Source of the DNA: Blasia pusilla
Lineage: Eukaryota
Assembly (NCBI GenBank): GCA_050084515.1
Contig: CM114271.1
Location: 14,074,001 to 14,138,000 of the forward strand
Direction of reading: 5' to 3'
Length of the DNA: 64,000 bases
Of this stretch, positions 1-64,000 are shown in pieces; the stretch's first letter is position 1; each line of letters starts with the position of its first letter. Under the pieces are notes generated by a model that worked only from the letters and a program-made list of their open reading frames with translations, had not been told where the DNA came from and did not search any database. The position numbers and the translations under genes are program-made.

Positions 1-1466
1 ATATCCACCACGATCACGGAAGTTTCTGCCACGATCCCTGCCTTTTTTTGATCCATAACCTGCAAATAACGCACTCTCTTGCAGACTAGACGAGCTTCTG
101 CTACCTACTAGGCGCATCTCTTTATTGATCAACACACGAACTAACTCTTGAAAGGTTGGATACTTCTCTCTCACAGAGAAAGAGGTCTCAAAGGACTTGT
201 AATCTTTTGGAAGGCCTTGAAGAGTGAATAAGATCAGATCATCATCTTCTACTGTCACTCCAATACTATTCAACTAATCAACAATATGTCTGATACTCAA
301 AATATAATCATTGATGCTCTGCAATCCTTTCCTCACTTCGTTCAAGTGCTGTTTTGATTGAAGCTTTTTGGCCTTTGTCGATGTCTGGAACAACTTTTCC
401 AATGCATCCGAGGCCTCCTTTGGAGAATCAACATCTTGGATGTGACCTATCATTGGCGAACTAATCGTTATTGAAATGTAGTGGATTACTTGCCTTGTGC
501 TTTTGTTCCAAGCGCGAACATTCAAGTCTGTTGAGTCACCTTCTGGCTTGGCCTCATCACCTGTGACAAGCTCCCATAGTTCTTGACCCATAAGAAATTC
601 TTTCATGCAAAACTTCCAGACATTGTAATTTTGCTTGTTTAGCTTCTCGTCTGTGATTGCTGCTGAGGAATACTCCATGATAAACAATTTCACTCACAAA
701 AAATGTAATTTCAGGTTTTCTACTATTCCAATTGAAGCATAGACCACTCCTACATAGAAATTGACCTGAAATTTTCCAAAATTGATCAACTGTATGAAAG
801 AACTAGTCGAAATTGGCTTGTAGAGAGCAAACTACACAACTTTTCTTCACTAATTGCACTTTCCTACATTGAAATTGCTGCTGCAGGAGCTCAGAGTGTC
901 AAAATTGAGAGATTTTGGATGCGTTGGAAATCTCTCGATGAGCTCTACAAGATGGATAGAACAAGCTAGATCCGTCTTGATAGAACAAGCCTTCGGCTTG
1001 TTCTATCATCATCAAAGCTCCACTTGAAATTTGCATCCACTAAGCTCTGAATAAAATTTCCTTCTCCCAAACTGAAATTGTGCCTTCTCTTGCCTCTCTT
1101 CTCTCTTCAAACACTAAGAATTTCAAGTGATGTTCTCCTCCTGCTCTGATACCATGTGGAAAACTGCTAAACAAGCAGAACTGGTGGAAAACGGCTCTCA
1201 CAAATACACACCACCATGGAGAACGAAATTTGCAATGAGAGAATGATTGGAGGCTAGTACTCTTCTTAATTATATAGGGTATGTACAAGCAACCCTAATC
1301 CTATCCTTAACCATAGTCTTGAGTTAGCCTTACTATGATTAACTAACCCTAGTTAAGATAATCGTGCTTAACTGACTAACCAAGATTAAGCTTCCCTACT
1401 TCGTGTGAGTGCCAAATGTAGCAGTTCAGGTGTCTCATGAGCTTGACTGTAACTCAATCTTCAATA
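1..1466 (-). mobile_element. Ty1/Copia LTR retrotransposon, 5' part (5' LTR about 1155-1466, PBS, leader, decayed gag), running off the window start
   Basis: GCTCTGATACCA at 1143-1154 is the reverse complement of the tRNA-iMet PBS TGGTATCAGAGC and abuts TG at 1155. Gag ORF from ATG 678 (KLNKQNYNVWKFCMKEFLMGQELWELVTG, Copia gag/UBN2 type) has a premature stop at 274-276 and continues in frame (DDDLILFTLQGLPKDYKSF). The far LTR end (1466) is inferred from a copy at 6484. Confidence 0.9.
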
Positions 1467-1499
1467 ATTGAGACGTGTGCTCTACGTCAACAAGCAGCG

Positions 1500-3326
1500 T
1501 GGTGCGACAAATCACTTATCTATCGTCTCATCGACAAACCATCCTCAACTCTAGACATCCCACATAGGTCTATGTCCCCTAGACCCATACATCATCGATG
1601 CTCCTAGCATGAGCACAAAACCAAATATCCCAAATAACTTCCCAATATCCAAAAATCCCTCACACGTGTAGGGTAAGAGACAAGAATGGATAACCTGACA
1701 ATAATATTGATGTCGCTCCTTGGCAATTGCAAATCTTGACCCCAACTCAATCATCAAGATAACTCCTTCAACCAGCAAGTCGTACTCCTCTCATACTAAC
1801 GCTGCTCAAACCTCCTCAATGTGCGGTGTAGGTCCAACGATCCGGTGCGGCACTGGCAGCATGAAACGGCTACAAATGGCACGGCACTCGGGAATCGGGT
1901 GCGGCACTCGACGGCATACCCTCCTCAATCAGAAATTCACACGCTCTGCTCCTTACTGAAGGAGCGGCTCCGCGATCGAGACAGTGCAGTGCGGCCACGA
2001 GCGGCATGGCACGTTGCGGCTATGGGCGTCACGACACAGTACTCGATCGTTGTCGAGCGACTACCAATCACAACATAGCAGAATGAAATGAAAACTCAAA
2101 CACCATAAACTAGGTCGACTGTGGATGATGGACGGTGGACCGTTGATGGTGACGGTTGATCATTGATGGTGACGGCCGACCGTTGATGGTGACGGTTGAC
2201 CATTGATAGTGGCGGTTGACCGCTGACGGTGACTATGACGGCGACGGCCGCGCCGGCGTGGCGGCTGGTTTAGGGTTTGAATAATTTAACCCTAACAATT
2301 GCCTAGCAATGGAAATTTTGCAAGATTGACCATAATGTTTTGCTCGCAACTCCAAATTGCGCAACATTTATTGCACAACGTGTACAGCTTTACGATCTAC
2401 GACAACTTCAAAAAATATTGAGTCGGACATTCCAATAAAAATTGACGGGGATTGTCGTAAAGCCCAATGTCTCTTTCTCCTACACAAAATTCGGCAGCGC
2501 TTCCGCGTTGATTTCTCTCAACAAAAATGTAAAACCTGTGAAAATACAAATCAGCAAGCTACATGTTGCTCCCGAGAGCACCGGCATGGGGCAACCCGCC
2601 CCCATACTCAATCCCTATTAAAAATTGGGTAGCGCTTACGTGCGCCACTCTTGCACACAAAAAAGAGGCAAAGGAAACATCACAAGTAAGCGGCTCTTGC
2701 TCCAATGAGCACTCTCATGAACGAGGAATACGATCCCCAACCTGCAAAACCGATGAGTGACCAATGAGCTCCCCCATGAAGCTCTCTCACTCACTCATTC
2801 TATCTTTGTAAAATAAGATCCAATCTCTCTCACAACACCATAGTTCTCACATCTGTGCACTCTCACATGTCTCTCTCAATGTCAAACCAAACCCACTCTC
2901 CTAATGAGAGGCTTGAGTAACACACATAAGGCAACCAAGACCATAGCTCCGCCGCCTCATGCCAAGAGGTTCAACAAAGAGAGAATGAGCTCTCAAGCTC
3001 TCTCTCCTTGAGGTATATCCCTCCCCTCTCCCAAGCTCTCTCCATGGTAACCTTTCCTCCCAAGTCACCTCCTTGGCTCTTGATCTGATGTAGGAGGTCA
3101 AAGTCCACTTACCAAAAATAGAAATTTGATCATATACTCAAAATGGTACTTATGTAAAATAGTAAGTTCCTTAATATGGCTCCAAATGAGCCGAAACTAA
3201 GGGGAAACCTGGTCTCTCAAGTTTCCCGGGGCCTCAACAGGTCATCCTCGACCTATTGAGCGTGTCCTCCACTACTCACAAAGGCGCTCTACTAGATCTC
3301 ATCGATCTATCTTAAAAGACGTGACA
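1500..3326 (-). mobile_element. Gypsy-type LTR remnant (terminus TGTCAC on the minus strand at 3326) adjoining the DNMT-Gypsy pol
   Basis: About 2810-3326 is a clearly alignable reverse-complement copy of 59054-59570, the first 500 bp of a TSD-flanked solo LTR. The left boundary is approximate. Confidence 0.7.
2131..2230. repeat. Minisatellite, 5 x 20 bp (consensus GACGGTTGACCRTTGATGGT)
   Basis: Units start at 2131, 2151, 2171, 2191 and 2211. Confidence 0.9.
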
Positions 3327-3720
3327 TACCACATGGTTTTGCGGAGGGCGTATGCGAGAGTGGAGCGCCCCTCCGAGTTGTTGGTGGATTCCATTCTGAA
3401 TCTAGGTCGTCGATCACAGGCAATGAGGCACAATGATTGACCGCCGTTGATTGTGTCAACAGGATTGGCATGCCACGAACAACCTTTCCCACATTTGTGA
3501 GTTTTCTTGCTTCCTATGCATTCAAGGAAGCCGGACCTGGCTTGGTTTGGGATGATCACGTACAGAGGTTGGTGGAGCCCAATGCCGATGAGCGAGAGCT
3601 AGCGATGGGATTCCCCATAAGAGTGACAGCAATACCGTCACTATCTGAGGCATCACGACGTCATGTCTTGGGTGAGGCGATGGACCTGAACTGCTTGACA
3701 TGGATTTTTAGCTTAAGAGT
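3327..3720 (+). pseudogene. Retrotransposon-encoded cytosine-5 DNA methyltransferase fragment (target recognition region plus motifs IX and X)
   Basis: EPNADERELAMGFPIRVT...SEASRRHVLGEAMDLNCLTWIF matches the pattern and spacing of C5-DNMT motif IX (E.ER..GFP..T) and motif X (R...LG) as in DNMT3/DRM C-termini. Same frame as the downstream RT. Motifs I-VIII are absent; the LTR ending at 3326 lies where they would be. Confidence 0.75.
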
Positions 3721-6187
3721 AGCTGGGCAGCGTCGTTTGAGGATGCGACAGATCACAACTATTGCGTTGGTGAGCCCCATGCCTACCGAGATGGTTGAGG
3801 CACTGGATGGGGGCGAGACTCGAGGAGATCAACACTCCAGGGATGATCGGGAGAGACACCCTTGGACTTCTTGGGATGTTTTGCAGGTACGCTAGGAGAT
3901 GATAGCCACAACATCGAGTGTGGTTATGGGTAATGCACGTAGAGATGAGAGTTTGCACTTGGCTGCACGAGAGCTGTCGAGTTCGATTGTAGGAGACGGA
4001 GTTGCACCATAGCAACCACCTACATCCGTGCCAAAGAGTCCTATTGTAGTCACGATGGAGACTTGGGAGCCATATATGGGCCCTAAGTTGATAGGAGGAG
4101 AGCGGCGCCAGATACATCAGTTCCTCAAGAGTTAAAGGATCTGTCTTGCATTTAGCATGCAGGATTTGGGTATGATGAAGGGTCCAGGGATCCGCATTGA
4201 GTTGTCAAGAGACACGCCGATCTTCCGACAACCCTACAGGTACAGTGACATGGAGAGGGCTCTGATTCAGAGTAGGAGCCAGGACTTGGTTGGCGTAGGA
4301 CTAGTGGAGATGTTGCATGGAGAGTATACATTTGCCACTGTCATGCCCGCCAAGAAGGATGTGCATGGCAACTGGACGGATAAGTGGATGTGTGGAGATT
4401 ACGGACCTATCAATTGGCAGACAAAGTCCGATAAGTATGCCATGCCCACTCCTGAGGAGATCTTTGATGCTATTGGGCATGCAAAGGTCTTCATTTCATT
4501 AGATCTTTGAGCGGGATACCATCAGCTGCCTATCAGATTGGAGGACAGGAAGAAGACGGCATTTTGGGGCATCGATCCTCTCGGGAAGGATTGCTTGTAC
4601 CAGTGGCGGTTCTTACCTTTTGGGTTAAAGAATGCCCCGAATGAGTTTCAGAGGGTCATGGATAGGATCTTGGCAGGTCTAGATTTTTCCAGGTGTTATA
4701 TTGATGACATCGTAGTCTTTAGCGCCACGGTTGAGGAGCATAAGCGACATTTAGAGGAGGTGTTTTGACGATTGCAGTTACATGGGCTAAAGCTACATCC
4801 AGGCAAGTGCAAGTTCTTCTACGACCAGATTGAGTACTTGGGTCATACGATATACCCTGGAGGCCTTGGTGTGCAACAGACAAAGATAGAGGCTATCTCA
4901 CGCATTCCATGCCCTACAGATGTGAGTCGATCTTGCTCTCTAGCACAATGGGTGCTAGAGAGCAAGATCAGCTCCAACAGCTAACCATACAGTTTTGGTG
5001 GGAGGGGACACATGTATTGCGAGTGTGGGAGGATGGTAGAGTATGTGTAGTGCCTTATCCTTCGCAGAGAGCACGTTTGGTGCATCATGCCCACGAGGAG
5101 TTGGTTCATTTTGGAGTGAAGCGGACATACAGCTTGCTCCTGATTCAGTATTGGTGATGAGGCATGCAGACTGACGTTCAACAGTTTCTTGCCAGATGCA
5201 TGGTGTGTGATCGAGTCTAAGCATCGTTCAATGCTTTGACTCTACAGTTGCATCCACTTTCGATCATGGATTTAGGTTATAGATGGAGTTTGGATTTTGC
5301 AGGACCTTTACCTTTGACGGAGCGCCGTAGTCGTTATGTGTTGGTGATGGTCGAGCACTCCTCGAAGTGGATAGAGTTGGTTGCATTGCCTGACAAAGCG
5401 AGTGGGGGAGTAGCGTATGCCTTCCTAGATCGAGTGTTGAGTCACTACGGCGCACTAGCTGAGGTGTTGACAGACTAGGATATAGAGTTCTGCGGGAGTT
5501 TCAGGCCTTGTGTGATCAGGCACTCATCGACCACCGCACTACTTCGCGAGATCATCTTGAGGCGGATGGACTAGCGGAGCGGGTTGTGCAGACGGTGAAG
5601 AGAGAACTACGCAAGTATGGCTTGGAGAGAGGTCACCTAGGAGATTGGGACCTTCAGTTGCCGTGGTTGGCAATGGGATACAGATTCAGCATGCAGGCAT
5701 CCTTAGTGTCTTTCTCACCGTACTTGCTTTTGTATGGCCGAGAGCCAGATTTACCTACGGCCATTCCTCGAGATGTTGGTGAGGTGTTGAACCTTGATGA
5801 CCCTGATGTATGGATGCAAGCATGTTCTCAGAGGGTTGAGTTGTTTCGAAGAGGATGCCCATGGCGTTTGAGAACTTGGCGATTGCGCAACATCGGGATA
5901 CATTTAGGTATGCGACTATTCGAGGAGGTGGTTATCGACCTACTATCCGGAGGTTTCATCAAGGAGACTATGTCTACTTGCAAGAGACGGCACCCACAAC
6001 CTTGGATGTGACTGTAGGGCTCACCATCTTGAGAGTGCGTGAGGTTTTGCCATCCGATGTTCTCTTATTGGAGGGACTTGATGGTATGGTTTGGAAGGAC
6101 CATGTGCGTAACAGTGCGCCATGTCATCTTCCGAACACTGACGGTACAGTTGATCTGAGCTTAGCAGTAGTTCTTGCAGGCTTGAGA

Positions 6188-6328
6188 TGTATGTTGTGTG
6201 GTCCCGCCCGTGGTACAGCTACTATGCTAGTTTGTGATGGGTGTTCGAGAGGATGACATATGGCATGTCTGACGCCACCTCTCACTAGGGTTCTTGAGGG
6301 ACGATGGATGTGTCCTAAATGTACATAG
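6188..6328 (+). pseudogene. PHD finger (C4HC3) at the C-terminus of Gypsy integrase
   Basis: CMLC-x8-MLVCDGCSRG*HMACLTPPLTRVLEGRWMCPKC. All eight ligands are present; the stop at 6254-6256 is most simply TGG>TGA. Confidence 0.92.
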
Positions 6329-6483
6329 AGTAGGTAGTTCTACATTTCGACTTGTGTCTGTGACATAGATGACAAGAAGGCGACTAACGATGGGGCCACA
6401 TGAGCACCCGACCTTCTTGCTCTTAACGTCCGAGAGATGTATGTCATGGTAGGTAGGGATAGATGGCTATATGAAGTTAGAGG

Positions 6484-6559
6484 TATTGAAGATTGAGTTA
6501 CAGTCAAGCTCTGATACCATGTGGAAAACTGCTAAACAAGCATAACTGGTGGAAAACGG
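6484..6559. repeat. Chimeric patch of both ends of the Copia LTR at 1143-1466
   Basis: 6484-6511 is the exact reverse complement of 1439-1466. 6508-6559 is a near-exact direct copy of 1143-1194 (PBS plus LTR end). The two pieces overlap at GCTC. Confidence 0.9.
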
Positions 6560-8790
6560 GACTCCAAGGTCTCGAACCTTGCTTGCCTTGCCTTTGTCCC
6601 GCAAGTGGTCACTTCCCTTTCTCGCCTAAGGCTAGTCACAAGACATGTGCATGTCTCGCAATTGGTTCCACCGTTCTTTCTAGTATGGGTTTTGACTTTG
6701 GTGTATCACATCAAGGTCTTTCATCCTTGGATTCACGATGATGACAGGATTTTGGGATCCCCACTAGTATAGGTGCCATATACTTAGCTATTGGCAACGT
6801 CAAATCCTCATCCTGATCGGCTATCTCATTGAATCCCCCAATATTCTCAAAGTTGAGTGGGAGATCCTACCGGAAAGCTAGGATATCTATTAGAGATCTC
6901 TCACCAGACCTCGAGGATATTGGAGACTTCAATGAATAAGATCAAGGATCAAGGGATATTGGGAACGAGCTTACATGTTGGGAGTGCTTTACAACGAAAC
7001 ACTCCCAACCTTCAACTTTGTGAAGCCTCGATCATCCTCCCCAAGTTACTCACCTATACTAGAGTGTGTTGGTTAATCCCTCAAGGTAGGTCCTACATGG
7101 TATCCTAGCTCAAACCTGAAACATGCATCATGATTAGTTTCTTGTAAATGGACTTGATTAGGGAGGGAGAATGTCCTCCCTTATAGGTACTTCTAGGGCT
7201 CTCCAAGGGAACCCCTCCTTTCCCATTGTCCCCCTTGACTCTTGATTTTGACCCTCAATCCAAAAAATGGTTGGCAACTCGCAAACCCGTGTTTAACTAG
7301 TTAACCTTAAGATGACTGAATAATGTTTCCTACATTATACAACTCCGTAAATACATCTTGGACCCATGAATCCCTTCCCTCTACCGACAAAAGTGAGCCG
7401 GGCACTCAAAATGGCGGCTGATACGTTTAGCCAGCAAATCGGTATAGGGCCATCCAACCCCTAAGTGCCACGTAGCCAAGAGCAGCTGGATGGCCCGCCC
7501 AAAGAGAACCAAATTGGCAACGTGGAGCCGATCCTGGGACACTTATTTGAGCCCGTATTGGTAGAGGCAGTAGTTAGGAACCTTGCGGGATTGAAATGTG
7601 TCCGACCCGTCCATGGAAAATCTCGACTTTCGAATCCGAAGAAAAAACTTCAGAATGGATTTCATGTGGATGAGAATTTCTCCAGCCCGCCATCTCTGAA
7701 CAAAAGCGGCCTTTGATACTCTCGGATGTCCGCTCCGCTCGCACGTGAAATCTACATGAAAGTGGACGACATTCTTGCCACACGTTCTGATGATCCATTA
7801 CTTCCGTCCTTATGGCAAACAATTGATCACTCGGCATCTTTCGAAACGAACAACAATCATGCGACATGTTGAAATCGTTCATTCCTGCAGACAAACTGTG
7901 GGTCATTTTGGCCACCATTCACGAAAACACATCTCCAGACGTAAATTTGACTCGGATTTCACCACTAAAGAGTGAACCATGTATGGCGGTCCAACCAGGC
8001 ATTTAACTGCTTCAGTAATTTCAGTTGTCTCATCGGGGAGGATAGGGAGTTCGTGAAGGTAAGGTAACGATTCCTCCCGAATGTGACAGACACAATCAGT
8101 TCAGTGAAAAGAGATGATGCAATGATGCACCGACAGATGAAACATGGAATCCGATTCACAATCAGAGTCGGATGAAGGTGAAAGGAATTCATCTCGACCT
8201 CTACGCACATTCTCTGGAAAATGAATTGCATTTCAGTAGGTGATACGGAGGTTCTCATGTGAAAGTAAGGACTCGTCCAAGACAAGGCAGATCCCTTGAA
8301 TTTTTGTCAAAGAAAATGAAATAAGAAACACGGAACGATGGAAGGCAATCCACACAAATGTCCAATGAACCTTGAGAAAGGACTTTTAGAAAAAATATTC
8401 TTCGCACATATTCAATGTAGATGTCACGAACCTATCCCATACGAAAACCCGTGAGCTTTAAAAAACGAGCGCACTTTCCCAATTTCGGTCACGCTGCTGA
8501 TAAACACAAGGTTTGAATGACTACGATCGCAACCTGGAGGTGGTGATTCAGCAACGCGGTCTCAGAATCTGCAAACACATCAGGTATCTTAGATGGGGGC
8601 TGCTAGGGGAGATCGAGTCACCGGCGATTTCCAGCCTGCGGATGGAGCGTTCTTTTAGGTGAAGCACACCGTCCTTCTTTGCTCCATGGACAGCAAGATG
8701 AAATGTACGTCAAAGTCATTCGGAGTCACGTGGATCGCTTTTCAGGATCAACAGCAGCATGATGATTAGACTCCGGAAGCTTCTTATGAG

Positions 8791-9042
8791 TTACACATTT
8801 CCGACGCTCGTAGATTCTCTCTCGATACAATCTGTTGGCGACAAATTGGGGATCAGCAGGCCGGACGGGGCCTCTTGATGCCGCTGCTTCTCTTTCATGG
8901 CAAGCAACTGCTGATCCCTTACCACTCCCGCGTGCAGATTCTGGCGCTCTTGCTTTTGTTTCCGATGCACCCCGGTGATGCCTGCTCCTGTCCCCAAAAC
9001 CACCACTCCCAGGAACAGAAGTGCGATTCTCCTCTTGGCCAT
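8791..9042 (-). CDS. PET117: PET117-like mitochondrial cytochrome c oxidase assembly factor (single exon, 83 aa)
   Basis: N-terminal hydrophobic segment followed by GVHRKQKQERQNLHAGVVRD, matching the PET117 family signature (VH..Q..ER..L..GV.RD). Confidence 0.85.
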   Translation of the reverse strand: MAKRRIALLFLGVVVLGTGAGITGVHRKQKQERQNLHAGVVRDQQLLAMKEKQRHQEAPSGLLIPNLSPTDCIERESTSVGNV

Positions 9043-9358
9043 AGCTCCTTAACCCTCAGCTCCCTTCGCCCTTCACCCTCTCCTGAGTCCCGTTCCACAC
9101 ATTCGCTTGCGCGGGTTCGTGATCTTGCATCTAATTTAGCAACAACGGGAGATTAGTTGGCTGTTTAGTGGGAATGGGTACCCTTCAGCGGAACCAGTTC
9201 AAAATGTATAGGAAAACCTGGAGTTAGTGGGAATCTCTATTTCTGGCCAACTTTGTAACCTCTTGGATCTGCGGACATGTTTTCCAACCAGTTTCTCCTC
9301 CAGTTATTTATTACCCGCTCTATTTTCAAATTTGGTTGTCTGGTCCGGTTGCGGAATT
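9043..9358. promoter_or_regulatory. Probable bidirectional promoter region between PET117-like and the coiled-coil gene
   Basis: Divergent start codons at 9042 (-) and 9359 (+), separated by 316 bp. Confidence 0.5.
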
Positions 9359-12300
9359 ATGGCGTTGAGTACAAGGAAGCGGAGTGGGCGTGCAGTGGAG
9401 TTTGATATTTCTCATGGATCTTCCAACGACCTGTGGAAGCACGCAAGAGAGGTATACATCCGGATTGCTACATCCATTTCAATCAATGGCTTCATCTATA
9501 AAAATGGCTGAGTTAGAGTTGCGCGAAAATCAGAACATTTGGGAAGAAATAACTATCAAGTGTGTGTCGATTTGGGTGGCTTTAGTTAGAAGTGTTTGAT
9601 TCTTTGAAAGCCAGAAGCCTATGCTCCTCAACGGATGATATGAATTTGGAATCCAGACGAATCGGAATCTTTGATAGGCAGTTTCCCTGCCGTTACACGA
9701 CCTCTGTGTATTCGGAAATTGCAGAGGGAACAGATGAACAAACGGCTGCATATATTCTGGGAAATTGATGAAATATAGTGCAGATGAACGCCATAGATGG
9801 CGTTGTCATTGACATAGACGACAAGAATGTTGGTAATTTTTGAAGCTCTCAGTGCAACGTTCTCGTCTCATATTACAAATGCAACAACCTCCGGCAGAGT
9901 TACAATCATAAGCCTGGACAGTTGCGATGCTGTCGACGCAGTCCAGTTTCCTTAGGATTGACTGTTCTTGAAGTTTTAACGCTCAGGTCAATGAATTGGA
10001 TTTCTTTAAAAGCTAGGCAAGAATTCGGTTTCTACCAATATAGGAGTGCATCAGTTCTTACAGATGGGCCTCAGTTTTCTGCTAGCACATGGTATGAGAA
10101 GGAAGCGCGAATGAATAAAAGCTACCCATGCTTGAATCGAAACAATTCAAAATAGATTGAATTATGAATTTACTTTCTCCTCCTTTCGAACAGGTAACTC
10201 AAGACATCACAGCCAATCTGAAGGATGCTGTGAAAAGCTTGCAAGATGAGAATACTGGAGTCACAGGTCCTCCTTTCTTGCAGGTTTCTAACTTCCCTGG
10301 ACAAGTGTTTGGAGCAGTTGGTTAGTTGTTTTGATGGGATCTCTTGAATATATGGTGAAGTTTGTATATGGCCCATTTATGGATATGGAAAATTCTAACT
10401 ATTTCTATTATATCATCCATTGTCGAGCAACCAATTGCTGTTACTCAACTCATAAGAAAGCAAGGTTATTAGACCTGCTCTTGTTCAGGTTGTCAATAAT
10501 ATACTGTAGACCCAGGGACTCCTTATACCTTTCCAATGCTCCATCAAGAGAAGCAAACCGAATTAACGTTTTCCAAACTGTGTCTTGATGCACTATGGCC
10601 TTTGGTTAAAAGTTGTATTCTTATGGAGTGTAGGCAACAGAGTCTCAGAGGAAGCTTGCAATAAAAAGAGCTCTGAACAGATTAGGAAGAGCTCTCAATC
10701 AGGTGTCGACCATCGAGTCCTACGTAAGAGCCGAGATAACCTTCCAACTCTAGTTCTGGTCTCTGCTAGACTTACAAAAAAGTTTTTCATCTTGTAGTAC
10801 AATACAAGTATTATTTATGGGTCAAGCATCCAGTCACGCATCCATATCTTGTTTTCGCATCTTTTTAGATGACTTCGTATCCAATGATCACCTGCAGTCG
10901 GCTGGTATGAAAGAAGAAATGAAGAGTCTACAGAAAAAGCTTGAGGCGTCTGAAAAAGCCTATGTAAGCACCTTTACCTACTCTATTGCACCCTTTTGAT
11001 GAGGTGCATCATATGACGTTTGTATTCACCTACGATGTAATCAAATATTCAGAGTGATTAATCGTAAATGAAATATTTCCCTGATTATTATTTTACTCAT
11101 TTTGGATAATTCATCAAACACGAAGATCACATGTATCTCTGTGCCTATGTAATGATCCTCATGGCGGACAATGCAATTTATCAGAAAGAGATGGAAGGAT
11201 CTACAGCTAAGATGCAGGAACAAATCGAGGGCAGCCAATCCAAGATGAAGGTACGCACTTAGACCTCAGGGATCCTTCTCTTCCTTCCTAGCAGCTCCTT
11301 TCATCTGCAACGCGCATGGTGCCAGGTTGTGTTGAATTCGAAGGGTAGTCTCAAACTGATAGCTTTTGTGATGTTGTCCACAGGATACATTGAATCGACT
11401 GAATCATGAGGAGGAGCTCATGACGACCATGCTCAAAGAGCTTGAAGCAGCCAGACTCGCAGCAGATCTAGCAAGAAAGGAAAAATTTGATGTACTGGAG
11501 GTACTATCCAGAGAATTTTCGTCTCTCTTGCATTGGTTCCACGTGGAAGTGATGCTATCTGTTTACAGGAACTTAACTTCGTATTGTTGTTCATGTGAAG
11601 GAACTACGATTGAGAGATTCTGAGAAAGGGAAACACACAGAAGAGCTTGTAAGACTTGCCACTAGGGAGAAAAGTTTAAGGTCTGAATCGATCCAGAAAA
11701 CGTCTTGTTTGCAGTCGTCGTAATGTTAGGGTGAGAAGAAAATTGTTATCTTCACCAAGGAGTACTCGGACGAAAAGGAACTCAGCACTAAAATACCCAC
11801 CAAATTGTGCATTACTGTAATCAACCATTTTTTGGCTTGGAGTTCATCTTCCAAGGATTATAGCATGGCCAAGTTTTGTAAAATAGAAAACTCAACTTAA
11901 GCACCATAATCCATCCTGTTTATCCTTAAAAACTCATGGCATAAGATGGAACCATATTTGGAACCACAGAGCAGAAAATGAAAAGCTGGGAAAACAGTTT
12001 ATGAGTGCTCTTAAAGAGAAGGAGATGATAGAAGTAACTTTGAAGGCTGCTGCTAATGCTACAGCAAATGTTGAGCGATACAAGGAGGTAAGGTGTTTAG
12101 CTTGCGGGTCACTTTATCCTACACCTCTTCCTATTTTTCTTGGCACAGTGGATACTGTAAGAATGTGGCTTTATGTGAATTCAAATCATACATTGCCTGG
12201 AACACTTTAAGTTCTATAATAGTTCGATTACTTTTAATGCCTAAAGTTTAACTTTAAACTGGTGAAATGAATGAAATCAACAGCTTCCGTCTTCTGAAAT

Positions 12301-15300
12301 TCGTCACCTGAGGTCTTCTAGCATATATTGGAGCAACTCAATTTATAGGTCTTTGGTGACCATACATGCAGTCCCTATGGTATTGAACCACACAATTATT
12401 TGTCTTTTGAGGATTGACTATAGAGAGCCTGTATAAGGTTTTGGTTGCTGCGGATGCTATCATAAGAGTTAAAAATTCATCAGGAGTTTTTCTGCACATT
12501 GCACACGTGGTTGAATCTCACTCCAGTCACCCTTCGTGCAGGTGGTGGCAAAGGTGACTGCCGACAATATGGTCTTTTTGATGAAGGTGTTCTAAATTGT
12601 ATGCATTCTTTTAGCAAGCAACATCCCTTCTGACTTCATCTAATACAAGAGTTTTGCCATTATATAGACGTAGGTGGTGTGGTGTGGCTGTTGGAAAGAA
12701 CATCAGATTCATGAAGCAATTTAATGTTAAAACGCTTGAATCTGAGTAAATAAGAGATGCACAGGGTGCGAAGTCTATATCAGCTCACTAAATAAAAAAA
12801 TTATGTACACTCCAATGACGAGAAGGAGTTCAACTGAGGTGTCTCTGTCATTCCTATGCCTGGCTGATTCAATTACCGTTCCATGTGCAAAGAGGATATG
12901 GAACATGAGAAAATTGTTTGTTACTGAAGCTCCTTAATAGAAAAGAGTAGAAACTTCATGCATTACTGACTTCTTATTATTCAGCTGCACTCTGTGAAGA
13001 GTAGTTCATCTGGAACATATTTTATCACATTGAGTTGGCTACTTTAATACGGTAATCCCGTGTGTGCAGCTAAAGCACAGTGAGTTGGCGCTTACCTCAG
13101 CACAAGGAAGATTATCAGAGATGCAGAAAGAAGTAATTCAATCTCTAACTGCTATTTTATTTGTTGAGGGCTGAAGTCATCTGGAAACTCAATCCAGGAC
13201 AAAGCAATAAGTGATCACACGCCTTTCCTGTCAATTATGTACAATGCAACAGATGTCTCTTGGAGCCAGCCCAAAACTTGCAAATATACAAGAAGTGATG
13301 TTGCTTTTGCATGTCTCTGGCATTTAGATTGAAACTTGTAGGGGACGGTGGCTTGAAGAAGCATCTAGTGAGATTCAAGAGATTGTTTTGAGTAGCTTGA
13401 ACAAGGTAAATTATCCGATCCCAGATTTCAAGATGTGCATCTCTCAAGATGGTTCCGTTGTTTGCTTCCCATGTTTTAGAAAGAAATGACTCAAAGCGTA
13501 GCCCATGTTGAAATTTGTTAATATCTAGTTTAGTCATGCCCTAAAAGTAGTTAGTCAGATACTAACTTAGTTGGATACTAATTTAGTTAGCTAGAGATAA
13601 CTTAGTGTTCCTCTATCTTTTTAGGGTAACCTTGAATTAGGGCAATTCTCGAGTTAGGGCTAGCCACCATTTGTTATTTAGGGTATGGATCTGTTCAATA
13701 AGATCTAAGGGCCAGAAGTGCTCACCCTCATGTATATAATGTCTCTGTTTAGAGAGCATAAGCTAATTCTACAACATGCACAGTTTTGGTGAGGACTCCT
13801 GAGGCTCTTGGCCTTGCTACAGAGTGATCAGAGAGTAGGAAGAGGAGATTGAGACTAATTATTGTGCTTGCTAGAACTTCACTGGAAGGCAGATTGTTTT
13901 GTCTAGTATGCTGATGGAGATTGTTTGAGGTGAGCCATGTCTGATCTCTGATGACATGTGAGGATCTGTAGTGTGAGTGGAAGGTGTGACTGCGTAAAAT
14001 CCTTCTTAGTATCTCTTAAATAATAAGAAGAGTCACATCATGGTAGGGCTCCGATTTGATAATAGAAATAGAAACTGATTTGTTAATTGTGTACAAGCTG
14101 AAATCATGGATGGACTTTGTACAAGGAGATACTTCTGCTGGTCAATCATTTTCTCGGCCCATACTCGATTACGAATGATCCCTAGTTATTCCAGATTTTA
14201 GTGAGTACACTATATTTTACGACGTGAAAATTTCTTCCCGGGATGGGACCTATGTGGATGTGAGGTTGGATGCCATTCAAGTTACTCTGCGGACATTTGT
14301 GTTCAAATAGGTAGATAGGACGCATCGAGACCAATGACGGGCAGAAGTAGCTTGTCCTAATCGTTGAAGTGGATAATGATTTCACTATATTAGGCTGAAG
14401 ATTGCGAGTCAAGACTACAGTTGCTGCAAAGTCAACAGGATAGGCACGCACAGGAGTGGGAGGAGAAGCTAAAGGCAACAACTGAAAAGCTGTTCCAAGT
14501 TACTTCCAGCAGGGACTGGTTCGAGAGAAACTTAATGGAAGCCACGGACAGGTTCGCGACTCTCCTCCTCCTGCAGTTTCCCTCTAAGTCGTGATGATGT
14601 AGCATATAAAGTTGAGGCGAAGAGGGCAAGTTTTGGATTTGATTGCATTCCAAGTATCGATTGATGTTGATGGTTTCCTCGTATCAACAGTTGTTTGCTG
14701 TTGAATTATTGATACTTGGACGTATTTTTACGTAGGAGTGGTGATGTAAAAGAGATAATTAATTAAACAGTGAACCTTTTAGTGAGATCAAGTCAGAATA
14801 TTTTGCTGTTCATAGAGTGGTTAAGATGTGGATATAGAGTTTGAAATCTATGGAGGACGTGGAGTGAAACTGAGATTTCCACAAGTTATGCTTACGGTAA
14901 GAAATTCGTCTTGGCTAACATATTCATTAACTGTGTTTCCACTACCTCCAGCGCAGGTTTAAGGCCTCCGAAGATGAAAATCTGAGATTGGTGCAGACAC
15001 TTGAAAGTGAGTGTGGTTATCGGCAGCAGGCTGAGGCAGAATCACGAGCTCTGATTAGCACACTCAGGGAAACAAATGACGAGGTAATTTCTCAAGCTTT
15101 GCGGTGCGGGCACAGGCTAGATTTTGAGAATTTAACTCTGACGTGCCTACCGTCTTCATGATTTGGTCTGGTCATTCCACTGGGTCGGCCTTCTTGATTA
15201 TGATGAACATGTTGGATTAATCCTGGTCCTCAGGTTAGGAATAGCCCATATTTAGCTTAGATGTCACTTTGAAAATCTTGATTGCATGAATGTAGAGTAG

Positions 15301-16654
15301 ATTTCGTCAAGCTGAACAAAGCAAACATCGGTATTGAAACCAGGAAGTACAAGACTCCTAGTGGAACACCATGAAAAGGATAATGAAAGAACGTAACGGT
15401 CTTCACTGATATTATTCATTTCGCTAAATCTCAGACGTCGTCTTTCTAATTTGTCTCTATTGAAAAAATGTTGTTGCACTGCAATCACGTAATTCCTTTC
15501 CTATATTCTGGCAGCTTGCTCATGTCAAGTCGGAGCTTGCAGCAGCAATCAAGGACGTTGAGGTGAGTGGGCGCATATTAGCAGACATGCGTAGTTGTCC
15601 CATAACGAGTTTTTAACTTTGTTGGCTGTTGAGATCTTCTCTGTGACATTCTCCCTGATTTTCTTCCACGGAATTGTGGTTTTGGGTTGGTGACAGGCAC
15701 ACAAAAGACTCTTTTCTGAGAAAGATGAGGAGATGGATAAAGTGCGGGCAGACCTTGACCAAGCGAAGGGCGAGCTACAGACGCAGCTCGCTGTAAATGG
15801 GGCACTGATGAAGAAAAAAGAAGCGGTAGAGCAATTATTCACCAAAAAGTGTGCATGAATACGTTCCAGAATAACGTTTGCTAGACTCCTGTTAAACACG
15901 CCATTCTTAGTGTTATATATCGCCTGAAGGCTCTCAAATATCATTCCGATAATGAATCATATAAGGTTAACAACTGCAAAGTCTATGTACAACCTTCACT
16001 ATTTCATAAGGTGATGTTCGGAGCCTCATGCTTACTAAGCCTCATTTCAGGTGGAGTGGGAATTGATGGCGGCTGAGGCCCAGCGAGCTAAACTGCATGA
16101 AAGTCTGCAAGAGAGGTGCAAACCTGACTTCAGTATTTGCCTTTTCTGTCCATTAAGTAGTATTGAAAATGCATTTGACACAAAAATTCCTCAAAGTCAC
16201 TATGTTCCATCTTAGAAAACTTGTAATTGAAATTCAAATTCTCATATGTTGAATTAGTCTTTATGATGGAGCCATCTCAATTTTGTTTGTCATCCTTTCA
16301 AAGTGTAAGAAGATGTATGTTAACCATTCGAAGTGTTGACAGATCCCAAATAATATCTTATGTTAATGGTGTAAAAAGTTAAGTGCTCGAGTGATGGTCA
16401 CTATGTTCTATCTCATTAAAAAAGGGAATCCCAATTGAAAAAAATCTATTTCTTCTTTAGTCAAAAGAGTTACCTTGAGAAGATGTGTGATAACCATTTC
16501 ATGTGAAGACAAATCAATATACTCTCCGATAAATGGATGTCTTGCCTAGCTATTGAAATACCCTCCAACCAGCTCGAACTGAGTCAATCAATTGTTTAGT
16601 TGCAGGTTACAAAAGAGCTATGCAAGAAGTACACCTATGTCCCAAATGGTGTGA
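9359..16654 (+). CDS. Multi-exon coiled-coil protein of unknown function
   Basis: GT-AG bounded exons that join in frame from about 10870 onward (approximate): 10870-10963, 11185-11250, 11384-11500, 11601-11680, 11970-12087, 12542-12586, 13070-13132, 14394-14551, 14957-15083, 15515-15562, 15698-15826, 16051-16115, and a probable last exon 16606-16654 (LQKSYARSTPMSQMV*). E/K/L/Q-rich heptad-like sequence. First exon 9359-9451; exons between 9450 and 10870 are uncertain. Confidence 0.75.
13506..14156 (+). mobile_element. Solo LTR (probably Copia) in an intron of the coiled-coil gene
   Basis: Starts TGTTGAA and ends TTCTCG (sister copy ends TTCTCA). 5-bp TSD GCCCA at 13501-13505 and 14157-14161. 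Highly similar to 31457-32138. Strand is nominal. Confidence 0.9.
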
Positions 16655-17392
16655 CTACATGGAGTTCATCCTCACCTAGATTCATGCCATGAGTAGAGGC
16701 ACTCAACATATTGTTCCAAGAGTGACTGTGATTCTAAGAGAGCGTGATTGGAGGGACAAGATCCAACTACTTTCTTCACTCATATCTTTTTGAGCCTGAG
16801 ATTTTTTTTGCTCTGTTGGATGTTTTTTGAGATGGTGGGACAGGTTTATACCTCCACAAAGACATTGTTCCTCTAGTTGTTGATGATGACACTTTAAAAT
16901 GACAAAAAATGGCAACTTGTGCATCAAAGAGTTTCTAGTGACAATGCATATGAACATTATATTGTAAGAAATCAACTTTTAGTTTTGATGAGTGCCAACG
17001 ACCTACCTCTATTGGCAGCTAGCACACCAGGTTCATAGGACAGATATACCATTTGATGATTCATCGCATGAGTGTCGTGAAATAGATGCCACTTGCTTGT
17101 GAGTATGTTGCCTATATGTGAGTTGCATTCAATTGAGTTGAAACAAGTCTCTATTGAAGGAGGGGTATGTTTCAAAGGGGCCTCGAACGATTATATGAGC
17201 TACTTCAATTAGCTCTGGGTTGCAAACCATATTCCTTATACATGAGAGTTGTTATACGCCTTGCTTAATTTTGTTTAGAATTTTAATGATTCTAGTTCTA
17301 TGACTTTCTTGCATGGTGTTAGACTATGTTTAGCATAGAAGTGGGGCCCCTTCTTGCATACAAGTTAGTATCTGGTGGAGCATAATGAGGAT

Positions 17393-20300
17393 TGTCGTGC
17401 GCATACACATCGCTACACAACCCACATCGCTGGTCACATTTATACACCACACAACATCGATCGTCCCCAATATACGGGTAGATCCATGCATAACCAAATA
17501 GACTCGCTCATATAGATTGGGACCCCATAATCGTCCCTCTAGCTGGCAGTTGAGTTCCCCTAACTCCAGATAGCACACACATATATACTCGACAAGATCC
17601 CATTTCTTACACATATCTAGCACCATCGGTGTCGTCATCCGTGCAACAGTGCCATATTGTAGCAACCCGTAGTGTTGATCCCTCCAAAGAGATCTAACAT
17701 TCTCTACCCTCCTCCAAATATAGATACAACTCCATGCTTGCCTCACGAGCTCATCTGCACTTCACGCATCTCAATGCTCGTTCCCAACAACAATAAAGAA
17801 GCTCTGCACCATGGGAAGAGACATCCATCTTGACATGTCTCTCCGTTGGACTATCCGCTATGGGAATGTCCTCCGCATGTGCTCCTCTCCCCGAACCGTC
17901 CTGATCAACGAACACCACCTATGAATGTTGCCAACGTGGTCACCGTATCCACACGTGTTCGACCACCACTACTACCTACAAAGTGCATCGGTAGATGGCT
18001 CACTCGTCCATCACCTAATCGCCACCCTGGCCCATAAGAAACTCTCATCCCAAAAATCCAGAATAAACCCAAGGGGATACAACACTATACTCCCCACCAA
18101 CACATCATACGACTTTACTGATGTCGTAATCGCCCGAATGCGCACCATCGCACTATCCGACTCATGTTTTGGTTGCAATCTAACCACCAACTCTTGTCGA
18201 GTTATGAACTGTGTGGGTGATATGCCCCCAATAGAGGTATGTATCTGAAAGGGACAACGCTCGATGTCGCCTTTTTGTAATCCCAACGCCAAACACGCCA
18301 CCTTCAAGGGCTACGCTCCCGAATCAAGTAGGACGCGGTGCGGGTGGTACACTGTACATGTGGGACTAACCAAGCAAAAAACTCATGCTCGGTTATCCAA
18401 AAATACCACATCTGGTGTGATCAGGGCTCGCTCTATCGCAGGCCTAGGTGGCATATCTACCAACTTCTCTGCTGCCGCATGCCATGACTCAATGGGGGAC
18501 GTCCCGAGCTCCTGCTCCGAGGGCAAGTCCACCCCCTCAACTACCTCTGAATGAGGAGCTGTCACCTCTCCACGCTCACATAACGGAGTCGGAACACCTC
18601 CGCTAGTCCAACTCCCAACGTCGCCAACTCCATGGCGGAAAACAACGGAGTCTGGCTCACCCTAGTGCCCACCTCCAACAACATGGTCGACACTAGCTCC
18701 TCCCGAATCGGCATAGGAGTGGTCTCTCCAACTCCTCGTGACGTCGACGAACCTGTCCCACCCGTGGGTACTATCGGTCGCCGAGGCACCATCGACGGTG
18801 TATGTAATGCCTCTGATAATATGAACAACCAGGGAACCCTGGCCTGCCGCCCATCGGTCCTCTCCTGTGGTTCAATCTCAACCCCATCTCTTGATGGCTC
18901 GGTTACTCTCCCATCACCATGAGTCACCACCGCAACAACCTTAACCTGAGCCGCACTATACATAAATCCCATCCCCGTAGAATCCTCACCATCATTATGG
19001 TAAGATGTGGAGGCTGACGCCATACTAGCTACTCTGAGCTCCTCGCTTGCCTGCAACTGCATCATCATCATGGCAACAATCCTCTGCTCCAACGGATCAA
19101 TGCGCGTAAGGAGCGCTGCATCGGGTGTACGTCCTCCATCTCTTGTGACTGGTGATGCACTCTTCCATCACGATCATCCACCACTCGATCTCCACCAACT
19201 CTCTTGCCTCCAAGTCCTCTACCTACCTCAGGATGTACCTCCCGGCAAAGATCATAACACCTATCCCTAGTGTGACCATATCGGTGACAATGATCACACT
19301 GCAACTGTGATGGGGCCATCCTCTCTGGCTCCTGAGCAAACGGAGACGCTTGTGGCCCTCTCCCATGTTGTGGGCAGTCCCTCTGTCTATGCGACCCACC
19401 ACACATCCAACAAGCCAACCCTGGTCCCTACTGGGAAACATATGTCAGGACGGGTCGTTGCCTCATCGGCTCATGATACCTGCCTTGCTCTCCGAGCCCA
19501 CCGGCCCATTCTCGTGGTACAAGTGCATGCTAGGGCACTTGTGGGTCTACTCCTACTTGTCGACCAGTTGAATCCTGCGAAAAACCCGTGGTCACTACTT
19601 GCTCCTCACTCATGTTGAGCTCTATCCGCTCAGATAACTCGAAGATCACCTTCAATGTGGACTTCGCGGTGTGAAGCAACATCGCATCTCAAACTCTCCT
19701 CCGTAGCTCCTCATCCAGCACCCCGTACCAATATTGCACTGATTGCGCCTCAGTCACCCATATGTGGCAACGATCAAACGTTGCATGCTTGTGAACGCCT
19801 CCCTCTGACTCTCACCCAATCTCTGCTGAAAATCATGTAGACTCTTTAGCTTGTTGGTCCGCACGCCTTGGTAGCTCCTCCCTAACTATCGGAACAACTC
19901 CACTGTAGGACTGAAACTCCGTGGTCCTCTACCACAAGAGGTCTCTGCCACCCCACCACTCTCACTGCCATCCTCTCCATCTAGTCCCCGGGCTGATGGT
20001 GACGGTCTCTCCGCTCTCACTATACCATCATACGGATCACGACCACTAGTGGACATATACCCTGGAGCTCAATACACCCTCGAGGCATCGATCTGCAGAG
20101 AGTATAGAGATCAGAACCCCATGTAATCATCCATCAGCGGACCCTCCAAGTGTTGGAACAACCCCTTCCATGCCATAAAAGGGTTGAACCGCGTAGGGGT
20201 CCGTATCTCCTCAGAGTCGCACCACGTGTTGAACTCTTGGATGAAATCATCTAAATCTATGTGCCTACTGCACCCGAGAAACGACGCATGCCCCGATGGC

Positions 20301-21240
20301 CCATGTCGTCCATCTCTCCCCATGTATCACTGTCCCCGTCTGGGATCTCGTCACCAGAGCCACTGTCTAGTGATGACAATCCAGCCACGGATAGGAGTCA
20401 AGGTAGTTCCTCACTAGAAACCCCTCAATACCTCACGCTACTCCGTGTCACTCCACTACCACTGCTTGTACTACCCCATTCTCCCGAACCCTGGGAGAAC
20501 GCCGTGATGACAACCCTGTCTCACCCGCTCAAGCACTCAGACTCACCAAGAGTCTCCCACACTCCTCACTAGCGTAGCGACACTAATGGTAATCTCGTGA
20601 AGACATACCCGGCCTCACGCACACTCAACACTTGGGCTCACCATGAGCTTCCCAACTAACTCACCTAAACCACTGACACTCTTGGGTCATACAAGTGACC
20701 CCTACTCGGCGACCGCCGTATATCCACAAACATGCTACACATGCATGGAGACTACACTCGTCACCATCGCTACACCCACCTAGCACTGACTACTACCCGA
20801 TACCCAGCACCCTCAATGACACGAGACAAGTGCAGAAAAAGGGACTCGAATGGGTAACCTGATAATGCCTTCCAACCTACTGCACCGTCAACACTCACTC
20901 CTCCATGTGGTATGGAAACCTCTGCAACAGGACACCCTCCTCTCACACACGTCGAACCGCCCGTCAGCAGCTGTAGACTACCCGTTGGCATCGACACGTG
21001 TGTCTCCATTACTACCCTCGCAAATCCTAGCCACGCCCGAAAAACATTACGTCCCACAAATCTCTCCGCCCAACCCCCAAGCACTGCTCATCTACTCCAA
21101 GTCACGACAAATCCAAGCAAATGCCCAACCATATCCAATGCCCAACCTGGTCGACAAGCTACCATGTTCTGATCCAACCCCGTCGCCCTCCTACCACGTT
21201 CCTCATTCCGACCATGTTCGTCCTACCGCGTAACCCACTT
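17393..21240 (-). mobile_element. Internally deleted, decayed Gypsy-like element: gag, two CCHC knuckles, aspartic protease, 3' LTR end
   Basis: Gag-like IDLDDFIQEFNTWCD (about 20111-20323); CWMCGGSHRQRDC and CDHCHRYGHTRDRC (19068-19418); protease RVLLDSGA (about 18315-18340) and YDVLVG. LTR terminus ...GCGCACGACA at 17393 is the same as the end of solo LTR 59054-59697. No RT or integrase left. Right boundary approximate. Confidence 0.8.
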
Positions 21241-21309
21241 TACTCCGTCTGGTCCTACTACCTAGTACTGTGCCTCTACCACAGTCCTCCTTCCTTCTCA
21301 ACTCCGTCC

Positions 21310-21580
21310 GTTTCCTTGCAGCAGGCTTTTGCTTTTGCGGCGGGCTTAGGCTGTTGGAGACGCCGGCGCTAGAGGCCCACTTAGTAGTAGTCATAGCTCT
21401 CTTGTTGTTGCTGATATTGTCTCTGCTGTTGGTGAGTTTCGTCGTTAGGGGGGGAATGGCCCCTTCTTCCTTTTCTGGTCTTGTTGTGGCCTTCAGGTTT
21501 TGACTCTTTGAGTCCCCCTCTTTTGTACTTCCGATGGGTTTTCCATCACACGTTTTTATCGGAGTGCATCTTTATAATCT
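21310..21580 (+). mobile_element. 5'-truncated copy of the CRE-type non-LTR element (ORF end plus 3' UTR)
   Basis: Aligns with about 25880-26130 (GTTGGAGACGCC...GCTAGAGG.CCACTTAGTA...GCTGATATTGTCTC...CGTTAGGGGGGAA...GATGGGTTT). Confidence 0.85.
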
Positions 21581-21889
21581 TCCTTGCAGTAGCACGCATC
21601 CCTATGCGGCTGTAACTCGCTTCCTACCTTCGTCCAACCCGCTCTCACACGCACGGCTGGCCCTCCCAACTCGGTATTAACTCTTGGCGGGTCCGCTGCC
21701 CTATGCAGCCCCGCTCTCCCAAGTTGTGTGCCTCCCTAGCTCCTTCCGGACCTCAACCCGTCCTAACTACATGGGAGGCCCTGGCCCGCATTAACTCCCT
21801 ATGGGCACGCCGCCCTATGCGGCAAGCCCTCCCTCATTATTCGCTCTCCCTATCAGAAGGAGAAGGAAGGGAGAGCGAACGTCAAAAGT

Positions 21890-22050
21890 GGGGCATAGAG
21901 AACAAAAAAAACCCCTAGGGCCAAAAGCGACCTTGAGGAGAAAGAAGGGGGGCTCCCCCCCTAACGGCCCTAGGGGTTTTTTTCGTTCTCTATGCCCCCT
22001 CGTTTGTATCTAATGGGTTTCCCATCCTATTTTCTATTTATATGTATATC
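21890..22050. repeat. Fold-back structure made of CRE 3' UTR sequence (inverted duplication)
   Basis: About 33-bp arms, 21890-21922 and 21966-21998, with 1 mismatch. The loop is the reverse complement of the CRE stop/3' UTR (compare 26016-26050). 21966-22050 matches the CRE 3' tail at about 26060-26150. Confidence 0.85.
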
Positions 22051-22939
22051 TTGCTGCTGACGACCTCATTCGCGGCGCCTAGTCTCGGCTCACATACGTA
22101 TGCGGTCCCTTAGTGCCTCTCACAGAATCGCCTTATGACGGCCCTTCCCTCGGATCTGAAATGCGAGAGGAGAGGGAAATTGAGGGATTCGACCACACGC
22201 ACCGAAAGTGCCGCACCACTGAAGCCAATCCACCAAAACGCCCCATTTTTGGTGATCGATCCCTACTACAGCTCTTTCACAACTCTTTGAGGATCGCTCA
22301 TATCCTTGGGATTTTTGGAGCAGACGGGAGAGCGCGGCAGAGCTCTACGGGATGGCCGCGTGGATGGGAAGGAGATTGATGGTGGGATGGAGGATGGAGG
22401 GGGGTCGTGTGTTATATCAAAATGGAGATACCGACTTCCTCTACGTTTTGATCCGTAGCGTCAATCTTATAGTGAAGTATTTTTCATTTTATTTTGTTTT
22501 GTAGATTTTTTTTGTTTTAGGGTTTCTCTTGTAGGTATTAGGGTCCTCTTTGTTGTCTCGTTTTGTTGTAATGCTTTGAATGTTTCCAAGACAACTCATG
22601 TTGTTATTCCACACCACCCCTTCTTCTTTTTTTCCTCTATGTCCTTATTCTGTAGCCACACACATTCCTCCTTCACGTTGGACCCATGTTTTTCTCCCTT
22701 ATCCCACTCTATTCCCATCTATTTTTTCCATCTATTCTTTTTCCATATCACTAGTACCTCCATACTATCTCTACATTATTTTGGGAAGGGGTTGGGCCAT
22801 ATGTCATAGTTGAAGATGGTAAATGAGAGTTCATACTAGGGAGAGCATTTCCATGGACGGGAAGAGAGTCGATTACCATTAGGACTAGTTCGAATGGGGG
22901 TTTTGGGGCGGATTTTGGTGGGGTTTGTCTTTCGAGTTT

Positions 22940-25900
22940 GACGGAGGGGGTCATGTTCTCTTCTTGGTGAGAGCTCAAATTCTTCACTCGTTCAGGAATT
23001 CGGAACCATTTAGCGGCTAAACATCCTAACTTTCATAGATTCAGATGGATGGTTCTTCCAGTCGATCATGGATGCTCACCGGTGCTTCATGCATCATCGC
23101 CCCCTCCCGAGGCATGGGAGTGGTTGAGGTCCCACCTTGGCAGCATCACTTGTCTCTTTGAGACCCGTTTTCCCTGTCCGAGGTTGTTTCATAGGATCCC
23201 CCATGCTATTCGGGATGAGCTTCGCCAGTCTTTCCTCCTTCCCTTCTCTAGGATCGCACTTGATCCTATGGATGAGCTCTCGTGGTATCTACTACTTCTC
23301 CTTCCACGATGGTGTCTCCGCTATACTCGAGGAGGGAAGGCTGGCCATAGAGAGGTTGTGGCCTGATTGTGGCGCTTCCGAGGAGGTGATTGGGAGTCTC
23401 TATAGAGCGAGTTCGTGGCATATGCCAGAGGTAGCACTCCACGTGGTTTCCCAGCAGACGATCTTGTAGCTGCCAGATTGCGACGATGTAGGAGACTTGG
23501 GCAAGCCGGGGAGTACTCGCGAGCGGCTCGTGCGCTCCGCTCTATGGATATGGCTCCTCCTTCCGCCGTTACCATCGACGCCCTCCGGAGGCTACACCCT
23601 TGTCTAGTGGTTGACATCCCAACATTTGTACGTGACTTCCATCCTGACACGACCTTATGCCTAGACCCGTCCCTCTTTGCACGGGCACTCGGGCGTTCCC
23701 CTAGGATAGCAGCTGGAGGGTTGTCCGGTATGATGTACGAACACCTTCGTGATTGCTTTCCCTCCGAGGACTCTGCTAGCGGCTTTTCCGAGTTGCTTCA
23801 GGTTGCCTCTCACCTAGCTCAGGGGAGAGTGCCAACAGCAGTAGCCCAGGTATTGGGGGCGGGGCGACTTTTGGCGTTATCGAAGGAGGGTGGAGGGATC
23901 CGTCCAATTGCCATAGGGGAGGTGCTCTTGCGGTTGGTGAGTCGCACTATCGCTTTGCAGTTCCGTGAGGCTTTCCAGTCACATCTAGGTCCGCACCAGT
24001 TCGGAGTGGCCACGCCATCCGGTTGTGAGGCTGTAGCCTTAGGTTTGAGGGCTTATTTAGATATCCATCTCGAGTGGGTGGTTCTCCAAGTTGATGTGGA
24101 GAACGCCTTTAACTCAGTGTCTCGGGCAGCTATCTTCACGGAGCTGAGAGATGCAAGGGGTCCCATAGGGAGCCTGATTCCCTTCGTGCATGCTTTGTAT
24201 GGGGCCCCCTCGGCTCTCTATTTTCACCACGGTAGGCTCGAGGAGGAGGAGGTCACGGTCTTGGAGTCTGCTACCGGGATACGTCAGGGTGATCCCTTGG
24301 GTGGTGCATTGTTTGCTTTGGCTCCTTATCGAGCGGTTCTTTCTACGGTGGAGTCTTTCCCGAGTTGCATTTTCCCTTTGTTGGCAAATGATACTCACAT
24401 TGTCGGCCCTGGAGACTTGGTTGTTCCTGCATTTCAGCACTTTTCAGCAGAGTTGGCACACGTCGGCCTCGCGGTGAAAGTGGGAAAGTGCAAGGCTTGG
24501 TCTTCATTAGGCTTGTCCGCAGATATTCATTTACCCGACGGTTTTTTTACACCTGCTGGAGGGCTTTGCGTCTTGGGAGTCCCACTGGGGAGCCACGACT
24601 TTGTATCGAGTTTTGTGGCGGCGGCTCTTACCAAGGATCTTCTTCATGTCGACGATCTCACGAGGATTGGTGACCCTCAAGTAGTTTATGGAATCCTCTC
24701 GTCATGTTTTGCCCGTAGACCTGGTTATTTGTGTAGAACCGTGTGGGCGACTAGCCATATTTCTTCATTGTATAGATCCTTTGATAGAAAGATTATGCAG
24801 GCATTTGGGGATCTTTTAGGACCCGGCTCATTAGAGTGCCCCGCAGGGGAGTTAGCTCGTAGACAGGCTTCTTGGACGATTGCCTTTGGTGGAGTAGGTC
24901 TCATAGCGACTGAGTTAGTGGCGTCTTCAGCCTTTTTAGGGAGTTGGGCCAGTGTAACACCCCTCCTTTGCTCCCGATTTTTGGTTAGGGATAGACCGCT
25001 ACTTTTACAGTACGTTTCCTAGGTTGAGGATGGTCTTTTCCCACTTCAGTCTTCACTCATAGCTTGTAGAGACTCCCTTCTTGTTGAGGCTAGAGCAGTT
25101 CTTCCCGCTTTCTCTTCCCTAGTTACCTCCGGACAGTCTGGGCTCCAATCTTCTTTGATGGAAGCCCACTTTGATGCATTGTTTAGAGCTACTATGTTGG
25201 ACCGGAATATCCCCATGGAGGTTCAGGCCCGTATTCGCTCTTGCTCCGGAAAGGGGGCAGGCTCATGGGTGGGGGCTTGTCCCCTCATCCCGGATTTCCG
25301 CATCGCACCACTTACCTACACTACAGCGATGAGGTTCCGACTGGGCCTGCCCCAACCAACAGTGGTTGGTTCAACACATTGCAAGTGTTGCCAGAGTTTG
25401 GATCCACTTGGTGTGCATTTGGCACGGTGTCCAGTTGAGGGTGAGAGGATAGCCACTCACGATGCAGTGCGGGATATTATAATCTCTATTGCTTGGGAGA
25501 GTGGATTCCATGTACAAAGAGAGAGGCACTACTCCATGCAGGATTCCCTTATCCGTGCTGATCTCTACATGACGAGGGAGTCTGACGTGGTGGTAGCGGA
25601 TGTTGTAGTGACGGATCCTACACAGGAGGCAGTGCAAGCCCAAGTGGTAGCACAAGGGAGATTGCTACAAGGAGCGGTGGCGGCGGCGGTCAAGAAGACC
25701 CACATTTATAGTCGACTTCATGACGGACATCGATTTATCCCCCTAGCCATTGAGATGTACGGGGCGATGGGGGAGAGGTTTGACTCGTTCCTTACGGATT
25801 GCGCCCATCATCTCTAGTCGAGAAATGGGTTGTCCTTAGCCACTGCGATACTTTATTGTAGGCAACGGGTCTCCATAGCTTTGCAGCGCGCCCAGGAAAA

Positions 25901-26150
25901 TGGGCTTCTGCGGGGGGCTCAAGCGGTTGGAGACGCCAATGCTAGAGGTCCACTTAGTATTAATCATAGTTCTCTAGGTGTTGCTGATATTGTCTCATCT
26001 GTTGGTGATTTTGGTCGTTAGGGGGGAAGGCCCCCTTCTTTCTCCTCGGGGCCGGTTCCGGCCTCTTGAGGTCTTTTTTTTGGGTCTCCATGCCCCCTCT
26101 TTTGTATCGTGATGGGTTTCCCATCCTTTTTCTACATATATATTTTATAT
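22940..26150 (+). mobile_element. Non-LTR retrotransposon, CRE-like clade (C2H2 remnant - RT - CCHC - restriction-like endonuclease), near full length, inactivated by point stops
   Basis: RT motifs IRPIAIGE, HQFGV, DVENAFNSVSR, GIRQGDPLG, LANDTH (degenerate YxDD), LGVPLG. C-terminal CKC...HLARC...HDAVRD, RADL, VADV, KKTHIY and FIPLAIEMYG are typical of RLE domains. N-terminal FFTRSGIRNHLAAKHP is half of a zinc finger. Stops at 23364, 25020 and 25815; natural stop about 26019-26021. Confidence 0.88.
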
Positions 26151-27099
26151 TCTCTCTCACACCCTCCGGCTCCCTCAAAGCGCGCCTTTTTCCTTACACG
26201 GGCCTCTCCATGTAAGCGTCCCTATTGAGGGCTCTTTCCTCCTTCCTAGGCTCGGCTAGTGTTAGCATTCTTTGTAAAGTCTGTCGACAAAATTTGAGAA
26301 TTTCTGAAAGGATTTAAACTTGATCTGGAAGAAAACCGATGAGAAAAATCTAGTGATCAGAAACGAGCTGCTCGGTTAGAAAATTGGCGGCAATTTTGAG
26401 GAAAATATTGAGGAGAGACCGTAATATTTCCGAATTAAATTTCTAGACCTCCTATATTTTCGGGGTAAGAATGAATTTCCTGGGTAACGCCATACATGTT
26501 TCCATGGGACTAGGGTTGGTACTAGGGTAATAGGTACGTGAAGGTACCTTAACTAGCATTAAAAGCTTATCTAAACCTGGCACCCGACTAAATTCTTGCC
26601 AGAGACTTCCGAGGGAGAACGGAAACTTGCCGAGCATTCTTGTGCGTACCGGCTATAACTGGAATATGAGAAAAATTGACAAGAACAACCGAGTAAACGA
26701 GTGAAAAGTCGAGGGAGAACTGACTGCTTTTAGAGAATACCTAGAGGATTACCAATGTACCGGCAAAAAACTGGACATGTGAAAAAGACTATCCGAGCAC
26801 TACCTCCTTCACTCTCACTCCACCGCACCTTGTTCATAATTTCCGCCTCCCGTGGGTCCTCTTTCACCCCCCGCTCTCCTCTTTCCCCACGTGTCAGTCA
26901 GAGCCATAATGGCTCCTCCCGCATCCCGGGCTCTTCGCAGCACCCTTTTACTGCCCGATGCACGGGAGGGCCTTGGCCCGCAGCCCTATGCAGGTGTGGC
27001 TCTCTCTCTACCCCTTGAACTCCGCACGTTGCTCTTAGTCTCTTACCTAGCTACGCCCTACGGCCGTGTTTCGCCCGTTCACTCCCCTTTCTTGTGCGT

Positions 27100-27871
27100 A
27101 GTTTTGACCCCTAACCATACGTACATCGTGACGCCTCGTAATCGACCTTGACTGTATTACAGACCGTGTACGTATGACCTAAACCTAATCTCTAGCCGCC
27201 TTTACTTGAAAGCCCCCAGGCGTCTGCAAGGCAAAGCTCTCTTTTCCCTCTCTTTCCCAACACACTCGCTTGTGTACAACCGGCGCCACACTTCCCGTTA
27301 CACCCTTTTGCTCTCTCTCGACAATCTGCACCAACAAAATCTAGGAGAAACGGACAGCGCTTTCGTGCAAAACCTTCCAAACAAAAAATAGCACACAAAA
27401 TGTCACCCAACGTCTCCAAGGGCTCCCCACCGAGGCAACTCGCTTGCACACCTGCAACCAACAAATTCCCTTCCCGCTCGCATCTTTCTCATGTAAAATG
27501 AAGAGTAGTAAGAACGGCTCACCCGGCCTAAAACTCCACTCATGAATGAATCTACATCGGCATATCGAGCCTCGTCCACCGTGTGCTATGAAGGAATCCA
27601 AACGCTAGCACCTAGTCCTAACTCACACACACGAGCAAGAATGGTACTCCAACGGCTCAACATGAGAAAAATGGCTTGAGAAAGACATCTCTCTCACTCT
27701 TATACCCTTGGGAAGAGCAAAAAAGCTCTTCCCCCAAAAATAGCCCTCCCAATAGGGAAATCTCCAAAAATGACGTTCCCAACACAACAGACCTGTCACC
27801 AACCTCATCCGACATCTTGGGACAAAGTTACACCCAAACAGTCCGCTGACTCATTATGCCGGCGACGTGAT
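27100..27871 (-). repeat. Probable Gypsy LTR-related remnant
   Basis: Ends GACGTGATA, compared with GACGTGACA at 3318-3326. Loose similarity to 2460-2800. Boundaries approximate. Confidence 0.35.
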
Positions 27872-28453
27872 AGAACTCTACCTACATGGAAATAAGATGT
27901 GACAGGATTGAGAAGAGTTATGGTAATGAGTCCTTAAGAGATTTGTGACTAGCCTGAGAAGTAATGGTGATCCTTTCTTATCTTTTTCTTTTTTTTTTGT
28001 AAGCAATTAGGATGTATCTTGAAAAATTGTCTTAAAAGATTGAAGAAAGCACAATAGAGTAATACTGAGAATTCTCCTACTCTACATAATAGACATGATT
28101 GCCTTAAACACACTAAATATGGCTAGGTGTAGGATGCCCTCAACATATTGTTCATAACCTCAATGTATTTAGTTAGTTTCAAGCTAATAATGTAGATCAA
28201 CAATTGATGGTGTATTTAGGAGATGATACGTCGCAGCCTATGCAAGGGATAAGTATTTTTTTTGGTATCAAGCTCTTAAATGGAGTTCAAATCCCATATT
28301 TGTTATATGTCCTTGCTCTTAAGGAGAATGTGTTCTTGGGAATAATTAAGAGGATAGGTATCCATCTATAATCATCGTTGTATCTCGAACAAAAAAGCTA
28401 GGATGAGAGTAGTAAGTCATGAATAGAAGATGAGATGTAGGTGAACTTGTCAG

Positions 28454-28750
28454 CATGGTCGTACAAAAACGGACAAGTTCGTTCTTTGGACGAAAAGTTT
28501 TGACATTTCCATGGACATGGATTACAAGAGATGGGGTCCATATTTATAAGTTATGATGGAAGGTAGAGCAAGGGTGAGTGGGGCAATAAGTGGGGAGTGA
28601 GTGGAGGTGGAAGGAGAACGAAAAAGGAAAGTATGGAACTTAGAGGAAAATGTATGGAATAAGAAAGAATAGGAAGATGGGTTTCATATGGACAAATCCT
28701 TCCATAACACGGATGTCTGCGGATACGGATTTTGTCCACATGCAACCTTG
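28454..28750. mobile_element. hAT-like MITE, diverged copy of 58037-58355
   Basis: CATGGTCGTACAAAAACGGAC ... GTCCACATGCAACCTTG, collinear with the 58 kb copy. No clean TSD. Confidence 0.75.
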
Positions 28751-28874
28751 GGAACCTGGTCAATTGGGTGTGAATTCAACTTGTGAGATCGAGGCTCTTT
28801 CTACTTCAACTAGTATTGTCTTATGATATGAAATGATTGACCACATCACCAAACGTATTCATAACACTTGAAAC

Positions 28875-29130
28875 CCTAGTTGGCAGTTGGGTCCCTCTAA
28901 TTCCATATAGCAGACATCACATCTACTTGACATGATCTACTTCTCTATACACATCTTCTACCATTGGTGTGTCATCCCTGCAACATCTCCCAACACATAC
29001 TTGTCCACGGATCCATCTCATCGATCTCCACCTAGACATATCAATGTATCCGGATGTCATCGTGCAACACTAGAGTTGACGTGTTGATCTCTCCAAAGAG
29101 ATTTTAACACTCACACCCTCCTCCAAACGC
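28875..29130 (-). repeat. Fragment related to the Gypsy LTR/3' region at 17540-17720
   Basis: Shared blocks TGGCAGTTG, ACCAT.GGTGT, GTTGATC.CTCCAAAGAGAT, ACCCTCCTCCAAA. Confidence 0.65.
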
Positions 29131-31456
29131 TTCCACACAACAAATGTGGTATCTGAAGATATCAAGTCTCTAGTCCAAGAGCATGACCTTCACTTGACTT
29201 TGTCTACTTAGCAGGTCATACTCTTGCTATTGATCTACACCCAAAAAAACCCATATTAGTCATGTTTTGGATCAACCAACCTTAAATCTCCAAATTCCAG
29301 ATCTCACACTCCTTTCAAGTTGAATAGTTCTAAATAGGATTAGATAGTGTATGAACAAGAAAATCATTCAAGACTTGGGATATATTTTCTTGAAAGTCTA
29401 GGGACTTGAATCGGTGCTAGCGTGGTTGACAATCCCTATTGGTCAATTGACCTCGAACAAATGGCCCTCTGTTCAACCCCCATGGTTCCAAAGAAGGGGT
29501 TTAGGTTCAAAAATTCCTTGGACACCCTCCTCCTTATCTATAGGTCTGGAGAAATTCATCCCCTCTTTCAGCCAAAGAATCCTTCTTATGCCCCTCCTTA
29601 TGACCTAAACTATCATTCTAATACTTCTAGGTTTGTTTCGAGAGTTTTGCCAATGTGTTTGTCTAATCTTTAGTTTGTTGGAACCAACTCCTCTCAAACT
29701 TTCCAATTCCATCTTATTAATCCCAAAGGCATCTTGGATTTAGTTACTATGATCTCATATATGGAGATCCATCAAACACTTAATCAAATTCCAAGCTAGG
29801 TTCCATCCTCTTTGGAGATTAACTCTTATGGGACTTCAGCTTTTTTGAATTCCCACCCAACCTTTGGTTATGCTCTTCTAGGTTACACCCATCTTTATAG
29901 GCTTAGATGCAGCTAGAGGATGTGGAGGAGATGGATCCGTAGATGATCAAATGGGAGCATGAGATGGTGGGCATGCTTGTGGAGGTGGAAAGGTCCACCA
30001 CCTAGACGAGTTAAGGAGACCTTGGTTGTTATGTTGGGATGGGTGCTAAGATAGACAAGTTACAATAGTAGATTACAATTAGTGGAACCATCTGATTGGA
30101 GGAGTGAATTGTGTGAAGGTGAAAGTCGGAATGTAGGTAGGATGCCATTGGCGCCATATGACAACCTAACTAAGACTTGTTTGGTAGATGTAGGAAGGAG
30201 AGAAATTATCGAAAGTCGTTGTAGTGCAAATGTATTATAGTCTCACTATTTTGGTACTCCATGTTCTTGAAGACTCAGGTGGATGAGTTATTCAACATCT
30301 ACTCTTACTAGTGGGAAACAAATGACTTGGAATGAAATTTACATTTGTAATGGAAATTTCATTTGTGAGCACGCAATATGGAATGAGTGGTCTTGAAGCG
30401 GTCGTATTCAAGTTCCCTTGCCACATTTTGGTGACTCTTGACAGGCTTCGAAAGTACCTAGCATACTGTCCCATTGTTATGGGAGAAAATGGGTAATGCA
30501 GCCCCCACTTTCTTCTATCCTTTCTCGTATGTGTTGGCGTGACTCAGATGACTCCTCAGATGTCTTCATATTATCTTCTCGATGTGACCTCACATGTCAT
30601 CGTATGGCAATTCCATTTCCAGACAGCAGTATGAATGGACGCAGTAGAGATGATCTCAAAACTTGTCGTTGATCTAGATTTTTGTGTTCGTGTGACCTCT
30701 GATACACCGTAGAGATCATCTCCACTTGCATGCCTCCTGTTTTCTCTAGGCTGCTGGAGTCCTGAGCCCAAATCATGACGACTACCGAGACTTCGCTCAA
30801 CGAGTCTAGATCTCCACTCTCTACAGGAGATATATGTATAAAAAATGATGGGGTAGAGAAAGTGGCCTGCGTTACTTCTCTGGTAGGTTTCGAAAAAGAC
30901 ATTTCATACACAAGTTCTCATGCAGGAGATCCCAGTAAGTCTTAGCATGCATTTACAGGGTTCCAACCTCACTACCACGCCAATTTCACCATGCCATTCA
31001 CTCAGCTCCTCCAAATGGATTTCCCGAGATGAATGAAAAATGTCTTCCGGGCACAGTTCCAGAATGACAATGTTCAATTTACTTCCAACCTTTTCATTAG
31101 TCACAGCCAAACCGCTCCCATACATCACTGGGTGCGGGCAACTCATTTTTCGAAGAGGGGATAAGAATATGTATTACGACTAAGTCATGAAGTTCCCTAT
31201 GCAGAACTGAGTAGTTGGATATTGGAGGATTTGTATATCAGCTAAATCTGTACTTTTGCTTCCGGTCATCATTCTAGAGTGAAATGACACTTTCTTTGGA
31301 GCTCCGAGCAAATGGTGATCTTATTCATTTAGATAGAAGGCGACAGACCTCACTACCCGTCCAGCCAGTGAGAATCTTCGTCAAGGCTATCCCAGAACTC
31401 ATCGTCATAAATGACCAATCATAGACACTACGCAACTTACGATCACTGTCAAAAAT

Positions 31457-32138
31457 TGTTGAACTTTGTTAATATCTAGTTTAGTCATGCTCTAAAAATA
31501 GTTAGTCAAATACTAACTTAGTTGGATACTAATTTAGTTAGCTAGAGATAACTTAGTGTTCCTCTATCTTTTAGGGTAACCTTGAATTAGGGCAATTCTC
31601 GAGTTAGGGTTAGCCACCATTTGTTATTTAGGGTATGGATCTGTTCAAGAAGATCTAAGGGCCAGAAGTGTTCACCCTGATGTATATAATGTCTCTGTTT
31701 AGAAAGCAGAAGCCAATTCTACAACATGCACAATTTTGGTGAGGACTCCTGAGGCTCTTGGTCCTACTGCAGAGTGATCAAAGAGTAGGAAGAGGAGATT
31801 CAGACTAATTGCTGTACTTGCTAGAGCCTCACTGGAAGGCAAGTTGTTTTGTCTAGTATGCTGATGGAGATTGTTTGTGCTCAATGGTGAGCCATGTCTG
31901 ATCTCTGAGCTGGTGACATGTGAGGACCTGTAGTGTGAGTGCAAGGTGTGGCTGAGTAGAATCCATCTTAGTATCTCTTAGATAGTAAGAAGAGTCACAT
32001 CATGGTAGGGCTCTGATTTGGCAATAGAGATAGGAACTGATTTGCTGATTGTGTACAAGCTGAAATCATGGATGGTCTAGCTGATGCTAGCTCTGACTTT
32101 GTACAAGGAGATACTTCTGCTGGTCAATCATATTCTCA
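31457..32138 (+). mobile_element. Solo LTR, same family as 13506-14156, flanked by a 73-bp direct duplication
   Basis: TGTTGAA...TTCTCA termini. 31383-31455 is identical to 32139-32211. Confidence 0.9.
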
Positions 32139-32521
32139 AAGGCTATCCCAGAACTCATCGTCATAAATGACCAATCATAGACACTACGCAACTTACGATC
32201 ACTGTCAAAAAATTTCCAGCGGCTGGGTCATTCCTCATCTTGGTAGTGTAAACCCACAAAACCCAGGTCCCAGCTTTCTGGCTGCAGTCCGGTACCACAG
32301 ATCTCCAAATTCCACTCCCATACAAGAGGACCACAGAATAGCAGGTCAACCTCTCTCACAGCAAAATAATTCTACATATTGGATTATATGCCCTGAAGAG
32401 CCCTATATTTTTAAGGGGTGAGCATTTTCAATTTGTTGGTGTATTCCTCCTGGAAATTTCTAAAAAGGCAAAAAAATTCAGGGATACAAAAATACAGCCT
32501 GCTTCAACAAATGTTGAATAT

Positions 32522-35500
32522 TCAACTCAGAGCTCCAGCAGAGGTGGTGCACTGTTGATTAACAATGGAAGAATACATGGTAAAATCTGGTGTATGTGTG
32601 AAATTAGGGACGAAATCTAGGCAGAAGCGGAAAACTGAAGCCAATTTTTGTGGATCGTTGAGAGTAATTGCAGCTTCAAGAAATGATGCTGGAGCCACTG
32701 TCTCAACCTGTACACCAAAAACACATTGACTATGAGAAATTTGTTTTTCACAAACACCTCACCAGTATATTATTGACAGACAACCTGAAACGAAATTGGG
32801 AAAGAACATCTTGTAAGCAGCTGTTTTGGTTCAATCCCTTCCATTATCTGAGATTTTGGTGCACAGAACGTCTGCAAGTTATCAAATATTTGTAAGGTCA
32901 TTTCACATCACCTTATTTTGACGAACATAGCGAAGTCCCTCCAGTATACGGCCCTCCTGCAGTAAAACCTTAATATAGTCTGCATGCCCATGAACCTGAC
33001 GCAGCATGTCCAGTCCCAGTCTGCGAGTAGAAGTGTGCTGAGACCCTGCTTCCAAAAGTTGTATCGCTACTGCCTTTGAAGGAGGCACCACCTTCCCAGT
33101 AACTAGCTGCCACAGTTCATAGTATCTTTGTTCCTGAGCAAGTAGTTGTATAATGAGCACATGTAAGCCAGGATTTACCCTCAGTTGTTCTGCTGCCGCA
33201 CTGTCAAGTCCATGTGAGCAGAATCAGTGACATATAAAAGTATTGAAAATATTCTATATGCGAGTGGTGAATCCAAACACTGCTGACTCTAAGATGTCAA
33301 CTGTCATCTTTTCCAAAAGATACTCCAACTCTATGTCAACTCCACCCTCCAGCTATCAGAAGTCTATCCTCACTACGTTGTGATGGCATTCACACTGCCT
33401 GTTGCTTGGCTTTCAACATTATGTGTGACTGTTTAGACATGGGTAGAATTTCACAACAGCATATGATTTGAAATCTGTATGGCCAAAACTCCTAATGTTC
33501 TCAACTCATCATGTCTCGATATGTAAACCACAAATGGTCTTTGATTCCATACCTCCTCAAATATTCAACAATTGCCGCTACTAAAAAGGTTGAATCAACA
33601 GCCATGTCTTCTTCGATGACATTAAATACATTTCGCTGCATCTCCTCAGGTGAAATCAGCGGATTTGTAACACCTTTAAATGTGCCAGGCTCCATCAAAG
33701 AGGTTTCCATCATACCCCGTTGAACCTGCTTGCTGCTCTGCCCGGAGACAGAAGAATGCTTGGATTGTGAAGATGTGATAGAAGACTCGATCTCTGTTTC
33801 CACTCTGCTGGTGGTTGGGTTGACCCCACCTGCTGCAGCACAGTTCTCACTGGGTTCCTCAAGTTTTGAACTACTATTATCTGAATCTTGATCATCTTGA
33901 TCTGAGTTACCTTGTGCCCACCTTGATGAACTACCACCATCACCCCTGTGAGTTCCTTCTACTGATCCGTTTTTCTCACTCTCTTCAGAATCTTGAGCTC
34001 CCTTGGTAGCTGTATGAGGTAAAATCCTTCCAGCAATATCACATGCTTGTGCAGCTTGAGAGTTTGCCGAGGCCCTGGGACCAGATTGAGCATTTTTTAT
34101 TACATAACTCCCATCGTAAACATTTGTTGGTTTTGCAGCCCTTGCATACGATGAAGTAATAACGTCCATAGCACTTGCTATGAGTGCCAAAGGTCGTCTT
34201 TCAACAATCATAGCACGAGTAACTTCTATGGACAGCAGTTTTGCCTGTTTCACAAGAGATTTGGTTACATTCTACAATTATTTAGAGCATGCACATTGGT
34301 CTATTTAGAACTGGCACAAACCAGCAGCGATAGCTTTAAAAATCTGTCAGTTCAAAGCCCAAGGTGTGTGCCCTCCTAAAAATTGTCAGAACTTTGTGTG
34401 CGAATTTGGAGAATCATATTGATGTAGAAGAGGTGGCACACACTGTGATATTCTAATCTGGCTTATCTTGTCAGAGATGGACAAGAGGAGGCAGGCATGT
34501 GAACAAAGCTAAGGAAAATACAATCACTAAGCACACACATAGAGACGACCTTGCTTGCTTCATGTCGTCGACGTTGAAGAAAACTCAGTAATGATGGTAT
34601 GTCGGAGGAGCTTGCAGCAATAGCCTGGGAACATTTTCCAGGAAACATCTCATAACAAGCAGGCATCCAATACGCTGATCAAATGTGTAAGTCACATGAA
34701 AGACGTGCATGACATTATCAAAGTTCTCTATGATCTACACCACAGAGAACACTGAGCCAACAACTAGGAGTACCTAAGCTCTTAAGAAACTGTAGTGCTG
34801 CAAATTCAGTTAGACAAATCCAACACACCAGTGAACACACCTCCAAGTCTAGTCGTATTCTCCATAGAAGACCATGGACATGGTCCAACACTATATCAGG
34901 ATTCACGAACACCCAACCACTGTCATAAAGTTTAGCTTCTGAAGGTGCAACACTTCCCAGATGGTCAGGCTCTGCAGAGGAACTTCCAGTGCTGTTTACA
35001 CTTTCAATAGCTCGTACTGACAACCCAGAAACTGGAACTCCCCGCAAAAGAAGAGGCAGAGGTGCCGAGATAGGAACCTTAGGATCAGACATGATATCAT
35101 AAAGGAGAACCACTTTTGAATCGATTTCATGAATCAGAAGCACATTATCCACAACGCTAAGTGCAACATTCCTTGAATAGATGGGTAAAGATCCCTGTGA
35201 TACCAGGCCAAAGTGTCGAGCGATTAGTTATCAGTTAGCTAAATTTAGTTTGGACCCAAACACTTGAGGCTGGGGATTGATGTGTGTCATAGGCTCCAGA
35301 GTTATCAGCATTTAGAGCCACCCATTATTTTTAGGAACATCTCCTATTCCCTCAAGATGGAGCACTGGCGACCAGACACAGGCATAGTCTACTAACTGGA
35401 ACTCCTCTTCCATCATTGGCAGCACACTTTTAATGAGCCAGAATACAAACCTCCCATGGACCTTGAGGACCATGGATCAAAATGAAACTAAAGATCGCTA

Positions 35501-38229
35501 GCAAAAGCTTTTTCACTATGAAATTATCTTATAGAAAATCCACACTTGCATTCATATCGTTAGTGGTGTCTTTGTACATCCTTGTGGATACCAATTGGCA
35601 CCACAATGAAATTAAATCACTGAATAAATAGAATCTAAAGTTCCCAGTGATATAGAATTGCCATGGAACAGAATATATCAGTAGGCACAACTCGTCAAAG
35701 CAGAGGGAGGGTCAGATGAACAGACGGACAGACAGGCAGACAGAAAGGACTCCTTTACTGGTCAAATTTAAACGAGATTCAAGGCAGCATATACAACCCA
35801 GACATGTGCGTTCAATAGCTACTGAAACTATCCATAAAGAAAAACTGACCCAGCGATCAAAAACTTTATCACCTTGATTTGCAAAAGACTATCCCAAAAT
35901 TTCCCAATCAAATATGTGGTACTTCACTGATGTTGCCTACATTAGATGGAATGGAAACTATTGAGTCATTGACTGTCCCTCTCAGGTTTCAAAGAAATCC
36001 TTCCAAATTATTTGCAAGAGCCTTCAGAGTCCATGCTCCTCACATAGACCTAGGGGGACCATTCTTCATCCAATTAACTTTATTTACCCTGAGATTTCAA
36101 CTGCCTACAGCAAGTTCAACACCCAAGATGCAAGCCCATCCTAGTGAGTGCAAAAGGCATAACGGACCTCTTGCTGCAGACTGAACGTCTCCATGCAACA
36201 CGAAATATAACTACCAAGGCAATACATGAGAAGCAAGGCCGGCCATGTGCGCAAAAGTCCCTGAAACCAGCAAGAGGAGAGGCTCACCAATTTTACAGGT
36301 ACCTCAAGGGGAAATGAAGTGGTCTTGATAGATGGGTAATAGGGGTCATAGCCACATGCACATACAGAAAGTTCGTCCTAAAATAGCGGATCAAGTCAAA
36401 CATTTCACATCACAGGTGAAAAGGTATTTAATCAATCCCACTTTATGGATAAAACTCTGGTAGACTGAAATTTTGGAAACAATGGCAAATATTACACAGG
36501 TAACACAATGAGATGTACAGAAGTATGCTTCACAATAGATTCCATTTGTGAGTAACCTCCTTAGGACCCAAGCAATCAAGGTGAAAGTCACAATCAATTT
36601 TCCTTCTGATACATTCTGAAGGCTTTACCTGAGGCACAACAGCATCTCGATAAAATCTGTACAGATTCAGCTGCATGGCCACCCTATCCACTTGGAGACA
36701 GTAGAGCCTTCCATACCTGCCCACAGACATGCTACATATTCATAAACTTTGATGTGTTCACACTACCAATATCAGTCATTGAAATTTTGCAATATTTGTA
36801 ACCTAGGAATAACCTCCTCGGGACAAAAACTACCAATGTAATTTGAGTACTCCAGGTAAAATCTTGATATTCCATAACAGAAAGATTCTCCGTAGTACTT
36901 ACATAGTGGCAATTCGGACATCCTCAGGAGCTAACACAGGCTTATAATTGACTCCAGCTTTTGCCATCACAACGTCAAATTTTGGTAGCCGAACAATTCC
37001 ACCTGCTGAAAACTGGAGACAAGAAAAATTAAGAATCCTACCCATAACTACTCCATGAAGTACTTGACGTAACTCTGTAGATGTTATCAAACCCTAGTAA
37101 TGCCTCCAGAATGAGAGAGACCCCACATCTAGGTATTCAGACTATGTGCCACTGCAGAGAACCCTGTCTTAGGTACCCATGGTATACATCTCAGGCAGAT
37201 ACATGAAAAATACTCATTAGAGAGGTAAAAGGCAGACCTGATAGCCAGAGAGAGTCTTGCATTGCATCCCAGATGCTAGCAGAACAAGACGGCTCTCATG
37301 AGTGTACACATACCAACTCACATTGAGTCGCTTGACCTCAGCCAACTGGAGCCCATTTCTTCCAGAAGATAGTGAGTACAACTCCAGCCCACTTTCCATA
37401 CCCAACCGAGACAATATAAATTTAGAAACAATGGAAAAAGAAAAAAAAACAGACAATATGCTGATGATCCAGAAAATTTTCAATCAAACCAAATCACCAC
37501 AAAACAATGTCCTCTAATACATGAAATGGACTAAGCACCTTCCAAGGAACTGATACACACAGTCGTAAAAAATACTTGACGCCGACAACCTTGGGGTCAG
37601 ACTAACCTGCTCGTGACCAATACTACATCACATGTTGGACAATCAGTCCAGAACAATCCAAGAATCCGTTCAGTTCCTTGTTTGCACTGCTGGCAAAACG
37701 CAACACCATTTTCCCTGTTGATAAACTCAACCTCATGATGTGATCGTTGGACAGCCAGAATTTTCCCATCCAATGAGAAACGGACACCTAATACAGGCCC
37801 TTCTTTGATGAAGGTGACACTAGGAGATTGAGGGGAAGATTGCTGATTCACTTGCCAAGAGAAAACCTGCACTGACAAAGAGAAATGGTTCTCTCAGCCC
37901 GTTAAAATGGAATGGACAGAATTACATTTCATCTTTAAAAAAGGCATAGCATGTCTTCAAGTTCTCTTCAAGTAAACAAAAAATTCCTATTACGGGATTA
38001 TGAGTACATATCCATAATACAAATCTACTTAAGACAAGGGAGCATAGATTGCCACCTTGCTTGGAGACGGGACAAGCAGAAGTTTATTCCCATCATCATA
38101 CATTATTCCTGCTGCTCCTGGAATGTCGCATCGCAAAGGAGGATATTGAATGTAAGCATGAACCAAAGCACCCGATGTATTCATGCCGTTTCCAAAGGAA
38201 GTGCTTGAAGAAGCTTGATACTTCCCCAT
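32522..38229 (-). CDS. RMC1: Regulator of MON1-CCZ1 complex (Mic1 / C18orf8 homolog), multi-exon
   Basis: Exons (approximate) 38056-38229, 37607-37866, 37238-37391, 36903-37012, 36629-36716, 34821-35195, 34549-34624, 33553-34243, 32912-33201, 32522-32707. Peptides ALVHAYIQYPPLRCDIPGAAGIMYDDGNK, VRFSLDGKILAVQRS, LGLDMLRQV, LEGLRYVRQNK, FLEAA...LASVFRFC match plant Mic1-like proteins. Stop TGA at 32522-32524. Confidence 0.9.
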
Positions 38230-38273
38230 TTTCCCCCGACAGTAAGGAAAACAGTTTCAGGTGCTTGTATAAA

Positions 38274-39313
38274 TTAAGCCCTCGACTTAGTCTGCACGAT
38301 CATTGCTGTCGCCATCAGGTCACAAATTTCAAAAAACCAAACAGAAGTTCACAAAAAACTAAGCGAGCTCATGGAGATCCTCTTTACTGCCTCAAAATAA
38401 CAAGTGAGTGAAAACGCAGCAGGGTTGAAAATACAAGAGTGAAGCATAGTACCTCATTCTGCACGCACAATTTCAACATCATAAATTCTTTTGCACACAT
38501 GCCTTGCTCGACTGTCGGTACCTTCCTGGCCACGCATTGCCCGTATACTCTCATCTTCATCAGAAATAGCCAAGCGATCAATTTGAGCAGACAGCATTCA
38601 CAAAATATAAGCAAGACTACTCAAGTATCAACGTCTCAATGATAATCCTGCTTTAGGAACACTCCCACACGTCTAGACAACGCAGCCTCTTTCCCCAGTG
38701 CGTGGATGCATACCTCCGAGGCCAGACTTTCACGCCGATCTTGTTAAATGGCCTATTTTCTTAGGATAAATAAGCGAAAATGTTCTTTCAATACTCGAAA
38801 CGGCGAAATCCCGGATAGCACATTTTGTCTTTCCAAGTGGCGTATTCCAAGGTCACTAAAATTGACAAATCTAAAACTGCCACGATCGTTCTAGTGGAGC
38901 TCATACGCTACACGAAGGCCGAGGATCCCAGAATGGTGAGCAAGCTCTCAGGATTAACAGTTCGCGCACTTCTTCTCTTTCCACACTAAGTTCAGAAGAA
39001 AATTCAATATCGGCAAAGCGAACTCTTTTCTGCCCCATCTCAGCACTCAACCGATCTCTGAAGGCCTAGATCGGATCGGATTGGATCTGCACCCAGCGTC
39101 TCGATTCTCCCATCGATCCAATCTCTAATTACTTGCAAGGCCCTAACGCATTTCATCAATATGTGATACATACAATAAAATGAGAGATTACTCACAAGTA
39201 ACGACGACTAAACACTTGGAAAGAGAAATTCTACTCACGACGTCAGAACATTTGAAAAGCACACGCTTGAGAGGAGAAGGCAGATTTCGTCCGCGATCCG
39301 ACATAGCTGACAT
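38274..39313 (-). CDS. Twin CX9C (CHCH) small protein, NDUFAF8-like, encoded as a spliced upstream ORF of RMC1
   Basis: Exons 39313-39239, 38554-38453 and 38291-38274 with GT-AG introns give MSAMSDRGRNLPSPLKRVLFKCSDVMRVYGQCVARKVPTVEQGMCAKEFMMLKLCVQNETKSRA* (64 aa) with two exact CX9C motifs. Confidence 0.85.
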
Positions 39314-39534
39314 CCAGTTCCGAGAGAGACCTGCAACTCATTCTGCCGCACCTTACTAACAAAACCTACTCGATTGAGGGAAAAGAATTCCCCTAAATGA
39401 TTCCTAATGAGTTCATTAGTCTTATTACTGTATAATAAGACAAAATAGGTAACATTTTGAATTTTGTTGTTTTAGTCGTGGGTAGAAATAAAAAAAAAAA
39501 AACGAATACGGCTTTGAGTGATATATATTAATTT

Positions 39535-40980
39535 AATATTATAATGGGTGATTATAAATATTAGTAAATTATAATAAATAATCAAAATTTTACAATTTTT
39601 ATCCCAATTCATATTTGATGGAAAAAATAAATTAATTAATGGAGGAGTAGATTTTATTTAAATTTTATGGAGAGATAAAATTAGTGTATTGGGATATCAT
39701 TTAAATTTGATTGGAGGATTGTAATTACTAAGAAGAGTGAAATGTTATTGCTCTTCTAAGATTTTAGAAAATAGAAATCATATTTGAAATTTGAAATAAT
39801 AACATGATCATTTTTTAAATAATAATTTTAATTCACATGTGATATTTTGGAAAAGGAAAATGAATTTTAATGGAAAAAGAAAATAATTTTGTTAATTAAA
39901 ATTAGCTAAGATTTTGGTTAGTGAATGTTATGTTGGTGGGAAGAATGGAAGGGGAAGAATAGTTACTATTTGAGCTTTCATGGAGGAGTGAAATTATTTA
40001 GGGAGATGGGTGTTATTTAAAGGTGAATTTTTTTATTCTTTTAAGATTTAAAATTTTTATACTTAAATTTAAAATTAAATACAATTTGAAAATTTAAACA
40101 TAATTTTAAAAAAATATTATTGACACCTGTTTTTTAAGGCCTGTTGACATGTTGTTATTGGACAAGAAAGAGGACATGGTTTGATGAAACCCTCCTCACA
40201 TGTCTTATAAGGTTCCTATGGTGTCGATACGTGTCAAAAAGAGTTAAAATTAAAAAGAGATAACAAAGAAAATGCTAGTTTTATAATCTATATTATTAAA
40301 AGAGGACACAGTTTGAGAATCCTTTCCTCCCGTAGGCGTTTTGAAGCCTTTCCATAGGGATTTTTCAATGGCCACAAAGGAGATTTAAGCACATGGAAGG
40401 GAAGGGGCTACGGGGACGACTAAGGGGAGGGGTATTCAATTAATGAGGCTTTAGGGGTAGGGGAGGGTGGGAGGGGGCATTCAAATAATAATAATCAATG
40501 TGTTTGAATTTTACTATTTGAACCATCTACAAATAGTCCAAGTAGGAAAAACCCATAAGGATTTGTATGAAATAGAAAAATATTTTATTAATTATTTAAT
40601 GATTTATTTAATATTACAATGGATGATTATAAATACTAATAAAAAGTAATAATTTTGATAAATAAAAAAATAGAATTTGTATCTTAATTCACATGTGATT
40701 GAAAGGGAAAATAAATTTTAATGGAGAAGGAATAGATCAAATTTTATGGAAGGTTAAAATTATTAAGGGGATTGGGATATATTAAAATTTGAATGGAGTA
40801 TTGTATTTACTTAAAAGAGTGAAATGTTATTACTCTTCTAAGATTTTAGAAAATAAGAATTATATTTAAAATTTGAAATTAATGATGTGATTATTTTTTA
40901 AATTAATTTTCTTAATTCACATGTGATATTTTAGGAAAGGAAAGTGAATTTGAATGGAGAAAGAAAATTATTTCATTAAT
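39535..40980. repeat. Two diverged copies of an AT-rich ~360-bp repeat (about 39535-39900 and 40612-40980), possibly non-autonomous Helitron-like
   Basis: Shared blocks AAGAGTGAAATGTTATT.CTCTTCTAAGATTTTAGAAAATA and TAATTCACATGTGATATTTT. CTAG at 40275-40278 is followed by A|TCTATATTATTAAAAG at 40287, resembling Helitron termini, but no 3' hairpin was seen. Confidence 0.55.
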
Positions 40981-41009
40981 ACCAGATTTTGAGATACATA
41001 CACCTCCTC

Positions 41010-41278
41010 CTTGAGACTCACGTTCAAAAATACAAACTTCACATCGTATTGGTATATAGGCCAACGTCTTGTTCTTGCCACATGTAGATTAAGGAGTGGA
41101 GTTTTAGACCAGGTGAGCTATTTTTACTACTCTGATTTTGTTGTGGGGTCTCAATGTATATGCGTGAGTTTTTTTCGTTTATGGATGGATCAACCAGTGT
41201 GTTGGGAAGATCAGTGTTGTGTGGTGTGTTGATGTGACCAGCGATGTGGGTTGTGTAGCGATGTGTCTGCGCAATACA
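41010..41278 (+). repeat. Gypsy LTR 3'-end fragment
   Basis: GTGACCAGCGATGTGGGTTGTGTAGCGATGTGTCTGCGCA is the near-exact reverse complement of 17398-17437. Confidence 0.75.
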
Positions 41279-42961
41279 GTTTTGATAACCTAGTAGTCAT
41301 GAGATACATCTTTTGACTACAAGTCTATTCTAATTCCTTCCTTTATAAGAAGGAATCAAAATTTGAGCTCTAATACAAAAGCTCAAAGTCAGCCTATGGC
41401 AACTTTGTGCCACTCTTAGGCGCCAAGGTTAATATTATCGGGATCCCCATTTGGAGAAACACTTATCTCTTTGAATATTACATTTCTTCAAATGGAAATT
41501 GAAGATTGACATCGAAAAGGAAAATTTTCCCTCCTTTGGGTGATATTAAATTTAATACTGAAAAAAGAAGAAGATTGATTGTTTGTAGTCTATATGTGTG
41601 TAGTGGACGTACGGTGGTTTAGTTCATCTCCTAACTTGTTTCCTATGAAGAAGAATTGAGAAGCCCTAATCTTTGCTTTAAGGTTGCTCCAAAGCCTTCA
41701 CCTTATATGTAAGAGAAAAATGTGGTGTCCCGATTGTTGAGCCTTCACAAGTCATCCAAAGTATTGTGTAGGAAACTCAAATTCTTATTTGGTTGCTTAA
41801 AGTTGATCAAAGCTTTTAAACCACAAGTTCTAGAAAATCGTTTTCTAGCATTGAGTTCTAGTTTTTCTTTTCTTCTTTAAAGGGTCTTTGATGATTAGTT
41901 GAATAAGAAAATAGAAAGATTTACTACTTGAGTTCTATTTGGGTTCCTTGAGTTCTTCACAAACCTTCACACCATATATTCGGAATTTTTTTTTGTCCCA
42001 TTAATTACCATAAGATAATCACTACTCCTTGATGTTTACTTAGTTCTAACTTAAAGTGTTTTTTTCCCAATAGTAATCTAACTTAGTTGACAGATTGCAT
42101 GAAATCATAACTTAAGTTCTCATACTTTCTTTGAATGGATGCCAAAACCTTCATAGTCTCCTCTCCACATATTAGTGTGCATACCATGATTTGCACGAGG
42201 TTAATCCCCATAATTTTTTTAGAAAAAATCCATATTTTCCATGGTAGGAAAATTATTTCTTCCTATCCCAATGCCTTGTGTAAAATAGAATGGCGTTTGC
42301 AAATCAAGAAACTATCCCCTTTCATAGTATAATAGATTAACCATTCATGGATTAAAGATGAATTGCTTTTGTTATGGTGTTAGTTTGGAGATAAGAAAGA
42401 CTATGAATTGAATCAATACTTAAGTCATAATTTTTCCTTAAAGCAAATATGACTAGAAGGAAATCATTATCATCAATGACAGCCCAAACCCTGAAGATTT
42501 ATTGATTCACAAAAATGATAAAATTAGTATAAAGAACTAATTTTATCATTTTTGGTGAATTAAAAAATATTTAAGGAAAAAATATCCCCTTAAAACAAGT
42601 AAAAATATTTATTTTTTCTTTTTTTATTCAAGATATGAAGTATTATAATGAAAAAATATGACTTGACTTTAAGCTTCTTGAAGAAAATGTATGATCCAAA
42701 AGAAACGCACCAATTTTGAATTATATTTCAGGACTCTTTGAAACTAAATGTTCCTCACACATTAAAAGATGATGTCATTGCAATGATTTTCTATTTCTTT
42801 TGAATGGTCATGTTTGCATACCAATCTTATTTTCCTCTAGGTCTTGCCTTTTTGTCGGTGAAATTTTTCTCCTTCAATTTTAAGTATTGATTGTTAAAAG
42901 ATCACCTTCATCTTATCTATGTGTGAAACACTCTCGACTCTCTCATAAATAAAAATTCCAG

Positions 42962-45900
42962 CTATCTAGGAGGCATGGCAGTAAGCTCTATGTTGGATCT
43001 AGTATTAGTAATACTCCCTGAGAAGCTTGATTGACCATGTTTGAGCAATGGAGCCTTTCCACTCTCAATAAAATTAAGAAGCGTATTGTTAGAAGAACTA
43101 GCCTCAAAGAGATGTTCGTACATTGGCGGTATGCTCTTTAATTCATTGATTATCTCAACTACTACCCCTGTATTTCCCAAAAGCATGATCACTACTTGAG
43201 ACATTGTGGGTCGTTTGGTTCGATCCTCTTGAAGACACAAAAGCGCAACTTTCAACACTCGTATCACCTCCTCTAAGTCCTCTTTGGAACACATTTCCCG
43301 AAGCTCCAATTGTAAAAGCTCCAACAACTTTTCTTTCTTGAAAAGTTCAAATGCCTACACATAGAAACACAATATTCAAATATATTCTTAGTATTGTAAT
43401 GTCATGGTAGCTATTTTTTTGGAAGTTTACTACATAATATTCTCTATAATTAAGAGAGTTTTTGTCTAAGCCCAAGTAACTACAGGAACTCCAAAAATTG
43501 AGTGGAAAAACCACAAGGATGTTTGAGATAGTAAGTTGATTTAATGACATGAGTAGGGAGTTTCAATTGGTTATATAATTGCAATCGTAATGTATGTGAG
43601 CTTTCAAATATACCCTTGTTAACCTAGGTGATTTGAAGAAAACCTACCCAATTCCTTAGAAAGACGAGTTTTTCTTGCAAGGAACGATCAATGCATTTCC
43701 TTCCAGCTACTATCTCCAACATAAGGATGCCATAGCTGTAGACATCGAGTTTCTCGGTGAGCACCCCATTAGTTGCATACTCTGGCGAGATGTAACCCCT
43801 GCAAGTTCCCACCAAAGAAAATTTTGAACTTGAATAATGTTGGTAGCCTATAAGGCTCTTATTCAATCTTAACTATATAGGTTTTAGACAAATTTAAAGT
43901 TCAAATTTGAAGATTTGATTTTTTCGTTAGACTAAGTTTCTTGGGTATAACAAGAGTGATGGGATAGTGTATATATGTTTGGAAGAAGTTGCTAAAACCA
44001 AGTAGATTAAACTATTAGAAGACATACAATGTTCCACCATAACTGTTGAAAATTTGAGTCTTATCTTCCATGATAGGCCATGCGAGTCCAAAATCTGCGA
44101 TTTTTGCATCAAGATTCTTGTCGAGAAGAATATTTTCAGGCTTGATATCCCTACAAAGCGCAATTTAAAATTATGAGTAAGAAATTTCCTATACCTTTTA
44201 TGGAGAGAATTTTCAATCAAGATATGTACATGGAAAGTGATAACAATGATATGTACATGGAAAGTGATAACAAGGATATGTACATGGAGAGTGATAACAA
44301 CTATCTATGAAGGGTTGATGGATGAGAAAAGCTTACCTATGAATTATCCTTGGTTGTAATTCTTCATGGAGATAAGAAAGACCACGTGCAATTCCCAAAC
44401 AGATTTTAAAACGTTGTGGCCAATCCAAAATCTTTTCAACCTTTTCACCTACAATTTCCCATCTCATCATTAGTGTGCAAAAACCTTCATAAGATTTCAA
44501 AAGCACAATTATAATACCTCAATCTAACTCTAATTACAATTTTGAGATCTAAAGCTATTTTATTGTTCATATGGTTTCTAGATATTCAAGAAAAACATAA
44601 TAACCTACTCCTTGACCGTCTCTTGCACGAGACTACCTATGATGATTCTAAAAATTGAAACTAGTTATATTTTTTTACCCAATGATACTCCTAAGCAAGT
44701 AATCAATAAAAATTTTTAAGAGTTCAAGTTTGAATATGTAATCATATTTCCAATGGAATCTTTTTTTGAAGGTTTAGTTCTTAAGCGTTTGATATGAGTC
44801 ATATAAGATAATGGAGCATGATTGAGAATATCTAAGTGAAATGAATGGATGATCATGATAATTAACAAGTAAACAACATACCCCACAATGCCTCGGCCAC
44901 GTTTTTCCCTTCTGCATATTCGTAGACCAATATGCGTTGCTCATCCCTTAGACAACAACCTTTGAGTTGAATTAAATTTCGATGTTTGATCCCGTTTATC
45001 AAAACCACTTCATTAAAAAAATCATCAAGAGTATTTGGGGAGGAATTAAGAACTTTCACTGCTAGGGTTGTCCCATTATCAAGAACTGCCTGCAATTGAC
45101 CAAACATTACATCAATTGATTATCAGAAAATTTCAACTAGGTCTCTACATTGTCTCAAGTGGATGTTGCAAAAAAATAGTAACATTCAAGCTAAGATTCA
45201 TCCCTTGTTATTCTTAAACATCTCTTTGCTTTAAATCTAGGAACAAAAAATAAGGAATTTCTACAAATGGAGTGGGAGTTACAATTCAAAAGCTTAAAAG
45301 GGGTTTAATTAATTTTTGGAGTGGAGAATTGACTTTATTTTGGAGAGTAATTTTTAATGTTATTCATAATATTAATAATAATTAATGGAGTAAATCCAAT
45401 TGGATGGCACTGAGTCTCTAGTTTTGAAATTTTCATATGTATGCTAGAAATCTAGAAATCCCATACATTGGACCGATTTCAAATATCATAAATGTGATGT
45501 AGTGTGCAATACCTTGTAAACATTCCCAAAGGCACCTGCTCCTAATTTATGCTCTTGGTGAAAACCTCGTGTTGCTGCTTTTAGTAATTGGTATTTGTAG
45601 AATGGTGGATGCACCTTTCGTTTCTCTAGACCTGAATTATTGGAGAGATTGTAAATCACGAGTAGGATCATTAAAGTTACAATATGATTTTAACCTCATG
45701 AAACTCATAGTGTTGTAATACATTCACAAGCATCATTTTTTAATCTTGAATTTTTTAATGCAGACTACTAGGTCTTCTGGTTTCTGGAAAGATGTATCAT
45801 TCAAAGGAAACTACTTCATGATTTCATCGGAAAAACTTATAAACTATATACGGTGGCCTAGACGATTGAGAAAAAAATTTTCTTGAGTATTACGTACCTT

Positions 45901-48900
45901 CTTGTATACTACGAAGTTTACGTTCTCGAATACACATTCTCCAAAGCGAAGCAATTGTACACATACAACATAACGTAATGATCACTGCTCCCACAGAAAG
46001 ACTAATGACTAAGATTTCTTTTGAAGAAGAATCTGTTGGTGCCATAATCCAAAACACACGTGAATCCCTAGTTAGCATAAGGAGAGTTTGGAATAGCTTG
46101 CACTAGATCAATGACTAAAAAAAGAAGAAAAAATGCATGAACACATTTTTAAGTCTTATGATCCATAAACCAAGTGTGATGATAATATCATGATATTTAG
46201 AACTTGTCAAAATATTTGGAGTAACCTACCTGATATTTGATCGATTTCACGACTGCGACATAGATATTTATGGGCCCACTTTTCCGTTTTGAAGCACCAG
46301 GGATTCCCACCCAACCTAACATTATGATCCAATATTCCCAAATGTAATAATGTCAGCGTACGATAGGTCACACTTTCCATAATTGAGGAGCTGTACAAAG
46401 TAATTTCACTTAAAAATTAACCATTTTGCAATGAAGAAAGTCAATCCTTCTTCTTAAACTGTGTGTCCTTTCTTGTTTTTTTTCAATTAAATTCTTTCAT
46501 TTTAACTACCCCTTTCTCATTCCATTTTTCAGTCCTATCTCGAGCTCCTTATTTTAAGAAAGAAAATCACTTGGACAACAAGAAAACATTTGTGTGGGCA
46601 ACATGACTATTAGCATCATCATCATTACCACTAGTCATCTTCAATTGGAAAATCATGTCCATCTCAACTATATATGTCAAGTATGATAAACACCTTTGTA
46701 TGATGGAAATGATTTTCTTCTATTGAAAAATGTTTCTAATGAAAGGAAACGATATACTTGATTTAGTTTTTTGATGCATAGTACAAATTTTCTAGAGATG
46801 TTTTCCATATTTAGTTAAATAACCTATGCAAGGGGGGTAATGCAAAAGGATGAATTTATACTCACAAAATAATTGGGGAGTTTTCTAATTTTCCTCTTGG
46901 AATGCGATCCAACTTATCCACGGAAATCCCAATTGTTGTGATGTTGTTGTTAACAAAAGACACCAACCTCAACGATGTAGCTACATGGTCTTGTTGTAGA
47001 GTATTGTTATACCATGTTGTGAGGTCCAATGCATCATTGATAGAGTTGTTATTGAAGTTGCTGCATACAAAGACAAGAACATGACCCCCATTTAAAGACA
47101 AGGTTGAACATGGACATATCCAAGGATGCAAACTTATGTCCATCCTCATTCAAAATTCTCCTTGCAAATTCTTTTCTACACATTTATGATTTGAGGCCTT
47201 CCCACGCTCCTCCCCTAAAATGATCATGACCTCTTGAAATATCATCAAGCTGTTGAGAGGCCAACTTACACAACTTGGAGTGATGTATGATTCCAAATAC
47301 CGTCAAGAACAACACTTGCGAGCTTGTTATCCTCCACGTTTCTGCACGGAAGCCTTTAAGATTTCATGAATTCTTCAACGTGGCCTTACCATATCCTATG
47401 GGGCACCTTTGGGACACATAGCCATGCATGATCTTAGGAGTGAGTAGATATGGCTGATGAATCCATGAGCCAATGACCTCCGAGTGTTTGGATAGACGAC
47501 TCAGATTAGATTACTCAAACTATGCATAGAATACTTAGATTCGATTCCCAGTATCAGATCTCACGCTTCACTGTAAGAAAATACAGCTGACTGCAATGGC
47601 TTGTCAACATGGTCGAACTGTAGAAACGGATTCCACGTGTGGAGTGATGAAACAAAGGTACTTCTTAAGCAGAGCGGAAGCTTTGAACTAATAAGCGTTA
47701 AGAGAAATGGATGGATGAGAGAACGATTACTGCTGGAGCTTACAATTCCGAGAGGGATGTAAGGTCTGGGAGAGATACACTGAAGTTGCCGTCGAATCGA
47801 TTATTAGACAGATCCAATGTTCTGAGGTTTGTCAGACTTTCAAATGTCGAGGGTATGGGTCCTGAAAGCTGGTTGTAACTGAGATTCCTGTGATGATCAT
47901 CAAAGACAGCGTCCGGTCCAGTAGTGCAACTTTAGTCTTCTTCAATGCTAGTAGAGCGTGAATGGAATTTGCGTAAGACCAGGCATTAAAGCGTCAGATG
48001 ATTTGTCTTGAAAACATGATGTAAGCTCAAACAGAATCAGACTTACAGATTGACGATCGATAGGTCCAAAGCGACAATTAACTCGTCAATTCTCCCACTG
48101 AGTTGATTGTGGCTACATGATCTGCAGCATTTCGTTGAGAAATTAGCAGTCGTGAATATTATGTAGCAACGCCTATTAATTGTAGATATCTGGAGACCAA
48201 CTTTGAGTTAATAGATTTACTAATATTAAGAAATTTCTCACGCTGATCATTACTCTTTTGTCAACAACGACTTGAAACGCTCCAAGTTGCCGACAACTTC
48301 AGCTTCAAGCAAAGTACTGTACAGGACTCTTGGGTGTAATCAATCAAGTAGGATGATTTCAAAGTTACACACTCCACGATGACGCGGAGGTTTTCACCAA
48401 ATTGAAGAGATACATGACATCAGAAAGGAACAGGTACAATGTCAGGAACTCGAAGCGGAAAGTTCGAAAGACCTTGGTCTCAAGGACTATCAGAGTGCTC
48501 GTAGAGCTGAGCCGAATGAGCTGGAAGTTCCTGAATCAGAGTTTCTATTGGTACAAAATGGCATGGCGCACTTACAGGCTCTCTAGATATTGCAGCGATC
48601 GTGGTTTGAACTTCGGCAACTCGCCCGTCAGAGAGTTATTTGCGATGTTCCTGCATCCCAGCGGTAACAAGAATCCGTAGGTCTTACCTTTAGAATGATT
48701 GAATTCGATTTGTATCTTTGTAATGTTATGAAGTCCGATCGAACCAATCCATTCAGCAGGTTATTTATACTTTATAAACAGGTTTCAAATGTCTGGCTAA
48801 GCACAAGATTTAACTAGTACGAAGGTTTCTATGTACACCGCACGTAAAGTCACAATGCTTCCCGGATCAAATGCATATGGAAGGACAGAATCGAAAATTC

Positions 48901-51900
48901 TAACGACATTCTCCTGCCACACATGATTCGTATGGTTTTTCATATTTTCCGTGGATTCTGAAGATGCCTCGTGCTTTTTGAATTTCATCCTGAGATTCAT
49001 TACAAGAAATTAAGAAAGCCGTCACATACACTTCTCGAAGATAAGAAATCTCGGCCATGGAAAGCGGCAGATGGCCGAAAAAGTTGTTATGTGACAAATC
49101 CAAGATCGTGAGACGGTCCAAGTTTCCCAAGTCGCTCGTTATGTTTCCCTCAATCCCTCTGCCGGTAACGTTTCTGTAAACATGACGATAGACAGGAATC
49201 AATTCAGATGTGTTAAACAGACGTAGCTTCCGACATAACGAGTCATCTTGGAATTCAGAGTCCAAAGTTACCATGAAACATTGAGCTGACGTTGGCTTAA
49301 TTATACAAGAATGAAAGAAGTTTGTTGAAAGGAAACTCAAGATTACATAAAGACTACTAAGAATTTTGGAGAACTTCAAATGGAAAGCTCAGCTCCAAAC
49401 CATTGCTATGTGAGAGTTCTGGCAGAAAAGTAAGACGCCGTGAAGTGAAAAAAGGGATACGATCGACAATCTCCCACATTTGAATCTTTGCCGTGACTGC
49501 TCCACATTGTGGAAATCCGTTTCAAAATAGGTCAACGAACCATTTTTGGCGCTTTTTAAACTCTGTCCCAAACCTGTGAACCTGTTTCTGAGCCTACATT
49601 CCGGGAGAAGTTTCCAAACTTGGCGCACAGATTTTGGACAGCTTACCTAAGACGGACGAACTAAGATGGAGAACGACTTAGAAGATTGTGGAGAGTTATT
49701 TGTGGATGAACGAATATGGAGGTGAGTTACTCTTCCGATTCGGAGTCTTTGTGTAGAGCTCGCTAGCAGCACTCAAGATCGGATCATCCAATTTTCCGTC
49801 GACTGACGTACATGTATACTTGCCGAAGGGTAACGACTGGAGCTACAGTACTTATAGCTACAGTCGTATAAGTGAACTTCAACTTACATCTGCGTTACTC
49901 GAGGTGGTACTTCAATGCTGCAAACGAGCCAGCTCCATGGGACTGGCAGACAAGGATCGCCGTCCTGATCCAAAAATTTCGGAGAGCTTTCGTTGGAGAA
50001 TTGGATGATAGCACCAGCTGTAAGTCACAACGCACAAGAGACGGAAGTCACTGACATCCACGAATCCACTGAAGATCCAAGATCATATTGATGTCCTCTG
50101 CCTGTGCATCTGGAGCCATCGGTGCTTTAAGATGGAAATAAAAAAAAGTTTTACGGGAAACGAGCGCAAGACTATCTGTAGTGGAAAACAGACGTTTCTT
50201 AAACATTCACAGTTGTAGTCAACTCATTTAGACGCACAGTCAAAAACGAGTCGGATCTGATGCTTACCGTCAGTTGTATATGTTCTCTGCATCACCGCCT
50301 CGAACTCTCCCAACATCTCAAGTGCATTGAGCAACGGCGGAAGGGAACTTGCACTATTCTTCGAGAACCCGAAGGTTGGATTTGAATTTTTAAATTTCTG
50401 ATGAGCATTATAAATTTTCCATCTGATGTCCGTGGAGATATTTCTATCTGTGTCCCAATCCTCATTATCGAGTGTGACATTTACAACCCGTTGTTGTTTA
50501 CTTGCTTCGGATCGTTCAAAGTCCCAAAAGTTGACCGTGAAGTAGAAAGTCTCGATTCCCGATTGACGAGGGATTTCGGAAAGATTTAACTCTATACTGA
50601 AAGATTCATTGACAGCTTCCCAGGCAGTGAGCCATACCTTCTCGGGCACGAAATTAGCATCCCCCAGAGACTCACTTTTCACTGTAGTATTTATGTCTTT
50701 CACGCTACCCGGGGAGACGCTAATTGTGGAGTCTGACGAGTGCCACAGGCGATCATATTTGTCCTCGGGGTATCTGCACAAGATTTGGAGGACTCGTCAT
50801 CATCGACTGGGGACAACATAAGATCGGTGAGAAAATAAGACAGACATTCACCCCTTCGCGTTGTCCATGCTGTCAAACAGACCATTGTAGGAGACATGAT
50901 AATTAATCCCCCATTTCAACTCTGGGCCCTGACAGGCGAGTTTATATCAGATCTGTTCACGAGCATGAAGATAGCCGAGGTTCAACCCTACATGAGTCGA
51001 CAATTGTGTGTTCACCTCCTCCACTCAATCAAACTTCATCTACGCAACCCTAGGTCGGCACGTCTGGATTTCCTGCAGTTGTTGGTCAGGGCAGCAGCAG
51101 GGTGTCGAGTTCCTTCATGCTCGAACTGATCATAACCATAATCTGCATCTAGCGTCCATGCCAGAGGTAATTTGTTTGGTAAATCTTGAGAACTAGGGTG
51201 TCCTGTCGATGAGGTGTAGCCATCGTTGTGTAGTGAAACCTGGAAAATCATCAGGACTAACTGCTTCGATATACTCAATGTCTATTTGCCATGGACAACT
51301 GATCGAATTGAGCAATACGTGCGTAATCCAATGCCCGGCCTTTCACGACGGTCCCAGTAAGATGTTGAGAGGAGGATCGATATTCGAATGATCCGTGGAT
51401 TTTGAGATGGACACTCCTCAAAGCTAGAGAAAGAAACTTAGCACTATGCCAACAATCCATTGTAGCACCGATGAACGTGAAACTATATCCAGACATGATG
51501 TCTCATGTATCCCGGAAGGAAACCCATGGAACACCCAATTATTGAGTCGCAAAAAACATCCTAGACAGTTGAGTAAGCACTCCGAAACGTCGGGTATTAC
51601 ACGTACATACCTTATCGTTGGAAGGCGGACATTGATGCCCAAGTTGAGGCGACAAACCGACACCAGATATGTAGAGCTGACCGTATTATCGGTAGAGGCC
51701 TGAGAACTGATATTTCCTCCCCTCCCATACATGTGGGGGTCTAGCTCACGAAGCTCTAATGACGAGATGGCTAGCATTGAGGATCTGTCCTCTAAGGGCA
51801 CTAGGCAGGCGTACAGCAACCGGTCCAAAGTATTCACGATGACCTCAAGGGTTCTAGGTTCGTGCGGATGCAGTTCGATGGTTGAGATGAACGTCGAGTC

Positions 51901-52963
51901 TATGGTGAAGTAGAATCGGTTGGCCTTCCCATCTTCCAGAACTCGGTCGGCTGCCTCAGATTGTCTGCTGTCAGTGGAAAACTTCATATTGCTGCTAGGA
52001 AACATTGCGCGAACGAGATAGTTATAGGCGAAGTCGGATCGAAACTTGACTGGGATCTTGTAGCAGTATTTCGGATGTGCATTTTCGACCGGAAGAAAGA
52101 CCCTCGCTGTCTTCAACTGATCTCGGTTGTCGACGTATTGCGAGGAAGTGTTTCCCAGCGTCACTTCTGTTGTGAACGAAATATTCCTGTCTTCGAGGTC
52201 GCTCTTCGAGCCCAGATACTTATCTTCCGATTCCCATGTGAGATTCGTGACGAGATCAGAGTAATTCTTTCCAACGCTGCCGCAATCGATGCTGATGAAA
52301 TCTGTACTAGCCACGACATTGTGCCGTCAGGAGACTCACGAAACTTGAAGGTAATGAGTTTTGTCCGAAGGCAACGCAGCTATCGTTTGAGCGTTACGAT
52401 GCGATCCATCATAAAAACACTGTTTGGAAACTGCTCGCTATAGCAATGAATTTCATGATCGCACTATGCTTGACGAGGACTCTGACTTCCATGCGGAATC
52501 CACACACTTTGAAACTAGGATTTGTTACTTGAAGGCGATAGAAATCACGTGAATTTTGATTTCCGTAGAGCTCAACTCTGAGTTTTTCCGATATTCCGCT
52601 AGAAGACTTGAAATTAAAGAGTGGAAGGAATTTATCGATCCAATTGCACACGCCTAGCGCAACTCGGTCATACAATAATCAAAGACTTCAATTGATCTCA
52701 ACTTTGAAGTTCTTTGTTCCATGTATTCCACGAACCCAGCTCATGATCTACCGCAATTGTAGAGTAAGTACGGATCATAAGGCGCGCAGCAGCTAGGGTT
52801 CCTCATGAATCAAACGGACCGAGTAAGGAACGTCACAAGGGAATGCGCATAAAAAAGACTAACCTTGCTGACAGGAGACCTCGTAAGTCGATGCTAGCAA
52901 AAACACCAACAGAAATTTGAACAGAATCCGATGTACGCGAACCCGCGCACTCATGGTTTTCAT
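42962..52963 (-). CDS. Malectin-like domain, leucine-rich-repeat receptor-like Ser/Thr kinase (RD kinase), multi-exon, apparently intact
   Basis: Signal-peptide exon about 52864-52963; FISIDCG malectin-like exons about 51611-52302 and 50268-50773; [10 protein letters not shown] exon about 49885-50017; LRR exons at about 49.1, 48.6, 48.1, 47.8, 47.3 and 46.9 kb; LGGNPWC cap about 46230-46315; TM exon about 45898-46032; kinase [67 protein letters not shown]. Splice phases are consistent where checked. Confidence 0.9.
44221..44301. repeat. 3 x 27-bp tandem repeat in a kinase intron
   Basis: GATATGTACATGGARAGTGATAACAAN at 44221, 44248 and 44275. Confidence 0.95.
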
Positions 52964-55937
52964 TTCCTTTCGTTCTCTACCTCCACACGTCCAATTCGTT
53001 TGAATTTCTTTGCGAGAGCTTCGATGAGGCCTTTCGCTTGACGGGAATCCTACCAAACCCTCGATGACTGGCCATCGATTTAACCGATCCCATATCGTGA
53101 GGTGAGGCGACCAAAGTCAATCGCGACCCTCGCAGCGTTTCTTCACTTCTGACCACAGCCTCAGATGAGACTCCTTCGTCCCCCTACTGGGAGTCTCATG
53201 CTGCACTCCAGTTACTCGAGAGTAGTGGGTAATACACATCGCGTGCCTAGGCATCATCTACACCACTATCATTCTAGATTCCCTCTGCTTCAAATGGCAT
53301 TGGTGGCTAAAGAAAATTTACTTAATTCTTCGGGAGATAATAGAAGATATTTCAAAGACAGGCGACACAAACTTTTCAACGCTTCTGGAAGATTGGGCCC
53401 ACCTCTTTAAGAGTTCCATCCAGGCTTTTATTTTCATCAAATATATTTACTCCCTCTATTACGGGTCTCTTTTTGGGCTCTCTTGAGTCTCTTCTTGTCG
53501 TCCCACCTCCCAACATGCCATTTTAATTGTACACCTTCGATGTGGAAATACCCTTCCCCTATTCTTTTTCCAACATCACACATATCCTCTTTTAGGAGGG
53601 GCCCAAACTTTTCAGACGCACAGGAGAATATTTCTTATGAAAAACAAACTGTGTGTCCCTTCTTTGGAGGCTCCGTAGATCGAACTGTGATGAAGATCAA
53701 ACAGTTCAGCTTTCTATTCTCCTATGTTTATTTTATGCATTTATTATTATTTTTTCCTCTTTTGAGATTTTTTTATAATAAAGTGAATAACGATACATTT
53801 TCGGATGTTTTGTAAAATTTCTTAAAGAAAGAATTATATCATTAGATTCCTGATACCTAATAGCTGAAAAAAACACACCCTTGCATTAAGTGGATCTAGT
53901 AGCCGTAAGAAAAACGCCTTTGCATTCCATGGAGAGCCGCGGCCTTTTTTTTTTTTCCTTCTTTTCGAGCTAAGGGGGGCCAAAATTAACATCTTTAATA
54001 AATATTTTACCGGAAGTGCGAGAAGTCGTGCATGCCCGTAAACCGGTTACGTCAATCTTAGCCTTGTAGGATTCTGAGTATTTATTTCTCTGCACCAGTC
54101 ACGAATCTCAAATAATGTATTCCGAAAAGAACTTCAGACTAATTCAACTGATCTATGCCAAAACGTCCATTAGTAGTATTTGTGTACTCGTGTTATGAGC
54201 ATTTCAATTTTCTTTCAGAGAGTTTTACTTTTACTTAACCATGTCTTAGAATTTATTCAAAAGCAAAGAAGACGCATGCGTCATCATCAAAGACTCTTTC
54301 TTCTCCCAAGGAGAAAAGAGAAATGAGTGCCATGTGGGATGACCGGGTTGGGTCAAAGTCAAACGCAGCTAAAGAGGGGAAGAGGTTGGAATTGATGAAA
54401 ACAACACAACGATTCAATGATTATTAGCCTCGTAGGAAATTAAATGTAAGAAAAATTCACAATAGATTGACAAGCTACACTATAAACTTTTTAATTCCGA
54501 GAAGAAAAGTAACTTGAGAAAATTTGTGGTGTAGCTTCTAACCACTTCTAATCAACCATTTCTTCACCACCAACTTTTAGTAAGATTATATTACTAATAT
54601 TAATTATGTGTATAATATGTATTTTTTATAAATTAATCCCAATCTCAATAAGCAATAAATTAAATGAAACCCGTCAAAGTTGCAATGGTTGTTCTTTTAT
54701 CGTGAATCTATATTCAGATAAAGTATTTTTATATTATTTTTTAAATCCAACTTATAATTACACTTCCCAACCCAAGGTAAAGAAATATTTGAAATATGGT
54801 TCCATCCCAATTAACAACTATAAATCCACCCAAATGCAAAATTTTAAATTATGTTTTTAAAAGGTTTAAATTGAAGACTAAGTTAAACAAAGGACTTCAC
54901 GTACCATATAATCCTCTTGATATTATTAATAGGAGGTGTCTAAGATGCTTGCATAAATTAACCACAAATTAACTGATCAAACTAATCACGTGAATGAATC
55001 AAACTTCTAACACATTAGAATGTGCAAGCAACGTTTCTTCATCCACTAATAGCTTTGCACTACGGTTTAACGATGTATAGATTGGCTTACAAGCCATTAT
55101 ACTATACTTTGAAATCAAATGAAGAGCAAAAACATGGAATTCGACCATTTGGGTGATTTGGAATTTAAAAAAAGATTATCAATTTTCAAACGTCAAGAAA
55201 TTTTTACTCTCTCTTAAAAGACTAGAAATAAAAAAAACATTTCAAAAAATCAACACGGTAGAATTTTTTACGCCCACATTAGTCATATTCTAATAAAAAT
55301 ACAAGTTGATCATGGAGAATGTGATTGGGCATAGGACCTTTTCTCAAAAATCTTATTTTGGATGAGAAAACTCAAATCATAAAAATGCATAATCCTAAAT
55401 TTAGTTTCTACTTTCAAACTCATAAAACCTCCCAATTCAAGTCAATCTTTTCTTGATGTCATGTGTAAGATTGCACACGGACAAAGTACCTAGGACGGAT
55501 AAGAGGATATGTTTGTAGCATGCACTCAAACCCTCTTCGCTCCTAACGTAAATACCGTTTCTTTTCAAATGAAGCTCCAAGAGAAGATATCACATTGTGT
55601 GACCCTAATGCTACACAATTCAATGGCGTTTCTCAATTAGGCTTCACCTCTACTATTTTCTCTTTGTATTTCAACATTGTGATCATTGCATCAATAGCCA
55701 TCACGTTTTTATCATTAAGTAACAAAAGTATAAATTAATTGATTAATCTTCAAACGAGCCATTCACTTTTGGAAGAGAAATTAAATGTTTTCATGCGTAT
55801 GGTTTCCAAGTTGGCATGAGATGGGAAAGAAACTACACCGAGTGTCTTGATTGATGAAGCACTTTTAAAGTGATTTCTAAGATTTATGACAAATTTTCAC
55901 AAATCTTAGACTCCAAAGATTAAGTTAAAGTACTTTG

Positions 55938-56003
55938 TAGATTTATTTAATTGGGCTCCTTAATAGATTTATTTAATTTAATTCCTTATAGATTTATTTA
56001 ATT
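55938..56003. repeat. Three short-spaced copies of TAGATTTATTTAATT
   Basis: Seen directly; period about 25-26 bp. Confidence 0.8.
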
Positions 56004-56449
56004 TTGATTTAATCATTGAGCTCTCTCCTCTTAATCATTCTCCCCTTTTTTATAACACTTGCTTATGAAAAACCGTCATATTCTAAGTGTTTCTTTCACA
56101 TGTCATTGATTCCATACAGAAGAAAATGCATTTGGAAATAGATTATTAAAGGTACAAGGGGCCAACAAATAGCCTAAAAAAGGGAAGACAAAATTTTAGC
56201 TGAACGAATGCAATGAGGATATGACATAGACTATTATAGATGAAATGATAACAATGGATAGTGGTGGTTGGATCCATTTGTTGGGTTCTGGTTAAAAATG
56301 TTAAGAAAGTGATTCTTTAGTGATTTCCTATCTATAGATGGATCTTCGCAAACCTTGAGGAGACACCTATTGCGAACCCTCTCATGTCAAGCCCATGCCC
56401 TTCCTATCCCGCCCAAAAAATCTTATTGTTTATTTTTTTTATGTTCTGA

Positions 56450-56739
56450 AAAAAGAAGGGTTTGGCCCGTGTCGGGCGAGTGCAAGTTGTGCGGACCGTA
56501 TATATGCAGGCCGCAAAGTGGACCAGATGCAGGCCGCGAAGCAGACCAGATGCAGGCTGCAAAGCGGGCAGGATGCAAGCATTGAAGTGGACCAGGGTTG
56601 CGGGAAGGATGCGGGACAAGAACGGGTGCGGGCAAGATGGACCCACGTGTGAGATGGGGCGGTCGAGCCCGCACAGACATGTCTGTCCCTAAGACAAACA
56701 TAAGTCCACAAACACAGACTTCATCCGCGTGCAACCCTA
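56450..56739. mobile_element. GC-rich hAT-like MITE fragment with 4 x 23-bp tandem repeat (56504-56595)
   Basis: Ends ...CATCCGCGTGCAACCCTA, like the TGCAACCTTG TIR of 58037-58355. Repeat unit ATGCAGGCCGCAAAGTGGACCAG. Left boundary uncertain. Confidence 0.6.
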
Positions 56740-58036
56740 CTACTAAGTCTTATGATAGAGTGAGGTTTGCTGTTGCATTATGTCAAGGTGCTTATATTAT
56801 CTACTTCTTGGTTCTGTTCTATATTTTGAGCTCAGGAACCATCAAGGCCATGCTTAGTGTATAAACCTTTCACTTGACTTGCCTTGGTTGATCTTCATGG
56901 TTATTCATTCATAAGCAAGGAGAGAAGACTCAATAAAAATCCTATTGCGTTAGAGAAGATGATGGAACTTTTAGTTTTTTATTCATCTTGCAAGTATGAG
57001 TATAGTAGAAATAAATAATGCTTGTTTCTTCATTGTTGTGGATATATGAATTATCTTGCATTGAATATTTGATTCAAAAATTTCTCTTTCATGTATAGTT
57101 GAGGCAATGTCTTTCACTTATCGTTGAGGCAATAGTGGACATAGAGAGTACACCAAAGATCAAGAACAAGGAGAAGGCAACTAGTGAGATGACCATAAAT
57201 GTTGGTGGTGATTTAGAGGATGAAATGAAAAGACTCAACATAAAGAAGAATATTAAGAGTAAATTCCTCACAATTCTAACTTGCATTTTTGTTGTCCTTG
57301 TTCTCACATTTTTAATTCCTTGGTATTAGTTGTAAGAGTGTGAAATTTTTATTTAATATAATATACAACCAGGTGGGGATTGTCAAGTTTTTGCAAAATT
57401 TACCATTAGGTGGATAAACCTTCATAAAGGTAATGAATGAGAGTCTTTCAATTTCTGCATTATCATTATGATGTTTGGTTTAGATCTAAAATTTTCATGT
57501 GAATCGGCATCTTCACGACTACATTTGACGCAACCAAAGCTCAGTCAAAATATCCTTGGATCAAGCGTAATTTCAAGTTTGAGAGGTCAAGAGATGTTCT
57601 ATGGGAAAGAGATTGCTCTTGGTATATATGGTGAAGTGGACTTAAGGGATAATACCTAGCCTAAGTATCATTTGTAGGAGCCAAATACAATAGATGATCT
57701 CAAGTTAAACACACTACCATCTTAGTAATTCCCAAAATTATGAGAGTCAAATATTTCAATTAATTATTCATCACTTACAACTACTATCCAACTACCCTAG
57801 TCATAAATATGAATCTATAACTACAAGAGTCAATGTATATGACTCCCACATTTATACTTGTAACTCATATATGACAACTAGAGTCACATCTTTGACTACA
57901 AGAGTTATATACATATGACTACCCAATATTATAATTATGCCACATTAGCTAGGAACACTTGTCAAAAGGAGCACATTATGAGGAATTTATTGTCATTTAT
58001 CGCTTTTGGAATACCTCTCTTGCTAGGGTTTGGTAG

Positions 58037-58355
58037 CATGGTTGCACAAAAACGGACAAGTCCGTCCTTAGGATGAACATGGACGTACAAGTCTGGACAT
58101 GGGTTCCAAGAGGTGGGACCCACAATTTATAGTCCATCATGAAAGGCAAGGCAAGGATGAGTGGAGCAATGAGGGAGGAGGGAATGGAGGTGGAGGGAGG
58201 AAGAAACGGGGGAGTATGGAACACGAAGGCAAGTAAGGGGAAGGAGAAAGAAGGGAAAGGTGCGGCCCATATGGACAAGTCCTTCCATAGGACGGACATA
58301 AGTCCACGGACATGGAATTGTCCACGGATACGGACTTTGTCCACATGCAACCTTG
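58037..58355. mobile_element. hAT-superfamily MITE
   Basis: Imperfect TIRs CATGGTTGCA / TGCAACCTTG and a perfect 8-bp TSD TTTGGTAG (58029-58036, 58356-58363). Confidence 0.9.
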
Positions 58356-58398
58356 TTTGGTAGGAAGTAGTGTGTTAGAGTCTGGATTCCCTCATAGC

Positions 58399-59805
58399 CA
58401 AGGTTGCACACAAATAATATCCATGTGGATACGGGTATCCATGGCCTGCACTAGAGCTCGACCACCCACAACGTACATATGGGCTTCGCTGCGGCACCTA
58501 GTCTAAGACCCCATCACCCCTTTTGTAGCCCCCATTGGTCGGCCCTAAGCCTGCATTGGCTCGCAGTAGGCCTAGAGAGGGCAGACTGAGGCCTCCATAG
58601 GTAAGCTCGGGCCGTAGCCTTCCCTACGCAGGTCGGTGGGGGCTACGTGCAAGCCAATTCTTGGGCGCTTTCCTTTATCTAAGCCGCACCCATTCGTGCG
58701 TATGTCATGGAGGTATAGAAATACCCAAGTAGGGGACTTGTTGGGCATGTCCAGACTTGTCCTAGTGTTTCTCTTTGCATGCAACCACGAGGGTAGATCA
58801 TGATTGTATGAAAACGGATAAGTCCACGGACAGGCCCTAAGCTTGAATGGAAACAGACATGCCCAACATGTCTCCTGCTTGCATCCGAGCTTTCCCTTGA
58901 GCTTGCCAAGCCCGTGAAGTAGACTAGGGCTTGGCCAACCCACACCTATCTTCTAGTTCGCATCAAGCCCACGCACGGCTCGTTGTAGGCCCACAAGGCG
59001 GGCTACAAAATGGATGCGGGCTAGCCAAGCTTGGATCTACGTTACGAGCTCAATGTCACATCTTTTAAGATAGACCGATGAGATCTAGTAGAGCGCCTTC
59101 ATGAGTAGTGGAAGACAGGCTCAATAGGTCGAGGATAGCCTACTGAGGCTCGGGAAACGTGAGAGAGCAGATTTCCCCTTCCTTTCGCCTCATTTGGAGC
59201 CATATTGAGGAACTTACTATTTTAGGTAAGTACCATTTTGAGTATATGATCAACTTTCTATTTTTGGTAAGTGGCCATTGACCTCCTACAGCAGGTCAAG
59301 AGTCAAGGGGGTGACTTGGGAGTATAGGTTATCATGGAGAGAGCTTAGGAGAGGGGAGGGGTATACCTCAAGGAGAGAGAGTTTGGGAACTCATTCTCTC
59401 TTTGTTGAACCTCTTGGTATGAGGCGGCAGAGCTATGGTCTTGCTTGATTTGTGTGTGTACCCCAAACCTCTCATTAGGAGAGCAGGTTTGGTTTGACAT
59501 TGAGAGAGATATGTGAGAGTGGACACATGTGAAAACTATGGTGTTGTGAGAGAGATTGGATCTTATTTTATTGGAAATATTTTGGTACTTCTTGTCTCGT
59601 TGTTTGGATGCCGTGAGTTAGCCTGGGATCGTCCGTGTTTATGTGTGTGTTTGGTGACAACAATATATGTTGAGTAGCGATGTGTATGCGCACGACATCA
59701 AGAGCAGGCTCAGGCCTCGGGTACCTGCGCCCACATAATCATGTCCGTCCTAGGGATAGATATAAGTCTGCAGACATGGACTTTATTCGTGCATGAACAA
59801 CCTCG
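58399..59805. mobile_element. Larger related hAT-like non-autonomous element hosting a nested solo LTR
   Basis: Starts CAAGGTTGCAC. 59740-59805 resembles the right end of the 58037 and 56739 elements. No TSD found. Confidence 0.5.
59054..59697 (+). mobile_element. Gypsy solo LTR
   Basis: TGTCAC...CACGACA termini and a 4-bp TSD TCAA (59050-59053, 59698-59701). Homologous to 2810-3326 and to the terminus at 17393. Confidence 0.88.
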
Positions 59806-60580
59806 AGATAGATGTGGCTCAATACGCCGATGTAGATTCAAGAATGGAAGAGAGTGTTCAATTTCCATCGCAAAGCACGAACGAGGAACAAATGAGAGTC
59901 GAGTGCTCTGGCTGTTTAGTACTCCCTAAACAGCCCTCTCAAGCGGGTACCTAAAACCTACCTTACCGCCGAAAGTCAAAAGCGTTCTCATATCCTCTAC
60001 GCGTGTGACTCCAATCCTTCCATTTGAATCGTGCAGACAGGTCAGTATAATTTGGAACGTTTCCTTAGGAATCGCCTTCTCGGGTCTAATCAATCGCTTG
60101 AGTTTACCAGTTTGGAAGTCTTGCTCCTCAGTCCTCTAGGATCAAGTGATCACGAGCATTAAAGAATTAACAATGGACTCGCACCGAATGCGTTATCACA
60201 GCTCTTGAATGAAATAGCTTAGATTCTGAAAATGGTCAGTACTTCTTCACTTTCAAGTTGTCCACCAGATTTATTGAGATTTTCAGAGTTGAGCACAGAA
60301 AGTCTGGTTTCATTCGCCCAACCATGGTCAGCTGTAGCATTTTTTCGAATCGAATTCCCGTGATTGAATTTCCTTCACTCGAGTGAACTACTTTCTCTAA
60401 TCCTACGACTCGTCCAGCATAGTGAGAGCATGTCATTAGATCATATCGATTCCAATAGTTGTAGTTTCTGCAACGAGGGATTCATAGTGCATTTGCATCG
60501 CACGGCTCAATTGACGGCTAGAAAACCAGTCAATCGAGCTTTGTCGATGATTCTGACTGCACGTGGCTGTGGGAAAGCAG

Positions 60581-61048
60581 AGATTACACCACCGCGTCGA
60601 TTGCGGTGGTGCAAGTAACTTTCATGATGTCGAAACTAATCTCACTTGGGAGACGGATGCGAAATATCTTCATTCGATGTATAACCTCTCTAAGGAAGGC
60701 ATCTCAGTCGTTGGAAGCGTGACTCTGGGTTCGGAAAACTGGGATAACCATAATCAGCTCCAGACAGCGAGGGTGTTCCTTCCCGTAGAAAATGCACGTC
60801 CTAAATACTGTTACAATTTCGAGGTCCAGCAGTTTTCCAACTTTTCCTTCAGCTATCTCGTCCGTGCAATGTTTCCTAGCAGCAATATTACGGTTTTCTT
60901 GGGACATCCTGATTTCGGCGATGGAGAAGTTGGTCCTCGTGTCCCGGAATCGGTAAATGCGAGCCGGTTTTACTTTACCATTGACTCTACTTTCATTGCA
61001 ACGGTTGAATTGGATCCGCTGAAGCCCACCACCCTGGAGGTCATTGTG
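60581..61048 (+). pseudogene. Truncated paralog of the malectin-like receptor kinase (first malectin exon), divergently oriented
   Basis: VDCG...TNLTWETD.KYL...[20 protein letters not shown]...[11 protein letters not shown]...[11 protein letters not shown]...TLEVIV closely parallels the exon at 51611-52302. Homology stops at EVIV. Confidence 0.88.
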
Positions 61049-64000
61049 AGTTCCGACAACATATTGAGTGAGAGCCACAAGCTCGATGAGAGCAATTACG
61101 GCACTTGGCGATACAAGATGAAGGCCATTCTGATGGCATCTGATCTTTACGATATAGTTGATGGCAGAGAAGAGAAGACCTCCAATATGGATGCTCGAGC
61201 CACGAAAGACTTCGAGAAGAGAGATCGAAAAGCCCTTGGAATTCTGATGATGTCAATGAGAGATTCTCAAATCCCTCATTTGAAACATACAGAGACCTCC
61301 AAGGAAGCTTGGACTACACTCGAAGCGGTTCATGCTAGCACAAGCATGACCAGAAAACTGGCATTGCAGAGGCGAATTTACTCAATGAAGATGAGCTCGA
61401 CCTCGACTATGTATTCACACCTCAACATTATGAAAGAGCTAAGAGATGATTTGGCAGAAGTTAAGGTCTTGATTGATGATGAAAACATGGCAGCCACTAT
61501 GATGAATAGTGTGGTCCAAGACTCCATAAACTCTCTAGCAGTGAGAGAGAAGACACCTACTTTTTCTGAACTATGCACACTCCTACTTGACAAAGAAAGG
61601 AGATGCAACGACCTTGCTGCCCAAGAAGGACAAGAGTCGGGACCTATCGCTCTATTCAGCCAGAAAATGGGAACATTCCCTCGTCAATATGAAGAAAGGC
61701 GATCACAAGAGCGCAACACATCCGGACCAAAGGCCCAAACCTTCCGCACCATCGAGAAAAAGTTCAATGGTAAGACCTATAGCACTACCAGCAAGAAGGA
61801 GTGCACAATATGCGGTAAGATTGGCCATGACTCCAATCAATGTTGGTACAGGAATGATCACCACAATCGATCAATGAGACCACAAGAAAAGCAACGAAGC
61901 TTCCTCGCCGAGAATGGGAGAACCAATCGAGCACTCACACCAGAAAGTGAAGATGATGCACGAGGACTTATCTCGACATTGGTTACCACAAACCAAGTGG
62001 ACAAGTGGTTCATTGATAGCGGCGCCAGCAACCACATGATCAAAAATAAAGGTTGGTTCACATCTTACAAACCTTTGATGAATGGACTTGAAGTATCAAT
62101 GGGAGACGGCTCCATTCACTCTGCGATTGGGGAAGGAGATGTGCAAGTGACATTGCCCTCGGGTGAAGATTATACAATCAAGGATGTGTGGCATATTCCA
62201 GCTTTAACACACAACCTTATCTCCATTGGCCAGATCACCGAAAGAGAGAAAATGAAGGTTGTTTTTGATTCCAAAGGATGCGAGTTCTTACGAGAGGCCG
62301 ACAATTCGGTCGCTGCCCAAGGAGTAAGGTATGGACGACTTTATAAACTTCTTAGCAAGCCGAGCCCTCAACTATTTTCAAGATCTTCAAACCAACTACA
62401 AGTTTGGCATGAAAGACTTGGGCACTTTAACACGAAGACCTCAAGTTGTTAAGCAAAGATAATATGGTTGGAGGGTTACCTTAATTAAGTGGAGAAATAT
62501 CCACTTGTGACACTTGCTTACGAGGCAAGCAATCAAGGCAAAAGTTTGACAAACATACCCTCTCAAGGGCTCCAACTCCCCTCCACCTAGTCCACATCGA
62601 CCTTGGAGGTCCAATTCAAACGGCTTCACTATCAGGGGCAAGGTACTACATGCTATTAGTTGATGACCATTCAAGATTTATGTGGGTTTATTTCCTACAA
62701 CACAAATCCAATGCATTAGGTATACTCAAGAAATTTCTTACATTGATAAGAACTCAATCTACTACAGCAGTGGGATCCTTGCATCTACACCTTGGTGAGC
62801 CGCCCTCAAAGGTGAAGATGATACGAATGGATAGGGGAGGTGAATTCATGGGGAAAGCATTTGAGACCTTTTGTTGCGATCATGGCATCCGTCATCAACT
62901 TACTACGGCCTACACCCCACAACAAAATGATATTGTTGAGAGGAGGTATCAAACTGTAGTTGAGATGGCAAGGTGCATGTTGAAGGGGCGAAATCTCCCC
63001 AACTATCTCTGGGCAGAGGCCATAAACACACCCATCTACATCCTCAACAAGTGCCCAACAAGGGCTTTGGAGGAGAAAATGCCTGAAGAAGTCTTCACTG
63101 GCATCAAACCAAATGTCTCACACCTTCGCATCTTTGGGTGTGGAGCTTATGCACATATACCAAAAGAATTGAGGAGAAAACTTGATGATAAAAGTGTGAG
63201 ATGTATATTTATTGGCTATGGCACTAGAGAGAAAGCTTACAAGCTCTTCTCCTTGGAGAACCACAAGGTGTTTATGAGCGTGACGTCATATTTGATGAAG
63301 ACACTCCCCACTCCGAAGAGCATCAATCAAACAATTGAGAGTGGCCTCAAACCTCCAAGAACGATGAGTCAAAAAATGAATCTGACAAGGATACACCATC
63401 CTCAGGGCCCACAACTCATGTAGATCGACCACCAACACTTGGTGAAAGAGGTCAAGGATTGGACGATATGGAGACCACACTAACGCTACCACCTCCACGA
63501 AGGTCAAGTCGACTACGCCAACTTCCTTCCAACTTACGAGAGGATTACATTTTACACATGGCTTTCTTTCTAAGTCATACACCATTTCAGAAAGCTCCCA
63601 TTGAGCCTCAATCTTTCCAAGAGGCATGCACTAATCCACATTGGCAACATGCAATGATCGAGGAGTACAATGCCATACTTGCAAACCGAACATGGGACCT
63701 GTTCCGTCTCCCATCAGGGAGGACTGCTATCCCTACAAAGTGGGTTTATAAGTGTAAGTATAACGCTGATGGATCGTTGTCTAGGTACAAGGCAAGGCTA
63801 GTAGCAAAAGGCTATCGACAACGCCAAGGCATTGATTATGATGAGACATATGCATCAGTTGCAAAAATGACCACGATTCGAGTGATCATATCTCTTGCAG
63901 TCATGTTTGATTGGCCCCTATTGCACATGGATGTTCAAAATGCCTTCTTAAATGGCACTTTGGAAGAAGAGGTATATCTACAACAACCTCAAGGCTTTAC
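61047..64000 (+). mobile_element. Ty1/Copia gag-pol (gag, CCHC, protease, integrase, start of RT), lacking 5' LTR/PBS, decayed, runs off the window end
   Basis: KLDESNYGTWRYKMKAIL, CTICGKIGHDSNQC, WFIDSGASNHM, WHERLGH, VDDHSRFMWVYF, MDRGGEF, RRKLDDKS, and from about 63640 WQHAMIEEYNAI...YKARLVAKGY...HMDVQNAFLNG. Frameshifts after about 62430 and about 63275. Confidence 0.95.

Follow-up and report, generated by a model that had tools for sequence, protein, structure and literature searches.

A Gypsy retrotransposon family of liverworts and relatives that carries a DNMT3-like domain and a PHD finger, represented by a fossil copy in Blasia pusilla

The closest described system to the element reported here is KnitGypsy-Dnmt3, an LTR/Gypsy-type retrotransposon of a charophyte alga whose polyprotein contains an unrearranged Dnmt3-type domain (de Mendoza et al. 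2018, PMC5890265). The same report describes SymbioDIRS-Dnmt3 and SymbioLINE-Dnmt of dinoflagellates, which are also retrotransposons with their own cytosine methyltransferase, but which are set apart by their descriptions as members of other classes (tyrosine-recombinase DIRS elements and LINEs) and are taken by those authors to be independent captures. DNMT3s inside retrotransposons “in streptophytes” are mentioned elsewhere (PMC12344493). In the literature searched, Klebsormidium is the only precedent in the plant lineage and no DNMT-carrying Gypsy element of a land plant was found, though supplementary files or subscription journals may hold one. The main text of PMC5890265 contains no occurrence of either PHD finger or Marchantia. 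A histone-mark reader at the end of integrase, as found in the present family, is known from chromoviruses, where it is thought to steer insertion (cited in PMC6673714). In chromoviruses, however, the reader is a chromodomain rather than a PHD finger, and no methyltransferase is present.

The window analyzed here is a stretch of 64,000 nucleotides from Blasia pusilla. Between position 3327 and approximately position 6483 of its forward strand lies what is very probably a dead copy of a Ty3/Gypsy LTR retrotransposon that is truncated at its 5′ end and internally deleted. The family to which this copy is assigned has the layout LTR, gag-PR-DNMT, stop, RT-RH-INT-PHD, LTR. Surviving in the window are the final third of the methyltransferase, with its motifs IX and X, followed by the stop, reverse transcriptase (RT), integrase (INT) and the PHD finger; gag, protease (PR), motifs I through VIII, RNase H (RH) and both LTRs have been lost. 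The copy is an inert fossil. An initial annotation, made from the letters alone, correctly called it dead and devoid of motifs I through VIII, none of which is detected in the window by tblastn with relatives, and the loss of RNase H adds to the damage.

The 5′ part of the element is cut off by an unrelated dispersed repeat that does not belong to the Gypsy element (2809–3327), and that has an inverted copy at 59053–59570 with 90% identity. DNMT homology in tblastn searches with relatives begins exactly at 3327–3336, at the edge of this repeat. The DNMT3-like remnant on the forward strand (3327–3736) comprises the end of the target-recognition region, motif IX (ERELAMGFP, 3590–3616) and motif X (3656–3691, including RRHVLGEAMD at 3656–3685), with both motifs in frame 2. 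It contains one frameshift, from frame 3 to frame 2, near 3437–3497, such that residues 1172–1225 of the related locus L051 align with 3336–3497 and residue 1206 onward aligns from 3437; residues 972–1105 of the relative P0049 also match. A poorly conserved linker that forms the tail of the first frame (3737–4009), delimited by alignment of 36 loci plus the window, then leads to a conserved in-frame stop with the sequence TAG CAA CCA (4010–4018), which lies between the gag-PR-DNMT and RT-RH-INT-PHD frames. The open reading frames at 3437, 4157, 4538 and 4772 share frame 2, as had been claimed. The three stops originally reported as point stops (3893 TAG, 4010 TAG and 4133 TAA) are likewise all in this frame, but only part of that account stands: the stop at 3893 within the linker reflects decay, the one at 4010 does not, and additional stops are present at 4508, 4766 and 4982.

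Reverse transcriptase occupies 4049–4930 on the same strand (Pfam RVT_1 at 4460–4852, E 2.9e-29; YIDD at 4697–4708). This region is interrupted by the stops at 4133, 4508 and 4766, and tblastn gives 61% identity both to residues 1206–1702 of L051 and to P0048. At a deletion junction (4927–4933), the match to L051 jumps from residue 1702, which ends at 4930, to residue 1988, which starts at 4927. The approximately 285 missing codons hold RNase H in relatives, where this domain lies between RT and INT. Integrase follows (4927–5854, forward strand), with its zinc-binding HHCC region (HEELVHFG at 5092–5115) preceding the catalytic core; it is read in frame 1 and then in frame 3, with stops at 5155, 5158 and 5218. 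Residues 1988–2163 of L051 correspond to 4927–5454 with 71% identity (tblastn), and the rve region of P0023 (Pfam rve on residues 1122–1210) corresponds to 5254–5633. The integrase C-terminal region and the PHD finger span 5855–6328 on the forward strand, and Pfam recognizes the finger at 6188–6322 (E 6.1e-11), in agreement with the initial annotation. This finger carries one internal stop, and the polyprotein stop is found one codon past the last Cys pair. A 3′ untranslated remnant (6329–6483, forward strand) shows tblastn similarity to relatives up to 6400. Neither a 3′ LTR nor any LTR pair around the copy was found within the window. From 6484 onward the sequence has short matches to other transposon debris, in that 6508–6559 equals 1143–1194 and 6484–6511 is the reverse complement of 1439–1466; these matches were rejected as LTRs of the element.

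Related loci and proteins provide the parts that the window copy lacks. The gag region of the family has two CCHC knuckles, the protease is of the aspartic type and the LTR is about 0.33 kb long. L051 runs through gag-PR-DNMT-RT-RH-INT over 2163 codons with two stops, whereas partial views are given by P0049 (PR followed by DNMT), P0048 (DNMT, RT, RNase H) and P0023 (rve last). The domain order of Ty3/Gypsy elements (PR, RT, RNase H, integrase last) is thus present in relatives; in the window RT precedes INT and RNase H is deleted. LTR pairs were identified in five of the 14 long loci examined, with lengths of 307–344 bp, 89–94% identity, separations of 8.67–8.89 kb and TG..CA ends. These are plain direct LTRs, in contrast to the K. 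nitens repeats, which a figure legend in PMC5890265 describes as DIRS-like. Most of the copies seen are dead: full-length DNMT domains without stops occur in three of the 39 cases in the related loci examined, among which no fully intact element was seen.

In 36 of the 37 linkers that are in frame (36 loci plus the window), a stop occupies the homologous site between DNMT and RT; these include the linkers of the divergent loci L051 and L080 and of the window itself. Its contexts are TAG-CAA-CCN in 25 linkers, TAA-CAA-CCC in 10 and TAG-TAG-CCA in one, and the remaining linker has TAC. No conserved stop separates PR from DNMT, and Marchantia and metagenome gag-PR-DNMT gene models end 95–148 residues past motif X. 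The reading frame of gag and PR therefore includes DNMT. Accordingly, the earlier view of the domain as a part of pol holds insofar as it lies inside the Gypsy element and in frame with RT, but not as to its place, because it ends the gag-PR frame and is followed by a stop before RT.

An in-frame stop that is kept across diverged copies is a mark of programmed readthrough, of which gammaretrovirus gag-pol and the tobamovirus replicase are examples. In active copies, the gag-PR-DNMT protein would be made in bulk, and RT-RH-INT-PHD would be produced by occasional readthrough of the conserved stop. It is possible instead, though we consider it less probable, that the stop is a true terminator and that RT-RH-INT-PHD is expressed by reinitiation, from a spliced or subgenomic RNA, or by frameshifting elsewhere. 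In favor of such a terminator, a conserved RNA structure downstream of the stop is not supported: RNAalifold predicts a weak hairpin (−7.66 kcal/mol) that lacks covariation support (covariation term +0.34; one of 15 pairs compensatory). Moreover, the main subfamily has CCC as the third codon, compared with CCA in L051 and the window, and CCC departs from the tobamovirus-type CAR-YYA context. There is also one metagenome lineage, represented by P0120 and P0253, in which DNMT reads into RT with no stop, and the stop is therefore not universal. Against termination, RT stays in the frame of DNMT in the 37 readable linkers, and a first Met downstream of the stop is not shared among copies (QPMASS, QPVLKS, QPPTSV). 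Furthermore, the codons CAA CCN are kept after the stop in 35 of 37 linkers although the flanking protein sequence is not, which suggests selection on nucleotide context.

The identity of the domain that ends the first frame was assessed with profiles. When its stops are read as X, the window fragment has no PF00145 match in Pfam even at E<=10. The link to C5-methyltransferases runs through relatives for this reason, and the profile check envisaged in the initial annotation fails on the fragment alone but succeeds with a profile of the family. The 152-amino-acid open reading frame at 3437–3892 has 51 homologous proteins (best E 1.9e-44, 60% identity), with named homologues in Sphagnum, Marchantia, Calypogeia and Riccia. 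PF00145 is annotated on many of the 51; six of eight that were re-scanned exceed the Pfam cut-off, and all four and all five relatives scanned in two further sets do so as well (scores of relatives 32–58 bits versus a cut-off of 22). Motifs I, IV, VI, VIII, IX and X appear in order, with a constant spacing of 86, 46, 37, 101 and 26 residues in P0006, P0008, P0029 and P0048 and also in L051. Full-length relatives thus carry motifs I, IV, VI and VIII upstream of the segment that survives in the window, and ERELAMGFP and RRHVLGEAMD are indeed the motif IX–X end of a C5-DNMT, as first proposed.

A family profile built from 13 relatives and the window was searched against solved structures. It matches DNMT3A (1e-24, 90 bits) and DNMT3B (1e-21, 80 bits), followed by DRM (5e-12, 48 bits), the bacterial enzymes M.HaeIII and M.HhaI (about 1e-6, about 30 bits) and DNMT2 (26 bits). 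A second matched stretch places the motif IX–X region on the C-terminus of DNMT3A. With an AlphaFold model of the DNMT domain, the top Foldseek matches are all DNMT3A or DNMT3B (E 3e-12, TM about 0.72 on the target); the model is poor, with a mean pLDDT of 51.5 and mostly values below 50 in the part that matches the window, such that the fold match concerns the core only and provides secondary support. By both profile and Foldseek, the domain of the family is nearer to DNMT3 than to DRM, DNMT1/CMT, DNMT2 or bacterial enzymes. The cellular DNMT3A and DNMT3B also share its motif order, but differ in that the domain of the family is made in a gag-PR fusion, has a different motif X and is accompanied by neither PWWP nor ADD domains in the eight relatives scanned. 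Neither would be expected beside a catalytic domain that had been captured, and domains of the PWWP/ADD type are missing from the cellular DNMT3s of some lineages as well (PMC12344493).

The DNMT is under purifying selection between subfamilies. L051 compared with nine other copies yields dN/dS of 0.12–0.17, values that are only rough because dS is saturated at 1.7–2.4, and Ka/Ks for KnitGypsy-Dnmt3 is similarly given as below 0.2 (PMC5890265). Within the main subfamily, dN/dS ranges from 0.23 to 0.88.

Once freed by the protease, the DNMT would methylate either new DNA of the element itself or what surrounds it. Alternatively, the domain might be conserved but non-methylating, with a role in binding DNA or RNA or in building the particle, or it might act on RNA as DNMT2 does. 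We regard this as improbable. It would be in keeping with motif X, which reads GQAMD or GEAMD in the family and is unlike the aligned residues of DNMT3A, and with the placement of the domain alongside gag and PR, which is unusual for an enzyme that acts on integrated DNA. Set against these features are the low dN/dS between subfamilies and the retention of the catalytic motifs in the family: motif I as DLFGG, motif IV as GWPCQ with its Cys, motif VI as ENV and motif VIII with its Arg pair. In addition, retrotransposon DNMTs are reported to methylate CG de novo (de Mendoza et al. 2018, PMC5890265); in that study the dinoflagellate enzymes were expressed in a host that has no cytosine methylation of its own.

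The PHD finger is encoded on the other side of the conserved stop from the DNMT. Of 80 related loci, 31 contain the PHD region, immediately ahead of the 3′ LTR and with 60–74% identity to the window, and the polyprotein of relatives ends four residues past the finger. L049 and L074 retain an intact Cys4-His-Cys3 pattern, and PF00628 matches the PHD fingers of relatives with E values from 2e-13 to 3e-8. The nearest solved PHD fingers are those of CHD4, KMT2C/D, PHF12, PHF21A, ATXR5, KDM5A/B, DPF3, UHRF1 and AIRE, most of which read unmodified H3K4 or H3R2. The finger would tether integrase to nucleosomes with one state of the H3 tail, most likely unmethylated H3K4, and might steer insertion in the way that chromodomains do in chromoviruses. 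Judged from the domains encoded, a combination of writer (DNMT) and reader (PHD) within one element is plausible.

Two simpler accounts of the locus fare worse. It is very unlikely that a nested insertion or a rearrangement confined to this locus brought a fragment of a host DNMT3 gene next to an ordinary Gypsy element. In favor of such an event, transposon pieces form a mosaic here, with a breakpoint at the 5′ edge (3327). However, the DNMT-linker-RT junction with its stop recurs in 36 independent loci and in annotated Marchantia and Sphagnum proteins, which refutes the idea; LTRs flank DNMT together with gag, PR, RT and INT, and the lack of PWWP and ADD domains in the relatives scanned also speaks against a host gene. 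A chance resemblance of a Gypsy linker to motifs IX and X, with no methyltransferase involved, can be dismissed with near certainty, as the absence of a PF00145 match to the fragment is outweighed by the 51 homologues, by the ordered motifs in their upstream parts and by the profile match to DNMT3A, which together refute it.

Homology searches return 414 representative clusters at E<=1e-30 to the family and, as judged by sequence similarity, show it to be present in liverworts, Sphagnum and two streptophyte algae. The Klebsormidium nitens protein GAQ93235.1 has CCHC, PR and DNMT in the same order as the bryophyte family, is collinear with a Marchantia protein (29% identity over 569 residues, E 1e-54) and is probably one of the KnitGypsy-Dnmt3 elements of PMC5890265. 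In the DNMT tree, this K. nitens protein lies on the bryophyte side. A Closterium protein shares the gag-PR-DNMT order (DNMT 39% identity, E 4e-63; gag E 1e-14). The family thus adds a new land-plant member to the streptophyte Gypsy-DNMT3 kind already known, and differs from KnitGypsy-Dnmt3 in its host.

A second group, partly chlorophyte, consists of Gypsy polyproteins with both DNMT and PHD, such as the pol protein KAF8056149.1 of Scenedesmus sp. PABB004 and many metagenome polyproteins. Its DNMT is homologous (35–42% identity, 254 bits to the family profile), and it shares the Gypsy RT-RH-INT set and the PHD finger at the end of integrase. In this group, however, DNMT lies between RNase H and integrase (six of six proteins by Pfam; 124 of 177 by BLAST mapping). 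The two placements separate by a single change on the DNMT tree, with an SH-aLRT value of 94 for the split.

We tentatively propose that a single old LTR retrotransposon lineage with DNMT3 and PHD spans green plants, from chlorophyte and streptophyte algae to liverworts and peat mosses, that DNMT moved once within the polyprotein, and that the land-plant DNMT is made together with Gag-PR upstream of a leaky stop. Were all of this true, the DNMT would be as abundant as the capsid protein, might be packaged into the particle, and could there mark newly made DNA ahead of or during integration. Should some copies in Marchantia or Sphagnum still be expressed, de novo cytosine methylation in model bryophytes would have an unrecognized source. 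With the same kind of element now seen in bryophytes, acquisition of the domain no longer belongs to a single algal lineage but to a family that entered land plants or persisted into them. Transposons equipped with the enzyme normally used to silence them represent a rare turn in the contest between genomes and their parasites. The same gag-PR-DNMT layout is now seen in Sphagnum and in liverworts that include the model Marchantia polymorpha, and this biology therefore becomes testable in a genetically tractable host. Handles include the stop proposed to set the DNMT:RT ratio, the PHD finger on integrase, and the sister group with DNMT elsewhere in the polyprotein.

A second fragment of the same family is present in the window on the reverse strand (17732–20314; tblastn) and comprises gag with its CCHC region, protease, and a linker whose end lies immediately ahead of DNMT motif I. 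The fragment contains stops and is frameshifted. Residues 2–758 of P0008 correspond to 20314–17977 and residues 120–834 of L051 to 20260–18041 (tblastn), with the protease motif DSGA at 18325–18314 and a linker motif (ADELVRQAW, 17758–17732) that resembles the family linker. This fragment and the forward-strand copy at 3327–6483 are nearly complementary in content, with the motif I–VIII stretch missing from both, and related repeat pieces adjoin each of them; the two may once have formed one element. Elsewhere in the window, a malectin-like receptor kinase gene has matches only to liverwort proteins (18 of 18, 31–45% identity), in line with the land-plant host that the initial annotation had named.

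The segment upstream of the reverse transcriptase (RT) in the window fragment is the tail of a DNMT3-type cytosine methyltransferase (DNMT) domain. Motif IX (ERELAMGFP, 3590-3616, +) and motif X (RRHVLGEAMD, 3656-3685, +) lie in frame 2, which is common to the ORFs that start at 3437, 4157, 4538 and 4772; on re-reading, the positions and shared frame given in the initial annotation proved accurate. The C5-methyltransferase profile search that it proposed fails on the fragment alone, as 3245-4156, translated with X at stops, has no Pfam match even at E≤10. We assign the segment because of its homologues, their motifs I-X, and matches to DNMT3A and DNMT3B by profile and by Foldseek. The 152-residue ORF at 3437-3892 has 51 longer protein matches (best E 1.9e-44, 60% identity), those named being from Sphagnum jensenii, S. 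fallax, S. troendelagicum, Marchantia polymorpha, Calypogeia fissa and Riccia sorocarpa. Many of the 51 are pre-annotated with PF00145, and six of eight re-scanned relatives pass its curated cut-off, the matched part being the motif IV-VI region. Pattern counts in the relatives cover motifs I (DLFGG), IV (GWPCQ), VI (ENV), VIII (RAHRAR-like), IX (ERERAMGF) and X (LGQAMD). Their order is canonical and their spacing constant, for example in the related proteins P0006, P0008, P0029 and P0048, as is also visible in the sequences and alignment. Among solved structures, a family profile (13 relatives plus the window) matches DNMT3A (1e-24), DNMT3B (~1e-21) and plant DRM (5e-12), and more weakly bacterial M.HaeIII/M.HhaI (~1e-6) and DNMT2 (~1e-5); a second matched stretch aligns the motif IX-X segment to the DNMT3A C-terminus. 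For another relative, P0003, the AlphaFold model is of low overall quality (pLDDT 51.5); the top structures that Foldseek retrieves with it are without exception DNMT3A/3B (E 3e-12). The proposed reading of motifs IX and X is thus borne out through the relatives, which do carry motifs I, IV, VI and VIII upstream.

The order of parts in the family is apparent from related proteins and loci. P0049 joins protease to DNMT, P0048 comprises DNMT, RT and RNase H, and P0023 ends with the integrase core. One scan of metagenome contigs yielded 80 related loci. The most intact, L051, extends for 2163 codons, interrupted by two stops, before its contig runs out; in this span it encodes gag with two CCHC knuckles, followed by protease, DNMT, RT, RNase H and integrase. 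Matches of 60-74% to the integrase tail and PHD region (window 5855-6400) occur in 31 of the 80 loci, ~4 kb past the DNMT and ~0.2 kb upstream of the 3′ LTR, and the family polyprotein terminates four residues beyond the PHD finger. Pfam confirms this finger after the window integrase, as originally noted, at 6188-6322 (+, E 6.1e-11). Direct repeats of 307-344 bp that start with TG and end with CA (89-94% identical, 8.67-8.89 kb apart) were present in 5 of the 14 long loci examined.

The DNMT closes the gag-protease frame, and RT, RNase H, integrase and PHD follow in the same frame beyond a stop. This arrangement follows from a conserved stop past the DNMT, the lack of one between protease and DNMT, and gene models that end after motif X. 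RT follows in frame in 37 of 65 motif-X stretches, the remainder being cut by contig ends or frameshifted. A stop occupies one homologous position in 36 of these 37 linkers (25 TAG-CAA-CCN, 10 TAA-CAA-CCC, 1 TAG-TAG-CCA); the last has TAC. The window (4010, TAG CAA CCA) and L051 share it despite unconserved protein sequence around it. The stop at 4010, initially listed as a point stop, is a family feature and not decay. No conserved stop was found in the protease-DNMT interval, where the first stop of L051 is a residue in its sister locus L055. Gag-protease-DNMT models from Marchantia and metagenomes terminate 95-148 residues past motif X, and Marchantia models that reach RT bypass the linker, each at its own position, as expected of predicted introns. 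The DNMT is therefore part of the element and in frame with RT, as the initial annotation held, but not part of pol. One lineage is without the stop. Gammaretroviruses and tobamoviruses use leaky stop-codon readthrough, and by analogy the DNMT-RT stop may be leaky; no support was found for RNA structure downstream of it.

The window copy is decayed. Frame-2 stops lie at 3893, 4010, 4133, 4508, 4766 and 4982, with RT at 4460-4852 (+; Pfam RVT_1, E 2.9e-29). The match to L051 skips from residue 1702 to 1988 at ~4930, so RNase H has been deleted; downstream, integrase is read in frames 1 and 3, and frame 2 resumes for the tail and PHD. Family homology begins at 3327-3336, downstream of motif VIII, and no LTR flanks the fragment on either side. 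A second fragment of the family (20314-17732, −) holds gag, protease and the linker to just short of motif I; it is frameshifted, has stops, and breaks off just before the DNMT domain starts. The two fragments, 3327-6483 and 17732-20314 (−), are nearly complementary, jointly missing only the motif I-VIII stretch. An unclassified dispersed repeat, one copy of which bounds the DNMT fragment at its 5′ breakpoint, occurs at 2809-3327, at 59053-59570 (inverted relative to the first), and in pieces at 17393-17718, 28876-29127, 41141-41273 and 59669-59697; related pieces adjoin the 3′ end of the gag-protease fragment. A 52-base stretch is found twice (1143-1194 and 6508-6559, 98% identity), the second copy immediately after the Gypsy fragment. 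The 12-mer that ends it on the minus strand is presumably a primer-binding site for initiator tRNA-Met.

Copies elsewhere are mostly dead as well: a full-length, one-piece DNMT domain is present in 39 loci and is stop-free in three. Selection on this domain is evident from dN/dS values of 0.12-0.17 when nine other copies are compared with the divergent L051, dS being saturated; values inside the main subfamily are 0.23-0.88. The CpG observed/expected ratio is 0.28 for L051 (whole, 6810 bases), 0.66 for the window copy and 0.64 for the whole window, and the depletion in L051 is as expected from long-term CG methylation and deamination. A frameshift shortly past the DNMT domain is common to L019, L024, L030, L047, L052-L054, L057, L062, L063, L066, L069 and L075, which suggests a subfamily whose frame was already broken there when it multiplied.

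With a cut-off of E≤0.001 the profile retrieves 9342 representative proteins, of which 414 reach E≤1e-30, long polyproteins being frequent. Relatives among 20 representatives looked up include Scenedesmus sp. PABB004 “pol”, Closterium sp. NIES-53 and Klebsormidium nitens GAQ93235.1. The last of these shares the bryophyte order of CCHC, protease and DNMT and is collinear with a Marchantia protein over an alignment of 569 residues (29%, E 1e-54). The Closterium protein matches the family in its DNMT (39%, E 4e-63), in gag (E 1e-14) and at the protease end. The order RT, RNase H, DNMT, integrase, PHD marks a second group, to which Scenedesmus belongs (6/6 by Pfam). BLAST domain mapping of 177 proteins with a minimum length of 600 residues assigned 48 to the first order (gag-protease-DNMT) and 124 to the second (RNase H-DNMT-integrase), leaving five unassigned. 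A single change suffices for the two orders in an unrooted FastTree of 192 DNMT domains with no cellular DNMT outgroup, one side of which holds all 38 first-order rows and 12 unassigned rows (support 97). An IQ-TREE quick search of 74 rows, likewise unrooted and outgroup-free and with one long-branch row omitted, gives the split an SH-aLRT of 94.

The window element is a land-plant member of the already known Gypsy-DNMT3 elements. The main text of de Mendoza et al. 2018 (PMC5890265) treats KnitGypsy-Dnmt3 as having been acquired independently by the K. nitens lineage and contains no occurrence of Marchantia or PHD. A 2025 paper mentions DNMT3s embedded in retrotransposons “in streptophytes” (PMC12344493), and a 2026 preprint mentions “streptophytes (Gypsy-DNMT3)”. 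In the literature searched, which included Marchantia and bryophyte methylation papers, we found no description of a DNMT-carrying Gypsy in a land plant, although supplements may list such elements. Nor did we find in print the two alternative DNMT positions, the stop conserved after the DNMT or the PHD finger at the polyprotein end.

Gag-protease-DNMT would be the abundant product, with the Pol part made through readthrough. The DNMT might methylate newly made DNA of the element or the sequence around it; for retrotransposon DNMTs, de novo CG methylation has been reported and cDNA self-methylation suggested (PMC5890265). The PHD finger could tether integrase to chromatin. Among solved structures, those closest to it are the fingers of CHD4, KMT2C/D, PHF12, PHF21A, ATXR5, KDM5A/B, DPF3, UHRF1 and AIRE. 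Because most of these recognize H3K4 or H3R2 in the unmodified state, we favor, by analogy, a model in which integrase would be targeted to H3K4-unmethylated chromatin. Such targeting would resemble that of chromoviruses, whose chromodomains target heterochromatin (PMC6673714).

Other features of the window include a Copia-type gag at 1-693 (−; Pfam Retrotran_gag_2) and a long open frame of 538 + 264 residues at 23406-25817 (+; RVT_1, E 8.4e-14). The latter, in which no LTR-element domains were detected, may be a non-LTR element and lies between imperfect direct repeats (21331-21547 and 25904-26125). Three adjacent direct-repeat blocks (13506-14116 versus 31457-32078), 90-97% identical and ~17.95 kb apart, may represent either a segmental duplication or the LTRs of a very large element. 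An open frame at 33501-34271 (−) with a weak match to RMC1_C, the C-terminal domain of a regulator of the MON1-CCZ1 complex (E 2.4e-6), is probably a host-gene exon. A gene for a malectin-like receptor kinase spans 42962-52326 (−) and has its affinities with liverworts: its exon at 51424-52326 (−) has 18 protein matches, all from Riccia or Marchantia (31-45% identity). These matches point to a land-plant host, probably a liverwort. A second malectin-like exon, at 60557-62452 (+), continues directly in the same open frame into Copia gag and a Pol beta-barrel domain, followed by Copia integrase and RT reaching the window end.
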